Shown here: positions 1 to 64,000 of the stretch, one piece after another
How the letters are laid out: each line of letters begins with the position of its first letter
How positions within the stretch are numbered: position 1 is the first letter of the stretch
DNA from: an uncultured Lachnospiraceae bacterium
GTDB taxonomy: Bacteria; Bacillota; Clostridia; Lachnospirales; Lachnospiraceae
DNA: 64,000 nucleotides
Assembly: GCA_964541485.1 (NCBI GenBank)
Contig: CAZIQL010000009.1
Span: forward strand, 327 to 64,326
Direction of reading: 5' to 3'
Position numbers and translations under genes: made by a program
The notes under the pieces: generated by a model
The model's input: only the letters and a program-made list of their open reading frames with translations
What the model was told of the DNA's origin: nothing
Databases searched by the model: none

Positions 1-1168
1 ATCTAATCGCCTGTACCTTTCCGGTATCTACCAGAAAATATTTATTCCCCCCTACCGGAAAAATTGCTTCCAGGCTACTGGCAAAATCACCCTCATATTT
101 CAGACTTCGGTTTTTCCTGTAGATTGTAATACTCTGAGGACTAAAAAAAATAACCTCTTCCTTTGTTGCAACCATTGTCTCATATTCCGGGATATCCGTC
201 CAGACCCGGTTTTTTAAAAGTCCGGAAAACAAACTGCCTTCTACCCCATAATAACACAGCTGTGTTTGTCCGGTCGCTGTCTTTTCTACCAGGTAAATCC
301 CATTTTCAGTCACCGAAACATCCAAAATCTCATTTTCGGTTGTCTGCTCCAGAAGCAATTCCGGAACCTCTGTCATACGATATACAGAAAATCCGTTTTC
401 ATAAAGGACGTAGACACCGTCTTCCGACATAAACCCGACATCATATACCAATACATTGTTTTCAAAGGTCTTCTGCCCCACAATGTTCCCGAGATAGTTT
501 TTCCCGACTTCTCCTGCATTGTAAAAGGTTACTTTGCCGACAATCTCGCTTCCCTCAAAGGTCTGGTAGAGGGTCACCAGCTTTTTGCCATCCTCCGAAA
601 GTGCAATGTCCGTCGGAATGCCATCTGTTTTTGTCTTTGTATTGATATCCACACGCAATGTCCCGTTAATATCGTACAGCTGGATAAAATCTTCCGTTCC
701 GTTGTCAAGAAGAACCGCGGTCACTCCTTGTTTTGCAACTGCATGCTTTACAATCGGATAAACCACCTGATAATTATACGGGATGCCATTCTCTGCAACA
801 ATATAAACCGTTGTTCCGCCAATGTCAGCAACTGCCGCCACATCCTTGCAATATTCTATGGAAGGATTGTCAAGATGATAGGACATTTCCCATTTTACAT
901 CTCCCTCCGGCGTGAGTGCCTTTGCACCGTCATTGCTGCACAAAAACAACAATCCGTTGCCTGCCTTATAACTGACAACATTTTTCTGAAGCTCCGTCTT
1001 TGCTATCATCTTATAGCTTCCAAACTGTCTTGTCTGCATATAAAACACAAGTGCAATCACCGCTATAACAAAAACCACCGCTACTACGACCAGGAACAAA
1101 CGTCTTTTTTTCTTTTTATTTCGCAGGTTAATTTCTTCCCTTTTATCCGCTACCTTCGTCTCTCCCAC
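1..1168 (-). CDS. Partial CDS (3' end off window): membrane-anchored hypothetical protein. It has a basic N-terminus and one TM, then a repeat-rich, probably beta-propeller-like ectodomain. It recalls the DUF5711 family (unverified).
   Basis: I translated the minus strand by hand. The frame is open from the window edge to a GTG at 1166-1168, which is preceded by AGGAAGAG. The N-terminus reads MGETKVADKREEINLRNKKKKRRLFLVVVAVVFVIAVIALVFY, followed by ...DGIPTDIALSEDGKKLVTLYQ.... It is absent from the ORF track because no stop codon lies in the window. The 319-aa plus-strand ORF 266..1225 is its antisense shadow. Confidence 0.6.
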   Translation of the reverse strand, partial: MGETKVADKREEINLRNKKKKRRLFLVVVAVVFVIAVIALVFYMQTRQFGSYKMIAKTELQKNVVSYKAGNGLLFLCSNDGAKALTPEGDVKWEMSYHLDNPSIEYCKDVAAVADIGGTTVYIVAENGIPYNYQVVYPIVKHAVAKQGVTAVLLDNGTEDFIQLYDINGTLRVDINTKTKTDGIPTDIALSEDGKKLVTLYQTFEGSEIVGKVTFYNAGEVGKNYLGNIVGQKTFENNVLVYDVGFMSEDGVYVLYENGFSVYRMTEVPELLLEQTTENEILDVSVTENGIYLVEKTATGQTQLCYYGVEGSLFSGLLKNRVWTDIPEYETMVATKEEVIFFSPQSITIYRKNRSLKYEGDFASSLEAIFPVGGNKYFLVDTGKVQAIR

Positions 1169-1255
1169 AAACTCTTCCTACTTTCTGTCTTCGTTCTCTG
1201 TTCCTTCATCTTACCACATCTTTAAAAAATTATCACTACTTTTCTTCCTTCCGTA

Positions 1256-2257
1256 TCATGGAAGAAATATTTTTTGACCGACTTCCGGATTTTCCCCTTC
1301 CCTTAATCCGTTTAGCGTCCTGATGATTTCTGCCAGCTCTTCCGAACCATAAACCGATGTGCAGATTGTCTCAATCGTTTCCCCGTCCTTTACCTCATAC
1401 ACTTCGCACAAAGAAGATACCACCTGTTCCTGCTCATTTAACAACGTCTTAAGATACTCCCTTTCATTGATTTCAACCGCAAGGGCTCCTATGGCAAAAA
1501 CCGCGAGACAGGCAAGCACACCTCCGGTGGCATATAAAAGCCGATACAGCTGATTTCCTGTCAAAACAGTGCGTCCCACAACCTCTTCCCTCCTGCTTTT
1601 AGGCACCACCGGTGCCTCTGTGTACTCCGGAAGCTTTGCCACCTGCTGCCTTGTCTGCATCATGTAATTCTGCATTCCTTCGTTTTTCTCATAATATACA
1701 TAATACCCCGGAAGCGGAAGCATCCTTCCGTTAATCATAGAAAGAAAACTCACTTCCCTCTCTATGGAATCCACCTTGAGCAAAATCTTGTCTCCCCCTC
1801 CGAAATTATCCGTCTGTATTTTCTTCTGACGACCTTCATCCTCCAGAAGAAATCCAGGTCCGCCCAAAAACCAGCCGACAATCTGCAGCTTCGGAAAATA
1901 ATCCCGGATATCCCGGTAAATTTCTGCCCAGTTTTCTTCTGTAAAACAGACCTGATCCCTCAGCATCACATTTTTTGCTTCCACAAGGCCTTCTATTCGT
2001 ATTCTTTCCCCATTCTCTGCGGAAACCGTACTGCCCACCAGCACACCGGCTACACATCCGCTGTAATCCTTTTCTGCCAGCCCTTTTGCAAAGGAAAGGG
2101 CATAATCTTCTATAAACAGTTCGGTTCCGCTATCTCCGGGACGGCCAATCTGCCGTCGGTTGCTCGGATAAACAAACTCTTTTCCGGGTGCCTCTGTGAT
2201 GATTCTTTGCTCATAAATCGTTTCTGTCATATGCCACCTCATCCGTTTTTTCTCCAT
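1256..2257 (-). CDS. Hypothetical protein: a degenerate MPN/JAB-like N-domain, one TM and a C-terminal LysM-like domain.
   Basis: 333-aa ORF. IVGWFLGGPGF sits where MPN proteins carry the (V)VGWYHSHP motif, so the metal-binding histidines are missing. The TM is GGVLACLAVFAIGALAV. The C-terminus YEVKDGETIETICTSVYGS..LAEIIRTLNGL...GQKIFLP fits a LysM pattern. The real start may be the internal M at residue 10. Confidence 0.6.
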   Translation of the reverse strand: MEKKRMRWHMTETIYEQRIITEAPGKEFVYPSNRRQIGRPGDSGTELFIEDYALSFAKGLAEKDYSGCVAGVLVGSTVSAENGERIRIEGLVEAKNVMLRDQVCFTEENWAEIYRDIRDYFPKLQIVGWFLGGPGFLLEDEGRQKKIQTDNFGGGDKILLKVDSIEREVSFLSMINGRMLPLPGYYVYYEKNEGMQNYMMQTRQQVAKLPEYTEAPVVPKSRREEVVGRTVLTGNQLYRLLYATGGVLACLAVFAIGALAVEINEREYLKTLLNEQEQVVSSLCEVYEVKDGETIETICTSVYGSEELAEIIRTLNGLREGENPEVGQKIFLP

Positions 2258-2379
2258 TATAGCACCATCCTCCTGCTGAATTTGACGGATTGTGTCAGAG
2301 GGAAATCTTTTTTTCGTAGGACAGTCTATTTCCGAAAAATCCGGTAATACTCTAATAAAAAGAGGAAAGGATTCTCTTC

Positions 2380-2937
2380 ATGCTTTATTTTAATTCAAAA
2401 CAACACTCATCTTCCTATGAGTTTGGCAGACAATTGTACCAAATGATTTCCTCCGAGCGAAGCACCTCCCAGCCGTTGATTTTTTTATGCATCGGCTCCG
2501 ACCGTGCTACCGGCGATTCTCTCGGCCCCATCATCGGGCAGAAGCTGATGCAACACCACAGCGATTCTGTCTACGTCTATGGAACCTTAGAGCAGCCGGT
2601 ACACGCAAAGAATTTGAGCGAAATCATCCATTCCATATATTCTGTCTTTGTAAACCCTTATGTTATCGCTATTGATGCCTCCTTAGGAAAGGCCTCCCAC
2701 ATAGGGTACTTTACACTGGCCCAAGGCGCACTCAAGCCCGGGGCCGGTGTAGGAAAAGAGCTCCCGGATGTCGGAAATCTTTATATTACAGGCATCGTAA
2801 ATCTGTCCGGCTTTTTAGAACACTCACTTTTGCAAACCACACGGCTTTATACGGTAATGTCCTTAGCCGACCACATTTGCAACGGCATCTTTTACTGTCT
2901 TGCAAAGCTTGAACAGCAAAAACGTATGAGCTCATAA
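2380..2937 (+). CDS. yyaC: Putative sporulation protein YyaC (GPR-like spore protease family).
   Basis: 185 aa. The motif IFLCIGSDRATGDSLGPIIGQKL and the overall length match YyaC family members as I recall them. Confidence 0.8.
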   Translation: MLYFNSKQHSSSYEFGRQLYQMISSERSTSQPLIFLCIGSDRATGDSLGPIIGQKLMQHHSDSVYVYGTLEQPVHAKNLSEIIHSIYSVFVNPYVIAIDASLGKASHIGYFTLAQGALKPGAGVGKELPDVGNLYITGIVNLSGFLEHSLLQTTRLYTVMSLADHICNGIFYCLAKLEQQKRMSS

Positions 2938-2942
2938 AATAA

Positions 2943-2976
2943 AGAGGTTGTTGCTACAACAACCTCTGCGTTTTTA
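2943..2976 (+). terminator. Rho-independent terminator, probably bidirectional, between yyaC and the convergent gene.
   Basis: AGAGGTTGTT (2943-2952) pairs perfectly with AACAACCTCT (2958-2967) around a 5-nt loop, and is followed by GCGTTTTTATTT. Confidence 0.6.
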
Positions 2977-4077
2977 TTTCATCTTTGCATCTTTCTCCAA
3001 GGCAAGTGCCTCACCGATATTGGCAGCCTCACCCTTTTCAATCCGGCTAATCAGACGGTCTAATTTTGCTACCGTCAACATATCCTTTCCAAGATATGTT
3101 TCATACTGTTTGGAAATCATCAGGGAATTTTCCTTCACCTTTTCTTCCACCGCCTTCTGCTCGTCTTCCACTTCCTTGCTTCTGGTACAAAGAGCATCCA
3201 GTTCTTCCTGATAACGGCCCTTGATGTCATTTGTTAAATCAACCGATGTCGCATTTTCAAACTTGGTCAGTTCTTCCTTCTCTTCTTCCGCAACTCTGTT
3301 GATTTCATCTTCCAGTGCCTTTAACTCGATGTCATACTGTTCTAAGCCATAGCTGCTCTCATCGGTATCACGCTCAATCTCTTTCTGAATCTCACGGATT
3401 TTCTTACAATTCTGACGATACTGCTGACGAAGTTCCCGATTGTCCTTTAAGGTATCCAGATGTTTTTCCTTTACTAAATTGTTTATAAGAAGATAGATTC
3501 CTCCAAAAAGAACTACATCTGCTATGTACACAACGGCAAGTGCCCATGCGCCGACTCTATGCGCAAGCAGGAACTGATATAACCCAAGCGGAAGGAAAAA
3601 AAATACTACTAAAACGCAGGCTGCCACAATACAGAATTCCGATATATTCTTTGGCAGAAACAAAGAATAGAACAGGGTGGAATTGCAAAATCTTGGCGTC
3701 TTATTCTTTTTTAAGTTTGTCTTAATGTCAATCTGAAGGCCTTTATTTGCTTCACGGAGTTCTGCCGTTTCATCACCAATGCGGGAAGAAACCTTTATGC
3801 TCTTCTCTTTTTCTTTTTTTGCTTTTATTTTTTTGCGTCTGGTGCCAAGTGTACTCAGCTGATTTTCATAAGAAGAAGTAATCGCATTTTTTCTTTTCTT
3901 CAGAGTAGACTCAATTTCATCCGACAGTTCCTTTTCCTTGCTTGCCAAGGTTTTGCCAAGGCGAGTTTCTTCCTTTAAAAGCTCTGCGTTTCTTTCCCGG
4001 AGTCCATCCAATTCCATAACATGTTCTTTAATCGTGTTCAGTTCTTCCACCCCTGCATATAAAATTGCATTTTCCAT
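2974..4077 (-). CDS. Hypothetical coiled-coil membrane protein with a central TM hairpin flanked by charged helical regions.
   Basis: 367-aa ORF. Long E/K/L-rich heptad-like segments flank FCIVAACVLVVFFFLPLGLYQFLLAHRVGAWALAVVYIADVVLFGGIYLLI. It sits tightly downstream of recR. Confidence 0.6.
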   Translation of the reverse strand: MENAILYAGVEELNTIKEHVMELDGLRERNAELLKEETRLGKTLASKEKELSDEIESTLKKRKNAITSSYENQLSTLGTRRKKIKAKKEKEKSIKVSSRIGDETAELREANKGLQIDIKTNLKKNKTPRFCNSTLFYSLFLPKNISEFCIVAACVLVVFFFLPLGLYQFLLAHRVGAWALAVVYIADVVLFGGIYLLINNLVKEKHLDTLKDNRELRQQYRQNCKKIREIQKEIERDTDESSYGLEQYDIELKALEDEINRVAEEEKEELTKFENATSVDLTNDIKGRYQEELDALCTRSKEVEDEQKAVEEKVKENSLMISKQYETYLGKDMLTVAKLDRLISRIEKGEAANIGEALALEKDAKMK

Positions 4078-4098
4078 ACCTACACCTCCGTTTTATTT

Positions 4099-4695
4099 TT
4101 ACAATTCTTTTCTACCTTCTAACGCCCGCAAAAGTGTAACCTCATCAATATATTCCAAATCTCCGCCCACCGGAACCCCGCTGGCAATCCTTGTCACCTT
4201 GATTCCCGCAGGCTTTAGCATCTTGCTGATATACATTGCCGTTGCTTCTCCCTCAATATTGGAGTTCGTGGCAATAATGACTTCTTTTACCTCCTGTTGC
4301 AGACGAATTAACAGCTCTTTTATCGTTAAGTCCGCCGGTGTGATATTAAGAAGCGGAGAAATCGCCCCATGAAGCACATGATACACTCCATTATATTTTC
4401 CGGTCTTTTCATATGCTGCCAGGTCCCTGGAATTTTCCACTACCATGATGGTCTGCTTATCTCTGGACGGGCTCGCACAAATCGGGCAGAGTTCATTGTC
4501 TGTCAAAGTAAAGCACTCCTTACATCTGCAGACCTTCTTTCTGGCTGTCACAATGGAATCTGCCAATACCTGTACCGATTCCTCCGGCATATTAATAATA
4601 TGAAACGCCAGTCTCTGTGCCGACTTGCTTCCGATGCCCGGAAGCGAGGACAATGTTTCTATTAACTTCGTTATCTGATTACTGTAATAATCCAT
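4099..4695 (-). CDS. recR: Recombination protein RecR.
   Basis: 198 aa. It has the HhH motif [14 protein letters not shown], a Cys4 zinc finger (CxxC...CxxC) and a Toprim region. It lies in the canonical dnaX-ybaB-recR order. Confidence 0.95.
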
Positions 4696-5039
4696 TAGAA
4701 CGGAAATCCTCCGCCAAGTCCTCCTGTGAGGGAATTCATTACTTCTGCATTGGCTGCCTCCATCTGACGGAGCGCTTCATTTGCTGCTGCCACAATTAAA
4801 TCCTGCAGCATTTCGATATCATCCGGATCCACAACCTCAGGACTTAACGTAACCGCTGTAATCTCCTTTTTACCGGATACGGTAACACTGACTGCACCGC
4901 CGCCTGCTGCCGCGGTAAATTCCTTTGTTTCCAGCTCCTGCTGCTTTTCTTCCATCTGACGCTGCATTCTCTGTGCCTGCTTCATCAGATTATTCATATT
5001 TCCGGGCATACCGCCCTGAAAACCTCCACGCTTTGCCAT
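4695..5039 (-). CDS. ybaB: Nucleoid-associated protein YbaB/EbfC.
   Basis: 114 aa. It has [23 protein letters not shown] and typical YbaB length, and sits between dnaX and recR. Confidence 0.9.
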
Positions 5040-5057
5040 AATATATAATCTCCTTCC

Positions 5058-6623
5058 TTAATCTACATACTCCACCGGAACCTTACTAATCAATTTTGTA
5101 ATATCCGGATAAATGCTGGATTCTTTGTTGTTTGATGCAAGTACTGTCTGTATTTCTATCTCTTTTTTTACCTGAGACTGAATCGTTCTTTTTACCTCTG
5201 CCAGATGCTCCTCCTCTGCCACAAGCTTTTTGTCAAACTCGTCATGAAATACAAGCAACAGCTGGTTCTCATTTCCGACACTCGGCTTTGCATTCTCAAC
5301 CGCCATACGGACCAATGGGGAAATTTTGTTTACGATACTGCGCCAATTCTGCGCCACCTCACGAATATCCTCCGGTAATGCTCTTGGAAAATTAACCGGT
5401 ATTTCCTCCTCCGGTTCTGCTATCACTGCCTGTGCCGCCACCGGTGCTCCTGCCTTCACGGCTACCACTCCGTTTTCCAACGTTTCCTCTAACTGTGCCA
5501 CCCGGTGGGAAAGCGCATCGTACTCTGTCTCCATCTGCGGTTTACAAAGCTTTATCAGCGCCACCTCCACCAAAACTCTCTTCTGGGAAGCATAGCGGAT
5601 TTTATTGGTCAAATCCGAAAAAATCCGGATATAACGCACTAATTGCTCGGAATCATTTGCATGAACTTCCCTTAAAAATTCCTCCCGATAATCTGTTGGA
5701 ATCTCCATGGTATCCATCAGCTCCTCCGACGCCTTTGTAAGCAACAGATTTCGCAGGTACCAGGTAAAATCCACTGTAAACTGGGTCAGTTCTCTTCCTC
5801 TTGCTACAATATCGTCCAAAAGGCTAAGACATTCTGTCACCTTTTGTTCCCGGATGTATGACATCAGCTTTCCAAAGACAGAGACATCCACCGTACCAAG
5901 AACCTCTAATACCTTATCATAAGTCAACGTTTCTCCCAGATAAAATGCCACACACTGATCCAAAAGGCTGATGGCATCACGCATGGAGCCATCTGCCGCC
6001 GTTGCAATATAACGGAGTGCCCTATCCTCTGTAGGAAGCTGCTCTGCCATTGTCAACTCCTTTAACCGGCCTGTGATTTCTTCTACCGTAATCCTTCGGA
6101 AATCGTATCTTTGACATCGGGACAGGATAGTAATCGGAATTTTGTGCACTTCCGTTGTCGCCAGAATAAAAATGACGTAAGACGGAGGCTCTTCCAATGT
6201 CTTTAAGAGCGCATTAAATGCTCCTGCCGAGAGCATATGCACCTCGTCAATAATGTAGACCTTGTACCTTCCTTCCGTCGGGGAATACCTCACCTCTTCG
6301 ACAATTTCTCGAATGTTATCTACACCATTGTTGGAGGCTGCGTCAATCTCTATCACATTCATGGAGGTCCCTGCCGCAATCGATTTGCACATGGCACATT
6401 CCCCACATGGATTTCCATCCACCGGATGCTCACAGTTTACCGCCCGGGCAAGAATTTGTGCAGACGTTGTCTTCCCGGTGCCTCTGGTCCCGGTGAACAA
6501 AAACGCATGCCCGATTCGTCCCGCTTTTATCTGGTTTCGTAAGGTTGTCACAATATGATCCTGTCCTTTGACATCTTCAAAGGTCGTCGGACGGAATTTT
6601 CGGTATAACGCCGTATATGACAT
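5058..6623 (-). CDS. dnaX: DNA polymerase III subunit gamma/tau.
   Basis: 521 aa. It has the Walker A motif GTRGTGKTT, a Cys cluster CxxxxxxxxCGECAMC, and the DEVHML and SRC motifs. Confidence 0.95.
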   Translation of the reverse strand: MSYTALYRKFRPTTFEDVKGQDHIVTTLRNQIKAGRIGHAFLFTGTRGTGKTTSAQILARAVNCEHPVDGNPCGECAMCKSIAAGTSMNVIEIDAASNNGVDNIREIVEEVRYSPTEGRYKVYIIDEVHMLSAGAFNALLKTLEEPPSYVIFILATTEVHKIPITILSRCQRYDFRRITVEEITGRLKELTMAEQLPTEDRALRYIATAADGSMRDAISLLDQCVAFYLGETLTYDKVLEVLGTVDVSVFGKLMSYIREQKVTECLSLLDDIVARGRELTQFTVDFTWYLRNLLLTKASEELMDTMEIPTDYREEFLREVHANDSEQLVRYIRIFSDLTNKIRYASQKRVLVEVALIKLCKPQMETEYDALSHRVAQLEETLENGVVAVKAGAPVAAQAVIAEPEEEIPVNFPRALPEDIREVAQNWRSIVNKISPLVRMAVENAKPSVGNENQLLLVFHDEFDKKLVAEEEHLAEVKRTIQSQVKKEIEIQTVLASNNKESSIYPDITKLISKVPVEYVD

Positions 6624-6624
6624 G

Positions 6625-7701
6625 TCAATTCTCCCTCTGTTTCCGATGTTCCTCTATCAGACCGAGCACCGTTTCAATCGCATTATTGAGTGTGCTCTTT
6701 TCCATTGCCGAAATATAATCCTCCTTATGCCCTGTCACATAACGGATTGCCTTTAACAAAGTATCATTTGTCAAATCCTCTTCCGGAAGCACATAGGAAT
6801 ATCCCTGATGCTCGAAGGATTCCGCATTTAAAATCTGGTCTCCGCGGCTGGCTGCTGCAGAAAGCGGGACCAGGATATTTGGCTTTCTAAGCGCTAAAAG
6901 CTCGCAGATGGAATTTGCTCCTGCTCTCGATATCACCAGATCCGATGCCGCAAATAAATCCTTCATTTCTTTGCTAATATACTCGAACTGACGGTAGCCC
7001 TCCATATTCTCATACTCCGGCGCTGCCTTTCCTTTGCCGCACAGGTGAATAATCTGATATTCCCTAAGCAACGTCGGCAGTAAATTTCTCACTGCCTCAT
7101 TGAGCGCCGCGGCTCCCGTACTGCCACCGACAATCATAATCACCGGTTTGTTTGCGGTAAAACCACAAAAGTCAAGACCGGCAATTTTGTTTCCGGCAAA
7201 AAGCTCTTCCCGGATTGGCGTTCCGGCAAGTACTGCTTTTTCTTCCGGAAGATACTTCATTGTCTCCGGAAAATTCGCACATACCTTTTGAGCCGCCGGA
7301 ATGCAGATTTTGTTGGCAAGTCCCGGTGTAATATCCGATTCATGGATAATACACGGAATTTTCTTGCCCTTTGCTGCAAGCACAACCGGAACCGAGACAA
7401 AACCGCCCTTTGAAAAAATAATATCCGGTTTCAGCTTTTTCATCAATCTTCCCGCTTCAAAATATCCTTTCAGAACCTTAAAAGGGTCGGAAAAATTCTT
7501 CAAATCAAAATACCGGCGAAGCTTTCCGGATGAAATTCCGTAATACGGAATGCCTGCCGCCTCAACCAGTCCTTTTTCTATTCCGTCATAAGATCCTATG
7601 TAGCTGATCTCATACCCTCTGCTTTTTAAATGAGGAATCAACGCCAGATTTGGTGTTACATGACCGGCGGTTCCTCCGCCTGTTAATACTATCCGTTTCA
7701 T
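6625..7701 (-). CDS. murG: UDP-N-acetylglucosamine--N-acetylmuramyl-(pentapeptide) pyrophosphoryl-undecaprenol GlcNAc transferase MurG.
   Basis: 358 aa. It has the N-terminal GGGTAGHVTPNLA motif and GT28 architecture. Confidence 0.95.
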   Translation of the reverse strand: MKRIVLTGGGTAGHVTPNLALIPHLKSRGYEISYIGSYDGIEKGLVEAAGIPYYGISSGKLRRYFDLKNFSDPFKVLKGYFEAGRLMKKLKPDIIFSKGGFVSVPVVLAAKGKKIPCIIHESDITPGLANKICIPAAQKVCANFPETMKYLPEEKAVLAGTPIREELFAGNKIAGLDFCGFTANKPVIMIVGGSTGAAALNEAVRNLLPTLLREYQIIHLCGKGKAAPEYENMEGYRQFEYISKEMKDLFAASDLVISRAGANSICELLALRKPNILVPLSAAASRGDQILNAESFEHQGYSYVLPEEDLTNDTLLKAIRYVTGHKEDYISAMEKSTLNNAIETVLGLIEEHRKQREN

Positions 7702-7858
7702 TTTAACCTATTACTCCTATTGTTCTATTGTTTCTATTCTACACCTTTTTATGCTTTTTGGCAATTCATAACCTTGCTTTCTTTCATTGAAAAAGCCTCT
7801 TTTTTATGCTATACTTTTTCTAATGTCAAAATAAATTTATTCGATGGAGGAATCACCC

Positions 7859-8557
7859 ATGAAACTCGGAATCATCGGTGCAATGGAAGAAGAGGTTGCA
7901 CAGTTAAAAGAAAAAATGACCGCCCTTACGATTACCACCAGGGCTTCTATGGAATTTTATGACGGACTGTTACTCGGAAAGCCGGTTACCGTTGTCCGCT
8001 CAGGTATCGGGAAAGTCAATGCCGGCTGCTGCACACAGATTCTTGCCGACTTATTCCATGTGGATGCCGTAATCAATACCGGTATTGCCGGATCTTTGGA
8101 TGCCTCCATTGACATCGGAGATATCGTGCTTTGTACAGATGCCATGCAGCATGATGTGGATGCCGTGGCGTTTGGCTACCCTCTTGGCACAATCCCCCGC
8201 ATGCCGGTTTCTGCATTTCCGGCCGATGCCACTCTGCGTTCCCTGGCGAAAACGCTCTGTGAGCAGGTAAACCCGGAAATCCACGTGCACGAGGGCCGCG
8301 TTGTTACCGGTGACCAGTTTATTGCAGACAAAGAAAAAAAGGATTTTATCACAGAACATTTTCATGGTATGTGTACCGAGATGGAAGGCGCTGCCATTGC
8401 TCAGGCTGCTTTTAATAACGGACTTCCGTTCCTGATCATCCGTGCCATCTCCGACAAAGCCGACAACTCGGCGCAGATGGACTATCCGACCTTTGAACGC
8501 CGGGCCATTGAACACACAGTAAAGCTGATGCTTGCCTTAGCAGAAAACATTGCTTAA
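7859..8557 (+). CDS. mtnN: 5'-methylthioadenosine/S-adenosylhomocysteine nucleosidase.
   Basis: MKLGIIGAMEEEV... together with TEMEGAA and SDKAD motifs. GGAGGA lies 7-8 nt upstream of the ATG at 7859, so the track ORF start at 7844 is probably too long. Confidence 0.9.
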   Translation: MKLGIIGAMEEEVAQLKEKMTALTITTRASMEFYDGLLLGKPVTVVRSGIGKVNAGCCTQILADLFHVDAVINTGIAGSLDASIDIGDIVLCTDAMQHDVDAVAFGYPLGTIPRMPVSAFPADATLRSLAKTLCEQVNPEIHVHEGRVVTGDQFIADKEKKDFITEHFHGMCTEMEGAAIAQAAFNNGLPFLIIRAISDKADNSAQMDYPTFERRAIEHTVKLMLALAENIA

Positions 8558-8570
8558 CTTCATAAAAACA

Positions 8571-8610
8571 GCCGGTATCCTGTCACACAGGCATACCGGC
8601 CTTTCTTTTT
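8571..8610 (+). terminator. Rho-independent terminator after mtnN, in a convergent gap.
   Basis: GCCGGTAT (8571-8578) pairs with ATACCGGC (8593-8600), followed by CTTTCTTTTTATTT. Confidence 0.6.
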
Positions 8611-9718
8611 ATTTCATATCCAGCAGTTCCATGATATACTCCGCTGCCATTCCGTAATCTTCATTTTCCACAACATAATCGCAGACCTCTTCGTTCCGCT
8701 TCTCATCATCAATGGAAATAATACGGTTAACTTTGTCTTCATTGGAACAATTCTTGTCAAGAATCGACTGAAGCAACTGCTTTTTATCACGCTTTACATA
8801 TATCGTCACAACGTCCTTGTAATTTGTCTTTAATGACATTGCTCCGCAAATATCTACAGCCGCAAGCACAATCTTTCCTTTTTCAAGAATGGCATCCACA
8901 TCTTCCTTCTTTGACCCAAAGCCATGACCGGCATACATCGTAGATTCAAAAAAGGTTCCTTGTTCCATCATCCGGAAAAAGGTCTTCTTGTCCACATAAT
9001 TGTACCAGTCATTTTCCTTTACGGATGTCCGGTCCTTTGTGGTATAGCTTACCAGCTTTTCAAAGCGGTTGCTCTTTTCCAGAAGCGTTTTTGCCACTTT
9101 GGTTTTCCCGGACCCGGACGGTCCGACCAACGCCACAATTCTTGCCTTCTTTAGGGAGCCTTCCACATCGGAATAGCTGGAAGTAATCACTTCGAGCAGT
9201 TTTAAAAACTCATCGTAGTTGTTTACCGCAAGCATTCCGGTTGCACTCTGATTCCATGGTTTTCTGAGCAGAATCGGGTATGCGGCATTGGACTTAAATA
9301 CATTGTGCATGCCGTCATCAAACAGGATATCGACATTAATCTTATCCTTTCTTGACCCCATGTAAATATGCTCCACCGGAATTTCCGGAAATTCCTCCAG
9401 AATTCTCTGAGCACGAATGCTCATAAACTGTGGTGCCACCGCTGTGGTAATAAACACCTCTGTCATCGTGGAGAGTTTCCGTACAAACTCCTTTGCCCCT
9501 TCCATGACCGGCTGGTTCTTAAAAAACTCCGGATCATTAAAAAATTCAAATATCACGTCCGCTCTTGTCCCAAGCTTACCCCACCGGTCCACCTCATAAA
9601 TGGTCAGCGGCGGATCAAATTTATATTTCTCATTGGCAAGCTTTATGGCATACGGAACGCATTCCATTAACAAATCATCCACATCGAGCGCTGTGGACAT
9701 TCGAAATCGTCTACCCAT
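8609..9718 (-). CDS. Two-domain protein: an N-terminal HAD-type 5'(3')-deoxyribonucleotidase-like domain fused to a C-terminal guanylate-kinase-like P-loop domain.
   Basis: 369 aa. The N-terminal LDVDDLL (DxD) and overall pattern resemble NT5C-type nucleotidases. The C-terminal half has GPSGSGKT, SYTTKDR and YAGHGFGS, which resemble but deviate from the Gmk motifs (SxTTRxxR, YGT). Confidence 0.65.
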   Translation of the reverse strand: MGRRFRMSTALDVDDLLMECVPYAIKLANEKYKFDPPLTIYEVDRWGKLGTRADVIFEFFNDPEFFKNQPVMEGAKEFVRKLSTMTEVFITTAVAPQFMSIRAQRILEEFPEIPVEHIYMGSRKDKINVDILFDDGMHNVFKSNAAYPILLRKPWNQSATGMLAVNNYDEFLKLLEVITSSYSDVEGSLKKARIVALVGPSGSGKTKVAKTLLEKSNRFEKLVSYTTKDRTSVKENDWYNYVDKKTFFRMMEQGTFFESTMYAGHGFGSKKEDVDAILEKGKIVLAAVDICGAMSLKTNYKDVVTIYVKRDKKQLLQSILDKNCSNEDKVNRIISIDDEKRNEEVCDYVVENEDYGMAAEYIMELLDMK

Positions 9719-9781
9719 TTCACACCTCCGCGCTCCGTTATTCTACCACAAAACTTTTCAAAAAGAAACTGTTTTATCTAA

Positions 9782-11521
9782 TTATTCCAGACCCGGCTCA
9801 TCACAAAGTGTGATGTATTCTGCTGCCTTTCCTTCTGTTTCAAAAAGAACAATTTCATTCTTCCCCTGCTTTATGAGCGGTGCCGGAATGTAAAGTCTCT
9901 TCTGCGGTCCAATCTCCCAGAAACGCCCCAGATTAAAGCCGTTTATGAAAGCACAGCCCTTGCCAAAGCCGGTAAAGTCAAGGAACGTATCTCCCGCTTC
10001 CTCCACCTCCAGCTCAAACTTATAAAATGCCGGTTTTCCTTCGGTATATCCCTTGTCAAACGGAATGTTATCCACAGTTTCCAGCGGAATCGGATAATGT
10101 GTCCACTTGTAATGCTGGTGTCCGTTGATTACTACGGCACCCTGAATTCCCTTGTTCTGATGCTCCATCATAGCACCATAATTGACACGTCCCATATTCT
10201 CCACCAGAATATCCAGACGGTCACCGGTCAGGTTCACAGAACCTTTTTCAGAGAGCAGTTCTCTGTCATACTGGGTCAGGAACTCTTCTCCGTCCAAATA
10301 GAACTTTGCACGGTCATTGGCGCCAAGCAGACGGATTCTCTCAATCAGCTTGTCACGTACCAGCTCCGAGCGGTATAAAATATAACCATAGTTCTGTCCA
10401 AGCTTTTCCATCGGCTGCGGATAATGGTGTTCTACCGGTGTACTGATATCATCCAACACTTCGAACAGACCTGCTTTTGCCACAGGCGTCAGCTTTCCGT
10501 AAGCCTTTCTCTGAATCTTTGTAGTAAATTCCACTTCCGGAATGTCAACAAAACGGCTGATTACTTCTTTGAATGCCTCATACTTTGGCGTAATCTGTCC
10601 ATCCTCGGTAAGAAGCGCATCATAATCATAGGATGTTACATCCGGTGTCAATTTATCATAATAATTTGCGCCATTCATAAAGCCGAAGTTTGTTCCGCCT
10701 TCTGCCATATAAATATTCACATGTCCCATTTCCAGAATGTCATGTAAATCCTGTGCATGCTCTAACGGATCACCGATGTGGTGCTTTTCATCTCCCCATG
10801 CATCAAACCAGCCCACCCAGAATTCCATACACATCATCGGCTTATCGCCAACATGCTTTCTTAACACACCAAACTGTTCGTGTGCTTTGGAACCAAAGTT
10901 TGCCGTCTGGTGAACTCCCTCTATTTTTCCGCAAGCAAGCTGGTCGCTCCATGGTCCGTCAGAAGTAATGAGCGGCACTTCCACACCGTTGTCTAACATC
11001 ATCTGCTTCATGGCTTCCAGATATTCTACATCTTCACCGTAGGATCCATATTCATTTTCCACCTGGAACATGATAATCGGACCGCCCTTGGTAATCTGAA
11101 GCGGTGCCAATATCTTAAATAATTCCTTATAATAATCGCGGACATGGTTCAAAAACGGTTCGTAATAGCTTCTAAGACGCATGCCGTCTTCTGCAGCAAG
11201 CCAGCCCGGCAGACCGCCAAACTCCCACTCTGCACAAATATACGGAGACGGACGCACAATTACCCAGAGTCCCAGCTCCTGTGCCAGTTCAATAAACTTC
11301 TTTAAATCAGCCATCCCCTCAAAATTAAACTGACCCTTTTTTGGCTCGTGCACATTCCATGCCACATAGGTCTCAATCGTATTACAGCCGAGCGCCTTAA
11401 TCTTTTCCAGGCGATCTCTCCAATACTCCGGCACTACGCGGAAATAATGTATTCCTCCGGAAATAATTTTGATTTTCTCGTCATTTAAATAAAACTCTTC
11501 CCTAATCTCAAACTTTCCCAT
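9782..11521 (-). CDS. Beta-galactosidase, glycoside hydrolase family 35. No signal peptide, so likely cytoplasmic.
   Basis: 579 aa. GGIHYFRVVPEYWRDRLEKIKALGCNTIETYVAWNVHEP...ICAEWEFGGLPGWL and the ENEYG motif are GH35 hallmarks. Confidence 0.9.
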   Translation of the reverse strand: MGKFEIREEFYLNDEKIKIISGGIHYFRVVPEYWRDRLEKIKALGCNTIETYVAWNVHEPKKGQFNFEGMADLKKFIELAQELGLWVIVRPSPYICAEWEFGGLPGWLAAEDGMRLRSYYEPFLNHVRDYYKELFKILAPLQITKGGPIIMFQVENEYGSYGEDVEYLEAMKQMMLDNGVEVPLITSDGPWSDQLACGKIEGVHQTANFGSKAHEQFGVLRKHVGDKPMMCMEFWVGWFDAWGDEKHHIGDPLEHAQDLHDILEMGHVNIYMAEGGTNFGFMNGANYYDKLTPDVTSYDYDALLTEDGQITPKYEAFKEVISRFVDIPEVEFTTKIQRKAYGKLTPVAKAGLFEVLDDISTPVEHHYPQPMEKLGQNYGYILYRSELVRDKLIERIRLLGANDRAKFYLDGEEFLTQYDRELLSEKGSVNLTGDRLDILVENMGRVNYGAMMEHQNKGIQGAVVINGHQHYKWTHYPIPLETVDNIPFDKGYTEGKPAFYKFELEVEEAGDTFLDFTGFGKGCAFINGFNLGRFWEIGPQKRLYIPAPLIKQGKNEIVLFETEGKAAEYITLCDEPGLE

Positions 11522-11530
11522 CTCTGCTCC

Positions 11531-14118
<2,588 letters not shown>

Positions 14119-14131
14119 CGTAATCCTCCGA

Positions 14132-15133
14132 TTAACCTACAATACCTGCATTCTCGATATTTTCTACCAGCCACTTCTGTGCAATGAAATAAACCACCAA
14201 AAGAGGCGCCATATAAATTAAAGCACCGGCCTGTTTTACGGCATCAAATACAAAGCTGGATGCCATTGGAAGATTATACCATTCCTGCATTGCATTTAAA
14301 ATAAAATACTCATTTGCAGACTGGAAAGTCGTTGTCAGAATGGAACTTAAGTAAGGTCCATCCGGATGGAAATATCCTGTGTAATAGGTGTCTCCGTAGT
14401 TCCATACAAAGCCGAGAACCGCAACCGTTGCAATCGCCGGTTTCGCATTCGGCAACATAATATTGAAATAAGTCTTATGGAAACCACAACCATCAATCAA
14501 TGCTGCTTCTTCCAGTTCCTTCGGCGTGTTCTTAAAGAACTGACGGAAAATGAAAACAAACAGACTCTGGTTTACTCCAAACCCAAAAAACGCGAGAATA
14601 AAAAGCGTAATCGGCCTGTTAATCAGGTCAATGGTATCTCCGGTAAACAGTGTAATGAGTCCCAAAACATCGAAGTTCTTAAAATGAATGTACTGGGACA
14701 GTAACAATGCCTGTGGCGGAACAAGGAATGCAAGCAATACCAGCACAAAAATCACATTTGCGCCCGGAAAATTAACTCTGGCAAGTGCATATCCCACCAT
14801 AGCACTGATAAACGCCTGTACTGCTACAATCGCAACTGCATAAAGCAGGGAATAAACCATTGTCATAACGCCCTTCTTCATGATAAATTTCCATGCCGCC
14901 TTAAAACTCAAAAGGGAACGCTTTACCGGAATCCAGATTACGTCCGGATTACCGAGTTCTGTCAAATCACTTGTTACATTCGGAAACAGCTTAAAAATCG
15001 GATACAGCATGGTGAAACACAATCCGGCAATCAGGCAACCGACAAAAATGCCTATTACAAGTTTTTTCGCTTTTCTTTTTAACATCTGCGGTGTATCTTC
15101 TTTTGCTTTTTTGACTTTATTTTTCTTTGCCAT
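14132..15133 (-). CDS. Carbohydrate ABC transporter permease (CUT1 type, MalG-like).
   Basis: 333 aa and polytopic. It has the EAA-loop-like sequence ELEEAALIDGCGFHKTYFNIMLP. Confidence 0.85.
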   Translation of the reverse strand: MAKKNKVKKAKEDTPQMLKRKAKKLVIGIFVGCLIAGLCFTMLYPIFKLFPNVTSDLTELGNPDVIWIPVKRSLLSFKAAWKFIMKKGVMTMVYSLLYAVAIVAVQAFISAMVGYALARVNFPGANVIFVLVLLAFLVPPQALLLSQYIHFKNFDVLGLITLFTGDTIDLINRPITLFILAFFGFGVNQSLFVFIFRQFFKNTPKELEEAALIDGCGFHKTYFNIMLPNAKPAIATVAVLGFVWNYGDTYYTGYFHPDGPYLSSILTTTFQSANEYFILNAMQEWYNLPMASSFVFDAVKQAGALIYMAPLLVVYFIAQKWLVENIENAGIVG

Positions 15134-16029
15134 TATGATTTCACCGCCTTTCTCGATATGAGCAATACAATTAGCAGAACCAGAAGTACATTCAACATGT
15201 AGACCACTGATAATGCCGATCCGACACCAATCTTACTCTTCTGGAATGCAAAGGCATAAACCTCTTCTGCAATCGGAGAAGATAAGAAAATGTCTACAAT
15301 CGTGTAAACGATAACGAAAACAGAGATGTTTCCAATCATCGGTAACGTTACTTTCCAGAAGGTTTCATACGTCGTTGCGCCTTCAATCTTAGCCACCTCA
15401 TACAGACTCGGGCTGATGGACTGAAGTCCTGCCAGATAAATTAACGTCTGTACGCCCGCCTGTGACATCAGGTTAAAAATATTATCTACAAACGAGGTAA
15501 CCGTAAGGATAATATCCGAATCAAGACTTGTATAAGTAAGCAAAAGTCTTGCCGCCATACCCTGGCTGAAAATACCGGTACCACGCAGCGCCACAAGGTC
15601 ACCACCGGTAGATACCGTAATCATCTCTGTGATAACATCCAGACCAAGTACAATCGGAAGGAAGAAAATCACACGTACAAAGCCTCTGCCCTTAAAATTC
15701 ATATTGGCAAGAATCGCAAGGAACAAACTGAAAATAATGATAATCGGTGCATTGATGAACAGATTCACATTCTCATCCGTAAACAACTGGAGAAACGTCT
15801 GGGAATCTGTTGTCACCTGCTCCGTAAACAGACTGATATAGTTCTGTATGCCATTTGGTTTAAAGGTCATACCGCCTTCGTCTCCAACACCTACTTCATT
15901 GAAGGAGTAAATTACGGTATTGATAATCGGTACTGCAAAGAACATAATAAATCCGATTAACCAAGGAAGAGTATATAAAAAGCCGTTCAGCTTACGTTTT
16001 GTTCTGTATTTCATTTTCTTACGTGCCAT
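15133..16029 (-). CDS. Carbohydrate ABC transporter permease (MalF-like).
   Basis: 298 aa and polytopic. It has the EAA-like sequence YEVAKIEGATTYETFWKVTLP. Its stop overlaps the next permease's start by 1 nt. Confidence 0.85.
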   Translation of the reverse strand: MARKKMKYRTKRKLNGFLYTLPWLIGFIMFFAVPIINTVIYSFNEVGVGDEGGMTFKPNGIQNYISLFTEQVTTDSQTFLQLFTDENVNLFINAPIIIIFSLFLAILANMNFKGRGFVRVIFFLPIVLGLDVITEMITVSTGGDLVALRGTGIFSQGMAARLLLTYTSLDSDIILTVTSFVDNIFNLMSQAGVQTLIYLAGLQSISPSLYEVAKIEGATTYETFWKVTLPMIGNISVFVIVYTIVDIFLSSPIAEEVYAFAFQKSKIGVGSALSVVYMLNVLLVLLIVLLISRKAVKS

Positions 16030-16032
16030 TCT

Positions 16033-18657
16033 TTACTCTCCTCCTTTCAAAACCAGATAATTGTCTGCTGCTACCTCTGTACCGTTATAATCAAACGACT
16101 CAAAGGTATAATTGGTTACTACCTGCGTGCCGTTTGCATATTCTGTTAAGAATACATCCTTTGCAAGCATGGTGTGGTTGACAATTTCTGCGGTTCCGAT
16201 GATTTCCATCGCTTCTGCCAGCTTGTCATAGACTTCCTTAATCTCATCCTTCATCAAATCGTACTGAATGGAGAAGAAATAAGAATACTTGCTGTCCTTT
16301 AACACATCCACATTCTTTGCAGAAATCGTAAACTTCGGCTGCGCACCTGTTTCAATTGCCTGCATCAGATAATAGCTTGCCGGATCGCTGTTATTGTTCG
16401 CTGAGGTTGTTGTATATTCCATAATACCATTCAGCACTAACTGACGGAATGGAATCGAAGTATAAAACGCACTCAGTTCACTGCTCTCTCTGGACACATC
16501 TACTGCAATCGTTCCGTTTACAAGCTTATCCATTCGCGGATTATCCAGCGCAAGCTCGGAGCCCTCCGAAAGCGTATTCAATGCCTGGTCAATCAGTCTC
16601 TGTGCCTCGTACGGAGAAATATAATTGTTGCCGTAATCTGCATAATACTGCTCTGTCAGATCGTTAACATAGTAATTGTAGTTACCCTCCACATTGCTCT
16701 TAAAATCAGCAACTACATCCACAAGATATCGCGGATCCAGCAGATGATACATGTTACTTCTTTGCTTAAAGAGTCCTGTTTCTACCTGGTAACCGTAAAT
16801 ATATACGACAGATTTTGAATAATCCTCCAGACCATGAAGCCACTTTACAAATCCGTTTCCACTATCATAAATCTTTAAGAAATCAGTTTCCAGGTAAATG
16901 GAATCACCGGCACCTTCCACCTTTGCAATCAACGCATCCAGCGCCTCCTGCCCACCATTTACCTTGGAAAGCTTGCCGGAATTCATCAGCTTGTGGTTCA
17001 TGCCGCCATCAAACACGCCCTTGTAGGAAATATTGGCATGTCTGCCGTCCAAATCCTCAAGAATGGCAGCCAGCTCTTCGTAAGTCGTCATAGAAAAGTA
17101 GGTATCATATGGAATACCAAGGATTCTTTCCTCTAAGGAAAGTGTTCCGATGGTCTCCAGGAAAATCTGTGCACCCGTCTGGTACACACCTTCTACCTCT
17201 CCGTCACAAAGGTAATTCTGGTAGGTCTTTGCCATGTTGTAATAGGAAACCTCATCTCCCGTAAAGAAGAAGTAGCGGAGTGTATAGTCCTCCTCGCTCA
17301 GCGGTGCAAAAGAAAGGAAGGTTGCTCCGTTGTCCGCGTACTCACCAAATACCGGTACCCACTCGTACTGGGTTACATCATAGGTGGTGTAAATCTTATT
17401 ATAGCTGCGTCCTGTGTTTTCCGAACCGTCAGATGCCAGCATCGTTTCCAGATATGCGGTATCTGCACCGTTTTCAACTACAGCCATAAAGCCATACGGA
17501 ACCACGTCCGCAGGCGTTCCGTCTTCTAAAGCCGGAGCACTTAATACATAAGATGCAAATACCGGCATCATCAGTTCCTGACTATACTCTGCCATATAGT
17601 AATAATCCGTATAGTAATCGTTGTTATAAAATCCTCTTAAATAATCCGGAACCTTGGCATCGTAGGTATTCATCTTAAGCAGGGCACCTGCGCCATCCGG
17701 AACAAGCAGGTATCCTTCGTCCACCTGCTCTGTCTTTACATAACCAAAGTTGTTTAACACTTCGATGTTCTGTAATGTAAAGAAATCATTGCTGTTTACA
17801 ATCTCATTCACCGGAATATTTACCACAAGTTCGTCACCTTCTAAGGTCACATCAATCGTAATATCAAAAATTGCCGGTTCTTCAAATTCTACCGTGAAGC
17901 CAAACTCATCCGCATCCGCCAGAAGCATCTCTGTAGTGTAGCCTGCAATCCTTGATAATTCAATCAACTGACGGCTGGCACTTGTTGCCGGAGCGGTCGG
18001 AGACTTTAAGAGATAATAATACTCTGTGTCACCGTCTGTCTTTTTCTTGTAGTTGGTTGTCAATGCTCTCTTATACTTGGCAGCCATTTCATCGCCTTCT
18101 TCTTCCAGACGGTCAATGGTTGCAAGGAAAAGGTTCTCATAATTCTCTACCGACATTTTGTGCGGCATATACTCAAAAAACTTCTGGGACGCACCCTCGT
18201 TAATGTGCATCACAATACGGACACCATTTTCAAGCTGAAACATACGGTATGCCGGTGTCTCTGCCTCTGCCGTATAGTTGGCAGTACAGTAGGTGTAAGA
18301 ATCCCAGCTATAAAACACATTGTCTTCACCAACATAATTAATGGTAATCAATGCCTGTTCCGTCACTTTTCCATCCGGATCAACCGCATACCACTTTGTA
18401 CCGGTTGCCTTATCCTCAACAATCAGATTCATGTCCTTTGGATTCACATACAAAGCGATCTTATCACTCTCTGCCACAAGAACATCCGTCTTTCCGATTT
18501 CCAGTTCCTCAAGCACGGTTACTGTCCTAAAAGCACCTGCCTCCTTACTGCGAACAGTATCTACTTTTGTCACCTTAACCAGGAACACAATCAGGCAAAT
18601 CAGTGCCACAGGAATAGCAACGGCTATCAAAATTTTGAATAACTTTTTAATATTCAT
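16033..18657 (-). CDS. Large N-terminally TM-anchored extracytoplasmic protein of unknown function. It recalls the DUF5696 family (unverified).
   Basis: 874 aa. A single N-terminal TM (ILIAVAIPVALICLIVFLV) is followed by a large soluble region containing YLLVPDGAGALLK. I could not name any recognisable catalytic motif. Confidence 0.6.
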   Translation of the reverse strand: MNIKKLFKILIAVAIPVALICLIVFLVKVTKVDTVRSKEAGAFRTVTVLEELEIGKTDVLVAESDKIALYVNPKDMNLIVEDKATGTKWYAVDPDGKVTEQALITINYVGEDNVFYSWDSYTYCTANYTAEAETPAYRMFQLENGVRIVMHINEGASQKFFEYMPHKMSVENYENLFLATIDRLEEEGDEMAAKYKRALTTNYKKKTDGDTEYYYLLKSPTAPATSASRQLIELSRIAGYTTEMLLADADEFGFTVEFEEPAIFDITIDVTLEGDELVVNIPVNEIVNSNDFFTLQNIEVLNNFGYVKTEQVDEGYLLVPDGAGALLKMNTYDAKVPDYLRGFYNNDYYTDYYYMAEYSQELMMPVFASYVLSAPALEDGTPADVVPYGFMAVVENGADTAYLETMLASDGSENTGRSYNKIYTTYDVTQYEWVPVFGEYADNGATFLSFAPLSEEDYTLRYFFFTGDEVSYYNMAKTYQNYLCDGEVEGVYQTGAQIFLETIGTLSLEERILGIPYDTYFSMTTYEELAAILEDLDGRHANISYKGVFDGGMNHKLMNSGKLSKVNGGQEALDALIAKVEGAGDSIYLETDFLKIYDSGNGFVKWLHGLEDYSKSVVYIYGYQVETGLFKQRSNMYHLLDPRYLVDVVADFKSNVEGNYNYYVNDLTEQYYADYGNNYISPYEAQRLIDQALNTLSEGSELALDNPRMDKLVNGTIAVDVSRESSELSAFYTSIPFRQLVLNGIMEYTTTSANNNSDPASYYLMQAIETGAQPKFTISAKNVDVLKDSKYSYFFSIQYDLMKDEIKEVYDKLAEAMEIIGTAEIVNHTMLAKDVFLTEYANGTQVVTNYTFESFDYNGTEVAADNYLVLKGGE

Positions 18658-18681
18658 AAAACCTTTTACTCCTCCCCGCCA

Positions 18682-19305
18682 CTAAATTCTTCGCATGAAT
18701 TCCTTGCCGAAGATGTACAAAAACTGCACCATCTGCTCCACAAGAGATATAAACAATACTAAAAGGAATAAGATAATCAATGCCGCAACCAAGGTAGCAA
18801 CAATCGTTACCAGCGTCTTTGCCAGACTGAACTCATGAATCGTACAGAGTCCGGTCACAATAAGAAATGCCGCCCATGCAATTCCAATCCAGCTGATTGC
18901 CGTCAAAATAATTGCTTCTTCCTCAATAACAAAATTACTTGCAATTACAATAATCGAATCAAGTAATACCATTGGAAGCAGGGAATAACCAAGCACCATA
19001 TAAATATCCTTTAATTTCCCCTTGCCATCAAACAACGTTGTGATGGTCCAATTGCTTACTACTGCCAGCAAAAGAACGCTCAGTGCGGAAATGAAAATTG
19101 TCACACTGTTCATTCTCGTAATCTGGTTCAAATTCATAATAAAGCCTGTGTACTGCACCTTTACACATTCTAAAATACAGTAAAGCGCAATTATTATCGT
19201 TGCTGCAAGAACACTTCCCCTGCCACGATTCTTTGCTTCATAGAAACCATCAAAAGGATGGAACACACAATGCTTTACATACTTTACTTTTTCCCATGTA
19301 CTCAT
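18682..19305 (-). CDS. Yip1-like polytopic membrane protein.
   Basis: 207 aa with about 5 TM segments and a short cytoplasmic N-terminus. The topology and size resemble the Yip1 domain family. Confidence 0.6.
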   Translation of the reverse strand: MSTWEKVKYVKHCVFHPFDGFYEAKNRGRGSVLAATIIIALYCILECVKVQYTGFIMNLNQITRMNSVTIFISALSVLLLAVVSNWTITTLFDGKGKLKDIYMVLGYSLLPMVLLDSIIVIASNFVIEEEAIILTAISWIGIAWAAFLIVTGLCTIHEFSLAKTLVTIVATLVAALIILFLLVLFISLVEQMVQFLYIFGKEFMRRI

Positions 19306-19319
19306 ATGTACGTCCCCCT

Positions 19320-20792
19320 TTATACTTTCGCTTTTTTATGGTAACGGACTTCCGATACGACAAGAGCCCCAATACCTACAACAAACAACACAGCAACAAT
19401 CCAGAAATTTTCCCGGATTTGTTCTCCTCGATACCCGTTATACGCATCGGAGTAATAGCTTCTTGCATTACCGAGCTCAAAATAGTACATCGCCTCTTCG
19501 TATTCATCCTTCATCAGATGATTCTTTCCGATACCGATGTAGGCCACTTCGTAGTTGCTGTTCCAGCGGATACATTCACCGAACAGTTCGGTTGCCTCAT
19601 CCCAGTTTCCGTTATAGTACTCTTCACTGGCTCTTAACATAACCTTACCGAAATCGGTCGGTGTCAAAATGTAAGCACAGCGTAAATCTGTATCCGTTAC
19701 AATCAGATTATAGCCGTTCCACGCAATAGAGGTCGGATTGGAAAACTGTCCTTTTGCCTTTCCGTAGCCACCAAAAATATTTAAAATCTGTCCGTCATAA
19801 TCATATATGAAGATTCTGCCTCTGGTGTTATCAAGCACTGCGTATACGCCGTAATCCGTTACCGCAATGTCGATAAACGAACTCACCGAGTCACCGTTTA
19901 AATCACCGACTACCGGCAGTCCCATCTGACGCAGTACATTTTCTCCCTTGGAGTTTAAACGGAATACACTGTAGTTTGCTGCCGAGTCATTGGTTACCGC
20001 ATAAACAAGACCTTCGGAGTCTGCCATAACGTTGGTGAATGCCGGTGCATAAATCTTACCCATTTTCTCTTTCTGTGCATCTGTCGCAATCGACTTCCAG
20101 AAGAACTCTATCAGATTAACCTGAGGTTCGTTCACACCAAAGTAACGGGAGAAGGTTCCGTCCTCATTCATCTCGATAATACCTTCATAGCTGGACTTCA
20201 CGACTACATAGATACGGTCTGTCATATCTACGGTTACTTTGCTTGGCACATACTCTGTATCACCGGTCATGTTCTCCGGACGTCCAAACATATTCTTTAA
20301 CTGATACGTTGTACCATCCAGTACATACACCATTTTATTTCCGGAGTCTGCAATGTACAGTTCGTCATTTTTGTCATGGTAATACGTTCCGGTCGGTGCA
20401 GATAAGGTCACCTGTGTACCATCCGGATTTAACGCAATCTTACCGTCCTGAGAACGGATTACTTTCAAGGATGTAAGAAATTCACCCGTTTCGTCAAATA
20501 TATGTACACGGCTGTTTGTCTTATCTGCCAGAAAGATTCTTCCGTCTGCACTTGTAGAAACATCATCGATGCTGCCAAAATCAAAGGATGCCATGGAATC
20601 ACTGTCAATGACACCCCCCAGAGAAAAGGCTGCCGGACATTCCTGCGCTTCTCCCCAGAAATCATAAATATATCCATCATATACATAACTGCTTCCGTCT
20701 GCGGCCAGAGCACTCACTCCCATCTCGGAGGCAAGCACCATGAGGCAACACAATACAGCAGCCGCAATACGCTTTAACATCTGCTTTTTCAT
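19320..20792 (-). CDS. Secreted NHL-type beta-propeller-like protein with a TPR-like segment and a C-terminal TM anchor.
   Basis: 490 aa. It has a signal peptide and repeated blades of the form DGRIFLADKTNSRVHIFD / ELYIADSGNKMVYVLD / RGRIFIYDYDGQ. The C-terminal TM is FWIVAVLFVVGIGALVV. Confidence 0.6.
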   Translation of the reverse strand: MKKQMLKRIAAAVLCCLMVLASEMGVSALAADGSSYVYDGYIYDFWGEAQECPAAFSLGGVIDSDSMASFDFGSIDDVSTSADGRIFLADKTNSRVHIFDETGEFLTSLKVIRSQDGKIALNPDGTQVTLSAPTGTYYHDKNDELYIADSGNKMVYVLDGTTYQLKNMFGRPENMTGDTEYVPSKVTVDMTDRIYVVVKSSYEGIIEMNEDGTFSRYFGVNEPQVNLIEFFWKSIATDAQKEKMGKIYAPAFTNVMADSEGLVYAVTNDSAANYSVFRLNSKGENVLRQMGLPVVGDLNGDSVSSFIDIAVTDYGVYAVLDNTRGRIFIYDYDGQILNIFGGYGKAKGQFSNPTSIAWNGYNLIVTDTDLRCAYILTPTDFGKVMLRASEEYYNGNWDEATELFGECIRWNSNYEVAYIGIGKNHLMKDEYEEAMYYFELGNARSYYSDAYNGYRGEQIRENFWIVAVLFVVGIGALVVSEVRYHKKAKV

Positions 20793-20802
20793 ATCACCCC
20801 TC

Positions 20803-21693
20803 CTATCCCTTCATACCGGACGATGCCATCGTTTCCAATACGTTACTCTGAGAGAAAACGAAAACGGCAATCGGTACAACCAACATAATCAAGGATACCG
20901 CAGAGGATACACCCGTTCTTGCAATACCGGAGCTTACAATCTGGGAAAGAACATAGCTGAGTGGCTTTAATTCCTCAGAATAAATGAATACACCACCGGT
21001 ATTTCCCCATAAGCCCTGTACAGAAAGAATAATCAGGGTAATCCATGCCGGCTTACAAAGCGGCATGACCGTTCCAAAGAACGTCTGCATCTCACTGGCA
21101 CCGTCGATTTTGGCAGCTTCCAGCAGTTCATCCGGAATCTGCACCATGAAGTTTTTCATCAGGTACAGACCGAGCGTACCGCCGATTGCCGGTAAAATGA
21201 CGGACCAATAGCTGTCCACAAGACCGATGCTGCTCATGATAAAGTAGTTTGGAATTGCAGTTACCGAACCACTGAACATGAGGGAATAAACAATCAGCTG
21301 GGACATAAACTTGGAACCAGGGAACTCATATTTTGCAAGAGGAAACGCTGCCATGGAACCAAGCAATACCGTACCAAATGTACCAACCCCGGTAATAAAT
21401 AAGGTGTTGAAGGCATATCTGGAAAGCGGAATATCAAACTCTTCAATAATTGCACCCAAGTCAAAGAAGTTATTTAACGTCGGGTTCTCTACCACCAGCT
21501 TTGGTGGGAAAATAAATACCTCACTCATTGGCTTGAATGCGTTTACCACAATCATTGCCAACGGGAACAAACTGAACAAACCGAAGAAACCAAGGAAAAG
21601 CGTCAGCGCAATATCTACACCAAGACTACGGTTGCGTCTTCGGATTTTTCGCATTCTCAAATAGTGCCGGATCGCACGAAATAATTTTATCAT
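20803..21693 (-). CDS. Carbohydrate ABC transporter permease (second pair, MalG-like).
   Basis: 296 aa. It has the EAA-like sequence LLEAAKIDGASEMQTFFGTVMP. Confidence 0.85.
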   Translation of the reverse strand: MIKLFRAIRHYLRMRKIRRRNRSLGVDIALTLFLGFFGLFSLFPLAMIVVNAFKPMSEVFIFPPKLVVENPTLNNFFDLGAIIEEFDIPLSRYAFNTLFITGVGTFGTVLLGSMAAFPLAKYEFPGSKFMSQLIVYSLMFSGSVTAIPNYFIMSSIGLVDSYWSVILPAIGGTLGLYLMKNFMVQIPDELLEAAKIDGASEMQTFFGTVMPLCKPAWITLIILSVQGLWGNTGGVFIYSEELKPLSYVLSQIVSSGIARTGVSSAVSLIMLVVPIAVFVFSQSNVLETMASSGMKG

Positions 21694-21739
21694 CTTCTCT
21701 TCTTCCTTTCTGTTTGGTCATGATACGCGGTTCGTAGCA

Positions 21740-22642
21740 TTAACCAATCTTACGCAACAATTTCTGCACGAGCACGTTACAAAGTAACATGATAAAGAAC
21801 AACACTACAGCGATGGTACAAGCGTAACCCATCTCGTAACGTACGTTACCATAGTCATGTAAGTGCACAAGAATCGTGTGACCTGCGTAAGAAACCGAAG
21901 GGAATCCGGCAAGTTCTGTCGAAATAGAGGAGATGGACAGGGAGTTGGTAATCTGCATTACCGCACCGAACATGAGCTGAGGCTTCATAGACGGGAGGGT
22001 AATATACCAAAGCTCCTGCCAACGGTTTTTGATACCTTCTACGGCTGCCGCCTCATAAAGCGACTTGTCTACCGTCTGCAAACCTGCAATAAAGGACAGG
22101 AAGCTGACACCAAGACTTAACCATAACTGAACGATAATTAAAATCGGTAAAATGTATTCTGCTGTGGAGAACCACAGGATTGGCTCGTCAATAATTCCAA
22201 GCTTCAGCAGCCATGCGTTTGCATAACCATACGTATCGGAAGAGAAAATCAGCTTCCAGAGTACGAATGCGTTACCGGAAAGAGACGGTGCATAGAATAC
22301 AAGCGTCAGAATTGCTCGCGGAACCGGCGGCAATTCGTTAATCAACCATGCAAACAGGAAACACATAATGTAACTGAGTGGTCCTGTTACAATCGCAAGA
22401 ACAAAGGTGTTCTTAACGGCAATCAAGAAAATATCATCCTGTACAAGCAGGTTAATATAATTTTCCAGACCTACAAACTTTGGCATTTCTGCCATGTTGA
22501 AGGATGTCAGGCTAAGTGCTATGGCAATTACAACCGGGAGGAAGGTAAACAGTATAAACAACAGTCCAAACGGAAGAATCATCAGGTATTTACTTTTATG
22601 TCTCTGCCATACAACAGAAAACGGTTCTTTCTGCTTATTCAT
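21740..22642 (-). CDS. Carbohydrate ABC transporter permease (second pair, MalF-like).
   Basis: 300 aa. It has the EAA-like sequence YEAAAVEGIKNRWQELWYITLP. Confidence 0.85.
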   Translation of the reverse strand: MNKQKEPFSVVWQRHKSKYLMILPFGLLFILFTFLPVVIAIALSLTSFNMAEMPKFVGLENYINLLVQDDIFLIAVKNTFVLAIVTGPLSYIMCFLFAWLINELPPVPRAILTLVFYAPSLSGNAFVLWKLIFSSDTYGYANAWLLKLGIIDEPILWFSTAEYILPILIIVQLWLSLGVSFLSFIAGLQTVDKSLYEAAAVEGIKNRWQELWYITLPSMKPQLMFGAVMQITNSLSISSISTELAGFPSVSYAGHTILVHLHDYGNVRYEMGYACTIAVVLFFIMLLCNVLVQKLLRKIG

Positions 22643-22656
22643 ATTCTTCCTCCTTC

Positions 22657-25539
22657 CTAGTCAATCTCTGTGCTGAGTCCGAATTCAGCACGTTTCTTTA
22701 ACAATTCTTTGTCAATTGCTTTCAAATTCAAGTACAACGCTTCCCGAGGGTTTGAGGAGTTTGCAACAACATCATCAAATGCATACTGCACCATACGCGC
22801 TGCCATGTAGCTGCCCGGTACTGCCGGCATACCCTTTGTGTTCTCCATCTGGGAAAGGAGCTGACGGTATTCGTTCGCTGTCCATGGAAGCTGTGCCAGC
22901 ACTGCCTTGTCTGCCGGCGCGTATCTTGCTGCCGTACCCATGACAGATTCGATGGTTGTTGCATACTGAAGCTGTGCCTCTGTGCCGGTCCACCATTTTA
23001 AGAAGGTCCACGCATCATCGACATTGTCACAGTTCTTCATGATTACACTCTGGGATGTATCGGAAACATAGGTATTGTCAACGGTTCCGTCTTCCTTTAA
23101 GACACCAGGGAACGGAGCAAAGGACCAAAGACCCTTAATTTCCGGAGCAAAAATCTCCAAGTTACAGTAGGTTGTATAGCTGGTAATACCTACCGGCATT
23201 TCACCGGTTCGGAAACGGTTCGAAAAATCCACGGATACCAACAGCTTATAGGTGGTAAAGTAATCGGTCAAATCCTTAAATGCCTGCATTGCCTCATCGG
23301 AAGCAAGACCGGATGCGATACCGTAATCATTTCCTTCCCCAAGGTAAAAGTCTCCGCCGTACTGGAATACTAAGGAGGCATAAATTGCCGTCGTCGGCAT
23401 GTAGAAATCGTAGTTGTTTCTCTGCAACAACGGAATCAGCTCTGCTACATCATCCCATGTCTGAGGCACCTGGGCACCAAGTTCATCTAAGATGTCCTTA
23501 CGATAGAAGGTCATCATAAAGTTCTGTGTCTCGGCAAGTCCGAAGACACCGTCTAAGTATCTTGCACCGTCGATTGCACTGTCAAAATACCGTGCCGCTT
23601 CTTCTTCAAAGCCGTCCAATTTACTTAAATCCACCAGGGCATTACGCTGTGCAAAATCTGCAAGGGTTCCCTGACTCACACCAACCAGCACATCCGGTCC
23701 GTTGCCGGTAAGTGCCGCACGAAGTACAACGTCCAGTGGGATAAGCTGTAATTTTACCGGAATATCATAATTTGGTGTAAAGGTTTCATCAATCATATTC
23801 TGGAGAATCTGTGCCTGTTCCTTACCGGAGGATACCATCCATACGGTGAGCACTTCATCGCCCTTTCCCGCCTCGGTATCACTGGTCACTTCATTTGTTT
23901 TTACAAAGAAGGAGGCAACAAAACGGTATATACTGTAGTACATACTCTTAAAGAATCCGGCCGTTGGGTCCGGAAGCTCTGCGTTTTCACCGGAAAGCAT
24001 AATTGCATCAATTTCAAGCGGCATCTCGGATACGGTTACAAGCCAGGTACCAAGTGCTGCGATATTGCTCTTCCACTGATTTAACTGGGATACGGTATCC
24101 TCCGGATCTTCAGCAAGCTCTAATGCCTGAATTGCCATTTTTTCAAGAAGTGCCGTATTCTCACCCTTTTCACCGGTAATCCGCACCATCTCGTCACATG
24201 CATTCATCAGACGTTCGCTTTCAAAAAGCAGTCCTTCTACAAAGCCATCTACCTTATCCGCAATTTCATAGTCGATATACTGGCTCGGTGCCTGACCGGT
24301 CAGCTGAATTGTCTTTAAATATAACTGGTTTAGGTTATACATACTTTCTTCGATTTCTGTAATGATACCACCCAGTTCACCGACAACAACTTCTAATTTA
24401 ATCGTATTCTTTCCTTCCTTTAAGTAGAAAAGATACGGATTCCCGTCCTTGTCAGAAATCGTATGGTTTTCCATATCACCATTATATTGGAAAGAAATGA
24501 GGTTCATCTCTTCATACGGAACCTCTCCGTTTATGTACAAACGACGATAAGAGGTAACACCTCTGTTCTGAGACTGGCGCGCCTTAAATGTCAATTGGTA
24601 CAGGCCCTCCTGTGGAGCCTCTACTTCCCAGATGATATAGTCGCCGGAAGTCTTAAAACTGTCGCCGCCAATCGTATTATAAATAATATTATACGGATGG
24701 TACGGCATGTTATTAGCGTCGGAATAATTCTTCTTAATATTAATGGATGCAGAGCTCTTGGTAATCTGGGTTGTAATACCCTCTCTTCTCTCTGCCTGTC
24801 CGATGAGTACATCACCATCGTATACGGTGTATTTACTCTTTAACTCCTCAATCACATCTGCATAAGCAGGCTCTGCCTCTTTGCAGTCAAAAGTAATATC
24901 TGTAAACGCAACCGGTTCCTTTACCGACTCAAAGGTCAGAGTATGCTCGCCCTCTGTCAGATAAAATAAGAACGGCACACCGGTTCTTCGGTTATAATCC
25001 TCTGCATAGACCGTTGTCTCTTCAAATATCTCTACTGCAGACGGACGAATTTCATCATTGTTTTTTATGCGGATATCTTCATCCTGATACTGACGCTTTA
25101 ATACAACCTGGGAAAGCCCCTCATACAACTGTACCCCGTCAATCAAAATTCTTCTCTGAATATCCGAGGTGGTTCCCTCCAAAGGGATATAGGAAAGGTT
25201 CAAATTATAAAACCCTTCTGTTTCTACCTGAAACTTCCAGGTAATCTTTCCTTCTTCCCCTGTGGAAAGCATTCCTTCTGCATAGGACGCTTCCATTCCG
25301 TCCGAAACGGTATAATTTTCTAAATTAATCTCAATTTCTGCATTTGCATAATTTGGCGTGCCTTCGCCATCATAGCCATTTTCAAGCAAATAAGCCATAT
25401 AAGATTCCTCATATGGCGAAGCGGATACCCCTGAGCCCTCCAATCCGGAGGAATCATCGTTATTCCAAAATGCAATTACAATAATGACAACAAGAATTGC
25501 TGCTATTGCAACCCTCGTCCATATTTTTTTCTTTTTCAT
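22657..25539 (-). CDS. Giant atypical extracellular solute-binding protein: a TM anchor, two tandem beta-sandwich (CBM-like) modules, a helical linker and a family-1 SBP domain.
   Basis: The likely start is the ATG at 25539 (MKKKKIWTRVAIAAILVVIIVIAF), preceded by GGAGAGGAAG. The track ORF extends to 25632. Two internal modules are related to each other: KITWKFQVETEGFYNLNLSYIPL...RRILIDG and YIIWEVEAPQEGLYQLTFKARQ...RRLYING. The C-terminal ~420 aa are SBP-like. Confidence 0.7.
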   Translation of the reverse strand: MKKKKIWTRVAIAAILVVIIVIAFWNNDDSSGLEGSGVSASPYEESYMAYLLENGYDGEGTPNYANAEIEINLENYTVSDGMEASYAEGMLSTGEEGKITWKFQVETEGFYNLNLSYIPLEGTTSDIQRRILIDGVQLYEGLSQVVLKRQYQDEDIRIKNNDEIRPSAVEIFEETTVYAEDYNRRTGVPFLFYLTEGEHTLTFESVKEPVAFTDITFDCKEAEPAYADVIEELKSKYTVYDGDVLIGQAERREGITTQITKSSASINIKKNYSDANNMPYHPYNIIYNTIGGDSFKTSGDYIIWEVEAPQEGLYQLTFKARQSQNRGVTSYRRLYINGEVPYEEMNLISFQYNGDMENHTISDKDGNPYLFYLKEGKNTIKLEVVVGELGGIITEIEESMYNLNQLYLKTIQLTGQAPSQYIDYEIADKVDGFVEGLLFESERLMNACDEMVRITGEKGENTALLEKMAIQALELAEDPEDTVSQLNQWKSNIAALGTWLVTVSEMPLEIDAIMLSGENAELPDPTAGFFKSMYYSIYRFVASFFVKTNEVTSDTEAGKGDEVLTVWMVSSGKEQAQILQNMIDETFTPNYDIPVKLQLIPLDVVLRAALTGNGPDVLVGVSQGTLADFAQRNALVDLSKLDGFEEEAARYFDSAIDGARYLDGVFGLAETQNFMMTFYRKDILDELGAQVPQTWDDVAELIPLLQRNNYDFYMPTTAIYASLVFQYGGDFYLGEGNDYGIASGLASDEAMQAFKDLTDYFTTYKLLVSVDFSNRFRTGEMPVGITSYTTYCNLEIFAPEIKGLWSFAPFPGVLKEDGTVDNTYVSDTSQSVIMKNCDNVDDAWTFLKWWTGTEAQLQYATTIESVMGTAARYAPADKAVLAQLPWTANEYRQLLSQMENTKGMPAVPGSYMAARMVQYAFDDVVANSSNPREALYLNLKAIDKELLKKRAEFGLSTEID

Positions 25540-25632
25540 GCAATCTTCCTCTCCTTGGAACACTCTTTTTCCGTCTTTCTTAGAAAAAAGGATGCCCGGA
25601 ATGCATATTCCGAGCATCCTGTTTCGTTTCAA

Positions 25633-27771
25633 TTATTCAACAATTACCTGAACAGTTACTTGTGCTTCGTTACCAACATAGTCTGTAGCAGTAATTACTA
25701 CATCGTATGTACCAGGTGTAGAGGAATCCAGAGTGGAAAGGTCAGCCTTTATATTACCGGAAATATCTAAACCATCAGCATCTACTGCAGATACCAATGC
25801 CGCATTGTACTCTGTACCAATCCATGTCAGTGTATTTACATCGGTATTCAGTGAAATGTACATAGGAGAAGTGTGTGCTGTAAGTACCGGCTTCTCTGTG
25901 TTGTTTAGATCGTATACATATACGGAAACTGTGCAGTAACCCTTGTTACCAGAGGAGTCTGCAAAGTATGCCTTGAACATTCTGTAGTAGTAACCTACGT
26001 TCTGAAGGTCCGCTTCTGTAAATACAGCACCTTCGCCATACTCAGCTGCCATCTTGGTATCTGTTTCCCAAGTGTTGAATTCCGGCATGAAACTGTCAAA
26101 ACCTAATGTGCCGTCTGCGTTATCTGTTACTGTAAGGAAATCCATCCAGATGGAATCTGTCATTGTTGTGCCGGCAGGAACTGCAACTATAGTTCCGTTC
26201 AGTGCTACGCTTGGCGAAACGGTATCATTGATGCCTTCCGAAGAAAGAATTGCTTCCATCTCTGTTACCTTTTCAGCAAACTTGTTGATATTTGCAGCGA
26301 TTGCTACATCGTAAGATGCAGTACCGCCGATTCCGAATAAGGACTTACCAAGAACTTCATCCCATGTACCACGGAAACCAAGGATATCGGAGTAATCCTT
26401 ACCATCCGGCATCTTGCTTGTGATATATAAGAAGGACTCTAAGATGGCATCGCCGTACTCTTCATGGTAAATATCAAGACCATAAGAAACTGCCTGCTGT
26501 GTACCATAAGCTTCCTGATACTCAGCCATTGTTTCAACACCTGCAAGTGTTGTGTAGTAAACCTTTGTGTAAAGAGCATATGCCTTTAAAGCAAGCTCTG
26601 TCTTTTCAGCAGAAACACCCTTGAGAACACCAACGGAGTCACCAAGTGTAATAACCTGTCTGTAATCTTCGCTATCGATATCTAAGCTATCCGGTCTTGG
26701 CCATGGAACGATACCGATGGATTCGCCTCTGTTTGCAGCTTCACCTGTTGCCCAGCCGATGTACCAGTCAGGACAATCTGTAAATACTGTGAACACGCCG
26801 TCTCTACCATATACGAAACGCTCACCGGCTACGCACCATTCTGGTGTATATCCATCATCATAAACGCCTGTTACCTGAAGAAGACCTGCATCCAGTAAGC
26901 TGTCCATGTAAGCAACCGCATCCTTCATACCCTGGCTGTCAACAGCAAGACCATTTGCACCGTAGATAGCGCCACCTGCAGAGTAAGCTGCAGAAAGAGT
27001 AGCCATACGTGTATCTGTCTGGTATGCTTCAACCGTGTTATCGTTTGCATAGAAAGCATCTAACTTTGTTAATAATTCCTTGAATGTGGACCATGTCCAG
27101 TTTCCGTTTGCAAAAGTAACGCTTGGGTTCTCAAGACCAGCTTCCTCAATTAAGTCTACGTTGTAGCAAAGTGGCCATCTCTGGTTGAAACGAACCACAT
27201 CACTTAACATGTAGTAATGTCCGTATAACTTATCATAGAGCATCCAGGAATAATCCTCATCCTCTAAGAAGATGTAAGCATAATCATCTAACTTCTGTAA
27301 AACGTTCTGTGCAAGAATTTCAGATTCAGAACCGCCCCACATAACTGCGAGATCACAAATCGGATCACCTGCTACTACGCTCTGAAGTAAAGCTTCTCTT
27401 GTATCGGATGGATACTGTACATACTCAAATACAACGCCGAGCTGTTCATAAATTGCTTCTTCAGCTGCATATCTTGCTTCTCTCAGGCTGGCTTCCATTA
27501 CATATTCGCCTGTAACTTCGTCCGTGTAGTGAGGATCAAGACCCTGTAACCAGTGAGTACCATACTTAATTGTTACAATTTCCTTTGGCTCATCCGGAAC
27601 TACTGTCGGATCCGGAGTCTGCGTAGGATCTGTGGTTTCATTTCCCGGCTCAGCTGCCTGTGTAGGAGTAGGAGTCGGAGTGTTTGTGTCGCCGCCACCG
27701 CATGCTGTCAGGCTGAATAACATACAAACCATCATAAGCACTGCGAGAACAGACTTTGTTAATTTTTTCAT
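25633..27771 (-). CDS. Solute-binding lipoprotein with a PT-rich linker and a C-terminal Ig-like extension.
   Basis: The likely start is the ATG at 27771 (MKKLTKSVLAVLMMVCMLFSLTACGG, with lipobox LTAC), preceded by AAAGGAGGAAAC. It has a TPTPTPTQ linker and an SBP core. The C-terminal ~120 aa (TPGTYDVVITATDYVGNEAQVTVQVIV) are Ig-like. Confidence 0.75.
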   Translation of the reverse strand: MKKLTKSVLAVLMMVCMLFSLTACGGGDTNTPTPTPTQAAEPGNETTDPTQTPDPTVVPDEPKEIVTIKYGTHWLQGLDPHYTDEVTGEYVMEASLREARYAAEEAIYEQLGVVFEYVQYPSDTREALLQSVVAGDPICDLAVMWGGSESEILAQNVLQKLDDYAYIFLEDEDYSWMLYDKLYGHYYMLSDVVRFNQRWPLCYNVDLIEEAGLENPSVTFANGNWTWSTFKELLTKLDAFYANDNTVEAYQTDTRMATLSAAYSAGGAIYGANGLAVDSQGMKDAVAYMDSLLDAGLLQVTGVYDDGYTPEWCVAGERFVYGRDGVFTVFTDCPDWYIGWATGEAANRGESIGIVPWPRPDSLDIDSEDYRQVITLGDSVGVLKGVSAEKTELALKAYALYTKVYYTTLAGVETMAEYQEAYGTQQAVSYGLDIYHEEYGDAILESFLYITSKMPDGKDYSDILGFRGTWDEVLGKSLFGIGGTASYDVAIAANINKFAEKVTEMEAILSSEGINDTVSPSVALNGTIVAVPAGTTMTDSIWMDFLTVTDNADGTLGFDSFMPEFNTWETDTKMAAEYGEGAVFTEADLQNVGYYYRMFKAYFADSSGNKGYCTVSVYVYDLNNTEKPVLTAHTSPMYISLNTDVNTLTWIGTEYNAALVSAVDADGLDISGNIKADLSTLDSSTPGTYDVVITATDYVGNEAQVTVQVIVE

Positions 27772-27838
27772 GTTTCCTCCTTTTTGTACATGTTTCCCAT
27801 GTACACATTTAATTTTTTCGCACACCTCTTTACTTGTT

Positions 27839-27853
27839 TAGTAAAGTTTACTA
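27839..27853. promoter_or_regulatory. A 15-bp perfect palindrome, TAGTAAAGTTTACTA. It is a candidate LacI-type operator upstream of the first gene of the glycan locus.
   Basis: The sequence is identical to its reverse complement apart from the central base. It lies about 70 nt upstream of the 27771 start and downstream of a TTGACA hexamer (minus strand, 27881-27886). The half-site geometry resembles LacI/GalR operators. Confidence 0.35.
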
Positions 27854-28120
27854 CTATAAATTACACTATTTTCTCCCTGTTGTCAATATCACTTTTGTAC
27901 ATATCGCACAAAAAACCGTTTGAATTTAGCACATTAAATGGTCAACTTAACAATCGCTCGTCTTTTTTTGTTAACTCGTTCGTAAGAAAAAGGCAACAAC
28001 AAGTAAACAAAAACAGGTAAATGTTTTTATTCCGGTATCGGTTGAAAAAATCCTCTGCCTATAGTAAAATGCAATCTGTAGCAAATTTTAAGTTTTATTC
28101 TACCGGATATTGATGAGGTT

Positions 28121-28396
28121 ATGGCTATGTTTCGCTTATGGGCAAAAATTTGGAAAGAAAATCATTTGATAAAAGATATCGTAATAGAAAATGACGATGC
28201 CGCATTAAACCGGACCAGAAAAATATTTGCGGCCTTAGACTCGGTTTGTTACGAATTTGACTTATCCAAGCCTATCTGGCTGGATTCCACCATACGGGAA
28301 TTTAAAGAGCATGACAAAGCCCGTTTTTCCCAGGATAATTTTGTGGACCATATCGAATTTGACTTTTTGGAAATTCAGGTTATAGAAGAAGATTAA
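28121..28396 (+). CDS. Small acidic hypothetical protein.
   Basis: 91-aa ORF with protein-like composition (MAMFRLWAKIWKENHLIKDIVIEND...), followed by a terminator. I could not assign a family. Confidence 0.5.
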   Translation: MAMFRLWAKIWKENHLIKDIVIENDDAALNRTRKIFAALDSVCYEFDLSKPIWLDSTIREFKEHDKARFSQDNFVDHIEFDFLEIQVIEED

Positions 28397-28407
28397 ATAC
28401 AAAAAAA

Positions 28408-28460
28408 GAATATTCCTCGCAGCTACGATGAAAGTCACTGCCCGGGAATATTCTTTTTTA
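28408..28460 (+). terminator. Probable bidirectional terminator between the 91-aa ORF and the convergent HIT gene.
   Basis: GAATATTCC (28408-28416) pairs with GGAATATTC (28445-28453). An A-run lies upstream and a T-run downstream. Confidence 0.5.
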
Positions 28461-28479
28461 TCATTATCATCTCTTCCTA

Positions 28480-28893
28480 TTATTTGATATTCTTTGCGAT
28501 AGATTCGGCAAGAGCAGGGGCTTCACCGTCTTCGTAGCTTCCGGTTTCCCATTTGATACGGATGGTATCCTCCTCCCATCTCGGAATAAAATGAACATGC
28601 AAATGGAACACCGTCTGTCCTGCTGCCACGCCGTTGTTCTGTAAAATATTCATACCGTCACAGCCCAGCGTCTCTTTGATTGCCGTTGCCACCTTTGGCA
28701 CAACCGCAAATACCTTTCCGGCAAGCTCCGCATCCAGCTCAAATATGTTTGCCGCATGTTCCTTTAACACAAGAATGGCATGACCCTTTGCCGCCGGAGC
28801 AATGTCTAAAATCACCTTGACATTTTCATCCTCATAAATAACCGTAGAAGGAATGTCTCCGTTTATAATCTTACAAAAAATACAGTTTTCCAT
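28480..28893 (-). CDS. HIT family (histidine triad) nucleotide hydrolase.
   Basis: MENCIFCKII...HLHVHFIPR histidine triad. AAGGAGAA precedes the ATG at 28893. The track ORF start at 28920 is likely too long. Confidence 0.9.
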   Translation of the reverse strand: MENCIFCKIINGDIPSTVIYEDENVKVILDIAPAAKGHAILVLKEHAANIFELDAELAGKVFAVVPKVATAIKETLGCDGMNILQNNGVAAGQTVFHLHVHFIPRWEEDTIRIKWETGSYEDGEAPALAESIAKNIK

Positions 28894-28920
28894 CGTTTTT
28901 CTCCTTTTCAATAAAAGCAA

Positions 28921-29928
28921 TCAGCCCAGTACATTAAAACGGAATAACTGGTCAAACATCCGCAGCGTCTTAAAATCGCCCTTTGCTGTTAAGTCTCCCG
29001 ACATGAATGCACCCTGAAACGTGGTTCGTCCCGTCACAAGGCGATTGATGACCGCCCTCGTTGTCGTCGCAATCACATCCGAATAATCACATTCGCCGTA
29101 ATAACATTTCATGCGGTCCTTGTTCACATCCACAATCAATGTCTTTCCGGTGTCCGTCATACGGATTTCAAATACCGCCTTGACCTCTTCCTTCGGAGCC
29201 ACAAAGTTTTCCTTTAAACTCTGGATAAATTCCTGGCTCGGATCCTTTCCTTCTGTCTTATCCATCATCTCACGGAACAACTGGGAAAGTTCCTCGATGT
29301 CTTCCTTCTGTTTCTTTACATAAGTGTCATCCGAAACGTACTTTGACAGCTGTTCGCTCTCCTGCGGCGTCAGCTCCATCGGAGATGCTTTTACCAGGTT
29401 CTGCTTCATCGCCGAAACGCTGGATGGCAGTGTTTTCGGTTTCTGATTAATCACACGATAAAGGTTTTCTGCCTTACCTTCAATAATCTTTGCAAAGTCA
29501 GCGTTTGTTTCAAACTCCGTCTGCTGCTCCACATATGCAGTAAGTCCCGGACAAAGAAGTCCGCCAAGAAGCTCCCACGCCTTAATCAAGGTGTGCTCTG
29601 CTTCCTTTTCTCCATAGGTATTGGATACTACCACCGGCATCATATACGTCTTTGCAAGCTTTGACTTATCCGCATACAGCCAGCACGCATCCAGAAACTG
29701 CTGCAGATATCCGCCGATACCATACCACTCCAAAGAGGCCGCCAAAATAACACCGTCTGCTTCCTTTACTGTATTTGACAATACCGCAATTTCGTTTTTA
29801 CACTCATACAAATTATAACGTTTCACATCAACACGCAGTTCCTGTAACACGTCTGTCAGGCGCTGTAATACATATAACGTTGAGTCCTCAATCAAACCTC
29901 TGCCGCCGTAATAAATATGGATTCGCAT
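28921..29928 (-). CDS. Flavodoxin-like fold protein with a C-terminal SCP2 (sterol-carrier)-like domain.
   Basis: 335 aa. The N-terminal half resembles NAD(P)H-dependent FMN reductase-type flavodoxin folds. The C-terminal TFQGAFMSGDLTAKGDFKTLRMFDQLF is SCP2-like. Confidence 0.6.
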   Translation of the reverse strand: MRIHIYYGGRGLIEDSTLYVLQRLTDVLQELRVDVKRYNLYECKNEIAVLSNTVKEADGVILAASLEWYGIGGYLQQFLDACWLYADKSKLAKTYMMPVVVSNTYGEKEAEHTLIKAWELLGGLLCPGLTAYVEQQTEFETNADFAKIIEGKAENLYRVINQKPKTLPSSVSAMKQNLVKASPMELTPQESEQLSKYVSDDTYVKKQKEDIEELSQLFREMMDKTEGKDPSQEFIQSLKENFVAPKEEVKAVFEIRMTDTGKTLIVDVNKDRMKCYYGECDYSDVIATTTRAVINRLVTGRTTFQGAFMSGDLTAKGDFKTLRMFDQLFRFNVLG

Positions 29929-29949
29929 GAAACGTCCTCCTTCTCTTTC

Positions 29950-32105
<2,156 letters not shown>

Positions 32106-32161
32106 TCAAGGAATAGAATTCTCTTAGAATATGTTATAAAGAAGTATATCAGTTTTCTAAA

Positions 32162-33322
32162 TTAGTGACAAGGCAATTTCACATAAAATTCCGTCTTGGC
32201 AATCCGAAGCACCGCTCCGTTCCACAACAGCTCTTCCTTCCCCGGCATAATCTCCTTGCCATCCAGATAAGTTCCGTTTGTTGAATTCAAATCAGACACC
32301 AAATACTCTTCTTCCTTTTTATTAATACAGCAATGTATCCTGCTGACGCCCGACTGACCGAGCACATAATCCGCATATTTCCCAACACTCCCGATGTAAA
32401 AAGGAAATTTCTTTATATAAACAACCTCTCCCGTCTGCTCATTGAGCAGCTGTACCTCCTGTCTTTCTCCCGTCGTTGATAAAAGAACCGTCCGTTCCTC
32501 TGCCTCCTCCAAGAAAAGCTCCTTTTCCGGCTGTTTTTCTGCATGGTACGCTTCCCCCTGTTCTGCAACCAACAGCGCTTCCTTCTTTTTCCTATGAAAA
32601 AAACGATCCGTCAGCCATGTCACATACGAAGCTGTCGCCTCTGCCTCCTCCTTAGTCTCCTCCCGTTCATCTTTCGGTACTTCCTTCTCCTTTGCGAGGC
32701 TCCGTTCCGACACCTTTCCCTCATCCGGCTCCTCCCATAGCAAAACCGCATCCTTTGCCACATCCTTCTCCCCGATCCGTTCTCTTATTTCTTTTAACTC
32801 ACTCTTTTCTTTCACACAAAGCATGTAGCAGTCATATAACAGCTCTACCGCTTTTTTGTCCTCATAATTTACGCGGTTTAACAAATATTCAAAAAGGCCC
32901 TCCAGCTGTTCTTTTACCGGCCTTGCATACCCCGGAACGCAGCAGAGCTCTATTTGCATTTGCGGTAATGTTGCAAAAATATAATTGGGCAAAAGTACAA
33001 AATCATTCTCCGAAAGCAGATATTCCTTTCCATTGTCAAGAACATCAAAAATCTGCTGCAAAATATTCCGAATCTGCCTCTCACCAATGGACATCATGGC
33101 ATAAATTCCATTCAGCGCTTTCCTCCCGGTAATCCGGTAGCAATAATATTCCCGGTCCTCCTCCTGCTGTACGGAAAACTCAAGCCTGCCCTCTCCCGGA
33201 TTATATACCAGCATTTTTTCCTCATATTTGCAGACTTCTGTTTTTTCCGACAGTATCCTAAGATAGGTCTCTCCCTTTTCTTTTTTGTATTCCATCTGCA
33301 TTTCAGTCCTCTCCTTCCCCAC
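32162..33322 (-). CDS. FHA-domain protein at the distal end of the Tad locus. Its N-terminal domain is of unknown function and recalls DUF6382 (unverified).
   Basis: 386 aa. The C-terminal FHA signature is FYIGSVGKYADYVLGQSGVSRIHCCI...DLNSTNGTYLDG. An acidic linker sits in the middle. The real start may be the M at 33301 or 33295. Confidence 0.75.
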   Translation of the reverse strand: MGKERTEMQMEYKKEKGETYLRILSEKTEVCKYEEKMLVYNPGEGRLEFSVQQEEDREYYCYRITGRKALNGIYAMMSIGERQIRNILQQIFDVLDNGKEYLLSENDFVLLPNYIFATLPQMQIELCCVPGYARPVKEQLEGLFEYLLNRVNYEDKKAVELLYDCYMLCVKEKSELKEIRERIGEKDVAKDAVLLWEEPDEGKVSERSLAKEKEVPKDEREETKEEAEATASYVTWLTDRFFHRKKKEALLVAEQGEAYHAEKQPEKELFLEEAEERTVLLSTTGERQEVQLLNEQTGEVVYIKKFPFYIGSVGKYADYVLGQSGVSRIHCCINKKEEEYLVSDLNSTNGTYLDGKEIMPGKEELLWNGAVLRIAKTEFYVKLPCH

Positions 33323-33506
33323 ACATTATCCGTTCCATCCGGAGCACCTCCGAATTCACCGGGAGCTCGTATATCGCTTTTACGGCTTCCTTTCCGTAAT
33401 CTTCCACAATATCGTAAAGGAATAACGTAACCAGAACCATAGCACAAACAATAAGACACAAAAAAGGGCAAAGAAGTGCCGCTTCTACCGTAATACTCCC
33501 TCTCAT
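33303..33506 (-). CDS. Small TadE-like (pseudopilin-like) protein.
   Basis: The ATG at 33506 is preceded by AAAGGAGGATGAA. The product starts MRGSITVEAALLCPFLCLIVCAMVLV, which matches the TadE N-terminal pattern (basic residues, then (S/T)xxVEAAL, then a hydrophobic helix). Confidence 0.55.
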   Translation of the reverse strand: MRGSITVEAALLCPFLCLIVCAMVLVTLFLYDIVEDYGKEAVKAIYELPVNSEVLRMERIMCGEGED

Positions 33507-33517
33507 TTCATCCTCCT

Positions 33518-33958
33518 TTACAGAAAAACACCTATCACCCAGCCGCAAAACAAAAACGGAAGAAACGGAAGCTCTGTCCGCCTGTTTGCTTTTTTTGCTA
33601 CCATCAGTATCATAGAGGCCACTGCGGCCACCGCAAACGCTGCGCCAGTCATCGTCATCATGAATTCAATCCCATAGCCCATTCCAAGGCAAAATACAAG
33701 GATGCCATCGCCCGCACCCAGTTTTTCTTTTGTCACCCACGCCACAAGCAAAAGGAGCGTTCCGGGAAGCAACCCGCAAACAAACTCCCCCACCGTAACT
33801 CCTTCCCATACCCGCAGTATCAGCAACACCACTCCCAGGAAAAGAACCGGTCGTACCGGTATCTTCTTTTTCTTTATGTCAATTAGTGCCAATATTCCAA
33901 GCATCGGTCCGACCACAAAATTCACGTTCCGTTTCCTCCTTCTGCACACCTGCTGCAC
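33518..33958 (-). CDS. Prepilin peptidase, A24 family (CpaA/TadV-like).
   Basis: 146 aa and polytopic. The two Asp motifs are ALIDIKKKKIP and GAGDGIL. The start is uncertain because the ORF overlaps the upstream gene. Confidence 0.75.
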   Translation of the reverse strand: MQQVCRRRKRNVNFVVGPMLGILALIDIKKKKIPVRPVLFLGVVLLILRVWEGVTVGEFVCGLLPGTLLLLVAWVTKEKLGAGDGILVFCLGMGYGIEFMMTMTGAAFAVAAVASMILMVAKKANRRTELPFLPFLFCGWVIGVFL

Positions 33959-34803
33959 GCAGGAAGCGTTACCTCATCTTTCTTTTTTTCCTCAAACACC
34001 CTTTTTAGGGTAGAACAATCTGCTTTTGCATGGTATTTTGTTCCTCCCAGCGATACATATACCAGCTCCGTCGCCTCATCTTTCACACAAACATCACAAG
34101 CACTGTATTTTTTCCCGTATATATTTCGTTTTTCTCCTATCCTCTCTGTCTCAACCGCCATCACTGCCACATACAGATAGCCACAGCTTTTTGACTCATG
34201 ATATACCGTCCCATATGCCGTTACATACACCACTTCATCCGACGTTTCTTCCGCTTCCAGTTTATTTTTGTCATATTCCCCGATATACGGTAAAAAACTA
34301 AAACTCTGCACTACCGGAATCCTAATCCCCGGAAGCAGTGCTGTTTCGCAAAGAAAACTATAGGCAACCTTTCCCTGCAGCTTCCCGCTTTCTGCTTTCT
34401 CAAACACTACAAACACATCTTCTGCTCTTTCCTCTTCCAGCATTACTTTCCAGACCAATGCCTCATACAACCAGGACAAATCCTCTACTTCCCCTGATGT
34501 CCTTTCCACATATCCAAGTCCTGCACTTGTCAGTGTCACTTCTGCCACTTCCTTACAGACAGAAATCTGCACCAGAAGCAGCAGAAAACACTGCCAGAAA
34601 ATATAAATAGAGAAAAAGAACATTGGAAGTGCTATCGCTGCTTCCGCAGTCAGAGATGCACTCCGGTGCCTGTTCCTGTTCTGCTTTTTTCGCTGACATA
34701 ACTTTTCGGGAGAGACGGTCCATTTATGTAAATGACCAATAGTTTTGAAATAAATAGAAATGGAAGAAGTGCTTAACTCTTTACCACTAACAAGAACAGG
34801 CAC
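33922..34803 (-). CDS. TadE-like membrane protein with a C-terminal duplicated Cys/His module.
   Basis: The GTG at 34803 is preceded by AAAGGAGGTG. The TadE-like segment is SASLTAEAAIALPMFFFSIYIF. The C-terminus carries two copies of VYV(T/S)xxGTxYHxxxxC, each followed by a CxxC (VVYVTAYGTVYHESKSCGYL...CDVC; LVYVSLGGTKYHAKADCSTL...CSRC). Confidence 0.55.
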   Translation of the reverse strand: MPVLVSGKELSTSSISIYFKTIGHLHKWTVSPEKLCQRKKQNRNRHRSASLTAEAAIALPMFFFSIYIFWQCFLLLLVQISVCKEVAEVTLTSAGLGYVERTSGEVEDLSWLYEALVWKVMLEEERAEDVFVVFEKAESGKLQGKVAYSFLCETALLPGIRIPVVQSFSFLPYIGEYDKNKLEAEETSDEVVYVTAYGTVYHESKSCGYLYVAVMAVETERIGEKRNIYGKKYSACDVCVKDEATELVYVSLGGTKYHAKADCSTLKRVFEEKKKDEVTLPACSRCAEGGNGT

Positions 34804-34823
34804 CGGAACACACCTCCTTTCTG

Positions 34824-37166
34824 CTAAAAGGCCACTGCCTCCTGAATCGATATTTCATAGATTTCTTCCTTCCATAGTCCTGTATTTATTTTTTGTTCCA
34901 GTTGGGATTGTATCCGGAAAGAAAATTCCGTCACGACGTTTTTGATTGAAAAATCTGCCCGGTACCGATATCGGAGATTCTCCTGTATCAGATCCAGACT
35001 CCGGTAGGCTTTCCTTTGCGTGCTCTTTAATAAAGATAATACCGTCAGATACTCCCCATAAGAAAACCCATCCGGTGCATCCTTCCACGTCTTTGCCTTT
35101 ACCTCCACCAGTTCCTTTCCAAACAAAAACAACTCAGAAAAACTAATCTGTCCTTCCACACTGAACAGCGGAACCCTTTTCCCGTCAAACAGCACCGCAA
35201 CCTCTACGACAGCCTCTTCCACGGCCCACAAAAGAAGCATCCCGTATTTGACAGCTGAAATCAGCACCGGAATACCGGTAAATCCTACCGCTCCTACCGC
35301 AAACAAATCCAGCTGGCTCATCTTTCCGGCATCCTTTAAAATGGAAACCATAGCAAACACACTGCGGATTGCAATCAGATACAGCGCTGTTGACAACAAA
35401 TTTCCCTTATCGGTCTTATTTCCGAATAACAGATACTCCCTCTCATAAGAAAGCCTCCTGCCCTCCAATACATTTGCAAAGCTGCCAAAGTAGTTTTCTG
35501 CATACCACTCAAGAGCAAGTAAATCTGCCGATTGTTCCGCACCCGCTTTCAGTACACCCAAAAAGCCCTCCGACCGGAGCAATTCCACAATCTCATCAAA
35601 GCACCGGAAAATCTGTGTCTGCGTTTTCTCTGCAAGCAGTCCCGCAGAAGGGAGATTCTGCCCTCCAATGCGTTTCTCCGAGAGTTCCTTCTCTGACAGC
35701 CCAACGAAGGAAAGAATGCTCCCTGTTGCTATTTTTTCCATCATCCGAAAGACACTCCCCTGTACCGTTGGTACTGCTGTCATCGTTCCATAAGTAAACC
35801 ACAGCCCCTCTGCCGTATATTCTTCCATGCGTTCTGCCACAGCCCGCACGCAAAGCGACATTTCATACAGCATTTCTCCCGAAAACTCCGGAAGTGCTGT
35901 TTCCTCTAACAACCTTTCGTTTTTCTCTATGGATTCCCTCATTTCTGAAACCTGGTACCCCGCATCAGATAACCCCGCATACAACTTCAACCTTTGCAGC
36001 TCCTCCTGAAACACCGCGTACAGTTCCGTAGAAACCTCATCCTTCAGCTCACTCAGATAATTTTCATACAGTTTCACGGAAAGCTGTGCTCCCAGCTGTT
36101 TGCTCTCTAACTCTGTCAGAATTTCCTTTGCCTGTGAAAGCAACGGCATCACCTGCTCCAGTTCCTTTTTCAGCGTTTCATATTGCTCCTCCATATCCAT
36201 ACATGCAATGTCCAGCCATTCTATCAGCTCATCGCGCTGCTCTGTTACCGATTCTATCCTTTCTGCCAGAACCTTTGCCTCCTCAAACAAGGCATCTGCT
36301 TTTTCCTCCGAAAGCTCTGCCGACAGCTCTTCTGCAATTTCCCCGCGCCTCTCTTTATATTCCCGCAGTTCCAGGTCAAAAACGGCCAGCTCAGCCTGCA
36401 TTTCTGCTCCCTTTCTGAGAAGACGGTAAAGCTCCTCTGCGTGATCCTTTGGACTCCAGAAATTTCCCTTGACTGCCTGGTATATTTCTTCATTCTCATA
36501 GTTTTCTTCCCACTCCTCCTCCGTAAAAGTACAAAGGCGTTTTATAAAGACATCTGTCGTCTTTAACTTTCCCTCTGCATCAAAGCACAGACCTTCTTCC
36601 TCAGTTATTACCCCGTCTACCAATTCCATCAGCTTAAGAATTTCCTGCGTCACGGTCGCCGTCTGCGCAATTGCCTCCTCCTGTTTTTGATAGATTTGCG
36701 AGGCATACACCGCATCATTAAATTCCTGCTCCAAAACCAGCCGGGACAAAACATCCTGCATCCCTTCCGGCACTGCAAGCTCCTTAATTTGTTTCAAAAA
36801 CGACTCCGCTTCATCCGAAAGCAATGTCCTTGTTTCCGTTACTTCTACGGAGGGCTCTGAAAATGACAAAAGTCCTCCTTTCAATCCGGTTAACGCAAAT
36901 GTCACATCTTCCTTCACCGTCTTCTCCAGTTTTTGCTCCGAAAAATATCCGGCATCATCCGATGCATTGATTCCCAGCAGCCCATACTCTTTAAACAACG
37001 GATAATAATACAACGCGCGTGCGGAATCTCCTGCCATCACAGAAAGCATCTGGACATACGCTTTCCCTCCGGCAATCCTTGCCGCCTCAAGCGTTGTCAG
37101 AACAAGAGAAAACAACAGCACCAGAATCAGTACCAGGAACACAGTAATACTTCCCTTTTTTCTCAC
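34824..37166 (-). CDS. Large Tad-locus protein of unknown function with a pseudopilin-like N-terminus. It recalls DUF5702 (unverified).
   Basis: 780 aa with a GTG start at 37166. The N-terminus MRKKGSITVFLVLILVLLFSLVLTTLEAARI resembles TadE/TadG-type leaders. It has a long helical acidic middle and two or three C-terminal TM segments. Confidence 0.55.
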   Translation of the reverse strand: MRKKGSITVFLVLILVLLFSLVLTTLEAARIAGGKAYVQMLSVMAGDSARALYYYPLFKEYGLLGINASDDAGYFSEQKLEKTVKEDVTFALTGLKGGLLSFSEPSVEVTETRTLLSDEAESFLKQIKELAVPEGMQDVLSRLVLEQEFNDAVYASQIYQKQEEAIAQTATVTQEILKLMELVDGVITEEEGLCFDAEGKLKTTDVFIKRLCTFTEEEWEENYENEEIYQAVKGNFWSPKDHAEELYRLLRKGAEMQAELAVFDLELREYKERRGEIAEELSAELSEEKADALFEEAKVLAERIESVTEQRDELIEWLDIACMDMEEQYETLKKELEQVMPLLSQAKEILTELESKQLGAQLSVKLYENYLSELKDEVSTELYAVFQEELQRLKLYAGLSDAGYQVSEMRESIEKNERLLEETALPEFSGEMLYEMSLCVRAVAERMEEYTAEGLWFTYGTMTAVPTVQGSVFRMMEKIATGSILSFVGLSEKELSEKRIGGQNLPSAGLLAEKTQTQIFRCFDEIVELLRSEGFLGVLKAGAEQSADLLALEWYAENYFGSFANVLEGRRLSYEREYLLFGNKTDKGNLLSTALYLIAIRSVFAMVSILKDAGKMSQLDLFAVGAVGFTGIPVLISAVKYGMLLLWAVEEAVVEVAVLFDGKRVPLFSVEGQISFSELFLFGKELVEVKAKTWKDAPDGFSYGEYLTVLSLLKSTQRKAYRSLDLIQENLRYRYRADFSIKNVVTEFSFRIQSQLEQKINTGLWKEEIYEISIQEAVAF

Positions 37167-37176
37167 CTTTTCTTCC

Positions 37177-37335
37177 TCATTTCATAATCTTGTTTACATC
37201 CCCCGACAATTCGGAAAACGCACTGTTTACCAAACCGGTAATCTGCTCCTTAAATATCAGTACAAGGCCAATCAGTATGACCAGAATCAACACGATTTCA
37301 ATCACTCCGACCGCTTTTGCTTCCCACTTTCTCAT
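37177..37335 (-). CDS. flp: Flp-type type IVc pilin precursor, 52 aa. It is not present in the supplied ORF track.
   Basis: Hand translation gives MRKWEAKAVGVIEIVLILVILIGLVLIFKEQITGLVNSAFSELSGDVNKIMK*. GGAAGGAGGAAAAAC lies directly upstream of the ATG. The G|VIEIVLIL motif fits the Flp processing site (G followed by xxE and a hydrophobic helix). The gene sits between tadC and the large Tad protein with 14-nt and 10-nt gaps. Confidence 0.7.
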   Translation of the reverse strand: MRKWEAKAVGVIEIVLILVILIGLVLIFKEQITGLVNSAFSELSGDVNKIMK

Positions 37336-37349
37336 GTTTTTCCTCCTTC

Positions 37350-38636
37350 CTAAAACATCCCAAATGCCGGCATGAGCAGTACGGCAAAGATCAATACAAG
37401 AAACCCCATCATCGGCAACAGAAGCTTTGTTCCTGTCTGTTCCCCACGGATTTTTATCTTTGTCCGTTCCTCCGCCATAACTTCTTTTGCTTCCTGCAGC
37501 AAAAGCTCCCGGATGTTCTGTACGCCTTTTGTGGCATTCTGGGATAACAAAGATGCCATTCTCTGATATGCCACCTGCCCAAACCGGTCTCCAAACGCCT
37601 CATACGCTACGGCCTCCGGACATCCGTTTTCCAGCTCTCTGCAGGTTACCTGCAATTCCTCTGTCAGCACAAACCGGTTCCCATATGTCTTTGCATACTC
37701 CTTTGCCAGCCGGCCAAACGCCTCTCTGACCGAAACTCCGGCCACAAGCATCAGGGAAAGCTTTGTGACAAACTCCGTATACCCGTTTCTCGCCTGATCC
37801 GCCCGGTCCTTTTTCTTTTTTTCTATTTCACTGAAATAATTCTGGTATACAAACACCGGCAAAAGCACCGCCAGAATTCCAAGAAAACCAACAGAAGATA
37901 ACCCTTTGTTCTCTAAAAGCTGTATTTTTCTCCCGTTAATCATTTCCGGAAGAGCTACCTCTTTTTGAGTTCTGGATGTTTCCTCAAGCTTTATCAGCTC
38001 CTCTTCTATTCCAAGCAGCAGTTTTTCTTCCTGCGTATACTCCTTAGGACACACCACAACCCGTCTTTCATACACGCGAAATTCCGTTCCGTACTCTATC
38101 TTTGCCGTTATAGTAACCACTTTTTCCTCGGTCAGTCCGTCGTTGTGCACTTCCCCTTTTACATCCAGCAGCCAAAGAGCGTCCGTACTCCAGCTGACTT
38201 CAAAGGAATCCAATACCTCGTCCGGAAAATACAGATTGCATTCTACTCTTTGCAGGTTCTCATTCTCCCCCGCCACCACCGTATCCAGATACGCCTCTGT
38301 TTCCTGATGGAGCTTGTCGATCTGCTCCTCTTCCAGCTCCACTGCCGAAACCGAAACCTCTGTCTTGCGCCATCCGTCTGCTGTTTCTATCTGCACGGTC
38401 TGTACGGTCTCTTCCATTCCCATCTCAGGACGCACCAGGGCCTGTATCCTGCCTTCTTTTCGTTCTTTATAAAGGAGTATCAGCGACATAGCCAAAAGAA
38501 GCCCTGTTACCATCAATGTTTTTTGCAGTCTTTTTTTGATGTCTTCCCTGAGCTTGCTTTCTACTTCTTTTTTTGTCTTTCCCGGATACAGCACCATTGC
38601 CGAACGGATTTTTTCTTCGGACACCAGTCCCCGCAT
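37350..38636 (-). CDS. tadC: TadC-like (GspF/T2SS-F family) pilus platform protein with an extended N-terminal extracytoplasmic domain.
   Basis: 428 aa. The C-terminal ~170 aa (LSLMLVAGVSVREAFGRLAKEY...LLLPMMGFLVLIFAVLLMPA) look like a T2SS-F domain. Its position after tadB and cpaF fits. Confidence 0.7.
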   Translation of the reverse strand: MRGLVSEEKIRSAMVLYPGKTKKEVESKLREDIKKRLQKTLMVTGLLLAMSLILLYKERKEGRIQALVRPEMGMEETVQTVQIETADGWRKTEVSVSAVELEEEQIDKLHQETEAYLDTVVAGENENLQRVECNLYFPDEVLDSFEVSWSTDALWLLDVKGEVHNDGLTEEKVVTITAKIEYGTEFRVYERRVVVCPKEYTQEEKLLLGIEEELIKLEETSRTQKEVALPEMINGRKIQLLENKGLSSVGFLGILAVLLPVFVYQNYFSEIEKKKKDRADQARNGYTEFVTKLSLMLVAGVSVREAFGRLAKEYAKTYGNRFVLTEELQVTCRELENGCPEAVAYEAFGDRFGQVAYQRMASLLSQNATKGVQNIRELLLQEAKEVMAEERTKIKIRGEQTGTKLLLPMMGFLVLIFAVLLMPAFGMF

Positions 38637-38656
38637 TTATTTTCACTCCTTTTATC

Positions 38657-39391
38657 CTATCCCAGCATCTCCCTTTGAATGATTTTCTCACCCAGGTACC
38701 GGAATCCCTGATAACACAAAAACACTCCCCACATGAAAACAATCCCAAATGTGTTATGATACAGCAGTTCGCTCATAGATGGCGCAAACAGCTTAAGATA
38801 AAAAAGTATGGCGTACGGAAGCACACACATAATCCGGAACTCACTTTCCTTTGCAGCAACCGCCGCCCGAAGCTCCCGTTTTAACTCAATTTTATCCTGA
38901 AGGATATCCCCTGACTGCCGAAGTATCAGGCTAAGATCTCCCCCTGTCCGCTTTACAACAGAAAGAATTTCTGCAAATTGCCGGATATCCTCGGATGCAC
39001 TCCTCTCTCCGAAAGCCAGCCACACCTTTTCCATACTGCTTCCAAGCTCCATCCCGGTTATCATTCTCCGGTACTCCTTACAAATGTCATGTCCCCGGTG
39101 GTACATCTGCTCCAGCCCCTTTAAGGTTTCCCTCATTCCGTTTTCCGGCGAATACCCTGCCGTCAATGCATTACGAAAATAAAGAAGTGAGTCCTTAAAT
39201 GCCAGTGTAAGGTTCCACCTGCTTTCTTTTTCTAACCGCTTTCTCTCCCGCAGGATATCCAGCGGCGCCGCCAACAGCACCCCCAAAGAAACCACAGAAA
39301 AATCAAAAAAAGCCCACATGGTCAGAATAGAAATTCCAAAAGTTTTCAGTACGATTCCTGCCAGTTTTGCAGCCTCATTTTTCTTCTTCAA
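38657..39391 (-). CDS. tadB: TadB-like (GspF/T2SS-F family) pilus platform protein.
   Basis: 244 aa. It has an N-terminal TM pair, a cytoplasmic helical domain and a C-terminal TM pair. It overlaps the cpaF stop by 17 nt. Confidence 0.7.
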   Translation of the reverse strand: MKKKNEAAKLAGIVLKTFGISILTMWAFFDFSVVSLGVLLAAPLDILRERKRLEKESRWNLTLAFKDSLLYFRNALTAGYSPENGMRETLKGLEQMYHRGHDICKEYRRMITGMELGSSMEKVWLAFGERSASEDIRQFAEILSVVKRTGGDLSLILRQSGDILQDKIELKRELRAAVAAKESEFRIMCVLPYAILFYLKLFAPSMSELLYHNTFGIVFMWGVFLCYQGFRYLGEKIIQREMLG

Positions 39392-40616
39392 CCGTTTCCC
39401 TTCCTTTCCCTCCTGCGCGCAAAAGCTTTCTTTGCTGCACGAAGGCGCTGCCGGTCCGCTTCAGTGACCCTGTCACACTGTCCGAAGCCTCCCCCTGCCC
39501 CTCTGTAAATACAAACAACGGGTTAATCTCTATTTCTCCGTCTCTGCAGCCAAGTACTTCTGCAATCTCCAGCACACAGCGTCTGCCGTCCCTGAGTCGT
39601 CCGAGATGCACAATAACATCAATCGCAGAAGCAATTTGCTTTCGCACCGCCATCAGCGGTATATCTGCCCCCAGCAACACCATTGTCTCCAGACGATCGA
39701 GCATATCTGCCGTAGAATTTCCGTGTCCGGTCGACAAAGAACCATCATGCCCGGTATTCATTGCCTGTAGCATATCAATGGTTTCTGCCCCCCGCACTTC
39801 TCCTACAATAATCCTGTCCGGACGGGCCCGAAGCGCTGCCCGGATCAAATCCCTGATGGAAATTTCCCGACAGCCCTCGTCCGTCCTGTTTCTGACTTCT
39901 AAACGAACCAGGTTCTCAATTCCTGTTATTTTTAATTCCGCCGCATCCTCAATGGTAACCAAGCGCTCCTCCGGAGAGATAAATCCTGCCAGCGCATTTA
40001 AAAACGTTGTCTTGCCCGAACCGGTCCCTCCGCTGATAAACAGATTATATTTTGCTTTTACAAGACTCCCAAGAAATGCCGCTGCCTCTTCTGTCAACGC
40101 TCCTGCCTCCACAAGACGTTCCATGGTAAAGGGCTCTTTTGCAAACTTCCGGATGGTAACCACCGGACCGTTTAACGCAACCGGCGATAAAATCACATTG
40201 ACACGTGAGCCTTCTTTTAACCTGGCATCCAGAATCGGATTGGCCTCATTCACCACACGGTTTGCTCCTGCTGCAATCTGCTGAATAATGTCCTCCAGTT
40301 TTTCCTTTGATTCAAACGTCTTTTCCGACCGCTGCAGCCTCCCCCCGGTTTCTACAAAAACCGCATCCGGACCATTAATCATAACTTCTGTAATGTCCTC
40401 CTGCTCCAGCAGTTCTTCCAGAATGTCTAATCCTCGTATGGACGCATAAAGCTCCTTCCGAAGCTTTTCCTTTTTTTCCAGTGTCAGAAAATTAGTCCTT
40501 GCCTCCTTTAAAACAGCACTGTCAATTTTCTCAAACAATTCTGCCTCTGTAATTTCTCCGGAGTAATCAAATGCTTCCACAATCTCCTTGCGGAGCTTTT
40601 TCTTCAGCTCATTCAT
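39375..40616 (-). CDS. cpaF: CpaF/TadA family pilus assembly ATPase.
   Basis: 413 aa. It has the Walker A motif SGGTGSGKTTFLNAL, Asp box and Walker B (IIVGEVRG), and a His box (TGHDGSLSTGH). Confidence 0.92.
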   Translation of the reverse strand: MNELKKKLRKEIVEAFDYSGEITEAELFEKIDSAVLKEARTNFLTLEKKEKLRKELYASIRGLDILEELLEQEDITEVMINGPDAVFVETGGRLQRSEKTFESKEKLEDIIQQIAAGANRVVNEANPILDARLKEGSRVNVILSPVALNGPVVTIRKFAKEPFTMERLVEAGALTEEAAAFLGSLVKAKYNLFISGGTGSGKTTFLNALAGFISPEERLVTIEDAAELKITGIENLVRLEVRNRTDEGCREISIRDLIRAALRARPDRIIVGEVRGAETIDMLQAMNTGHDGSLSTGHGNSTADMLDRLETMVLLGADIPLMAVRKQIASAIDVIVHLGRLRDGRRCVLEIAEVLGCRDGEIEINPLFVFTEGQGEASDSVTGSLKRTGSAFVQQRKLLRAGGKGRETVEEEK

Positions 40617-41503
40617 TCAACCGCCTCCGTTTCCTGCAGCTTTGACAGAACCTCCTGCTCTCCTGCATATTTCATTTGGCGCAAAAACTCTCTTTTTCTG
40701 GATTCACCTTCTTCTGACTTTGAACAGACCAAATAGACCCGACTACTCTGATGCATGACAGAAAGAATCCCATCATGAAACATTCCGGAAAGAAATACGA
40801 TATGGTCATATCCTCCGTATTCCTTGCAACACACTAAAAGCTTCTGCATTTCTTCCGGGGAATACTGCCACAGATCCGAACAGTAATCCGGACCGCAAAA
40901 ATACTCCATTCCTTTTTTCTTCCGGATTCCTGCAAACAATTTTTTTGCCTGCCGGATGTCCTTCCGCAAAAAATACAGTAATTCGCTGACGGACGGATTT
41001 TCTGTTTCCTCGGTTTCTGCTCTTTTGTATCCCAAAAAAGCATCCCACGGCAAAAATAATGTCCTGCCTCTCTCCGCCAGTTCCTTTGCAAAAGAAAGCG
41101 CATACTTTTCTGCCATCCGGTTGCTTTCCGGAGAAAAAACCACAAACAGTCCGCATAACTGCATCGCTGTTTCTCTTTGCGCTTCTGCCATCACCGTGCG
41201 AATCAGATTCCCAACCTTTTGATAACGGAACAGACAGCTCTCCTCTAAGTCACCCAACTCATCCGAAAGCTCCCATACCTTTATCCCGGCCGGCAGTTTG
41301 TCCTTTAACGATGCGATTTCTTCTTTCGTCTTTCCACCCAAAAGTAACGAAACAAGTTTTTTCCGTTCACAAAAGGACAAAAGCTCTTCTTCCTTGCGAA
41401 AGTTAACCGCAAAGCAGCCAATGTCTTTTCTTTCATTAATGTAGTGAATCAGTTGTCCTGCATACTCAGCCTGTCCATCGAAAACTCCGATGACCTGCTC
41501 CAA
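40613..41503 (-). CDS. First gene of the Tad operon, a possible TadZ/CpaE-like organiser that lacks a P-loop.
   Basis: 296 aa with a TTG start preceded by GAGAGGTGAG. The N-terminal ~110 aa look receiver-like. The region LFVVFSPESNRMAEKYALSFAKELAERGRTLFL occupies the place of the ParA/MinD Walker A, but no GKGGxGKT is present. The assignment rests on position and is weak. Confidence 0.45.
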   Translation of the reverse strand: MEQVIGVFDGQAEYAGQLIHYINERKDIGCFAVNFRKEEELLSFCERKKLVSLLLGGKTKEEIASLKDKLPAGIKVWELSDELGDLEESCLFRYQKVGNLIRTVMAEAQRETAMQLCGLFVVFSPESNRMAEKYALSFAKELAERGRTLFLPWDAFLGYKRAETEETENPSVSELLYFLRKDIRQAKKLFAGIRKKKGMEYFCGPDYCSDLWQYSPEEMQKLLVCCKEYGGYDHIVFLSGMFHDGILSVMHQSSRVYLVCSKSEEGESRKREFLRQMKYAGEQEVLSKLQETEAVE

Positions 41504-41625
41504 ACACTCACCTCTCTTTCCTGTTGATTTCCTCTTTGGGAATTCATTGGAATTTAAAGAATAATAAATAGGAATTTAGAAATTTCTTTCCGGAAGACCG
41601 GAATCGTACTAGAAATCTTGTCCAC

Positions 41626-41655
41626 ATGATAACGTCTTTTTTCCGAATTTGTCAA
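41626..41655 (-). promoter_or_regulatory. Sigma-70/SigA-type promoter candidate for the Tad operon.
   Basis: The minus strand reads TTGACA-N18-TATCAT (-35 at 41650-41655, -10 at 41626-41631). This predicts a leader of about 115 nt. Confidence 0.45.
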
Positions 41656-41812
41656 CGCAAATTCCTCAAGTTTTTCAACTTCGTTGTTTTTCACAAAAAA
41701 ATCCTCTTTTTTTGTATGTTTTGCAACAAAGAATTTCCAATTAGCTGGAAATGGATTTTCGTCAATCTGCGCAAAAATCCGCTCTTATTTTATGCAATAT
41801 TAACAAGAAAAC

Positions 41813-42019
41813 CTATAAAAAATGGATCAAACCAACCGTCAAAGCCAGCAAAAATCCGGGAATTCCAAGGATTGCAACCAGGAGGAAACTTAGCGGATTG
41901 ATTCCTGCAAAAACAAAATATCCGTTTGCAACACAGACCGCCTTTAAAACATAAAAAACAACCAGCCCCACAACACCCCTAAATATTGCATCCACCAAAT
42001 AATCTGTCCACTTTTTCAT
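41813..42019 (-). CDS. bofA: BofA family protein (pro-sigma-K processing inhibitor-like).
   Basis: 68 aa with two TM segments. The motif LVAILGIPGFLLAL parallels the BofA (I/L)LGIPG motif. It is adjacent to yaaL, as in Bacillus. Confidence 0.7.
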   Translation of the reverse strand: MKKWTDYLVDAIFRGVVGLVVFYVLKAVCVANGYFVFAGINPLSFLLVAILGIPGFLLALTVGLIHFL

Positions 42020-42131
42020 CCCACCGAGCCTCCTTTATTTTCTCTCTACTTATATATTCAAAAAAGAAAAGTTTTATGTATAAACCCTAAAAACTGAGAC
42101 TATACTTGTAAAAAAGAAAGGGGTTGAACGT

Positions 42132-42344
42132 GTGCCATTCACAAAAAGAAAAAAGACAACTGCAAAAGAGATTCTGCTTCAGGAGATTAATGCCACCCGC
42201 GAAGAACTGGATGCCGCCTACTCCCTCTTTGAAAACGTTGTTGACCCGGATTTAATCAGTAGCAGCATTTACCGAATCAATTCCATCCAGGACCGATATA
42301 AATATCTCATGAAACAGTTAAAGGCCGGAGAAGCCGGCAAATAA
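42132..42344 (+). CDS. yaaL: YaaL family protein (DUF2508).
   Basis: 70 aa with a GTG start. EELDAAYSLFENVVDPDLISSSIYRINSIQDRYKYLMKQLK matches the YaaL pattern (DPdLId...Y..L). Confidence 0.7.
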   Translation: MPFTKRKKTTAKEILLQEINATREELDAAYSLFENVVDPDLISSSIYRINSIQDRYKYLMKQLKAGEAGK

Positions 42345-42527
42345 GATTTTTCGAAATAAAAAAAGATTTTTGTCTATTTCCTATTCCTGTCCTTGCGCTC
42401 TTCCGACATAGGTTCGTCTTCATCACGACACATCCAACGATGTGTTTGCTGTATCCGTACCTATCTCTCAGAGAGTCAGGACAGTCGAATATGGAAATAT
42501 CAAAAATCTTTGCTTTAGTTTCTGCGT

Positions 42528-44063
42528 CTATCTATAGTATAATTCTGCGAGCTTCTTATAATAAGCTGCGTCAATCTTTTCATACTGGTCTGCCGTCATT
42601 CTCCATTCCCAGTTGCCGCCAAGGGTAGACGGGAAGTTCATGCGGGCAGCATTGTCAAGATACAGTAAATCCTGCACCTGGAAAATAGCCACACGGCAAT
42701 TTAACGAGTATGCTCTCTTAATCATTGCTCTTGCAATATCATAAGGATTTCTTGCATCGTAGTAATCAGCAAGTCTCTCCTGCTGTGCCTCCGTAAGCTC
42801 AATCAATGCGCCTACCAGCGTCTCATTGTCATGAGTTCCGATGTATACGATGGAATTATCTGTTGTAAAGTTATGAGGCAGATATTCATTGGTCGGATCG
42901 GTTGCATCAAGCGCAAAACCAAGAATCTTCATGCCCGGATAACCATTTGCCTGAATCAGCTTGATTACCGGTGGTGTCAGCACACCAAGATCCTCTGCAA
43001 TAATCTTCTTATCGCCGATGGTCTCATTAATCATATCGGTTAACTTCTTACCCGGACCCTTCTTCCACTTACCTTCCATAGCGGTCGGACAAGTAGCCGG
43101 AATGGAATAATAATTCACAATTCCAATGAAGTGGTCGATACGGATAACGTCATAGTGATATGCGCAGGATTTCATACGTTCCTTCCACCAGGAGAAGCCG
43201 TCCTGCTCCATGACATCCCAACGGTAAAGCGGATTACCCCAACGCTGACCTGTCTCAGAGAACAAATCCGGCGGAACTCCTGCAATGTTAATCTCTCTTA
43301 AATCCTCGTCCAGCTCGAACAAGTCACTATGTACCCAGACATCGGCACTGTCCATGGCAACATAAAGAGGAATATCGCCAACAATTTCAATTCCAAGCTC
43401 ATGGGCATATACCATTAACTTCTTCCACTGTTCATCAAACTTAAACTGTAAGAAGTTCCAGAAACCGATTTCGCTCTTTAACTTCTTTTCATAACGACTC
43501 ACCGCTTCCGGCTGACGCAAACGGATATCGTCGTCCCATTCTGTCCAGGACTTGCTCTCAAACGAGCCCTTTACTGCCATGTAAAGACTGTAATCCGATA
43601 GCCAGTATTCATTCTCCTGTACAAAGGTCTTAAATGCCTTTGTGTTTGCGTGCTTACTTCTTGCATAAGCTTTGCGGAGCACCTCAAAACGGCTTTCATA
43701 AATCTTTGCATAATCTACCTTATCTTCCTCTTCGCCCCAGTCCTTTTCGTCAATCTCTTCCTGCAACAGTAAACCCTCTTCTGCCAGAACATCCAAATCA
43801 ATGAAATACGGATTTCCGGCAAATGCAGAGAAGGACTGATACGGGCTGTCGCCGTAGCTGGTCGGCCCGATCGGAAGTACCTGCCAGTAACGTCCGCCCG
43901 TTTCCTTTACAAAATCAGCAAACTTGTAAGCTTCTTTGCCCAGCGTTCCGATTCCGTAAGGGCTGGGAAGGCTGCTGATTGGCATGAGCAGACCGGCACC
44001 GCGCTTTAAAGCCTTTGCACTTTTATCTCCCATCTTTCTTACCATACCTTTCTCGTTTATCAA
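42528..44063 (-). CDS. malQ: 4-alpha-glucanotransferase (amylomaltase, GH77).
   Basis: 511 aa. It has GLLMPISSLPSPYGIG, WGNPLYRW, RIDHFIG and GTHDN motifs. The start may instead be the ATG at 44045 or 44033 (the track start is TTG). Confidence 0.9.
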   Translation of the reverse strand: MINEKGMVRKMGDKSAKALKRGAGLLMPISSLPSPYGIGTLGKEAYKFADFVKETGGRYWQVLPIGPTSYGDSPYQSFSAFAGNPYFIDLDVLAEEGLLLQEEIDEKDWGEEEDKVDYAKIYESRFEVLRKAYARSKHANTKAFKTFVQENEYWLSDYSLYMAVKGSFESKSWTEWDDDIRLRQPEAVSRYEKKLKSEIGFWNFLQFKFDEQWKKLMVYAHELGIEIVGDIPLYVAMDSADVWVHSDLFELDEDLREINIAGVPPDLFSETGQRWGNPLYRWDVMEQDGFSWWKERMKSCAYHYDVIRIDHFIGIVNYYSIPATCPTAMEGKWKKGPGKKLTDMINETIGDKKIIAEDLGVLTPPVIKLIQANGYPGMKILGFALDATDPTNEYLPHNFTTDNSIVYIGTHDNETLVGALIELTEAQQERLADYYDARNPYDIARAMIKRAYSLNCRVAIFQVQDLLYLDNAARMNFPSTLGGNWEWRMTADQYEKIDAAYYKKLAELYYR

Positions 44064-44210
44064 GTAATTTTCGTAAATTTTCGTTTTATGAATTCATCAT
44101 AAAGTATTTTCCCGCTCATGTCAAGAAGTTTCTTTTCCCTCACCTGCAATTATTGCGTATTTTCTGCATAAAAAGAGAGCCTCCGCACGGAAGCCCTCCT
44201 TTTGTCTTTC

Positions 44211-44639
44211 TTAAATCTCAAATTCCTCTACCAATTCATTTAACCCGGTTTCCTGTGCGGACAATTCCTCGCAAATTGCCGAAGATTCTTCTGCCGCTGC
44301 GGAGTTGCTCGCAACGACATCCGTAATCTGATTCATTTCATCTTCCAGCTTCTGCATTGCAGCTGCCTGCTCGTTGGAAAGCTCGGTAGACGCCATTGCT
44401 CCGGCACGTACCTGCTTCATCGCCGCGATTTCTCGTTCAATTAAACCCGCAGCACCTTCTGCTGTTTCCGTCATATTATCGTCCAAAATGGTCTGTACGC
44501 TACCGGTAACACATCCTAACGATACAACACCCAAGATTCCAAGACATACTGCACTGCAGTTAAACATTGCCCGCTTAATTTTCGCAGCAATCGAGTTGCT
44601 TTTTTCTTTGTTCTTTCTCTTTTGCATCTCTATTAACAT
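44211..44639 (-). CDS. Mini protein derived from a methyl-accepting chemotaxis protein: an N-terminal TM plus only the extreme C-terminal part of an MCP signalling domain. It is possibly a deletion remnant.
   Basis: 142 aa. The TM is AVCLGILGVVSLGCV. The C-terminus ITDVVASNSAAAEESSAICEELSAQETGLNELVEEFEI is a typical MCP C-terminus. There is no HAMP domain and no signalling hairpin tip. Confidence 0.55.
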   Translation of the reverse strand: MLIEMQKRKNKEKSNSIAAKIKRAMFNCSAVCLGILGVVSLGCVTGSVQTILDDNMTETAEGAAGLIEREIAAMKQVRAGAMASTELSNEQAAAMQKLEDEMNQITDVVASNSAAAEESSAICEELSAQETGLNELVEEFEI

Positions 44640-44817
44640 CCTCCCTGGAACTTTTATTTAATCCAACTTAATAGTAACTCTTTTTCTGCCGTTCTTCAAC
44701 CGCAACCGTTTTGTTCATAAAAATAATCCCATTTGTAGAAAAGAACTAATGCATTTTTCTGTCATATATGATAGAATTAATTAAAATTTGTGAAATTAGC
44801 AAGGAGTTATTATACAG

Positions 44818-45510
44818 ATGGGCAACACAGGCAAGCTTACCGCACTGAAAAACAACGGAACCTTCATCTTAATTTACCGTATTGCATCATTTTTGCTTAT
44901 CACACTCGGACTTTTGATTAGTCTTCGTGTATTTTCGGATGACCCTCATCCACATGCATTATTTACATATACCATACAGTCAAACATTTATGTCTGGATT
45001 TATTTTCTGCTTTCTATTATTAAGACAATAAAGAAGCTCCGATCCAAACAGAACGACGGAAACTACGGTTTCCATCCGGTCCTTTCCTTTGCGGCATGCA
45101 TCGCCATTGTTGTAACATTCCTTATTTTCTGGTGTTACCTTGCTCCGACCGGCTGGACACAGAACCGTTTGCTTTCTTTTAAAAACCTGACAATCCATCT
45201 GTTTTGTCCTTTGGTGATGGTTTTAGACCGTATTCTGTTTTTTGAAAAGGGAACTCTGAAAAAGTCACAGGTACTTTACATGATGATTTTCCCTTTCTTT
45301 TATGTAATACAGTCCTTTGTTCTCGGACTAAACCGGCTTATCTGGTTCTCTGAGGTAGGAGTTGAATCCTATTATATCTATCCGTTTTTGGACTTGGATG
45401 CCTACGGTCCGCTGGTATTTGTCTTTTTACTTGCTTTAACCGCACTTTTTCTTGGTATCAGCTACCTCTGGTATTACCTTGAAAAAAGAAGCGTTGTAAA
45501 AAATAAATAA
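44818..45510 (+). CDS. Hypothetical integral membrane protein with about 6 TM segments.
   Basis: 230-aa hydrophobic ORF with plausible TM periodicity, followed by a terminator. Confidence 0.6.
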   Translation: MGNTGKLTALKNNGTFILIYRIASFLLITLGLLISLRVFSDDPHPHALFTYTIQSNIYVWIYFLLSIIKTIKKLRSKQNDGNYGFHPVLSFAACIAIVVTFLIFWCYLAPTGWTQNRLLSFKNLTIHLFCPLVMVLDRILFFEKGTLKKSQVLYMMIFPFFYVIQSFVLGLNRLIWFSEVGVESYYIYPFLDLDAYGPLVFVFLLALTALFLGISYLWYYLEKRSVVKNK

Positions 45511-45523
45511 TCCTTGTTTTTTG

Positions 45524-45570
45524 GAGAAGTGTGTTGAAACTCACCGCACTTCTCTCTTTTTAACTTTTTT
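45524..45570 (+). terminator. Rho-independent terminator.
   Basis: GAGAAGTG (45524-45531) pairs with CACTTCTC (45547-45554), followed by a T-rich run. Confidence 0.6.
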
Positions 45571-45590
45571 CGAAAGTTTCGAAAGTTTCG
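45568..45590. promoter_or_regulatory. Tandem palindromic motif TTTCGAAAG x2.5, a candidate operator upstream of the second LacI-family gene.
   Basis: The sequence is TTTCGAAAGTTTCGAAAGTTTCG. It contains two perfect TTTCGAAA palindromes 9 bp apart and lies about 65 nt upstream of the 45656 start. Confidence 0.3.
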
Positions 45591-45655
45591 TTGAAAAGGA
45601 CTCTGATGTATGCTAGAATACTCTCTGTATCAACGACAGAAAGGAACTATTTTAT

Positions 45656-46660
45656 ATGCCAACCATCAAAGACATTGCCGAGCGCCTTGGCATTGCTGTC
45701 AGCACGGTATCCAAAGGATTGAACGGTGCCAGCGACATCAGCGAAGAAACCAGACAGCTCGTATTAGATACTGCGGTTGAAATGGGCTATGCGTCCAAGA
45801 AAATCAGGAACCGCACCACCACAAAGGTCTGCGTTTTTATTGAAGACCGCAACATGGACTACGAAACCATTGACCAGTTCGGTTATGAAATCGTCATGGG
45901 CTTTAAGCTCGGTGCAGCAAGCCGCAATTGGGAAGTAACTGTAATCCCATCAAACTTAACCATGCAGACCACCGAAAAATATGACAGCTACATGCTGCGC
46001 CACGGTTTTTCCGGTGCCTTCCTGCTCGGTTTTACCCTGCATGATGACTGGATCCGTCAGTTAAATAAGACCACGGTTCCTACCGTACTCCTTGACAACT
46101 ACATCCCGGCTAACCACCATGTCGGCTATGTAGGTACTGACAGTAACGAAGGTATCGGACATGCCGTCAACCACCTTGTTGCCATGGGGCATAAAAAAAT
46201 CGCATTTCTAAACGGCACCAAAAACTCCATGGTCTCCGAAGAGCGTAACCAGGCATTCTTACAGCATATGCGCGAAAACGGTATTGAACCGGATGAAAAT
46301 CTGGTTGCATATGGCTATTACGTGCCGGACTGTGCAAAATCCCACGTTCCGGCCTTTATTGAAAACGGCGCCACCGCCATTGTATGTGCAAGTGATATGA
46401 TTGCCAGCGGTGTTATCACCGAATTAAACCGCATGAACTTAAAAGTACCGGACGATATCAGCGTCATCGGCTATGACGACCTCCCGGTTGCCAGCCAACT
46501 GACACCAAAGCTGACCACCATCCGCCAGGACAGATATGACCTCGGAAAAAGTGCCGTGCTGATGTTAGACGGCTTAATCCGCGGGGTTGCATTATCCAAA
46601 ATGCTTCTTCGTGCGAAGTTCATTCCGAGAGAATCCACAAAGAGACTGGATGAGAAATAG
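45656..46660 (+). CDS. LacI family transcriptional regulator.
   Basis: 334 aa. It has the N-terminal HTH PTIKDIAERLGIAVSTVSKGLNG and a sugar-binding core. Confidence 0.9.
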   Translation: MPTIKDIAERLGIAVSTVSKGLNGASDISEETRQLVLDTAVEMGYASKKIRNRTTTKVCVFIEDRNMDYETIDQFGYEIVMGFKLGAASRNWEVTVIPSNLTMQTTEKYDSYMLRHGFSGAFLLGFTLHDDWIRQLNKTTVPTVLLDNYIPANHHVGYVGTDSNEGIGHAVNHLVAMGHKKIAFLNGTKNSMVSEERNQAFLQHMRENGIEPDENLVAYGYYVPDCAKSHVPAFIENGATAIVCASDMIASGVITELNRMNLKVPDDISVIGYDDLPVASQLTPKLTTIRQDRYDLGKSAVLMLDGLIRGVALSKMLLRAKFIPRESTKRLDEK

Positions 46661-46690
46661 AATAATCTTGTTTCAATATGCGCATAGCAA

Positions 46691-46728
46691 AACACCGTGT
46701 CCGGTTTGGACACGGTGTTCTTTTATTT
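46691..46728 (+). terminator. Bidirectional rho-independent terminator.
   Basis: AACACCGTGTCC (46691-46702) pairs perfectly with GGACACGGTGTT (46708-46719). An A-run lies upstream and CTTTTATTT downstream. Confidence 0.65.
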
Positions 46729-46736
46729 CTATTTTT

Positions 46737-49721
46737 TTATCCTCTCTTTTTCTTTACTGCAAAACCGATACCTACTCCGCCGCCAATGACTGCCACTGCT
46801 GCCACTGCCGCAATAACGACCATCATGTTATTGCCGCTGCTTCCGGTGTTATCTCCTGTCACTACTTCCGAATCGGTTGGCGCAACCGTAGGTGTCTCCG
46901 TCGGCTCCGGATTCGCTGCTGTCGGAATAGGCGTTTGGGTTACTGCAGGTTTCGTTGTAGGCATAACCGTAGGTGTCGGAGTTGCAGGAATCACTTCAGA
47001 TTTTATTATCCTACACACACTACATGTATACTCTATGTTGTTTCCCTTCTGTATTCCGCCGTCCCACTGATGTGTCTCTATAGAATCCTTTTCTCCGCAA
47101 GCACACTCATTCCAATGATTGATTTCGTCAAATTTCTGCAGGTTATAAAAATGAACTCCTTTCGCCACTTTGCAATAATCACAGATATTGCAAGACATAT
47201 CCGCTTCAGAGTCAAACACATGGTCTTCTCTATCAAGCTTTTCATTACAGACGCCACATGGCTTCCAATGTCCAAATTCATCTGCATACCATACATTTTG
47301 CTTTGTATGTGCTTCCCCCTCAGCATGCATTACAATCCACGTCACATTTTCGCCAGATACCAGATTGCTCTTATCTGTTCCTGTCCATGCACCATTTTCC
47401 CGATAGTAAGCCTCTCCCTTAAAAGTGAATGGAGCCCCTCCGTCTACCTTTGGCGGGTTTCCCTCAAAAATTACCTTTTTTAACGCCTCGCACTCTCCAA
47501 AAGCCCAGTCGCCTAATACCTCTACACCTGCCGGAATTGTAAGTTCTTTCAGAGAGTTACAGCATAGGAAGGCCGCCCTTTCTATTTCTTTCAGACTTGT
47601 CGGCAAAACAATTGTCTCCAAACTAATACAATAAGCAAATGCTCGAAACTCTATTTTTGTTATAGAATCGCCCAGCACCAATCGCTCCATGTATCGACAT
47701 TGAGCAAACATTTCTTCCGTAATAGTCTCTATTGGCGCAAGCCAGATAAGTTCTGCTATATTACACTTCTCAAAGCACATGTCTCCAATTTCTGTTATAC
47801 CTTTCGACACAGTCAGCGATACCTTTTTCTTGTAGGTAAACGCATGTTGAAAAACACTCTGTCCTAATTTTTTCAGCGTATCCGGCAGAACAATCTCCTC
47901 TAAACCGGTACATTCCAGAAATGCTCTATCTCCAATTTCCTCAATTCCTTCCGGTATAATTACTGTCAGAAGATTTTCACTTCTCCAGAAAGTTTCCCTC
48001 GCAATCTTCTTCATTTTTGGGGAAAGGACTACCTTTTCCAGTCCATAACACATGCGGAATGCACCTTCTCCCAAATATTCCACACTGTCAGGTAAAATAA
48101 CCTCTTCCAAGGAACCGCACCCTTCAAAAGCAGAGTTTCCGATATAGGTTAGACCTTCCGGTAAAGAAACTTTTTGTAAACTATCACAATAAGTAAATGC
48201 CTTATCTGCAATAACCGTCACAGACTCCGGAATAAGCACTTCCTCCAGTCCGGGACAATACGCAAATGCCTCCATACTAATTTCTGTAATCCCCTCTTCT
48301 ATTACTATTTTTTTTACAAATCCCTTCCATTCCTTCCATGAAGGATTGCCGATCTTGCCGCTTCCACTGATTGTCAGTATGCCATCGCTTGTCAAGGACC
48401 AGTTTGTGCCTTCGTTATTCACCCCGGAAGCGGCCACATCTCCGCTCTTCGGAAGTACCTTTCCGTATGACGTAAAAGACACCGGATATTCTGCAAAAAA
48501 CTCTTTGGTATGATACTCCGGGTCCTCCCAGTGTATGGCCCCTAATTCCCTGAACTCCGCTAATCCACATAGAAAATACGGATAATCCGTCGTCGTGGCA
48601 TCATTCGTTGCATCAACGCAATAATATACTCCGTCCACTTCTACAATATTCCACGCATGATATCCCACCGTACCGGATACTATCCGCGCATTAACTCCTG
48701 CCTGAAGCATCATCCGATAAACCAAATCTGCATAACCGTCACATATAGCGTATCCTGTTTTTAAAGCCCAATATGCATTTGCAACTTCCTGCGTATGGGA
48801 ATCATTCCATGCAGGATCACTAATCTCATGCGCATAAGATACATTATCACAAATATATTTGTAAATAGCACAGACCTTCTCATACTCTGTCATAGTTTCA
48901 ATCTGTAATTCTTCAAAAATCCGGTCAATTTCTTCCGTTAGCCATCGCTCTTGCTCTGCTGTAGAAGCATAATCCGGAAACCAGCCAGTTAAAGCAATAT
49001 AATGTATTTTATCGTCATAGATATCATCATAGTAATATTTTCCTTCCCAGTTATCCCACAAGATATCACCTTCTGTTGCTCTTCCGGTATATTTACATAT
49101 TTCCTCAAAAAGCGCTGTTTGCTCCTCTCCTATGAGCAACTCTATCTCCTTCTCAAAATAGTAGCAGACTTCCATGCCAATATTTCTCTGTACAAGATGG
49201 TCTTTTAAATACGCTGCTGCTTCCTCGATGGACAGATACACTTTTCCATCTTTTGTCAAATGTGCACTTTCATTATACCAAGTTGGCTTTTTATGTCCAC
49301 ATCTCTCACAATCGTCTCCGGAATACACATGTAATTCTTTTTCCGTCTCTTCCCCGCAATCACACTGTTCCCAATGATATAATTCGTCACTCATCTGCGT
49401 TTCAAATTTATGCTTTAATTCTCTTTTGTATCCGCACCAATAACATATGGTGTCATTTGCATTCGTATAATAATGTTTCTGGTAATCCCATGTCTTTCCA
49501 CACTCACATACCTTCCACGAATACTTCGCATCGGTACAAACCGTGTCAAAGGAATGCTCTACCGCCCGATACTCACCACAAACATTACATTTATGGTCAC
49601 AATCATAATCATACACATGCTCTGTACATTCTTCTGCCAGCACCTGCTTTGCTTCTCCCGACAACACAAACGCCAGTACAAGAGAGAACACACACAGCCA
49701 AACCCCTTTACATCTGTTCAT
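46737..49721 (-). CDS. Large TM-anchored surface protein. In order it has a signal peptide, Cys/His repeat modules, a transglutaminase-like cysteine protease core, BspA-type leucine-rich repeats, more Cys/His modules, a PT linker and a C-terminal TM.
   Basis: The likely start is the ATG at 49721 (MNRCKGVWLCVFSLVLAFVLSG) after GGAGGGAAAG. The TGase-like core is CDGYADLVYRMMLQAGVNARIVSG..GYHAWNIVEVDGVYYCVDAT. About 10 LRRs have the form EEVxxPxSVxxIGxxAFxxC. The C-terminus is PATPTPTVMPTT...VVIAAVAAVAVIGGGVGIGFAVKKKRG. Confidence 0.8.
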   Translation of the reverse strand: MNRCKGVWLCVFSLVLAFVLSGEAKQVLAEECTEHVYDYDCDHKCNVCGEYRAVEHSFDTVCTDAKYSWKVCECGKTWDYQKHYYTNANDTICYWCGYKRELKHKFETQMSDELYHWEQCDCGEETEKELHVYSGDDCERCGHKKPTWYNESAHLTKDGKVYLSIEEAAAYLKDHLVQRNIGMEVCYYFEKEIELLIGEEQTALFEEICKYTGRATEGDILWDNWEGKYYYDDIYDDKIHYIALTGWFPDYASTAEQERWLTEEIDRIFEELQIETMTEYEKVCAIYKYICDNVSYAHEISDPAWNDSHTQEVANAYWALKTGYAICDGYADLVYRMMLQAGVNARIVSGTVGYHAWNIVEVDGVYYCVDATNDATTTDYPYFLCGLAEFRELGAIHWEDPEYHTKEFFAEYPVSFTSYGKVLPKSGDVAASGVNNEGTNWSLTSDGILTISGSGKIGNPSWKEWKGFVKKIVIEEGITEISMEAFAYCPGLEEVLIPESVTVIADKAFTYCDSLQKVSLPEGLTYIGNSAFEGCGSLEEVILPDSVEYLGEGAFRMCYGLEKVVLSPKMKKIARETFWRSENLLTVIIPEGIEEIGDRAFLECTGLEEIVLPDTLKKLGQSVFQHAFTYKKKVSLTVSKGITEIGDMCFEKCNIAELIWLAPIETITEEMFAQCRYMERLVLGDSITKIEFRAFAYCISLETIVLPTSLKEIERAAFLCCNSLKELTIPAGVEVLGDWAFGECEALKKVIFEGNPPKVDGGAPFTFKGEAYYRENGAWTGTDKSNLVSGENVTWIVMHAEGEAHTKQNVWYADEFGHWKPCGVCNEKLDREDHVFDSEADMSCNICDYCKVAKGVHFYNLQKFDEINHWNECACGEKDSIETHQWDGGIQKGNNIEYTCSVCRIIKSEVIPATPTPTVMPTTKPAVTQTPIPTAANPEPTETPTVAPTDSEVVTGDNTGSSGNNMMVVIAAVAAVAVIGGGVGIGFAVKKKRG

Positions 49722-49831
49722 TTTTCTTTCCCTCCATCTACTTTTTCTCTTCCCCACAAGGAATTTAATTTCATTATAATCAAATACACATGCCTCCGCA
49801 ATAAACCATTTGCCTTATATATACCTCTATG

Positions 49832-49866
49832 AACAAAAAACAGGAGCAGCATCTCTGCCACTCCTG
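49832..49866 (-). terminator. Weak rho-independent terminator candidate after the 334-aa surface protein gene.
   Basis: On the plus strand CAGGAG (49841-49846) pairs with CTCCTG (49861-49866). On the minus strand the hairpin is followed by a T-run (the plus-strand A-run 49832-49840). Confidence 0.45.
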
Positions 49867-49880
49867 CACAATTCTTGTCG

Positions 49881-50885
49881 TTATACGCTTTCTTTACTTT
49901 CCTTTACAGAATTATCTGCACCCTTTTTCTTCTGATAAATCAGGTAACCGGCAATAGCGCCGCCCCACAGCACTACTACACCGCCAATGATACCAAAAAG
50001 CCACTTACCGAAGTTACCGCCCTTTGTGTCCTTGGAGTCGTCTCCGTTGCTATCGTCACCGGAGCTGTTATCATCGCCGGTGTTATCACCGGAAGTATTT
50101 CCGGAGCCTTCACCGTTGCCGTTGTTGTCTCCGCTTCCGTCTTCACCGGTATTTCCACCCGGAGTATTACCTGTTCCTTCACCATTTCCGATACCATCAC
50201 CTGTGCCTGTTCCGTCTCCAGTATTATCACCGGAAGTTCCTCCCTGGCCACCTTCACCTGTGTTATCGCCCTGGTTTTCGCCGGTTCCATCTCCAGTGTT
50301 ATCACCGGAAGAACCGCCCTGAGCATCTACCGTTCTCTGATTGCCACAGATAGTACAGGTATACGTTGTCACGTCACCTTCTGTCACACCCGCACCCCAT
50401 ACATGCGCGCCGATGTTTACCTTTGTGCTACACTCCGTACATTCATCCCAATGCCAGGTGCCGTCCGTTCTCTTCACCAGCAGATGTTCTTCTTTGTTCT
50501 TTTTTTCTCCGCAGGAGCACTCATCCCAATGATAGGTACTGTCCGCTCCCGGAGTATCATACTTATGTTCCAGATGACGCTCATAACCACACTCCGAACA
50601 GGTCAAATCCGAATCACTGTCAAAGTCATGTGCAATAATATCTAACTTCGCGCCACACTCACACTTCAACCAATGGTAATAATAATTCTGTCCGTACAGA
50701 TTATACGTATGGCTCGCACTTCTTTCATAGCCACAAATATTACAGGTCGTATCGCAATCATAACTATACGTATGTACGTCGCACGGCTCTGCCACATCTG
50801 CATGTGCCGGTATTCTGGAAACACTGCCAAAAAGCAACGCCGCTCCAAATGCCGCCGCCAGTATCCTTCTCAAATTCTTCTTCAT
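49881..50885 (-). CDS. TM-anchored surface protein: a signal peptide, six Cys/His repeat modules, a G/D/N/T/S-rich low-complexity stalk and a C-terminal TM.
   Basis: 334 aa. GGAGGT precedes the ATG. It has alternating modules such as DCDTTCNICGYER and YHWLKCECG. The stalk is DNTGDGTGENQGDNTGEGGQGGTSGDNTGDGTG.... The C-terminal TM is WLFGIIGGVVVLWGGAIAGYLIY. Confidence 0.75.
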   Translation of the reverse strand: MKKNLRRILAAAFGAALLFGSVSRIPAHADVAEPCDVHTYSYDCDTTCNICGYERSASHTYNLYGQNYYYHWLKCECGAKLDIIAHDFDSDSDLTCSECGYERHLEHKYDTPGADSTYHWDECSCGEKKNKEEHLLVKRTDGTWHWDECTECSTKVNIGAHVWGAGVTEGDVTTYTCTICGNQRTVDAQGGSSGDNTGDGTGENQGDNTGEGGQGGTSGDNTGDGTGTGDGIGNGEGTGNTPGGNTGEDGSGDNNGNGEGSGNTSGDNTGDDNSSGDDSNGDDSKDTKGGNFGKWLFGIIGGVVVLWGGAIAGYLIYQKKKGADNSVKESKESV

Positions 50886-50969
50886 TTATTTTACCTCCGG
50901 ATAGGAAATTTGTCTTCGTTTCTTCGCAGAGAATATGTAAAAAATCACACTCCTCCACTATCACACTAT

Positions 50970-50998
50970 ATTTTACCACATTCTCCTTTTTTCGACAA
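50970..50998 (-). promoter_or_regulatory. SigA-type promoter candidate for the 334-aa surface protein gene.
   Basis: The minus strand reads TTGTCG-N17-TAAAAT (-35 at 50993-50998, -10 at 50970-50975), about 85 nt upstream of the start codon. Confidence 0.4.
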
Positions 50999-51010
50999 TG
51001 TATATTTTTC

Positions 51011-51122
51011 AAAACATTCAGCGTAGTTCCATCGGCATATCGCTTCGCGACATGCCGCTTTCAACAACTCCTCAAAAAACATGCAGCGTAGTTCCATCGG
51101 CATATCGCTTCGCGACATGCCG
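51011..51122. repeat. Two direct copies, period 65 bp, of a hairpin-containing element.
   Basis: Positions 51019-51057 and 51084-51122 are identical over 39 nt (CAGCGTAGTTCCATCGGCATATCGCTTCGCGACATGCCG). Each copy contains the imperfect hairpin CGGCATATCGC-TTC-GCGACATGCCG. Both are preceded by AAAACAT(T/G)CAGC, a module that recurs at 51184-51198. Confidence 0.8.
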
Positions 51123-51134
51123 ATGTGGGGCGGC

Positions 51135-51597
51135 GGGGCGTCGTTTCTTCGGACATTACTAAGATTGCCGCTGCAGCCATCTTAAAAAAACATGCAGCAC
51201 CCTACCACAAACTCCGAACTGCAAGGCGACAGGAATAGGTGGGAATAAGGAGACGGAAGCCGAATTGTCTGAGGCGGGAAGGGGAAAGGATGTCTGCAAA
51301 AGGGATGTTACGGAAAGCGTCCGTAGGACGCGATTTTAGAAAAGGCGGTAGAGGCCTCTGGAAAACACGTTTTCCAAGAGCCTCCATCGCCTTTTCATAA
51401 AAGCGCTTCGCACTTTTCCGTAACATCCTCTTATTCAAATGTTTCATCTCCCCGACCGCCGAGTTTTCGGTTCCGTCTCTTTGTTCATGACCACCGGCTG
51501 TCGCCTTGCAGGAGATAAGTTTTTGAGTAGGGTGGCTGCGTTTTTTAAGACAGCTGCAGAGGCAGGAAAGAAGTAAGGTCCGAGGAAACGACGCCCC
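51135..51597. repeat. A 463-bp near-full-length imperfect palindrome with arms of about 230 nt, centred near 51367.
   Basis: Collinear perfectly complementary blocks are 51135-51147 with 51585-51597 (13 bp), 51219-51232 with 51498-51511 (14 bp) and 51303-51316 with 51415-51428 (14 bp). The centre is GGAAAAC-AC-GTTTTCC (51360-51375). The sequence between these blocks is also largely complementary, with mismatches and small indels. Confidence 0.85.
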
Positions 51598-51603
51598 TTG
51601 GTG

Positions 51604-51638
51604 AAACACAAAAGTGAGAGCAGTCCATCACTGCTCCC
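51604..51638 (-). terminator. Rho-independent terminator of the flagellin-fliS operon.
   Basis: On the minus strand GGGAGCAG-loop-CUGCUCUC (one G-U pair) is followed by ACUUUUGUGUUU. It begins 30 nt after the fliS stop. Confidence 0.55.
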
Positions 51639-51667
51639 ACCTTTGCATTAGGATTGTACTTATTATG

Positions 51668-52147
51668 TTAGGCATTAAATCCACGGTTGTAATCCTGTGG
51701 ATTCAAAAAGGCTTCATTAAGCTGACCCTTCCCATAGGTCAGACCTGCATAGACCTGCTGCACATTCTGCATCACAGGTCCGGTCGTATCCTGATTCTTA
51801 ATCCCGTCGAATCCGGCACGCAATTTTTCTATAATCATTTCGACATCTGCAAGCGTTTCTGCGTTTCCGCTCACCCTTGCCTTTGTCAGCATCTTGTTTG
51901 CATAAATATATAAGCTCATCAGATGATAGGAAAGCGGAACAGAAAAGTCCAGTACTCCCATCAGTTCGTTTAAAAACTTTCCGGCATGCGTCAATTCCTT
52001 CTGATATGCCAGGCGGTTCTCTCCCTCTAAAGCCGCCTTTGCCGCCGCGATATCATCTAAAATGATGTCGTACATGATAACAACCAACTCACACGGCGAT
52101 GCCTGGGAAACCCGCAAAGTATAATCTTTGATTCTGTCCTTGGTCAT
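51668..52147 (-). CDS. fliS: Flagellar export chaperone FliS.
   Basis: 159 aa. It has the four-helix FliS pattern (ASPCELVVIMYDIILDDIAAAK...HLMSLYIYANKMLTKA) and lies immediately downstream of flagellin. Confidence 0.8.
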   Translation of the reverse strand: MTKDRIKDYTLRVSQASPCELVVIMYDIILDDIAAAKAALEGENRLAYQKELTHAGKFLNELMGVLDFSVPLSYHLMSLYIYANKMLTKARVSGNAETLADVEMIIEKLRAGFDGIKNQDTTGPVMQNVQQVYAGLTYGKGQLNEAFLNPQDYNRGFNA

Positions 52148-52169
52148 GACTTACCTCCCACACCACCTA

Positions 52170-53630
52170 TCAGCTCTGTAATAAATTAAGGATGTTTTGC
52201 GGTCTTTCATTTGCCTGTGCAAGCATCGAAGTTGCTGCCTGTGTCAGCACCTGAAGCTGTGTATAGGTTGCCATTTCCTCTGCCATGTCAGTATCCTCAA
52301 TACGGGACAATGCTTCCGTTAAGTTTTCTGCGGAAACGTCCAGACTGTTAATCGCATGCTCCAAACGGTTCTGATATGCACCAAGCTTTGCACGTACGGT
52401 GGAAACCTCATTTACGGCCGAGTTAAACAGTGTAATTGCAGCTTCTGCACCTGCCTGTGTACCGATATTGGCATCTTCTATATTTAAAGTTACGGTATCT
52501 ACTCTAGGAATACGGACTTCCATTGTCTGGCCTTCATTTGCGCCAATCTGCAAGGTCATCGGACCCGCATCCAAAACAGTTACCGTTACATCCTTTGCTG
52601 CACCGTCCTTCACCTGGAATACCATTTCAAAATCATCACGGTCTCTGACTGTGACATAATCTCCGTCCACACTGACCGTTGCCGTGTGGGAAAATCCGCC
52701 TTCTTCTGTCATATCAAGAGACACTGTGCCATCCTTACCCAAAGCCAGCTCACCGGACTTGGAAATGCCGAGCATATCTGCGAGCACTTCGTCACAGTGG
52801 ATTTCCAGCTTTGCATCCGTTCCATAATCATCCGTTAAGAAAATCAGGGAATATTCGCTCGGATTTGCTGCTGCCACATCCGCACTTACGGTATCGTAGC
52901 CGCCCACACCGTTTTCATCCTCTGTACCACTGGTAAATCCGACATAAATGCCCATGTTGTCACAGGTGGTTGTCAGCTTATCCAATACATCTGTCAGGGA
53001 ATCCCCTGCGTCAATCGTAATGTCCTGATTGTTGATGGTCATTGTATAGCTTGTCTTATCCGCCGGCACGGTTGCCTGTGTCATCTTATCCGTAATCACG
53101 CGTGCCTGGTCTGCATAATCGCCCACAACCAGCTTATAGCTTCTTACATCCACAGAATCCGATAAGGAAATCAGCTCCACATTGTTGTCACTGGAATAAG
53201 AACGGCGGTCTACCGTACCATCGAGGAGCTTCTTTGTATTAAATTCGGTCGTTTCGGAAATTCGGTTGATTTCGTCCTTTAACTGATCTACCTCCGCCTG
53301 AAGCTGCAGACGGTCTTCATCTGTGGAAGTTCCGTTGGCTGCCTGTACAGATAATTCACGCATTCTCTGTAACATTTCTTCCACTTCTACGAGGGCACCC
53401 TCTGCCGTCTGGATTACAGAAATACCGTCAGACGCATTTCTGGACGCCTGATTTAAGCCTGCAATCTGTGTTTTCATCTTCTGGGAAATAGCAAGACCTG
53501 CAGCATCATCCGCTGCACGATTGATGCGGTAACCGGAAGAGAGTCTTTCCAGACTCTTTTCCAGCGCGCTGTTGTTTTTACCAAGAATATTATTTGTTTT
53601 TAAAGCAGAAATGTTATGGTTAATTCTCAT
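52170..53630 (-). CDS. fliC: Flagellin.
   Basis: 486 aa. It has the conserved N-terminal D0/D1 ([14 protein letters not shown]...[23 protein letters not shown]) and C-terminal D1/D0 ([14 protein letters not shown]...[15 protein letters not shown]) around a variable central domain. Confidence 0.95.
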
Positions 53631-53647
53631 TTACGTTTCCTCCATTC

Positions 53648-56600
53648 CTACGCAACATCCGCATCTGCATTTCTTACATGCACTACCAGGGATTTTGCGA
53701 TACGATATAACCTGCTGCTGTCTGTTTCCTGTGTCTCTTCACGTCCCTGTGCATCCTTGTAAATGCCTTCTGTCTGGTAAGAATAAGTGTCCACGCTTAC
53801 TTCTTCCGTTCCGTAATAGATGGAACCTATCTGAATCTGATTCTGGGCAAGAATGCCGAGCAGATTCAGCTGACGGTCTTTCAACGCCTGTGTACCTTCC
53901 CTGGTATCACTGGTGATGAAACATTTTAACTTATTATCCTGAATGGTCGCTTCGCAGGAAATCCTGCCAAGATTCCATGTCGGAATCTCTGCCAGTACCT
54001 TTGCCTTTTCCTCGCCCTTTTCCAGGATGGTCACATTCATGTTTACAATATCATTTCCGGTATCGACCGGTATCTGATAAAATTCTCTCTTACTTAACCG
54101 GTTCATAAAACGGATTCCGATATCCATTTTCTTAATCGACTTTACATCCGGTTTTGTCATAATGGAATCATGCTGCATCCGCGCCTTTAGTTCCTTCGAG
54201 TCATTCGCAAATGCCTGATATGCCTTCTGCATCGTCTCCTTGTCTTCCATTGCCGCAACAAAATCCGGAAGCTCTGCTTCTTCTCCGGTCTCCATATAGT
54301 GGAACCGTTTCCACTCCTTAAAGACAGTCATATCGTTTGCCAAAAGATTTTTTGCCGCTTCGATATTTTCCATGGTAGTCAAAATACTGTAATCTTCAAG
54401 GAAACGGGTCGCATTCACTCCGTCTGCTGCCAGGGTCCGTACTCTGCCGATTTCCTCTGCGGCGCTTTCCTGCCTGTCCGTAGCAAACTCTCTGATAGTA
54501 TTATCGACCGTTTCGGCTAAATTGTTTAGTGCTTCTGCATCTTTTCCCTTCACATTTGCAAGACCTGCCGCAATCTGATCCTCCATCCGGGATTTATCGC
54601 TGGCAAACGGCACCGCCGCCTTAAATGCGTCATTAATTAACGTATTCATGCCCTGCGCCTTTCCGCTTCTGGCTGCGGTAAGTAAGTTCTGCAAGGTCAG
54701 CTCCTGACCGTTCCTAAACACTCCGCCGATGGCCTCTTCCTCAGAACCTCCCACCTGATGGAGCGCACGGTACACACCGATATAAGCCTGCCGTTCCTCC
54801 GGTGTGATTTCCTTGTGCTTTTCCAAATTAATTAAGAAAATACTGTAATTATCGTCTGTTGTAATGCCTTCCTGCTCCTTAATCTCTGCAATCTTTGCAG
54901 AAAGATTCTCAATCGACTCCTCCAGAGGATTAATGCCGTCACGGATCATGCGTACAGTTACTGCCGGATGCAGCTCTTTTAAAACATTCTGCAGCTGTTC
55001 ATCATATGCACGAACCTTTTCCACATTTTCTGCCGTTACTTCCACGGAATTGTAGCCCAGCATTCTTACCGCACGACGGTTTTCCATCGTCGTCTGAAGT
55101 CCGATCTCATGAAGCAGCGTGTCCGCATTGCCGAATGCCTTATGAATATTATCCCCCAACGTCTTGTTTGGTGAAGTCATCACCGTCTCATAGGTCTGGC
55201 TGAACTTGCGGAATGCCGCATCCATTGCTCCCGCCTGATGCAGCTCATTTAATGTAATCCGGCTGCCTGTATCCACCGTATCCACAATCAGGGTTGCCGG
55301 CATGTTTTTAATTTCTTCTAACTTCATGGTAGTGTCGCGCAGCATCGCCATACCTTCCTTGCTCTCTGCCACACCCGCCTGGGTAAAGAAACTGGAGAAG
55401 AAACGGTTTTCAAGCGCACGCAAATTATCAATCAGCTTGCTCATGCTGACTGTATCAATGCGGATACCTTCCTTTGCAAGGCGGTAACCCGCTTCGTATG
55501 TCATCTTCGCTCGGATTTCCTCTAACTGACGACGCGCCCGGATGGATGCCGCCTGGGCAGCTCCCGAGTTTGCAAAATCCTGCAGATAGCTTTCCATGTC
55601 TGCGTTCTTGCTGTCAATGAGTTCCTGTGCCTCATTTAAATCGTTTAAAGAAAGCTCTAATTTATCTCCGGAAACACCCGGCTGTTCGCCGGCTTTTTTG
55701 GTTGCCGCATAATTTACCGCATCCTGTGTTACCGCTCCGGTCTTTTTAATAATCTGGCGGACTTCCTTTGCCGTATTGGAAAGAAGATTCGTGTTCTTCG
55801 GATCCTGCCCTACAGAGAGCGCATCTACCGTCTTCTGAAGCACGTCTTCTTCGGAAAGATTAATCTTTGCAAGCAAGCTGTAGGAACGCAGATTATCTAC
55901 TGTGAGCGGAATATCCTTCTTTACAAAGGTCTGAGCCGCCTCAATCATCTGGTTATTTGCACGCAGCCCCGCCTGGAACAAAAGATGGGTTACCTTTGGC
56001 TCTAGCTGCGCCCATGCTTCTGCTGTCAGGGCATGCTCTTTTCTCTGATAACTCTGTGCCGCCGAACGCGCCGCTGCCACGTTCTCAAGCGTCGGTGCCA
56101 GCTTGTTTCGCACCATGTATTCGCATTCGGTTGGTGTCAGCTTCACACCACCCGCTGCCTTCTCTAACGCCACCGCTACCTTCTCTAAATTAGCCTGTGT
56201 CACAGGAAGATTTGCCTTTAATAATTTTTCTGCAATCAGCTCTGCCTTCGGATTGCCCGCCAGCTGCTTAATCGCCTGTTCAATAACCGCCGCTCGCTGT
56301 GCCTCAATCTGCTCTACCTGACCCTCTATCGCGCCCTGTGCCAGTTCCTGCTGCAGCTTAATACGTTCCATTGCAGCCTCTAACTGCTCTGCTGTCATCT
56401 CATCCACCGGAAATCCCTCGCTCTGAAGCTTTGCCATATCAGACTCCGTCATTCTTCCGGAAACATTATTTAAGCGCTCCTGATTCTTTTCCGCTTCTGT
56501 TCCCTCTTCCTTTGCCTCTTTTGCATTCTCCGCCGGATCCATTCCGTTCTTGGAATAAATATCGGAGGTCTGCTGCTGCTTTAAATCAACCTCTTCCGTA

Positions 56601-56728
56601 TATAAAATAGCCTCTGCAACAGAAGAGGTCTGCTGTGCTCCCATGGTCTTTTCTGTCTGCGTTACAACACCTTTATTCTGTTCATTCTGCTTTACGCCGT
56701 AAGCTGCGAAAACATCTGCTATATTCAT
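53648..56728 (-). CDS. Large alpha-helical, acidic protein with a FliK-like (Flg_hook-like) C-terminal region. It is a possible hook-length-control or flagellar accessory protein.
   Basis: The likely start is the ATG at 56728 (MNIADVFAAYG). It is about 1026 aa. The C-terminal AKVLAEIPTWNLGRISCEATIQDNKLKCFITSDTREGTQALKDRQLNLLGILAQNQIQIGSIYY follows the FliK C-terminal pattern (LxPxxLGxvxvxlxxxxgxlxvxfxa....L......L...L...G). A sigma-28-like promoter lies upstream and flagellin starts 17 nt downstream. Confidence 0.5.
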   Translation of the reverse strand: MNIADVFAAYGVKQNEQNKGVVTQTEKTMGAQQTSSVAEAILYTEEVDLKQQQTSDIYSKNGMDPAENAKEAKEEGTEAEKNQERLNNVSGRMTESDMAKLQSEGFPVDEMTAEQLEAAMERIKLQQELAQGAIEGQVEQIEAQRAAVIEQAIKQLAGNPKAELIAEKLLKANLPVTQANLEKVAVALEKAAGGVKLTPTECEYMVRNKLAPTLENVAAARSAAQSYQRKEHALTAEAWAQLEPKVTHLLFQAGLRANNQMIEAAQTFVKKDIPLTVDNLRSYSLLAKINLSEEDVLQKTVDALSVGQDPKNTNLLSNTAKEVRQIIKKTGAVTQDAVNYAATKKAGEQPGVSGDKLELSLNDLNEAQELIDSKNADMESYLQDFANSGAAQAASIRARRQLEEIRAKMTYEAGYRLAKEGIRIDTVSMSKLIDNLRALENRFFSSFFTQAGVAESKEGMAMLRDTTMKLEEIKNMPATLIVDTVDTGSRITLNELHQAGAMDAAFRKFSQTYETVMTSPNKTLGDNIHKAFGNADTLLHEIGLQTTMENRRAVRMLGYNSVEVTAENVEKVRAYDEQLQNVLKELHPAVTVRMIRDGINPLEESIENLSAKIAEIKEQEGITTDDNYSIFLINLEKHKEITPEERQAYIGVYRALHQVGGSEEEAIGGVFRNGQELTLQNLLTAARSGKAQGMNTLINDAFKAAVPFASDKSRMEDQIAAGLANVKGKDAEALNNLAETVDNTIREFATDRQESAAEEIGRVRTLAADGVNATRFLEDYSILTTMENIEAAKNLLANDMTVFKEWKRFHYMETGEEAELPDFVAAMEDKETMQKAYQAFANDSKELKARMQHDSIMTKPDVKSIKKMDIGIRFMNRLSKREFYQIPVDTGNDIVNMNVTILEKGEEKAKVLAEIPTWNLGRISCEATIQDNKLKCFITSDTREGTQALKDRQLNLLGILAQNQIQIGSIYYGTEEVSVDTYSYQTEGIYKDAQGREETQETDSSRLYRIAKSLVVHVRNADADVA

Positions 56729-56776
56729 TCTAATTCCCCGTTTCTGCGGACACCCCGCCAAATACTGTTATCATCT

Positions 56777-56804
56777 ATTTCGGCAACGGGGGCCGTTTTC
56801 TTAA
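56777..56804 (-). promoter_or_regulatory. SigD/sigma-28-type promoter candidate.
   Basis: The minus strand reads TAAG-N15-GCCGAAAT, against the B. subtilis SigD consensus TAAA-N15-GCCGATAT. It lies about 50 nt upstream of the 56728 start. Confidence 0.5.
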
Positions 56805-56868
56805 CATAAAGCAAGGGGATAATTTCATATAGTAGAAGAAGGAAATTTAAGAAAGGACTTTTGAATAA

Positions 56869-58626
56869 ATGAAGAAAAACACTTGTCATTTACATATTTC
56901 GGCAATGCTTTGCCTGCTTTCTCTTGGCATCTTTTCCGGTTGTTTGCCCGTAATTGACAACGCTCCCCCGGATAGCGCCTACGTTTCTGCTATCCCCTCT
57001 CCCACGCCATCCTTTGAAACCTTTACTACCGGCATTTTTTGCGAAGAGGTCTCCTGCGATGCCATTTCCCTACACTATACGCTTGCAGAGCCGGAAGCTT
57101 ACGGTATTACCGATATCACGGTTTCCCTTGGCTCCATTGCCGATGCCGTTTCTGCTTCGGACGATGCCGCAGCCCTTTATGAACAGCTGATTACCTATGA
57201 CCGTGAGGCTCTTTCTGTCGAAGAACAGCGGACATATGATGTGCTGGAACGCTATCTGAATCTTCTGATGGAAGACACGTTCTCTCCCTGCCTTTCCGAG
57301 CTCCTCGGTCCGGTCACAGGGTTTCAGGCGCAGCTGCCAATCCTTTTGGCAGAATACCGCTTTGACGACAAGGATGATGTGGAACAATACCTGGCGTTAC
57401 TTCCTGAGGTCTATGAATATTTTATGGAAATCGCAGAATTTGAAAAAGAAAAAAGTAAAACCGGTTATTTCATGGACAATGCAACCGCCGAAGAAATCAT
57501 TCTTCAGTGCCGGGATTTTCTGATGAATCCCGATGACAATTTTCTGTTAGACACCTTTGCCGAACGCCTTTTGTCGCTCGGTCTGTCTCTGTCTGAGGAA
57601 ACTGATTACATCGTCCGAAACCAATCGGCACTGTTCACCTATGTCTTCCCTGCATACGAGTTACTCATTGACACGCTGACCGATTGCCTTGATACGGGCA
57701 AAAACCCGTACGGACTAAGTTATTATGAAGACGGAAAGGATTTTTACGCACTTCTTGTAAAGGCCTCCACCGGCTCCGACAGAACCATTCCCGAGTTAAA
57801 GCAGCTGCTCACCGATGCCATTGACGCCGCTTATCTTACAATGGCAACCGCCCTGCAAAGCGATTCCTCCCTCTATACCACAGCAATCCAACCGGTCTTC
57901 CCGGAAACCGACCCGGACAAAATTATCCAGTATGTGGTCCTGCAATCAGAAAAGGATTTTCCGCTGATTGACTGTGGTGACTATGAAATCAAATACATCC
58001 CAGCGGCCCTGCAGGAATATGTCAGTCCCGCGATGTATCTGATTCCTCCGATTGACCGTTATGAACAGAACATCATTTATATCAACCCGAATCCTTTGTT
58101 TGACGAAGACTCTCTGTTTCCGACCGTAGTCCACGAAGGCTATCCGGGACACCTCTATCAGACGGTTTCTGCCCTCTCAAACGATATTTCACCGCTCCGT
58201 TTTCTCCTCTCACCCATCGGTTATGAGGAGGGCTGGGCAACTTACGTGGAATACTATAGCTACAACTATGCCGGCTTTTCAGAGCCCCTGACCGCCTTCC
58301 TCCAGGCCAACCAGCTTGGCACACTTTGTCTGTATGCTCTCTCCGATATCTGTATTCACTATGAAGGATACACACCGGAGCAGTTATCCACACTTTTAGC
58401 TGACTACGGTTTCCCAAAAGAAACCTCTGCCCTCATTTACCAGACTCTTCTTTCCGAGCCGGGTGCTTATCTTCCTTATGCGATTGGTCTTTTAGAATTT
58501 CTCGAGCTCCGCGAGACTGCCGCAGACCTTTGGGAAGAGGATTATTCTGATTACCGGTTCCATGCCTTTCTGATTGAAACCGGACCGATGCCTTTTTCCC
58601 TGCTGAAAGACGAATTGGAAAAATAG
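56869..58626 (+). CDS. DUF885 family lipoprotein (putative metallopeptidase-like).
   Basis: 585 aa. It has the lipobox FSGC and the HEGYPGHLYQ motif characteristic of DUF885, as I recall it. Confidence 0.8.
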   Translation: MKKNTCHLHISAMLCLLSLGIFSGCLPVIDNAPPDSAYVSAIPSPTPSFETFTTGIFCEEVSCDAISLHYTLAEPEAYGITDITVSLGSIADAVSASDDAAALYEQLITYDREALSVEEQRTYDVLERYLNLLMEDTFSPCLSELLGPVTGFQAQLPILLAEYRFDDKDDVEQYLALLPEVYEYFMEIAEFEKEKSKTGYFMDNATAEEIILQCRDFLMNPDDNFLLDTFAERLLSLGLSLSEETDYIVRNQSALFTYVFPAYELLIDTLTDCLDTGKNPYGLSYYEDGKDFYALLVKASTGSDRTIPELKQLLTDAIDAAYLTMATALQSDSSLYTTAIQPVFPETDPDKIIQYVVLQSEKDFPLIDCGDYEIKYIPAALQEYVSPAMYLIPPIDRYEQNIIYINPNPLFDEDSLFPTVVHEGYPGHLYQTVSALSNDISPLRFLLSPIGYEEGWATYVEYYSYNYAGFSEPLTAFLQANQLGTLCLYALSDICIHYEGYTPEQLSTLLADYGFPKETSALIYQTLLSEPGAYLPYAIGLLEFLELRETAADLWEEDYSDYRFHAFLIETGPMPFSLLKDELEK

Positions 58627-58640
58627 CTTGAAAATTAAAA

Positions 58641-58687
58641 ACTCCTTCTTTCACAGCATCCCTGCTGCAAAAGAAGGAGTTTTCCTT
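58641..58687 (+). terminator. Bidirectional rho-independent terminator.
   Basis: ACTCCTTCTT (58641-58650) pairs with AAGAAGGAGT (58671-58680), with an inner CAGCA/TGCTG stem. It is flanked by A-rich and T-rich runs. Confidence 0.6.
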
Positions 58688-58724
58688 CGTATCCGGTTGG
58701 ATTGTTGAGAGCCCTACACACCGC

Positions 58725-59261
58725 TTATTTCAAATCAATAATATGCCAGATGTCCATCTTCTCATTTACGATATAATACTTTACAAACCACATACCATCT
58801 TCTGTTTCCATGAGAAGGTAATCACAACGCTTTCCTTCACTATCATAAACATAATGTAATCTCTGCACTTTTGTTAAATCCAGCTTGCTGGTATCACCCC
58901 AAAGAGCACTCTGAATCTCTGTCATTTTCTCTTCGGTAATTTCTTCCGACTGAATCTCCGGCTTCTTTACTGTGATTTTTTCATCGTCCACCAGAATTTC
59001 AAACTTTCTGCCGGACAGCTTTACATATTCAAAGCTCTCTTCATATAAATCCGTGTGCGCACTGCTGAGCGGAGAAATATATAATAACTCTCCTGTCTTA
59101 TACTTTTTATACAACGGATTTCCTGATACTGCAATAATAACCACAACCAGCACAACCACTACTGCTGCCGCCGCTGCAAGAACCAGCTTTGCCTTTCCTT
59201 TTGTTAACTCATTTAATTTATTCATCAAATTCTGAACTGTCTTTGTAATCTTCTCTTTCAC
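58725..59261 (-). CDS. Hypothetical N-terminally TM-anchored protein.
   Basis: 178 aa. The TM is LVLAAAAAVVVVLVVVIIAV, followed by a soluble domain. I could not recognise a family. Confidence 0.55.
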   Translation of the reverse strand: MKEKITKTVQNLMNKLNELTKGKAKLVLAAAAAVVVVLVVVIIAVSGNPLYKKYKTGELLYISPLSSAHTDLYEESFEYVKLSGRKFEILVDDEKITVKKPEIQSEEITEEKMTEIQSALWGDTSKLDLTKVQRLHYVYDSEGKRCDYLLMETEDGMWFVKYYIVNEKMDIWHIIDLK

Positions 59262-59341
59262 TGTTCATATCTCCTTAAATTTTTTCTTGTCCTATTCTAC
59301 CACATGTTCTATCTGTTTTCAAATAGAAATTTATCACAAAA

Positions 59342-59404
59342 ACTACTCTGGTAGTATTGACATTTTTATAAGACTGTGGTAGTATGTAGAAAACTTGATA
59401 CTAC
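59342..59404 (+). promoter_or_regulatory. Promoter with two overlapping dyad operators upstream of the blaI-like gene.
   Basis: TTGACA (59357-59362), a 17-nt spacer, then TAGTAT (59380-59385). Dyad 1 is ACTAC-TCTG-GTAGT (59342-59355) and overlaps the -35. Dyad 2 is GTAGTAT-N12-ATACTAC (59379-59404) and overlaps the -10. The word ACTACTCTNGT occurs twice. Confidence 0.45.
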
Positions 59405-59430
59405 TCTAGTCTTATGAAAGGAGATACTTT

Positions 59431-59790
59431 ATGCCAGTAAAATTATTTGATTCTGAATTAAAAATAATGAACGTCCTTTGGCAGGAAGGTGATACTACTG
59501 CAAAACAGATTGCAGAAATTTTAGCCGAAGAAACCGGCTGGAACGTCAACACCACTTATACATTGATTAAGCGTTGTATCAAAAAGGGCGCCATTGAACG
59601 CACCGAGCCGAATTTTATGTGCCACGCCCTCATCCCTAAGGAAGATGTCCAGGCAGATGAAACCGATGAACTGATTGACAAAATTTATGACGGATCTGCT
59701 GACAAGCTGTTTGCCGCGTTGCTTGGCAGAAACAAAGTTTCCAAAGAACAGCTTGAAAAGTTAAAACAGCTGGTAAAGGAGTTAGAGTAA
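59431..59790 (+). CDS. BlaI/MecI/CopY family transcriptional repressor.
   Basis: 119 aa. It has the winged-helix N-terminus LFDSELKIMNVLWQEGDTTAKQIAEIL and a C-terminal dimerisation helix. Confidence 0.9.
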   Translation: MPVKLFDSELKIMNVLWQEGDTTAKQIAEILAEETGWNVNTTYTLIKRCIKKGAIERTEPNFMCHALIPKEDVQADETDELIDKIYDGSADKLFAALLGRNKVSKEQLEKLKQLVKELE

Positions 59791-59827
59791 CCCTTCGCTA
59801 TCTCTTCATTAAAGAAAGGAGTTTTCC

Positions 59828-61813
59828 ATGTCTCTACTTCAAATGAGCTTTTATGGCGCAATCCTGATTGTTGCCATCATTATTATACGAGCTGTAGCGC
59901 TGCACCGTCTACCGAAGAAAGTGTTTGTCCTTCTTTGGAGTATCGCCCTGCTTCGCCTGTTACTCCCGTTTTCCATTCCTTCGGAGTTTAGCCTGTACTC
60001 GTTGCTTCCGGGTTCTGATGCACTGTCAGATGCACTGACTGTACCTCGTACTGTACTGGTGACCGGAAATCCAAGTGTCAATTTTCTTGCACCAATCGTA
60101 ACACCATTACCCGGCACCGTTGATGCTTCGGACGAACTCAATTATTATATAGCTCCGGACGGAGCCGTTTATCCGGAAGAGAGCGTTTTTTACACCACAC
60201 CTTCCCACGCCTTTACCTCGGGAATTTCCATTCTGATTAGCCCGTACAAGGAACTTTTTGTCCCGTTTGAAACCTTTTTCTGGATCATCGGACTTGTTCT
60301 GTTTTCCGTGTTTTTTGCTGTCACCTATTTCCGCTGTTACCGGGAATTTCAGACCTCCCTTCCGGTGGAAGATGAAAGAATTGCCGCATGGCTTGCCGAT
60401 CATCCAACGAAACGCACCATTCAGGTCCGCCAGTCGGATCGTATTTCGGCACCTCTGACCTACGGCATTTTCGACCCGGTCATTCTTCTGCCGAAAAACA
60501 TGGACCTTGAAAATGAGAAACAGCTACATTACGTACTATACCACGAATACTCCCACATTCGTCATTTTGATTCCGTGCTAAAACTCGTCATGGTTTTTAC
60601 CCTGTGCATTCATTGGTTTAATCCGCTTGTATGGGTTATGTATGTTTTGTTTAACCGTGACATGGAATTTTACTGCGACGAATGCGTTCTGGCATCGGAA
60701 GAAGGGGATTCCCGCTCCGCATATGCCAATACACTGATTCATATGGAAGAAACCCGTTCTCCTTTCATGCCGTTTTGCAATCATTTCAGCAAAAGCGCAC
60801 TCGAAGAACGAATCACTTCCATCATGAAATCTAATAAAGTAACCCTCGGTGCGATTTTTCTGGGTGCAGTGATTGTTCTTGCCGTTTTATTTACCTTGCT
60901 GACCTCGGCAAAGGGTTCTTCCGGTGGCAGTAACCCGGGACTAAACCCTCCATCTCCAACAATCACGCCAACCCCGTCGGCAACTCCTGCACCTACCAGA
61001 GTCCCACCTGCAGATCCGACTGTTACACCGGTTCCGGGACCACAGTATGCGGATTACTTCATGCCGATTATTGATACGCTTCACAACAACGACATTTCCG
61101 TAGAGTTTACAAGACCTTCTTCTCAACTTTTCATTTTCCGCGAGGGCTCCCTGGAGTTCACCGAGCCGTCTCAGGAAAACGCATATACACTTACCTTTTC
61201 AAAACTCGCTTATACGGAAACCGACACTCTGGAAAATGTCTCGGTGGACCTTGGCTTATACTTTTCGAAGTATGCATGGGCACCAAACACCTTGCATTAC
61301 CGCGAAGAAACACGCTGTATCTACATTTCCTATACCTTGGCACCACACAAGCAACCAATCAACGGCCCAAGCATCCTTTTGATTGAAATTCCGGTAGATG
61401 AACCGCAAGCTTATACCGTAATCCCGTTTGGTTACGGCTATGAAACCGACCTGTATCAATCAGCTCTTTGGTTTACTGAGGCATATTTATTGGATAACCT
61501 TATTTACTACAATACATTTTCCCATGAAGGCACTCTCTGGGCAATTAACCTTGACACCAAGCAACTGTTTTCTCTCTCGCACGTAAACTCAACACTAAAC
61601 TCTGCCGCACTGGAACACCTTCGTCTCTACGGCATGGATGAGACCTATTCTATTTGCACTGCCGTCTGTTATAAACAGGGCAATGTAACTGTTTACAGCG
61701 GGACTGTGTCCAAAGAAACGGATACGCCTGTTCTGTTTACGGTATATCTTGCTTATGACGGCGATACCTTAATTGACACATTATATTTGGACACCATTCA
61801 TATGGGACAGTAA
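59828..61813 (+). CDS. BlaR1-like M56 family peptidase/signal transducer with a non-PBP extracytoplasmic C-terminal domain.
   Basis: 661 aa. It has the M56 zinc motif HEYSHIRHFD, about 4 TM segments, a PT linker (PPSPTITPTPSATPAPT) and a ~250-aa C-terminal domain in which I see no SxxK/KTG penicillin-binding motifs. Confidence 0.85.
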   Translation: MSLLQMSFYGAILIVAIIIIRAVALHRLPKKVFVLLWSIALLRLLLPFSIPSEFSLYSLLPGSDALSDALTVPRTVLVTGNPSVNFLAPIVTPLPGTVDASDELNYYIAPDGAVYPEESVFYTTPSHAFTSGISILISPYKELFVPFETFFWIIGLVLFSVFFAVTYFRCYREFQTSLPVEDERIAAWLADHPTKRTIQVRQSDRISAPLTYGIFDPVILLPKNMDLENEKQLHYVLYHEYSHIRHFDSVLKLVMVFTLCIHWFNPLVWVMYVLFNRDMEFYCDECVLASEEGDSRSAYANTLIHMEETRSPFMPFCNHFSKSALEERITSIMKSNKVTLGAIFLGAVIVLAVLFTLLTSAKGSSGGSNPGLNPPSPTITPTPSATPAPTRVPPADPTVTPVPGPQYADYFMPIIDTLHNNDISVEFTRPSSQLFIFREGSLEFTEPSQENAYTLTFSKLAYTETDTLENVSVDLGLYFSKYAWAPNTLHYREETRCIYISYTLAPHKQPINGPSILLIEIPVDEPQAYTVIPFGYGYETDLYQSALWFTEAYLLDNLIYYNTFSHEGTLWAINLDTKQLFSLSHVNSTLNSAALEHLRLYGMDETYSICTAVCYKQGNVTVYSGTVSKETDTPVLFTVYLAYDGDTLIDTLYLDTIHMGQ

Positions 61814-61831
61814 AAGAAAGGACAGAAGATT

Positions 61832-63544
61832 ATGACGCAACGATCATCAATTTCACCAAAGACTCACATCGCATTGCTTATATATCTTCTGTCCTCTTCT
61901 GTTTTAGAACTGCTTGCCTATCGTCACGGCGGGATTTTTTCCATATCGGCAGCCTGGCTCTGGGTTCTGTCCGGAATTATCTGTCTTGGTATGTTTTGCT
62001 TTTCCTTCATTTCTCACCTGAAAAACGACTTGAAAGAGCAGCGTTACTTTCTTCTTGCGGCATATCTGTTTTTACTCGGATTATTCTGCTTTTTCATCGG
62101 GAATCTCTCTTTTTCCGATATCAGTTATGAGGCGGCCCTGCAGACAGCCGCGGGACTTTCCTCCTTTTCAGAACCCGACTTAAATTACACCGGCGTTGCA
62201 TTTCTTGACTATGCCAACCGTCAGTACGTCATCAATGCGCTTCCTTCCCTTCTCTTCGGAAGAAGTATTACCGCCCTTCATCTCGGCTATGCTCTCCCGT
62301 TTCTGATTGGAATGACCGCTTGGTTTTTCGAGCTGCGTCATTGGTTAAAAGCAGCCGGGCTTAGAGAAGAATTCGCCCTGCTTCCTCTGTATGCTCTTCC
62401 GACCTTCCCTTTTATTACGGAATATTTCATGAACTTTGAACAGACCCTGACCCCGGTTTCCTTTACGCTGATGGGACTGGCTCTTTTACTGCGCCTTTAC
62501 CGCAAGCAGGACATTCCTTCCGTGCTCGGGCTGTCCTTTATCGGAGGAATGTGTTGTAATTCCTATACGCCGGTGCTTGCTTTTTTTGGATACCTTGTTT
62601 TTTTTGTTGCCTTTTTTTGCATAAAAACACTCCAAACGCCCGTTACTTCCGACTCCGCCCAGAAATTTCTGCTTTGTTTTGGCTTGTTTGCCCAGCTGAT
62701 TTCCTACTTTGTGGCAACCCTTGTCACTCCGCAGAAATCCATGATTTCTACAGTAAACCGGGAAACTCCGTTTTTTAAAGCAGTATTTACCTCCTGGTTT
62801 GATTTTTTCTCCGATATGCATGTCACATTTTGGGGCATCTGGCTCGGGACAGTTTTGCTTTACCTGTTTTTTGCCTGTCTGGGACAGTTTAAGCTCACTG
62901 ACTTTTTCACTGCCGGCTGGATGCTTCTTACAGTGTTCTTTTCTAACTACATGACCGGCTATACAAGCTACATGAAATGTCATATAATCCAACGTAACAT
63001 GCTAATTATTCCGGTATTCTTAACCGCCCTGTTTTTCCTGTTTATAAGGCTCCCCCGCCTTGTACCAAAGGACAGGCTGTCAAAGAAAACCACGCAGCGA
63101 ATTCAAAACATTCTTTTCCCGCTTACACTTACCTTCTTCTGGTTGCTCGGTGCCTTTCATTTTTCACAGCCGCATCGATCGTTCCTGTATCACGGGTACG
63201 TACAGCCGATCAAATACCTGTTTTCTTATACCGGAGAGGTTTTGGAAGAACGGGACATTTCAAATACGGAGGAGTTTAATCTTGTTTTTCTGACCGATAA
63301 CCGCCTGCAGTCCAATCTTGCGGATTACTGTACTTACTTTTATCCGAATGCACATGCGTATGTTGCCGGAACAGAAGACTTCCCGGAATTACCGGACGAT
63401 TCCCTTCCGACCTTCATATTTTCCGAGTCGCCGGTGCCACCTTTCCCGCAGATGCACTTATCCGGCGAGAAAGCCTGGTACGCCCTCCGATACAGCAAAG
63501 AAATTACCCTTTATTACTTGGAAAACGTACCTTCCACCCCATAG
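61832..63544 (+). CDS. Large polytopic membrane protein (at least 11 TM) with a small C-terminal soluble domain. It may be a GT-C-like or YfhO-like glycosyltransferase, which is unverified.
   Basis: 570-aa hydrophobic ORF that starts 18 nt after the blaR1-like stop. Confidence 0.6.
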   Translation: MTQRSSISPKTHIALLIYLLSSSVLELLAYRHGGIFSISAAWLWVLSGIICLGMFCFSFISHLKNDLKEQRYFLLAAYLFLLGLFCFFIGNLSFSDISYEAALQTAAGLSSFSEPDLNYTGVAFLDYANRQYVINALPSLLFGRSITALHLGYALPFLIGMTAWFFELRHWLKAAGLREEFALLPLYALPTFPFITEYFMNFEQTLTPVSFTLMGLALLLRLYRKQDIPSVLGLSFIGGMCCNSYTPVLAFFGYLVFFVAFFCIKTLQTPVTSDSAQKFLLCFGLFAQLISYFVATLVTPQKSMISTVNRETPFFKAVFTSWFDFFSDMHVTFWGIWLGTVLLYLFFACLGQFKLTDFFTAGWMLLTVFFSNYMTGYTSYMKCHIIQRNMLIIPVFLTALFFLFIRLPRLVPKDRLSKKTTQRIQNILFPLTLTFFWLLGAFHFSQPHRSFLYHGYVQPIKYLFSYTGEVLEERDISNTEEFNLVFLTDNRLQSNLADYCTYFYPNAHAYVAGTEDFPELPDDSLPTFIFSESPVPPFPQMHLSGEKAWYALRYSKEITLYYLENVPSTP

Positions 63545-63598
63545 TTGTCAAATTTATAAAGATATTGTGAATTTTTTATCAATCCCCGCAAGAACCGC

Positions 63599-63627
63599 TT
63601 GACATTTACATTTTCTCCTTATATACT
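63599..63627 (+). promoter_or_regulatory. Strong SigA-type promoter candidate.
   Basis: TTGACA (63599-63604), a 17-nt spacer, then TATACT (63622-63627), about 60 nt upstream of the next start codon. Confidence 0.5.
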
Positions 63628-63685
63628 TTAGTTGGTGTAAATTTGAAAATTTATATTTTTAATTATAAAAAGGAGGAATTTTTCA

Positions 63686-64000
63686 ATGTCAACAAAAGCT
63701 TTTTACACTCATGACGAGATTGGCAAGGGAAAGGTTGGTTTTTCCACCACTCGTTCCATCATTGAAGCTGCCTTCTACGGAAACAACGTAGTAAAGGTAA
63801 ACACATTAAAAGAAGCTTACAACTTAGCAAAGAACTCCCCGGGTACTATCGTTACCGATATGCCTGTTTACAGAGGCGAAGAGTTCGGTTTAGACGCTGA
63901 TGCTAAGGTTTTATTATTCAACGACGGTGCTGTTACCGGTCGTTACGCTCAGGCTCGTCGTATTAAGGGTGAACCTGGCGTAGATGATAAGAAGCTTGAT
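63686..64000 (+). CDS. Partial CDS (5' end only, runs off the window). The product is not confidently assignable.
   Basis: AAAGGAGGAA precedes the ATG at 63686. The product starts MSTKAFYTHDEIGKGKVGFSTTRSIIEAAFYGNNVVKVNTLKEAYNLAK...GAVTGRYAQARRIKGEPG, with clean coding composition. I considered a PEP-carboxykinase-like assignment, but the spacing of the GAV...TGR segment does not match the classic ATP-PEPCK motif. Confidence 0.6.
   Translation, partial: MSTKAFYTHDEIGKGKVGFSTTRSIIEAAFYGNNVVKVNTLKEAYNLAKNSPGTIVTDMPVYRGEEFGLDADAKVLLFNDGAVTGRYAQARRIKGEPGVDDKKLD

Follow-up and report, generated by a model that had tools for sequence, protein, structure and literature searches.

In the lambda sib and Bacillus thuringiensis cry "positive retroregulator" systems, a hairpin located past the normal stop or terminator alters the stability of the upstream message, and it does so in extended transcripts only. 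The palindrome described here resembles these elements in lying downstream of a gene's normal terminator. The retroregulators, however, are hairpins of tens of nucleotides, compared with 463 bp in the present case.

A second likeness is to the Correia/CREE elements of Neisseria, the ERIC/IRU elements of enterobacteria and the REP elements, all of which are imperfect intergenic palindromes folding into hairpins. They measure about 35–155 bp, occur in tens to hundreds of copies, are mobile or once mobile, and have defined termini with target duplications, whereas the 463-bp palindrome considered here is single-copy, always occupies the same site without a target-site duplication, and possesses arms that co-evolve. 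When palindromic repeats are co-transcribed with their neighbours, RNase III can bind or cut them and thereby alter neighbouring gene expression, as described in PMC2649163; the same action is the mechanism that we propose below for read-through transcripts.

Long palindromes are described as unstable: the 246-bp interrupted and 460-bp perfect palindromes engineered into the E. coli chromosome form hairpins during replication and give rise to SbcCD cleavage, recombination and rearrangement, as reported for these constructs (PMC4245961, PMC3315005). Their size is similar to that of the present palindrome, but they are artificial, perfect or nearly so, and deleterious, while ours is natural, has arms matched at about 79% and has been kept in several lineages. 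A last comparison concerns the large RNAs ROOL, GOLLD, OLE and raiA, which likewise span hundreds of nucleotides, come from Firmicutes or from rumen or gut metagenomes, are backed by covariation, and have functions that are unknown or newly glimpsed. These RNAs have ornate multi-domain folds, highly conserved unpaired nucleotides and a clear strand specificity. What is found here is a plain rod bearing two small side branches; it gives no strand signal, and Rfam contains no match to it.

A 463-bp quasi-palindrome between a flagellin operon and a surface-protein gene

The element is a non-coding quasi-palindrome of 463 bp, occupying positions 51135–51597 of the window (the whole 64-kb stretch of DNA that was analysed), with no strand assigned. 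It consists of two arms, 51135–51367 (233 nt) and 51368–51597 (230 nt), and a repeat search showed a collinear nest of inverted-repeat pairs around the midpoint 51367/51368. An earlier note on this DNA had described the whole interval as self-complementary, and both the sequence and all the coordinates that it quoted proved accurate. Specifically, we found in the sequence the apex GGAAAAC-AC-GTTTTCC (51360–51375) and the three pairs of perfectly complementary blocks, 51135–51147 with 51585–51597, 51219–51232 with 51498–51511, and 51303–51316 with 51415–51428.

Aligned globally, one arm and the reverse complement of its partner agree at 183 positions, with 31 mismatches and 35 gap positions, and the resulting stem comprises about 180 pairs with interruptions (arms about 79% matched). 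Folded as RNA, the plus strand reaches -267.9 kcal/mol (z -18.4) and the minus strand -257.9 kcal/mol (z -19.8), values that no shuffle equalled on either strand; the corresponding DNA fold amounts to -143.8 kcal/mol (z -16.6). A BLAST comparison of the window with its own reverse complement showed this to be the sole large palindrome in the 64 kb: it scored 176 bits, and the runner-up, of terminator size, scored 48 bits. Tandem Repeats Finder detected no array at the locus.

The palindrome is not an assembly artefact, because independent Logan contigs carry the same sequence. One of them (L006) contains the entire palindrome at 100% identity, and seven more, from other runs, contain the right arm at 99.4–100% identity, together with the centre in six cases.

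The central 98 bp (51317–51414) are bounded by a perfect 14-bp inverted repeat, the left copy of which, GGATGTTACGGAAA (51303–51316), pairs with the right copy, TTTCCGTAACATCC (51415–51428). Two small side hairpins fold out of the main stem. The first, GCGTCC-GTA-GGACGC (51317–51331), branches from one arm only and sits in the best-conserved block of the palindrome. The second is on the other arm and reads GTGC-GAA-GCGC on the minus strand (51403–51413); its helix has fewer pairs on the plus strand than on the minus strand, and a U.G pair of the window is replaced by U-A in a second full-length sequence type, represented by locus L009. Further out, an inverted repeat between 51166–51189 and 51541–51564 forms a hypervariable helix, whose sequence is different in each lineage seen, with both arms changing jointly.

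On one side, the palindrome adjoins fliS (51668–52147, minus strand), the final gene of a DUF6240-flagellin-fliS unit. The intrinsic terminator of this operon (51599–51645, minus strand) has a stem formed by 51609–51624 and 51630–51645, followed by TTTTGTGTTT on the minus strand, and, after a short spacer, the palindrome begins only about 10 nt past the start of the T-run of this terminator. The inverted-repeat pair and the minus-strand T-run thus bear out the previous view of a separate, ordinary fliS terminator at about 51604–51645, which is kept in all relatives, palindrome present or not. On the other side lies a gene of 334 aa (49881–50885, minus strand), coding for a predicted surface-anchored Cys-rich protein with a signal peptide, four Cys/His-rich repeats, a G/D/N/T-rich linker and a C-terminal membrane anchor. 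Its sigma-A-type promoter (50970–50998, minus strand; TTGTCG, 17 nt, TAAAAT, with a TG extension) is near-invariant in six out of six aligned lineages. The genes flanking the palindrome all share one direction.

The placement proposed in the earlier note, between the fliS terminator and the promoter of a surface-protein gene, a conserved one of sigma-A type, is therefore correct, but the note had missed two 47-nt direct repeats. The palindrome-proximal copy (51076–51122, minus strand) bears a 14-bp hairpin at 51095–51125 in which a G.T pair is possible on the minus strand only; it is conserved in L009, with one C-G to T-A compensated pair. The second copy (51011–51057, minus strand), with a hairpin at about 51030–51060, is 98% identical and is repeated with a period of 65 nt. 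L009 has two copies as well, and L031–L040 have one. Located between the palindrome and the promoter, these repeats are part of the inserted block to which the palindrome belongs. In addition, the spacer 51053–51087 resembles the outer arm of the palindrome at 51166–51198 (score 31, against a maximum of 23 over 200 shuffles).

The wider window is chromosomal core, with dnaX-ybaB-recR, murG and sugar-utilisation operons, and no Rep gene is present among its genes. The CS-6 consensus of ssoA, a single-strand origin of rolling-circle plasmids, is TAGCGT/A and is found in the terminal loop of that origin; the motif TAGCG[TA] is absent from both strands of 51000–51660. The chromosomal setting, the missing CS-6 motif and the lack of strand preference documented below all speak against a single-strand-origin-like structure, which had been listed as a candidate.

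The palindrome is non-coding and matches no family searched

A 135-aa minus-strand open reading frame spans both arms, and its composition had already been called implausible. It is spurious: it has zero homologues among 5.8 billion proteins, and its frame is not conserved, breaking into different frames in the orthologues. A six-frame Pfam scan of the palindrome was empty, and the palindrome shows no similarity to the remainder of the window or to palindrome-free loci. On these grounds a coding or gene-fragment origin is ruled out. In particular, the possibility that one arm is an inverted duplicate of a fragment of a coding gene, which the earlier note had considered fatal to its own claim, was assayed directly, and neither arm derives from a gene.

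With Rfam 15 at gathering thresholds, no family was found in the whole window; at E-values up to 10, only miRNA-precursor models appeared, far below threshold, as any hairpin gives. A blastn search of phage and plasmid records returned no DNA match to the palindrome. We regard the palindrome as a structural element that has not been described so far, and probably a functional one.

A single site, with inheritance and loss

In related uncultured Lachnospiraceae the position of the palindrome is constant, between the fliS terminator and the promoter that serves the gene for the surface-anchored Cys-rich protein, and the carriers have one or two copies of the small hairpin repeat beside it. Full-length palindromes are found in L009 (5550–6011), L031 (1820–2283), L032, L033, L034 (782–1245), L035 (82–544) and L037 (782–1244), while in L007, L024, L026–L028 and L030 only the 5' arm is seen. 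Contigs reached from the downstream gene end within the 47-nt direct repeat, short of the left arm. There is exactly one palindrome per related locus and one in the 64-kb window. The concern that it might be private to this strain and unconserved is answered by these lineages, which have it at the same site with compensated changes; a random rearrangement scar is thereby excluded.

Loci inside or beside the carrier clade lack the palindrome (L013–L017, L029 and L041). In L013–L017, its first 9 nt are left, joined to half of the hairpin repeat; in L013, specifically, the right half of the repeat is joined to GGGGCGTCG by GTCG(C) microhomology. This junction is a microhomology deletion scar and not an unused target. 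In L018, L020, L029 and L041 the entire block is gone, hairpin repeats included, and the P0123 locus is also palindrome-free.

Pattern searches outside these loci gave no match, whether with a two-block window-specific pattern in 185,579 species genomes, with the best-conserved 26-mer and a 21-mer common to all six 5'-arm variants in JGI metagenome contigs, or with the terminal 26-mer, the conserved block and the hairpin repeat in viral contigs. It is well supported that the palindrome belongs to one small clade of uncultured Lachnospiraceae, and equally so that it is inherited at one site, exchanged there by homologous recombination and deleted in some lineages.

These observations bear directly on the view, raised in the earlier note in the form of a MITE-like or mosaic repeat, that a non-autonomous mobile element (MITE or foldback) inserted past the fliS terminator. 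Such an origin would account for the patchy distribution, in which close relatives differ in presence, and for a palindrome extending over the full length of the element; its GGGG...CCCC termini, moreover, are reminiscent of the ends of the Tn3 family. Nevertheless, the flanks, which read ...GTGGGGCGGC / element / TTGGTGAAAC..., contain no direct repeat of 2–10 nt, and no transposase is encoded among the window open reading frames of at least 110 aa. The single copy in the 64 kb and in each related locus, always at the same site, and the absence of remote copies from the pattern scans of JGI metagenome, viral and genome collections are equally unfavourable. Moreover, the sites lacking the palindrome are imprecise, with a deletion scar in L013, and the termini lack the conservation expected of a site used by a transposase. 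A mobile origin is thus very improbable.

The arms of the palindrome co-evolve

The compensation counts rest on one comparison, that of the two deeply diverged full-length sequence types (window and L009). When the window structure was scored in L009, 120 pairs were unchanged; 28 of the 32 doubly changed pairs were still Watson-Crick and 4 were broken; single changes were divided between 12 that keep the pair and 13 that break it. The RNAalifold consensus contains 157 pairs, 28 of them compensated, compared with 1–4 in slid-register controls and 14.0 ± 2.7 in shuffles, and the observed number was reached in none of 500 shuffles.

The hypervariable helix (51166–51189/51541–51564) holds 12 of the 28 compensated pairs. 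The inner 14-bp repeat reads GGATATCGCGAA / TTCGCGATATCC in L009, with 4 of 12 pairs compensated, and the apex of the L009 type is GGACAAAC-GT/GA-GTTTGTCC, with a compensated one-base insertion on each side. The bulges AT, single C and TCAT, as well as both side hairpins, are common to the two types, and the block 51313–51345 shows one difference between them (sliding identity 0.93–1.00). It is therefore well supported that the arms co-evolve in a way that preserves the interrupted stem of about 180 pairs, the bulges and the two side hairpins. For the L024/L026 lineage, seen so far in its 5' arm, this model predicts that the 3' arm contains a segment complementary to GCCACAGCCGTCCCCA.

Between the window and L009, palindrome identity is 0.72–0.76, compared with 0.57–0.65 at the four-fold sites of the flanking genes; between L009 and L031 it is 0.96, compared with 0.67. 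The latter contrast might be taken as evidence of strong constraint. However, the near-identical tract that L009 and L031 have in common is about 800 nt long, centred on the palindrome and sharp-edged, and its flanks differ by 33% at four-fold sites; all loci conserve the 3' end of fliS; and L013 is a mosaic, with a window-like flagellin gene (0.887 identity), an L009-like fliS (0.891) and a window-like downstream gene (0.767). These features weaken the argument, and a recently recombined tract is an equally good explanation of the L009/L031 contrast. As for paired versus unpaired positions, conservation is 0.78 versus 0.53 with the consensus structure, a figure biased by the choice of structure, and about 0.75 versus 0.71 with the window-only structure, so that the difference nearly disappears.

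Probable template switching between the arms

When replication switches template between inverted repeats that are not identical, this is reported to homogenise their arms, to invert the spacer and to produce multi-nucleotide "compensatory" changes in one step (PMC8604942, PMC8794818). The signs of such quasi-palindrome events are present at this locus, namely clustered mirrored changes, a one-arm intermediate and a variant centre. The intermediate is an allele shared by L030, L031, L032 and L034, in which uncompensated changes form a block restricted to the 5' arm; the version that matches the unchanged 3' arm is present in L009, L035 and L037, and no donor of the divergent 5'-arm allele was found within the loci compared. 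The variant centre is that of L007 (run SRR14307641), which proceeds from the right flank through the inner repeat into sequence that normally follows the left copy. This contig ends exactly 30 nt past the start of the repeat, that is, at k-1 for the Logan k of 31, which points to a de Bruijn branch. Six contigs break off within the interval 51313–51322.

Blocks of change would thus appear in one arm and later be mirrored in the other, a pattern that fits template switching during replication. The likeness to described cases lies in these block-wise mirrored changes, in the one-arm intermediate and in the L007 centre. The published cases, however, are short repeats and small hairpins, whereas here the arms are of 230 nt and specific asymmetries have been kept over a long divergence. 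We conclude that template switching is a visible route to the mirrored changes, a point that is partly shown by our data, and that compensated changes can arise in this way alone, so that compensation need not mean selection. The survival of the bulges and the persistence of the palindrome would likely be owed to selection for the folded form.

The junction in L007 also suggests a different reading, namely a phase-variable switch in which a recombinase flips the central 98 bp (51317–51414) between the perfect 14-bp repeats; that the contig ends at a graph branch is in keeping with it. The same junction is equally explained by template-switch copying of the 5' inner arm from the 3' arm or by a chimeric read, and all the other full-length copies, of both types, are in one orientation. 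No promoter-like site is present within the central segment and no recombinase is encoded in the window; besides, the inner repeats covary (4 of 12 pairs compensated in L009) and are not conserved. We give the switch hardly any credence, and rank it below even the mobile element.

More weight is due to the view that the palindrome has no function and perpetuates itself: an ancestral inverted duplication, perhaps of the hairpin-repeat array, would have had its arms kept matched by template switching and recombination, and would now be tolerated while being deleted. The resemblance of the outer 3' arm to the repeat-array spacer offers a possible origin, and the palindrome has been lost at least twice within the clade (L013, L041, L029), with a scar in L013. 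The block-wise nature of the compensated changes and the existence of an intermediate altered in one arm only agree with this view, as does the fact that recent polymorphisms within the L009 type are mostly uncompensated. Moreover, neither strand is favoured, stems are about as conserved as loops with the window-only structure, and recombination in a mosaic locus can explain the L009/L031 tract. Against it, frequent copying between the arms should wipe out asymmetries, yet the bulges and the two side hairpins are kept. In addition, an unstable long palindrome has persisted in at least five lineages, about 0.4–0.6 substitutions per four-fold site apart, and in both comparisons its rate of change is below that of four-fold sites. 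All together, we consider a functionless relic a genuine possibility, though a doubtful one.

Strand and transcription signals

A scan of both strands found no sigma-70-type promoter beside or inside the palindrome and no terminator after it. The palindrome does not itself look like an intrinsic terminator, as it is succeeded by GCCGCCCCA, with no T-run. The consensus folds reach -211.6 kcal/mol on the minus strand versus -206.6 kcal/mol on the plus strand, with 28 versus 29 compensated pairs, and wobble-type mismatches on the two strands number 5 versus 6 in the window and 9 versus 11 in L009. Hence neither wobble asymmetry nor the separate folding of the strands reveals a strand preference of the palindrome; a hint of the minus strand comes solely from G.U pairs, possible on that strand only, in one of the side hairpins and in the adjoining hairpin repeats.

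An absent strand preference is to be expected of a palindrome that acts purely as DNA. According to this alternative, the sequence would act as a cruciform or replication hairpin, either as a hotspot of recombination or double-strand breaks through which the adjacent flagellin genes are exchanged, or by buffering topology between two tandem transcription units. A recombination hotspot or insulator was listed in the earlier note, as was a very long hairpin RNA, and both are still candidates. The two strands fold and covary equally, the scan found no transcription signals, recombination breakpoints flank the palindrome, and the near-identical tract of about 800 nt in L009 and L031 is centred on it. 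The mosaic structure of the locus is not specific evidence, however; flagellin loci commonly recombine without palindromes. Furthermore, arms matched at about 79% and interrupted by many bulges disfavour cruciform extrusion, which would also be opposed, we infer, by the positive supercoiling ahead of the polymerase transcribing the flagellin operon, and a hotspot has no obvious need for conserved bulges and side hairpins. For these reasons we hold a DNA-level role to be unlikely.

At the opposite end, the palindrome might be an independent gene for a rod-like non-coding RNA of about 460 nt, transcribed from its own unrecognised promoter and using the hypervariable helix as specificity determinant. 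The many compensated pairs, the conservation of internal loops and of both side hairpins, and the juxtaposition of blocks conserved at 93–100% with a hypervariable covarying helix are consistent with such a gene, which, matching no known family, would be new. Its transcription is the difficulty: neither strand has a sigma-70-type promoter, the room upstream on the minus strand is about 10 nt, no terminator follows the palindrome, and there is no strand-specific wobble signal. In addition, a simple rod is unlike the ornate large bacterial RNAs known, and the sequence is dispensable in sister lineages. An RNA gene of its own is, in our judgement, more improbable still than a DNA-level role.

With no promoter of its own and with flanking genes that all run in the same direction, the only evident source of a transcript is therefore read-through of the fliS terminator. 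The reading that we tentatively prefer, with a probability of roughly 35%, is that the palindrome may serve as a cis-acting hairpin in such transcripts. Any RNA extended past the terminator would form a hairpin with a folding energy of about -260 kcal/mol, and this long double-stranded RNA would act in cis, as a block to exonucleases or as a target of RNase III, uncoupling the heavily transcribed flagellin operon from the downstream gene. Against this role, the fliS terminator is apparently efficient and lies about 10 nt upstream, so that most transcripts of the operon should never reach the palindrome, and the palindrome is dispensable, being absent from sister lineages.

Implications for the flagellin locus of the Lachnospiraceae

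A bolder interpretation, which we regard as speculative and no likelier than the DNA-level role, is that this palindrome is the first of an undescribed class: a selected rod-like RNA of about 460 nt, or a folded single-stranded DNA, located at a flagellin locus of gut-dwelling Lachnospiraceae and controlling the expression or the recombinational exchange of antigenic flagellin genes. The hypervariable helix would then be a lineage-specific recognition determinant, and it might be recognised by a nuclease specific for double strands, by an antisense partner or by an enzyme of recombination or repair.

Whichever reading holds, the lineages preserve successive stages of arm copying, from the one-arm block to the re-matched helix, the flipped or copied centre and the deletion scar. 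The locus is thus a natural illustration of how template switching makes "compensatory" changes, which matters wherever covariation is used as proof of RNA function. If the palindrome is a tolerated relic, it would also call for caution against taking long conserved hairpins for RNA genes. If, instead, the fold is under selection, this would be a rare case of a natural, very long palindrome that a bacterium keeps and does not purge, next to the flagellin genes, which code for a major surface antigen. The locus would then offer a tractable system for studying how bacteria tolerate long hairpins and which function these may have, be it as an RNA barrier or processing site, as a topological buffer or as a recombination hotspot.

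The palindrome and its locus

The genes surrounding the palindrome (window 51135-51597, 463 bp, with arms at 51135-51367 and 51368-51597) are all encoded on the minus strand. In this direction, the genes for a DUF6240 protein (53648-56761), flagellin (52170-53630) and FliS (51668-52147) are followed by an intrinsic terminator lying between fliS and the palindrome, with a stem at 51609-51624/51630-51645 and then TTTTGTGTTT; the separate, normal terminator that an earlier note had placed behind fliS was thus found. The palindrome begins about 10 nt past the T-run of this terminator. Two minus-strand 47-nt direct repeats come next (51076-51122 and 51011-51057; 98% identical, 65-nt period), each with a 14-bp hairpin reading CATCGGCATGTCGC-GAA-GCGATATGCCGATG on the minus strand, and the spacer of these hairpin repeats is similar to the palindrome outer arm at 51166-51198. 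A minus-strand sigma-A-type promoter (50998-50970, TTGTCG-17-TAAAAT with a TG extension) then precedes a minus-strand gene (49881-50885) encoding a 334-aa protein whose C-terminus carries a membrane anchor and which also has a signal peptide, four repeats rich in Cys and His, and a linker rich in G, D, N and T.

This Cys/His-rich, surface-anchored protein evolves far faster than its neighbours: at the amino-acid level, the versions of the window and of L009, a related locus, are 63% identical, compared with 88-94% for FliS, flagellin and DUF6240. Only 12 homologues were found at E <= 1e-20 (including P0122-P0132), and no Pfam family was matched. Between its gene and that of a LacI-family regulator, the window carries a gene (46737-49757) whose 1006-aa product combines a transglutaminase-like core with leucine-rich repeats of the BspA type; this gene is missing at the corresponding position in L009, L013, L018 and L031. 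The window as a whole comprises chromosomal core (dnaX-ybaB-recR, murG), sugar-utilisation and Tad-type pilus genes. The Tad/Flp-type cluster (about 32100-41500), on the same strand as nearly all window genes, encodes a T2SSE ATPase, two T2SSF proteins, DUF5702, a prepilin peptidase and a DUF6382-FHA protein.

At the 3' end of fliS, a minus-strand stretch (51643-51781; the last 114 nt of the gene and 28 nt from the stop codon onward) shows 90-99% identity across lineages that share just 72-89% over fliS nt 1-366, and an exact copy of the 28-mer TAACATAATAAGTACAATCCTAATGCAA is present in 30 of 41 loci, palindrome-free loci included. Synonymous sites are conserved as well, which suggests that a regulatory or RNA element, unrelated to the palindrome, overlaps the gene here.

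As for the palindrome itself, all the blocks and coordinates of the earlier note proved correct on re-reading the sequence. A repeat search returned nested, collinear inverted-repeat pairs centred at 51367/51368, and alignment of one arm with the reverse complement of the other gave 183 matches, 31 mismatches and 35 gap positions. RNA folding yielded -267.9 kcal/mol (z -18.4) for the plus strand and -257.9 kcal/mol (z -19.8) for the minus strand, and DNA folding -143.8 kcal/mol (z -16.6). By BLAST within the window, the match of the palindrome to its own reverse complement scored 176 bits, and the runner-up, of terminator size, 48 bits. An assembly artefact was ruled out: the arms match at about 79%, their longest perfect block is 14 nt, and independent contigs agree. 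Specifically, Logan contig L006 spans the whole palindrome at 100% identity, and seven further contigs from other sequencing runs contain the right arm at 99.4-100%, six of them including the centre. Contigs L001-L005 and L008, from six runs, all end within window 51313-51322, just beyond the palindrome centre, where no 31-mer repeated in the window was found; possible causes are co-existing haplotypes diverging in the left arm, or coverage loss at the hairpin.

Searches for coding sequence and known elements

The earlier note had doubted the 135-aa ORF lying over the palindrome, and rightly so: no homologues were found among 5.8 billion proteins, and the ORF splits into differing frames in orthologues. 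No Pfam match was obtained in six frames, and the arms are not similar to the rest of the window or to palindrome-free related loci; an arm is therefore not an inverted fragment of a coding gene, as the note had allowed. An Rfam scan gave no match at gathering thresholds and, at E up to 10, only miRNA-precursor models far under threshold; no Rfam family fits. No DNA match was found in phage and plasmid collections. The palindrome was also judged not to be a single-strand origin (sso), another suggestion of the note.

Distribution and loss in related lineages

Relatives were sought through a FliS-based scan of species genomes, and further contigs, falling into three groups, were fetched via homologues of FliS and of the downstream gene. 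Lachnospiraceae MAG SIG299 (L009; FliS 89% identical) carries a 462-bp orthologous palindrome in the same place and two hairpin repeats; one such repeat is present in L031-L040. Full-length palindromes of the L009 type occur in L031-L035 and L037, and the 5' arm only in L007, L024, L026-28 and L030. The palindrome is thus found in related lineages at the same site, and is not unique to this strain. It is absent from L013-17, L029, L041, L018, L020 and L019, and likewise from the more distant genome loci L010-L012 (FliS 72-73%). In a FliS neighbour-joining tree, the palindrome bearers form one clade, with L013 and L041 nested within it and L029 adjacent; the palindrome was lost several times. 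In L013-17, the palindrome's first 9 nt (GGGGCGTCG) persist and are fused, at a GTCG(C) microhomology, to a hairpin repeat of which the right half remains; this junction is a deletion scar rather than an unused insertion site. In ENA scaffold L024 (860-1070), the 5' arm up to ...CATTTGAACAAGC is joined to unrelated AT-rich DNA with its own terminator; this is probably a chimeric scaffold and, less likely, a rearrangement at the palindrome.

The MITE-like reading of the earlier note is unsupported, because each palindrome-bearing locus examined (in the 64-kb window and in relatives) holds exactly one copy at a constant site, with no target-site duplication at the palindrome. Together with the deletion scar in L013-17, this makes a MITE very unlikely.

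Co-variation of the arms

Identity between the window and L009 over the palindrome is 72-76%, yet both sequences fold end to end. When the 183 pairs of the structure derived from the window alone were read in L009, 120 were unchanged; both sides had changed in 28 with Watson-Crick pairing kept and in 4 with pairing broken, one side had changed in 12 with pairing retained and in 13 with pairing broken, and 6 fell at a gap. RNAalifold returned a consensus of 157 pairs, of which 28 are compensated. Slid registers gave 1-4 compensated pairs, and none of 500 column shuffles reached the observed values. The compensatory changes for which the earlier note had proposed a search are thus present, and the figures represent one deep comparison, the other full-length copies being closely related to L009. 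At the apex, GGA-AAAC...GTTT-TCC of the window becomes GGACAAAC...GTTTGTCC in the L009 type, a compensated insertion. Both types share the bulges AT, single C and TCAT, as well as two non-equivalent side hairpins, GCGTCC-GTA-GGACGC in one arm and GTGC-GAA-GCGC in the other.

The compensated changes are clustered, 12 of the 28 falling in the single helix 51166-51189/51541-51564. Its 5' half varies among the lineage types seen, reading CTCTGCAGCTGTCTTAA in the window, CTCTGCAGCCGTCTTAA in L007, CGCCACAGCCGTCCCCA in L024 and L026, CCGTACGAATGCCGGAG in L009, CCGTACAGTTACCGGAG in L031 and CCGTACAGTTACCAGAG in L030. Within the L009 type, two 5'-arm alleles occur alongside one unchanged 3' arm: that of L009, L035 and L037 fits the 3' arm, and that of L030-L032 and L034 carries about nine changes in one block and is poorly paired. 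The fliS genes of L031 and L037, which carry different alleles, are nearly identical. Replication template switching between inverted repeats leaves mirrored blocks of change, one-arm intermediates and spacer inversion, as published (PMC8604942, PMC8794818). The palindrome offers a clear example from nature of quasi-palindrome evolution by this route, and since template switching leaves such footprints, compensation alone is no proof of selection.

Contig L007 runs from the right flank through the 14-bp inner repeat into the sequence that usually follows the left copy, so that the centre of L007 has been either flipped or taken over from the opposite arm; the contig ends exactly k-1 = 30 nt past the repeat start, at a de Bruijn branch. 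An inverted centre would suit an invertible switch, but arm copying explains L007 equally well and no recombinase, transposase, reverse transcriptase or Rep protein occurs among window ORFs of at least 110 aa, which leaves a switch the least probable reading.

Strand preference and transcription

Folding of both strands, as proposed in the earlier note, did reveal a giant hairpin on each, but neither strand is preferred. The palindrome contains no strand signal in consensus folds (-211.6 kcal/mol minus versus -206.6 plus), compensated pairs (28 minus versus 29 plus) or wobble-type mismatches (5 favouring minus versus 6 plus in the window; 9 versus 11 in L009); an element acting at the DNA level, as a hotspot or through topology, is nonetheless improbable. 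The minus strand is favoured only by the neighbouring hairpin repeats, where a minus-strand G.T pair is A.C on the plus strand and C-G to T-A is compensated between types, and by one side hairpin (U.G to U-A between types). No promoter-like site was found inside or beside the palindrome on either strand, nor a terminator after it, and an independent large RNA gene is quite improbable. The only evident RNA source is minus-strand read-through of the fliS terminator.

Evidence for and against selection

Between the window and L009, palindrome identity is 0.72-0.76 versus 0.57-0.65 at the neighbours' four-fold degenerate sites; between L009 and L031, 447 of 464 positions are identical versus 0.67 at four-fold sites. 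This slower change counts for selection, although a recombined tract may explain the L009/L031 part. Asymmetries retained in both types, which frequent arm-to-arm copying should erase, also count for selection. Also in favour, a long palindrome would be expected to be unstable (PMC4245961, PMC3315005), and this one nevertheless persists in at least five lineages.

On the other side, the palindrome was lost repeatedly, conservation is about the same in stems as in loops when an unbiased structure is used, and the locus reads as a recombination mosaic: in L013, flagellin is nearest the window (0.887), fliS nt 1-366 nearest L009 (0.891) and the downstream gene nearest the window (0.767). L009 and L031 share a tract of about 800 nt (L031 ~1619-2414) that starts near fliS nt 367 and reaches the -10 of the downstream promoter; it is 95-100% identical, save at an indel in a hairpin repeat and in the block where the 5'-arm alleles differ (0.88-0.90). 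In the flanking genes, one third of four-fold sites differ. The tract may reflect strong constraint or, because its edges are sharp, a recently exchanged segment. A functionless relic that maintains itself is a rather doubtful reading, and we lean slightly towards a function.

In conclusion, these data support well a resident, non-coding giant quasi-palindrome, single-copy in each locus examined, of a small Lachnospiraceae clade, whose arms are kept complementary by template switching, probably with selection contributing. Tentatively, with a probability of about 0.35, we infer that read-through transcripts would fold into the hairpin, which would block exonucleases or be cleaved by a double-strand-specific RNase, so that the downstream gene would be uncoupled from the flagellin operon. 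In this proposed working, the palindrome would be most like co-transcribed palindromic repeats (Correia, ERIC) and retroregulatory 3' hairpins; it does not belong to those families, from which it differs in copy number, target duplication, size and mobility. Within the bounds of a narrow clade, a dispensable palindrome and a putative function, its structure and conservation are real and undescribed.
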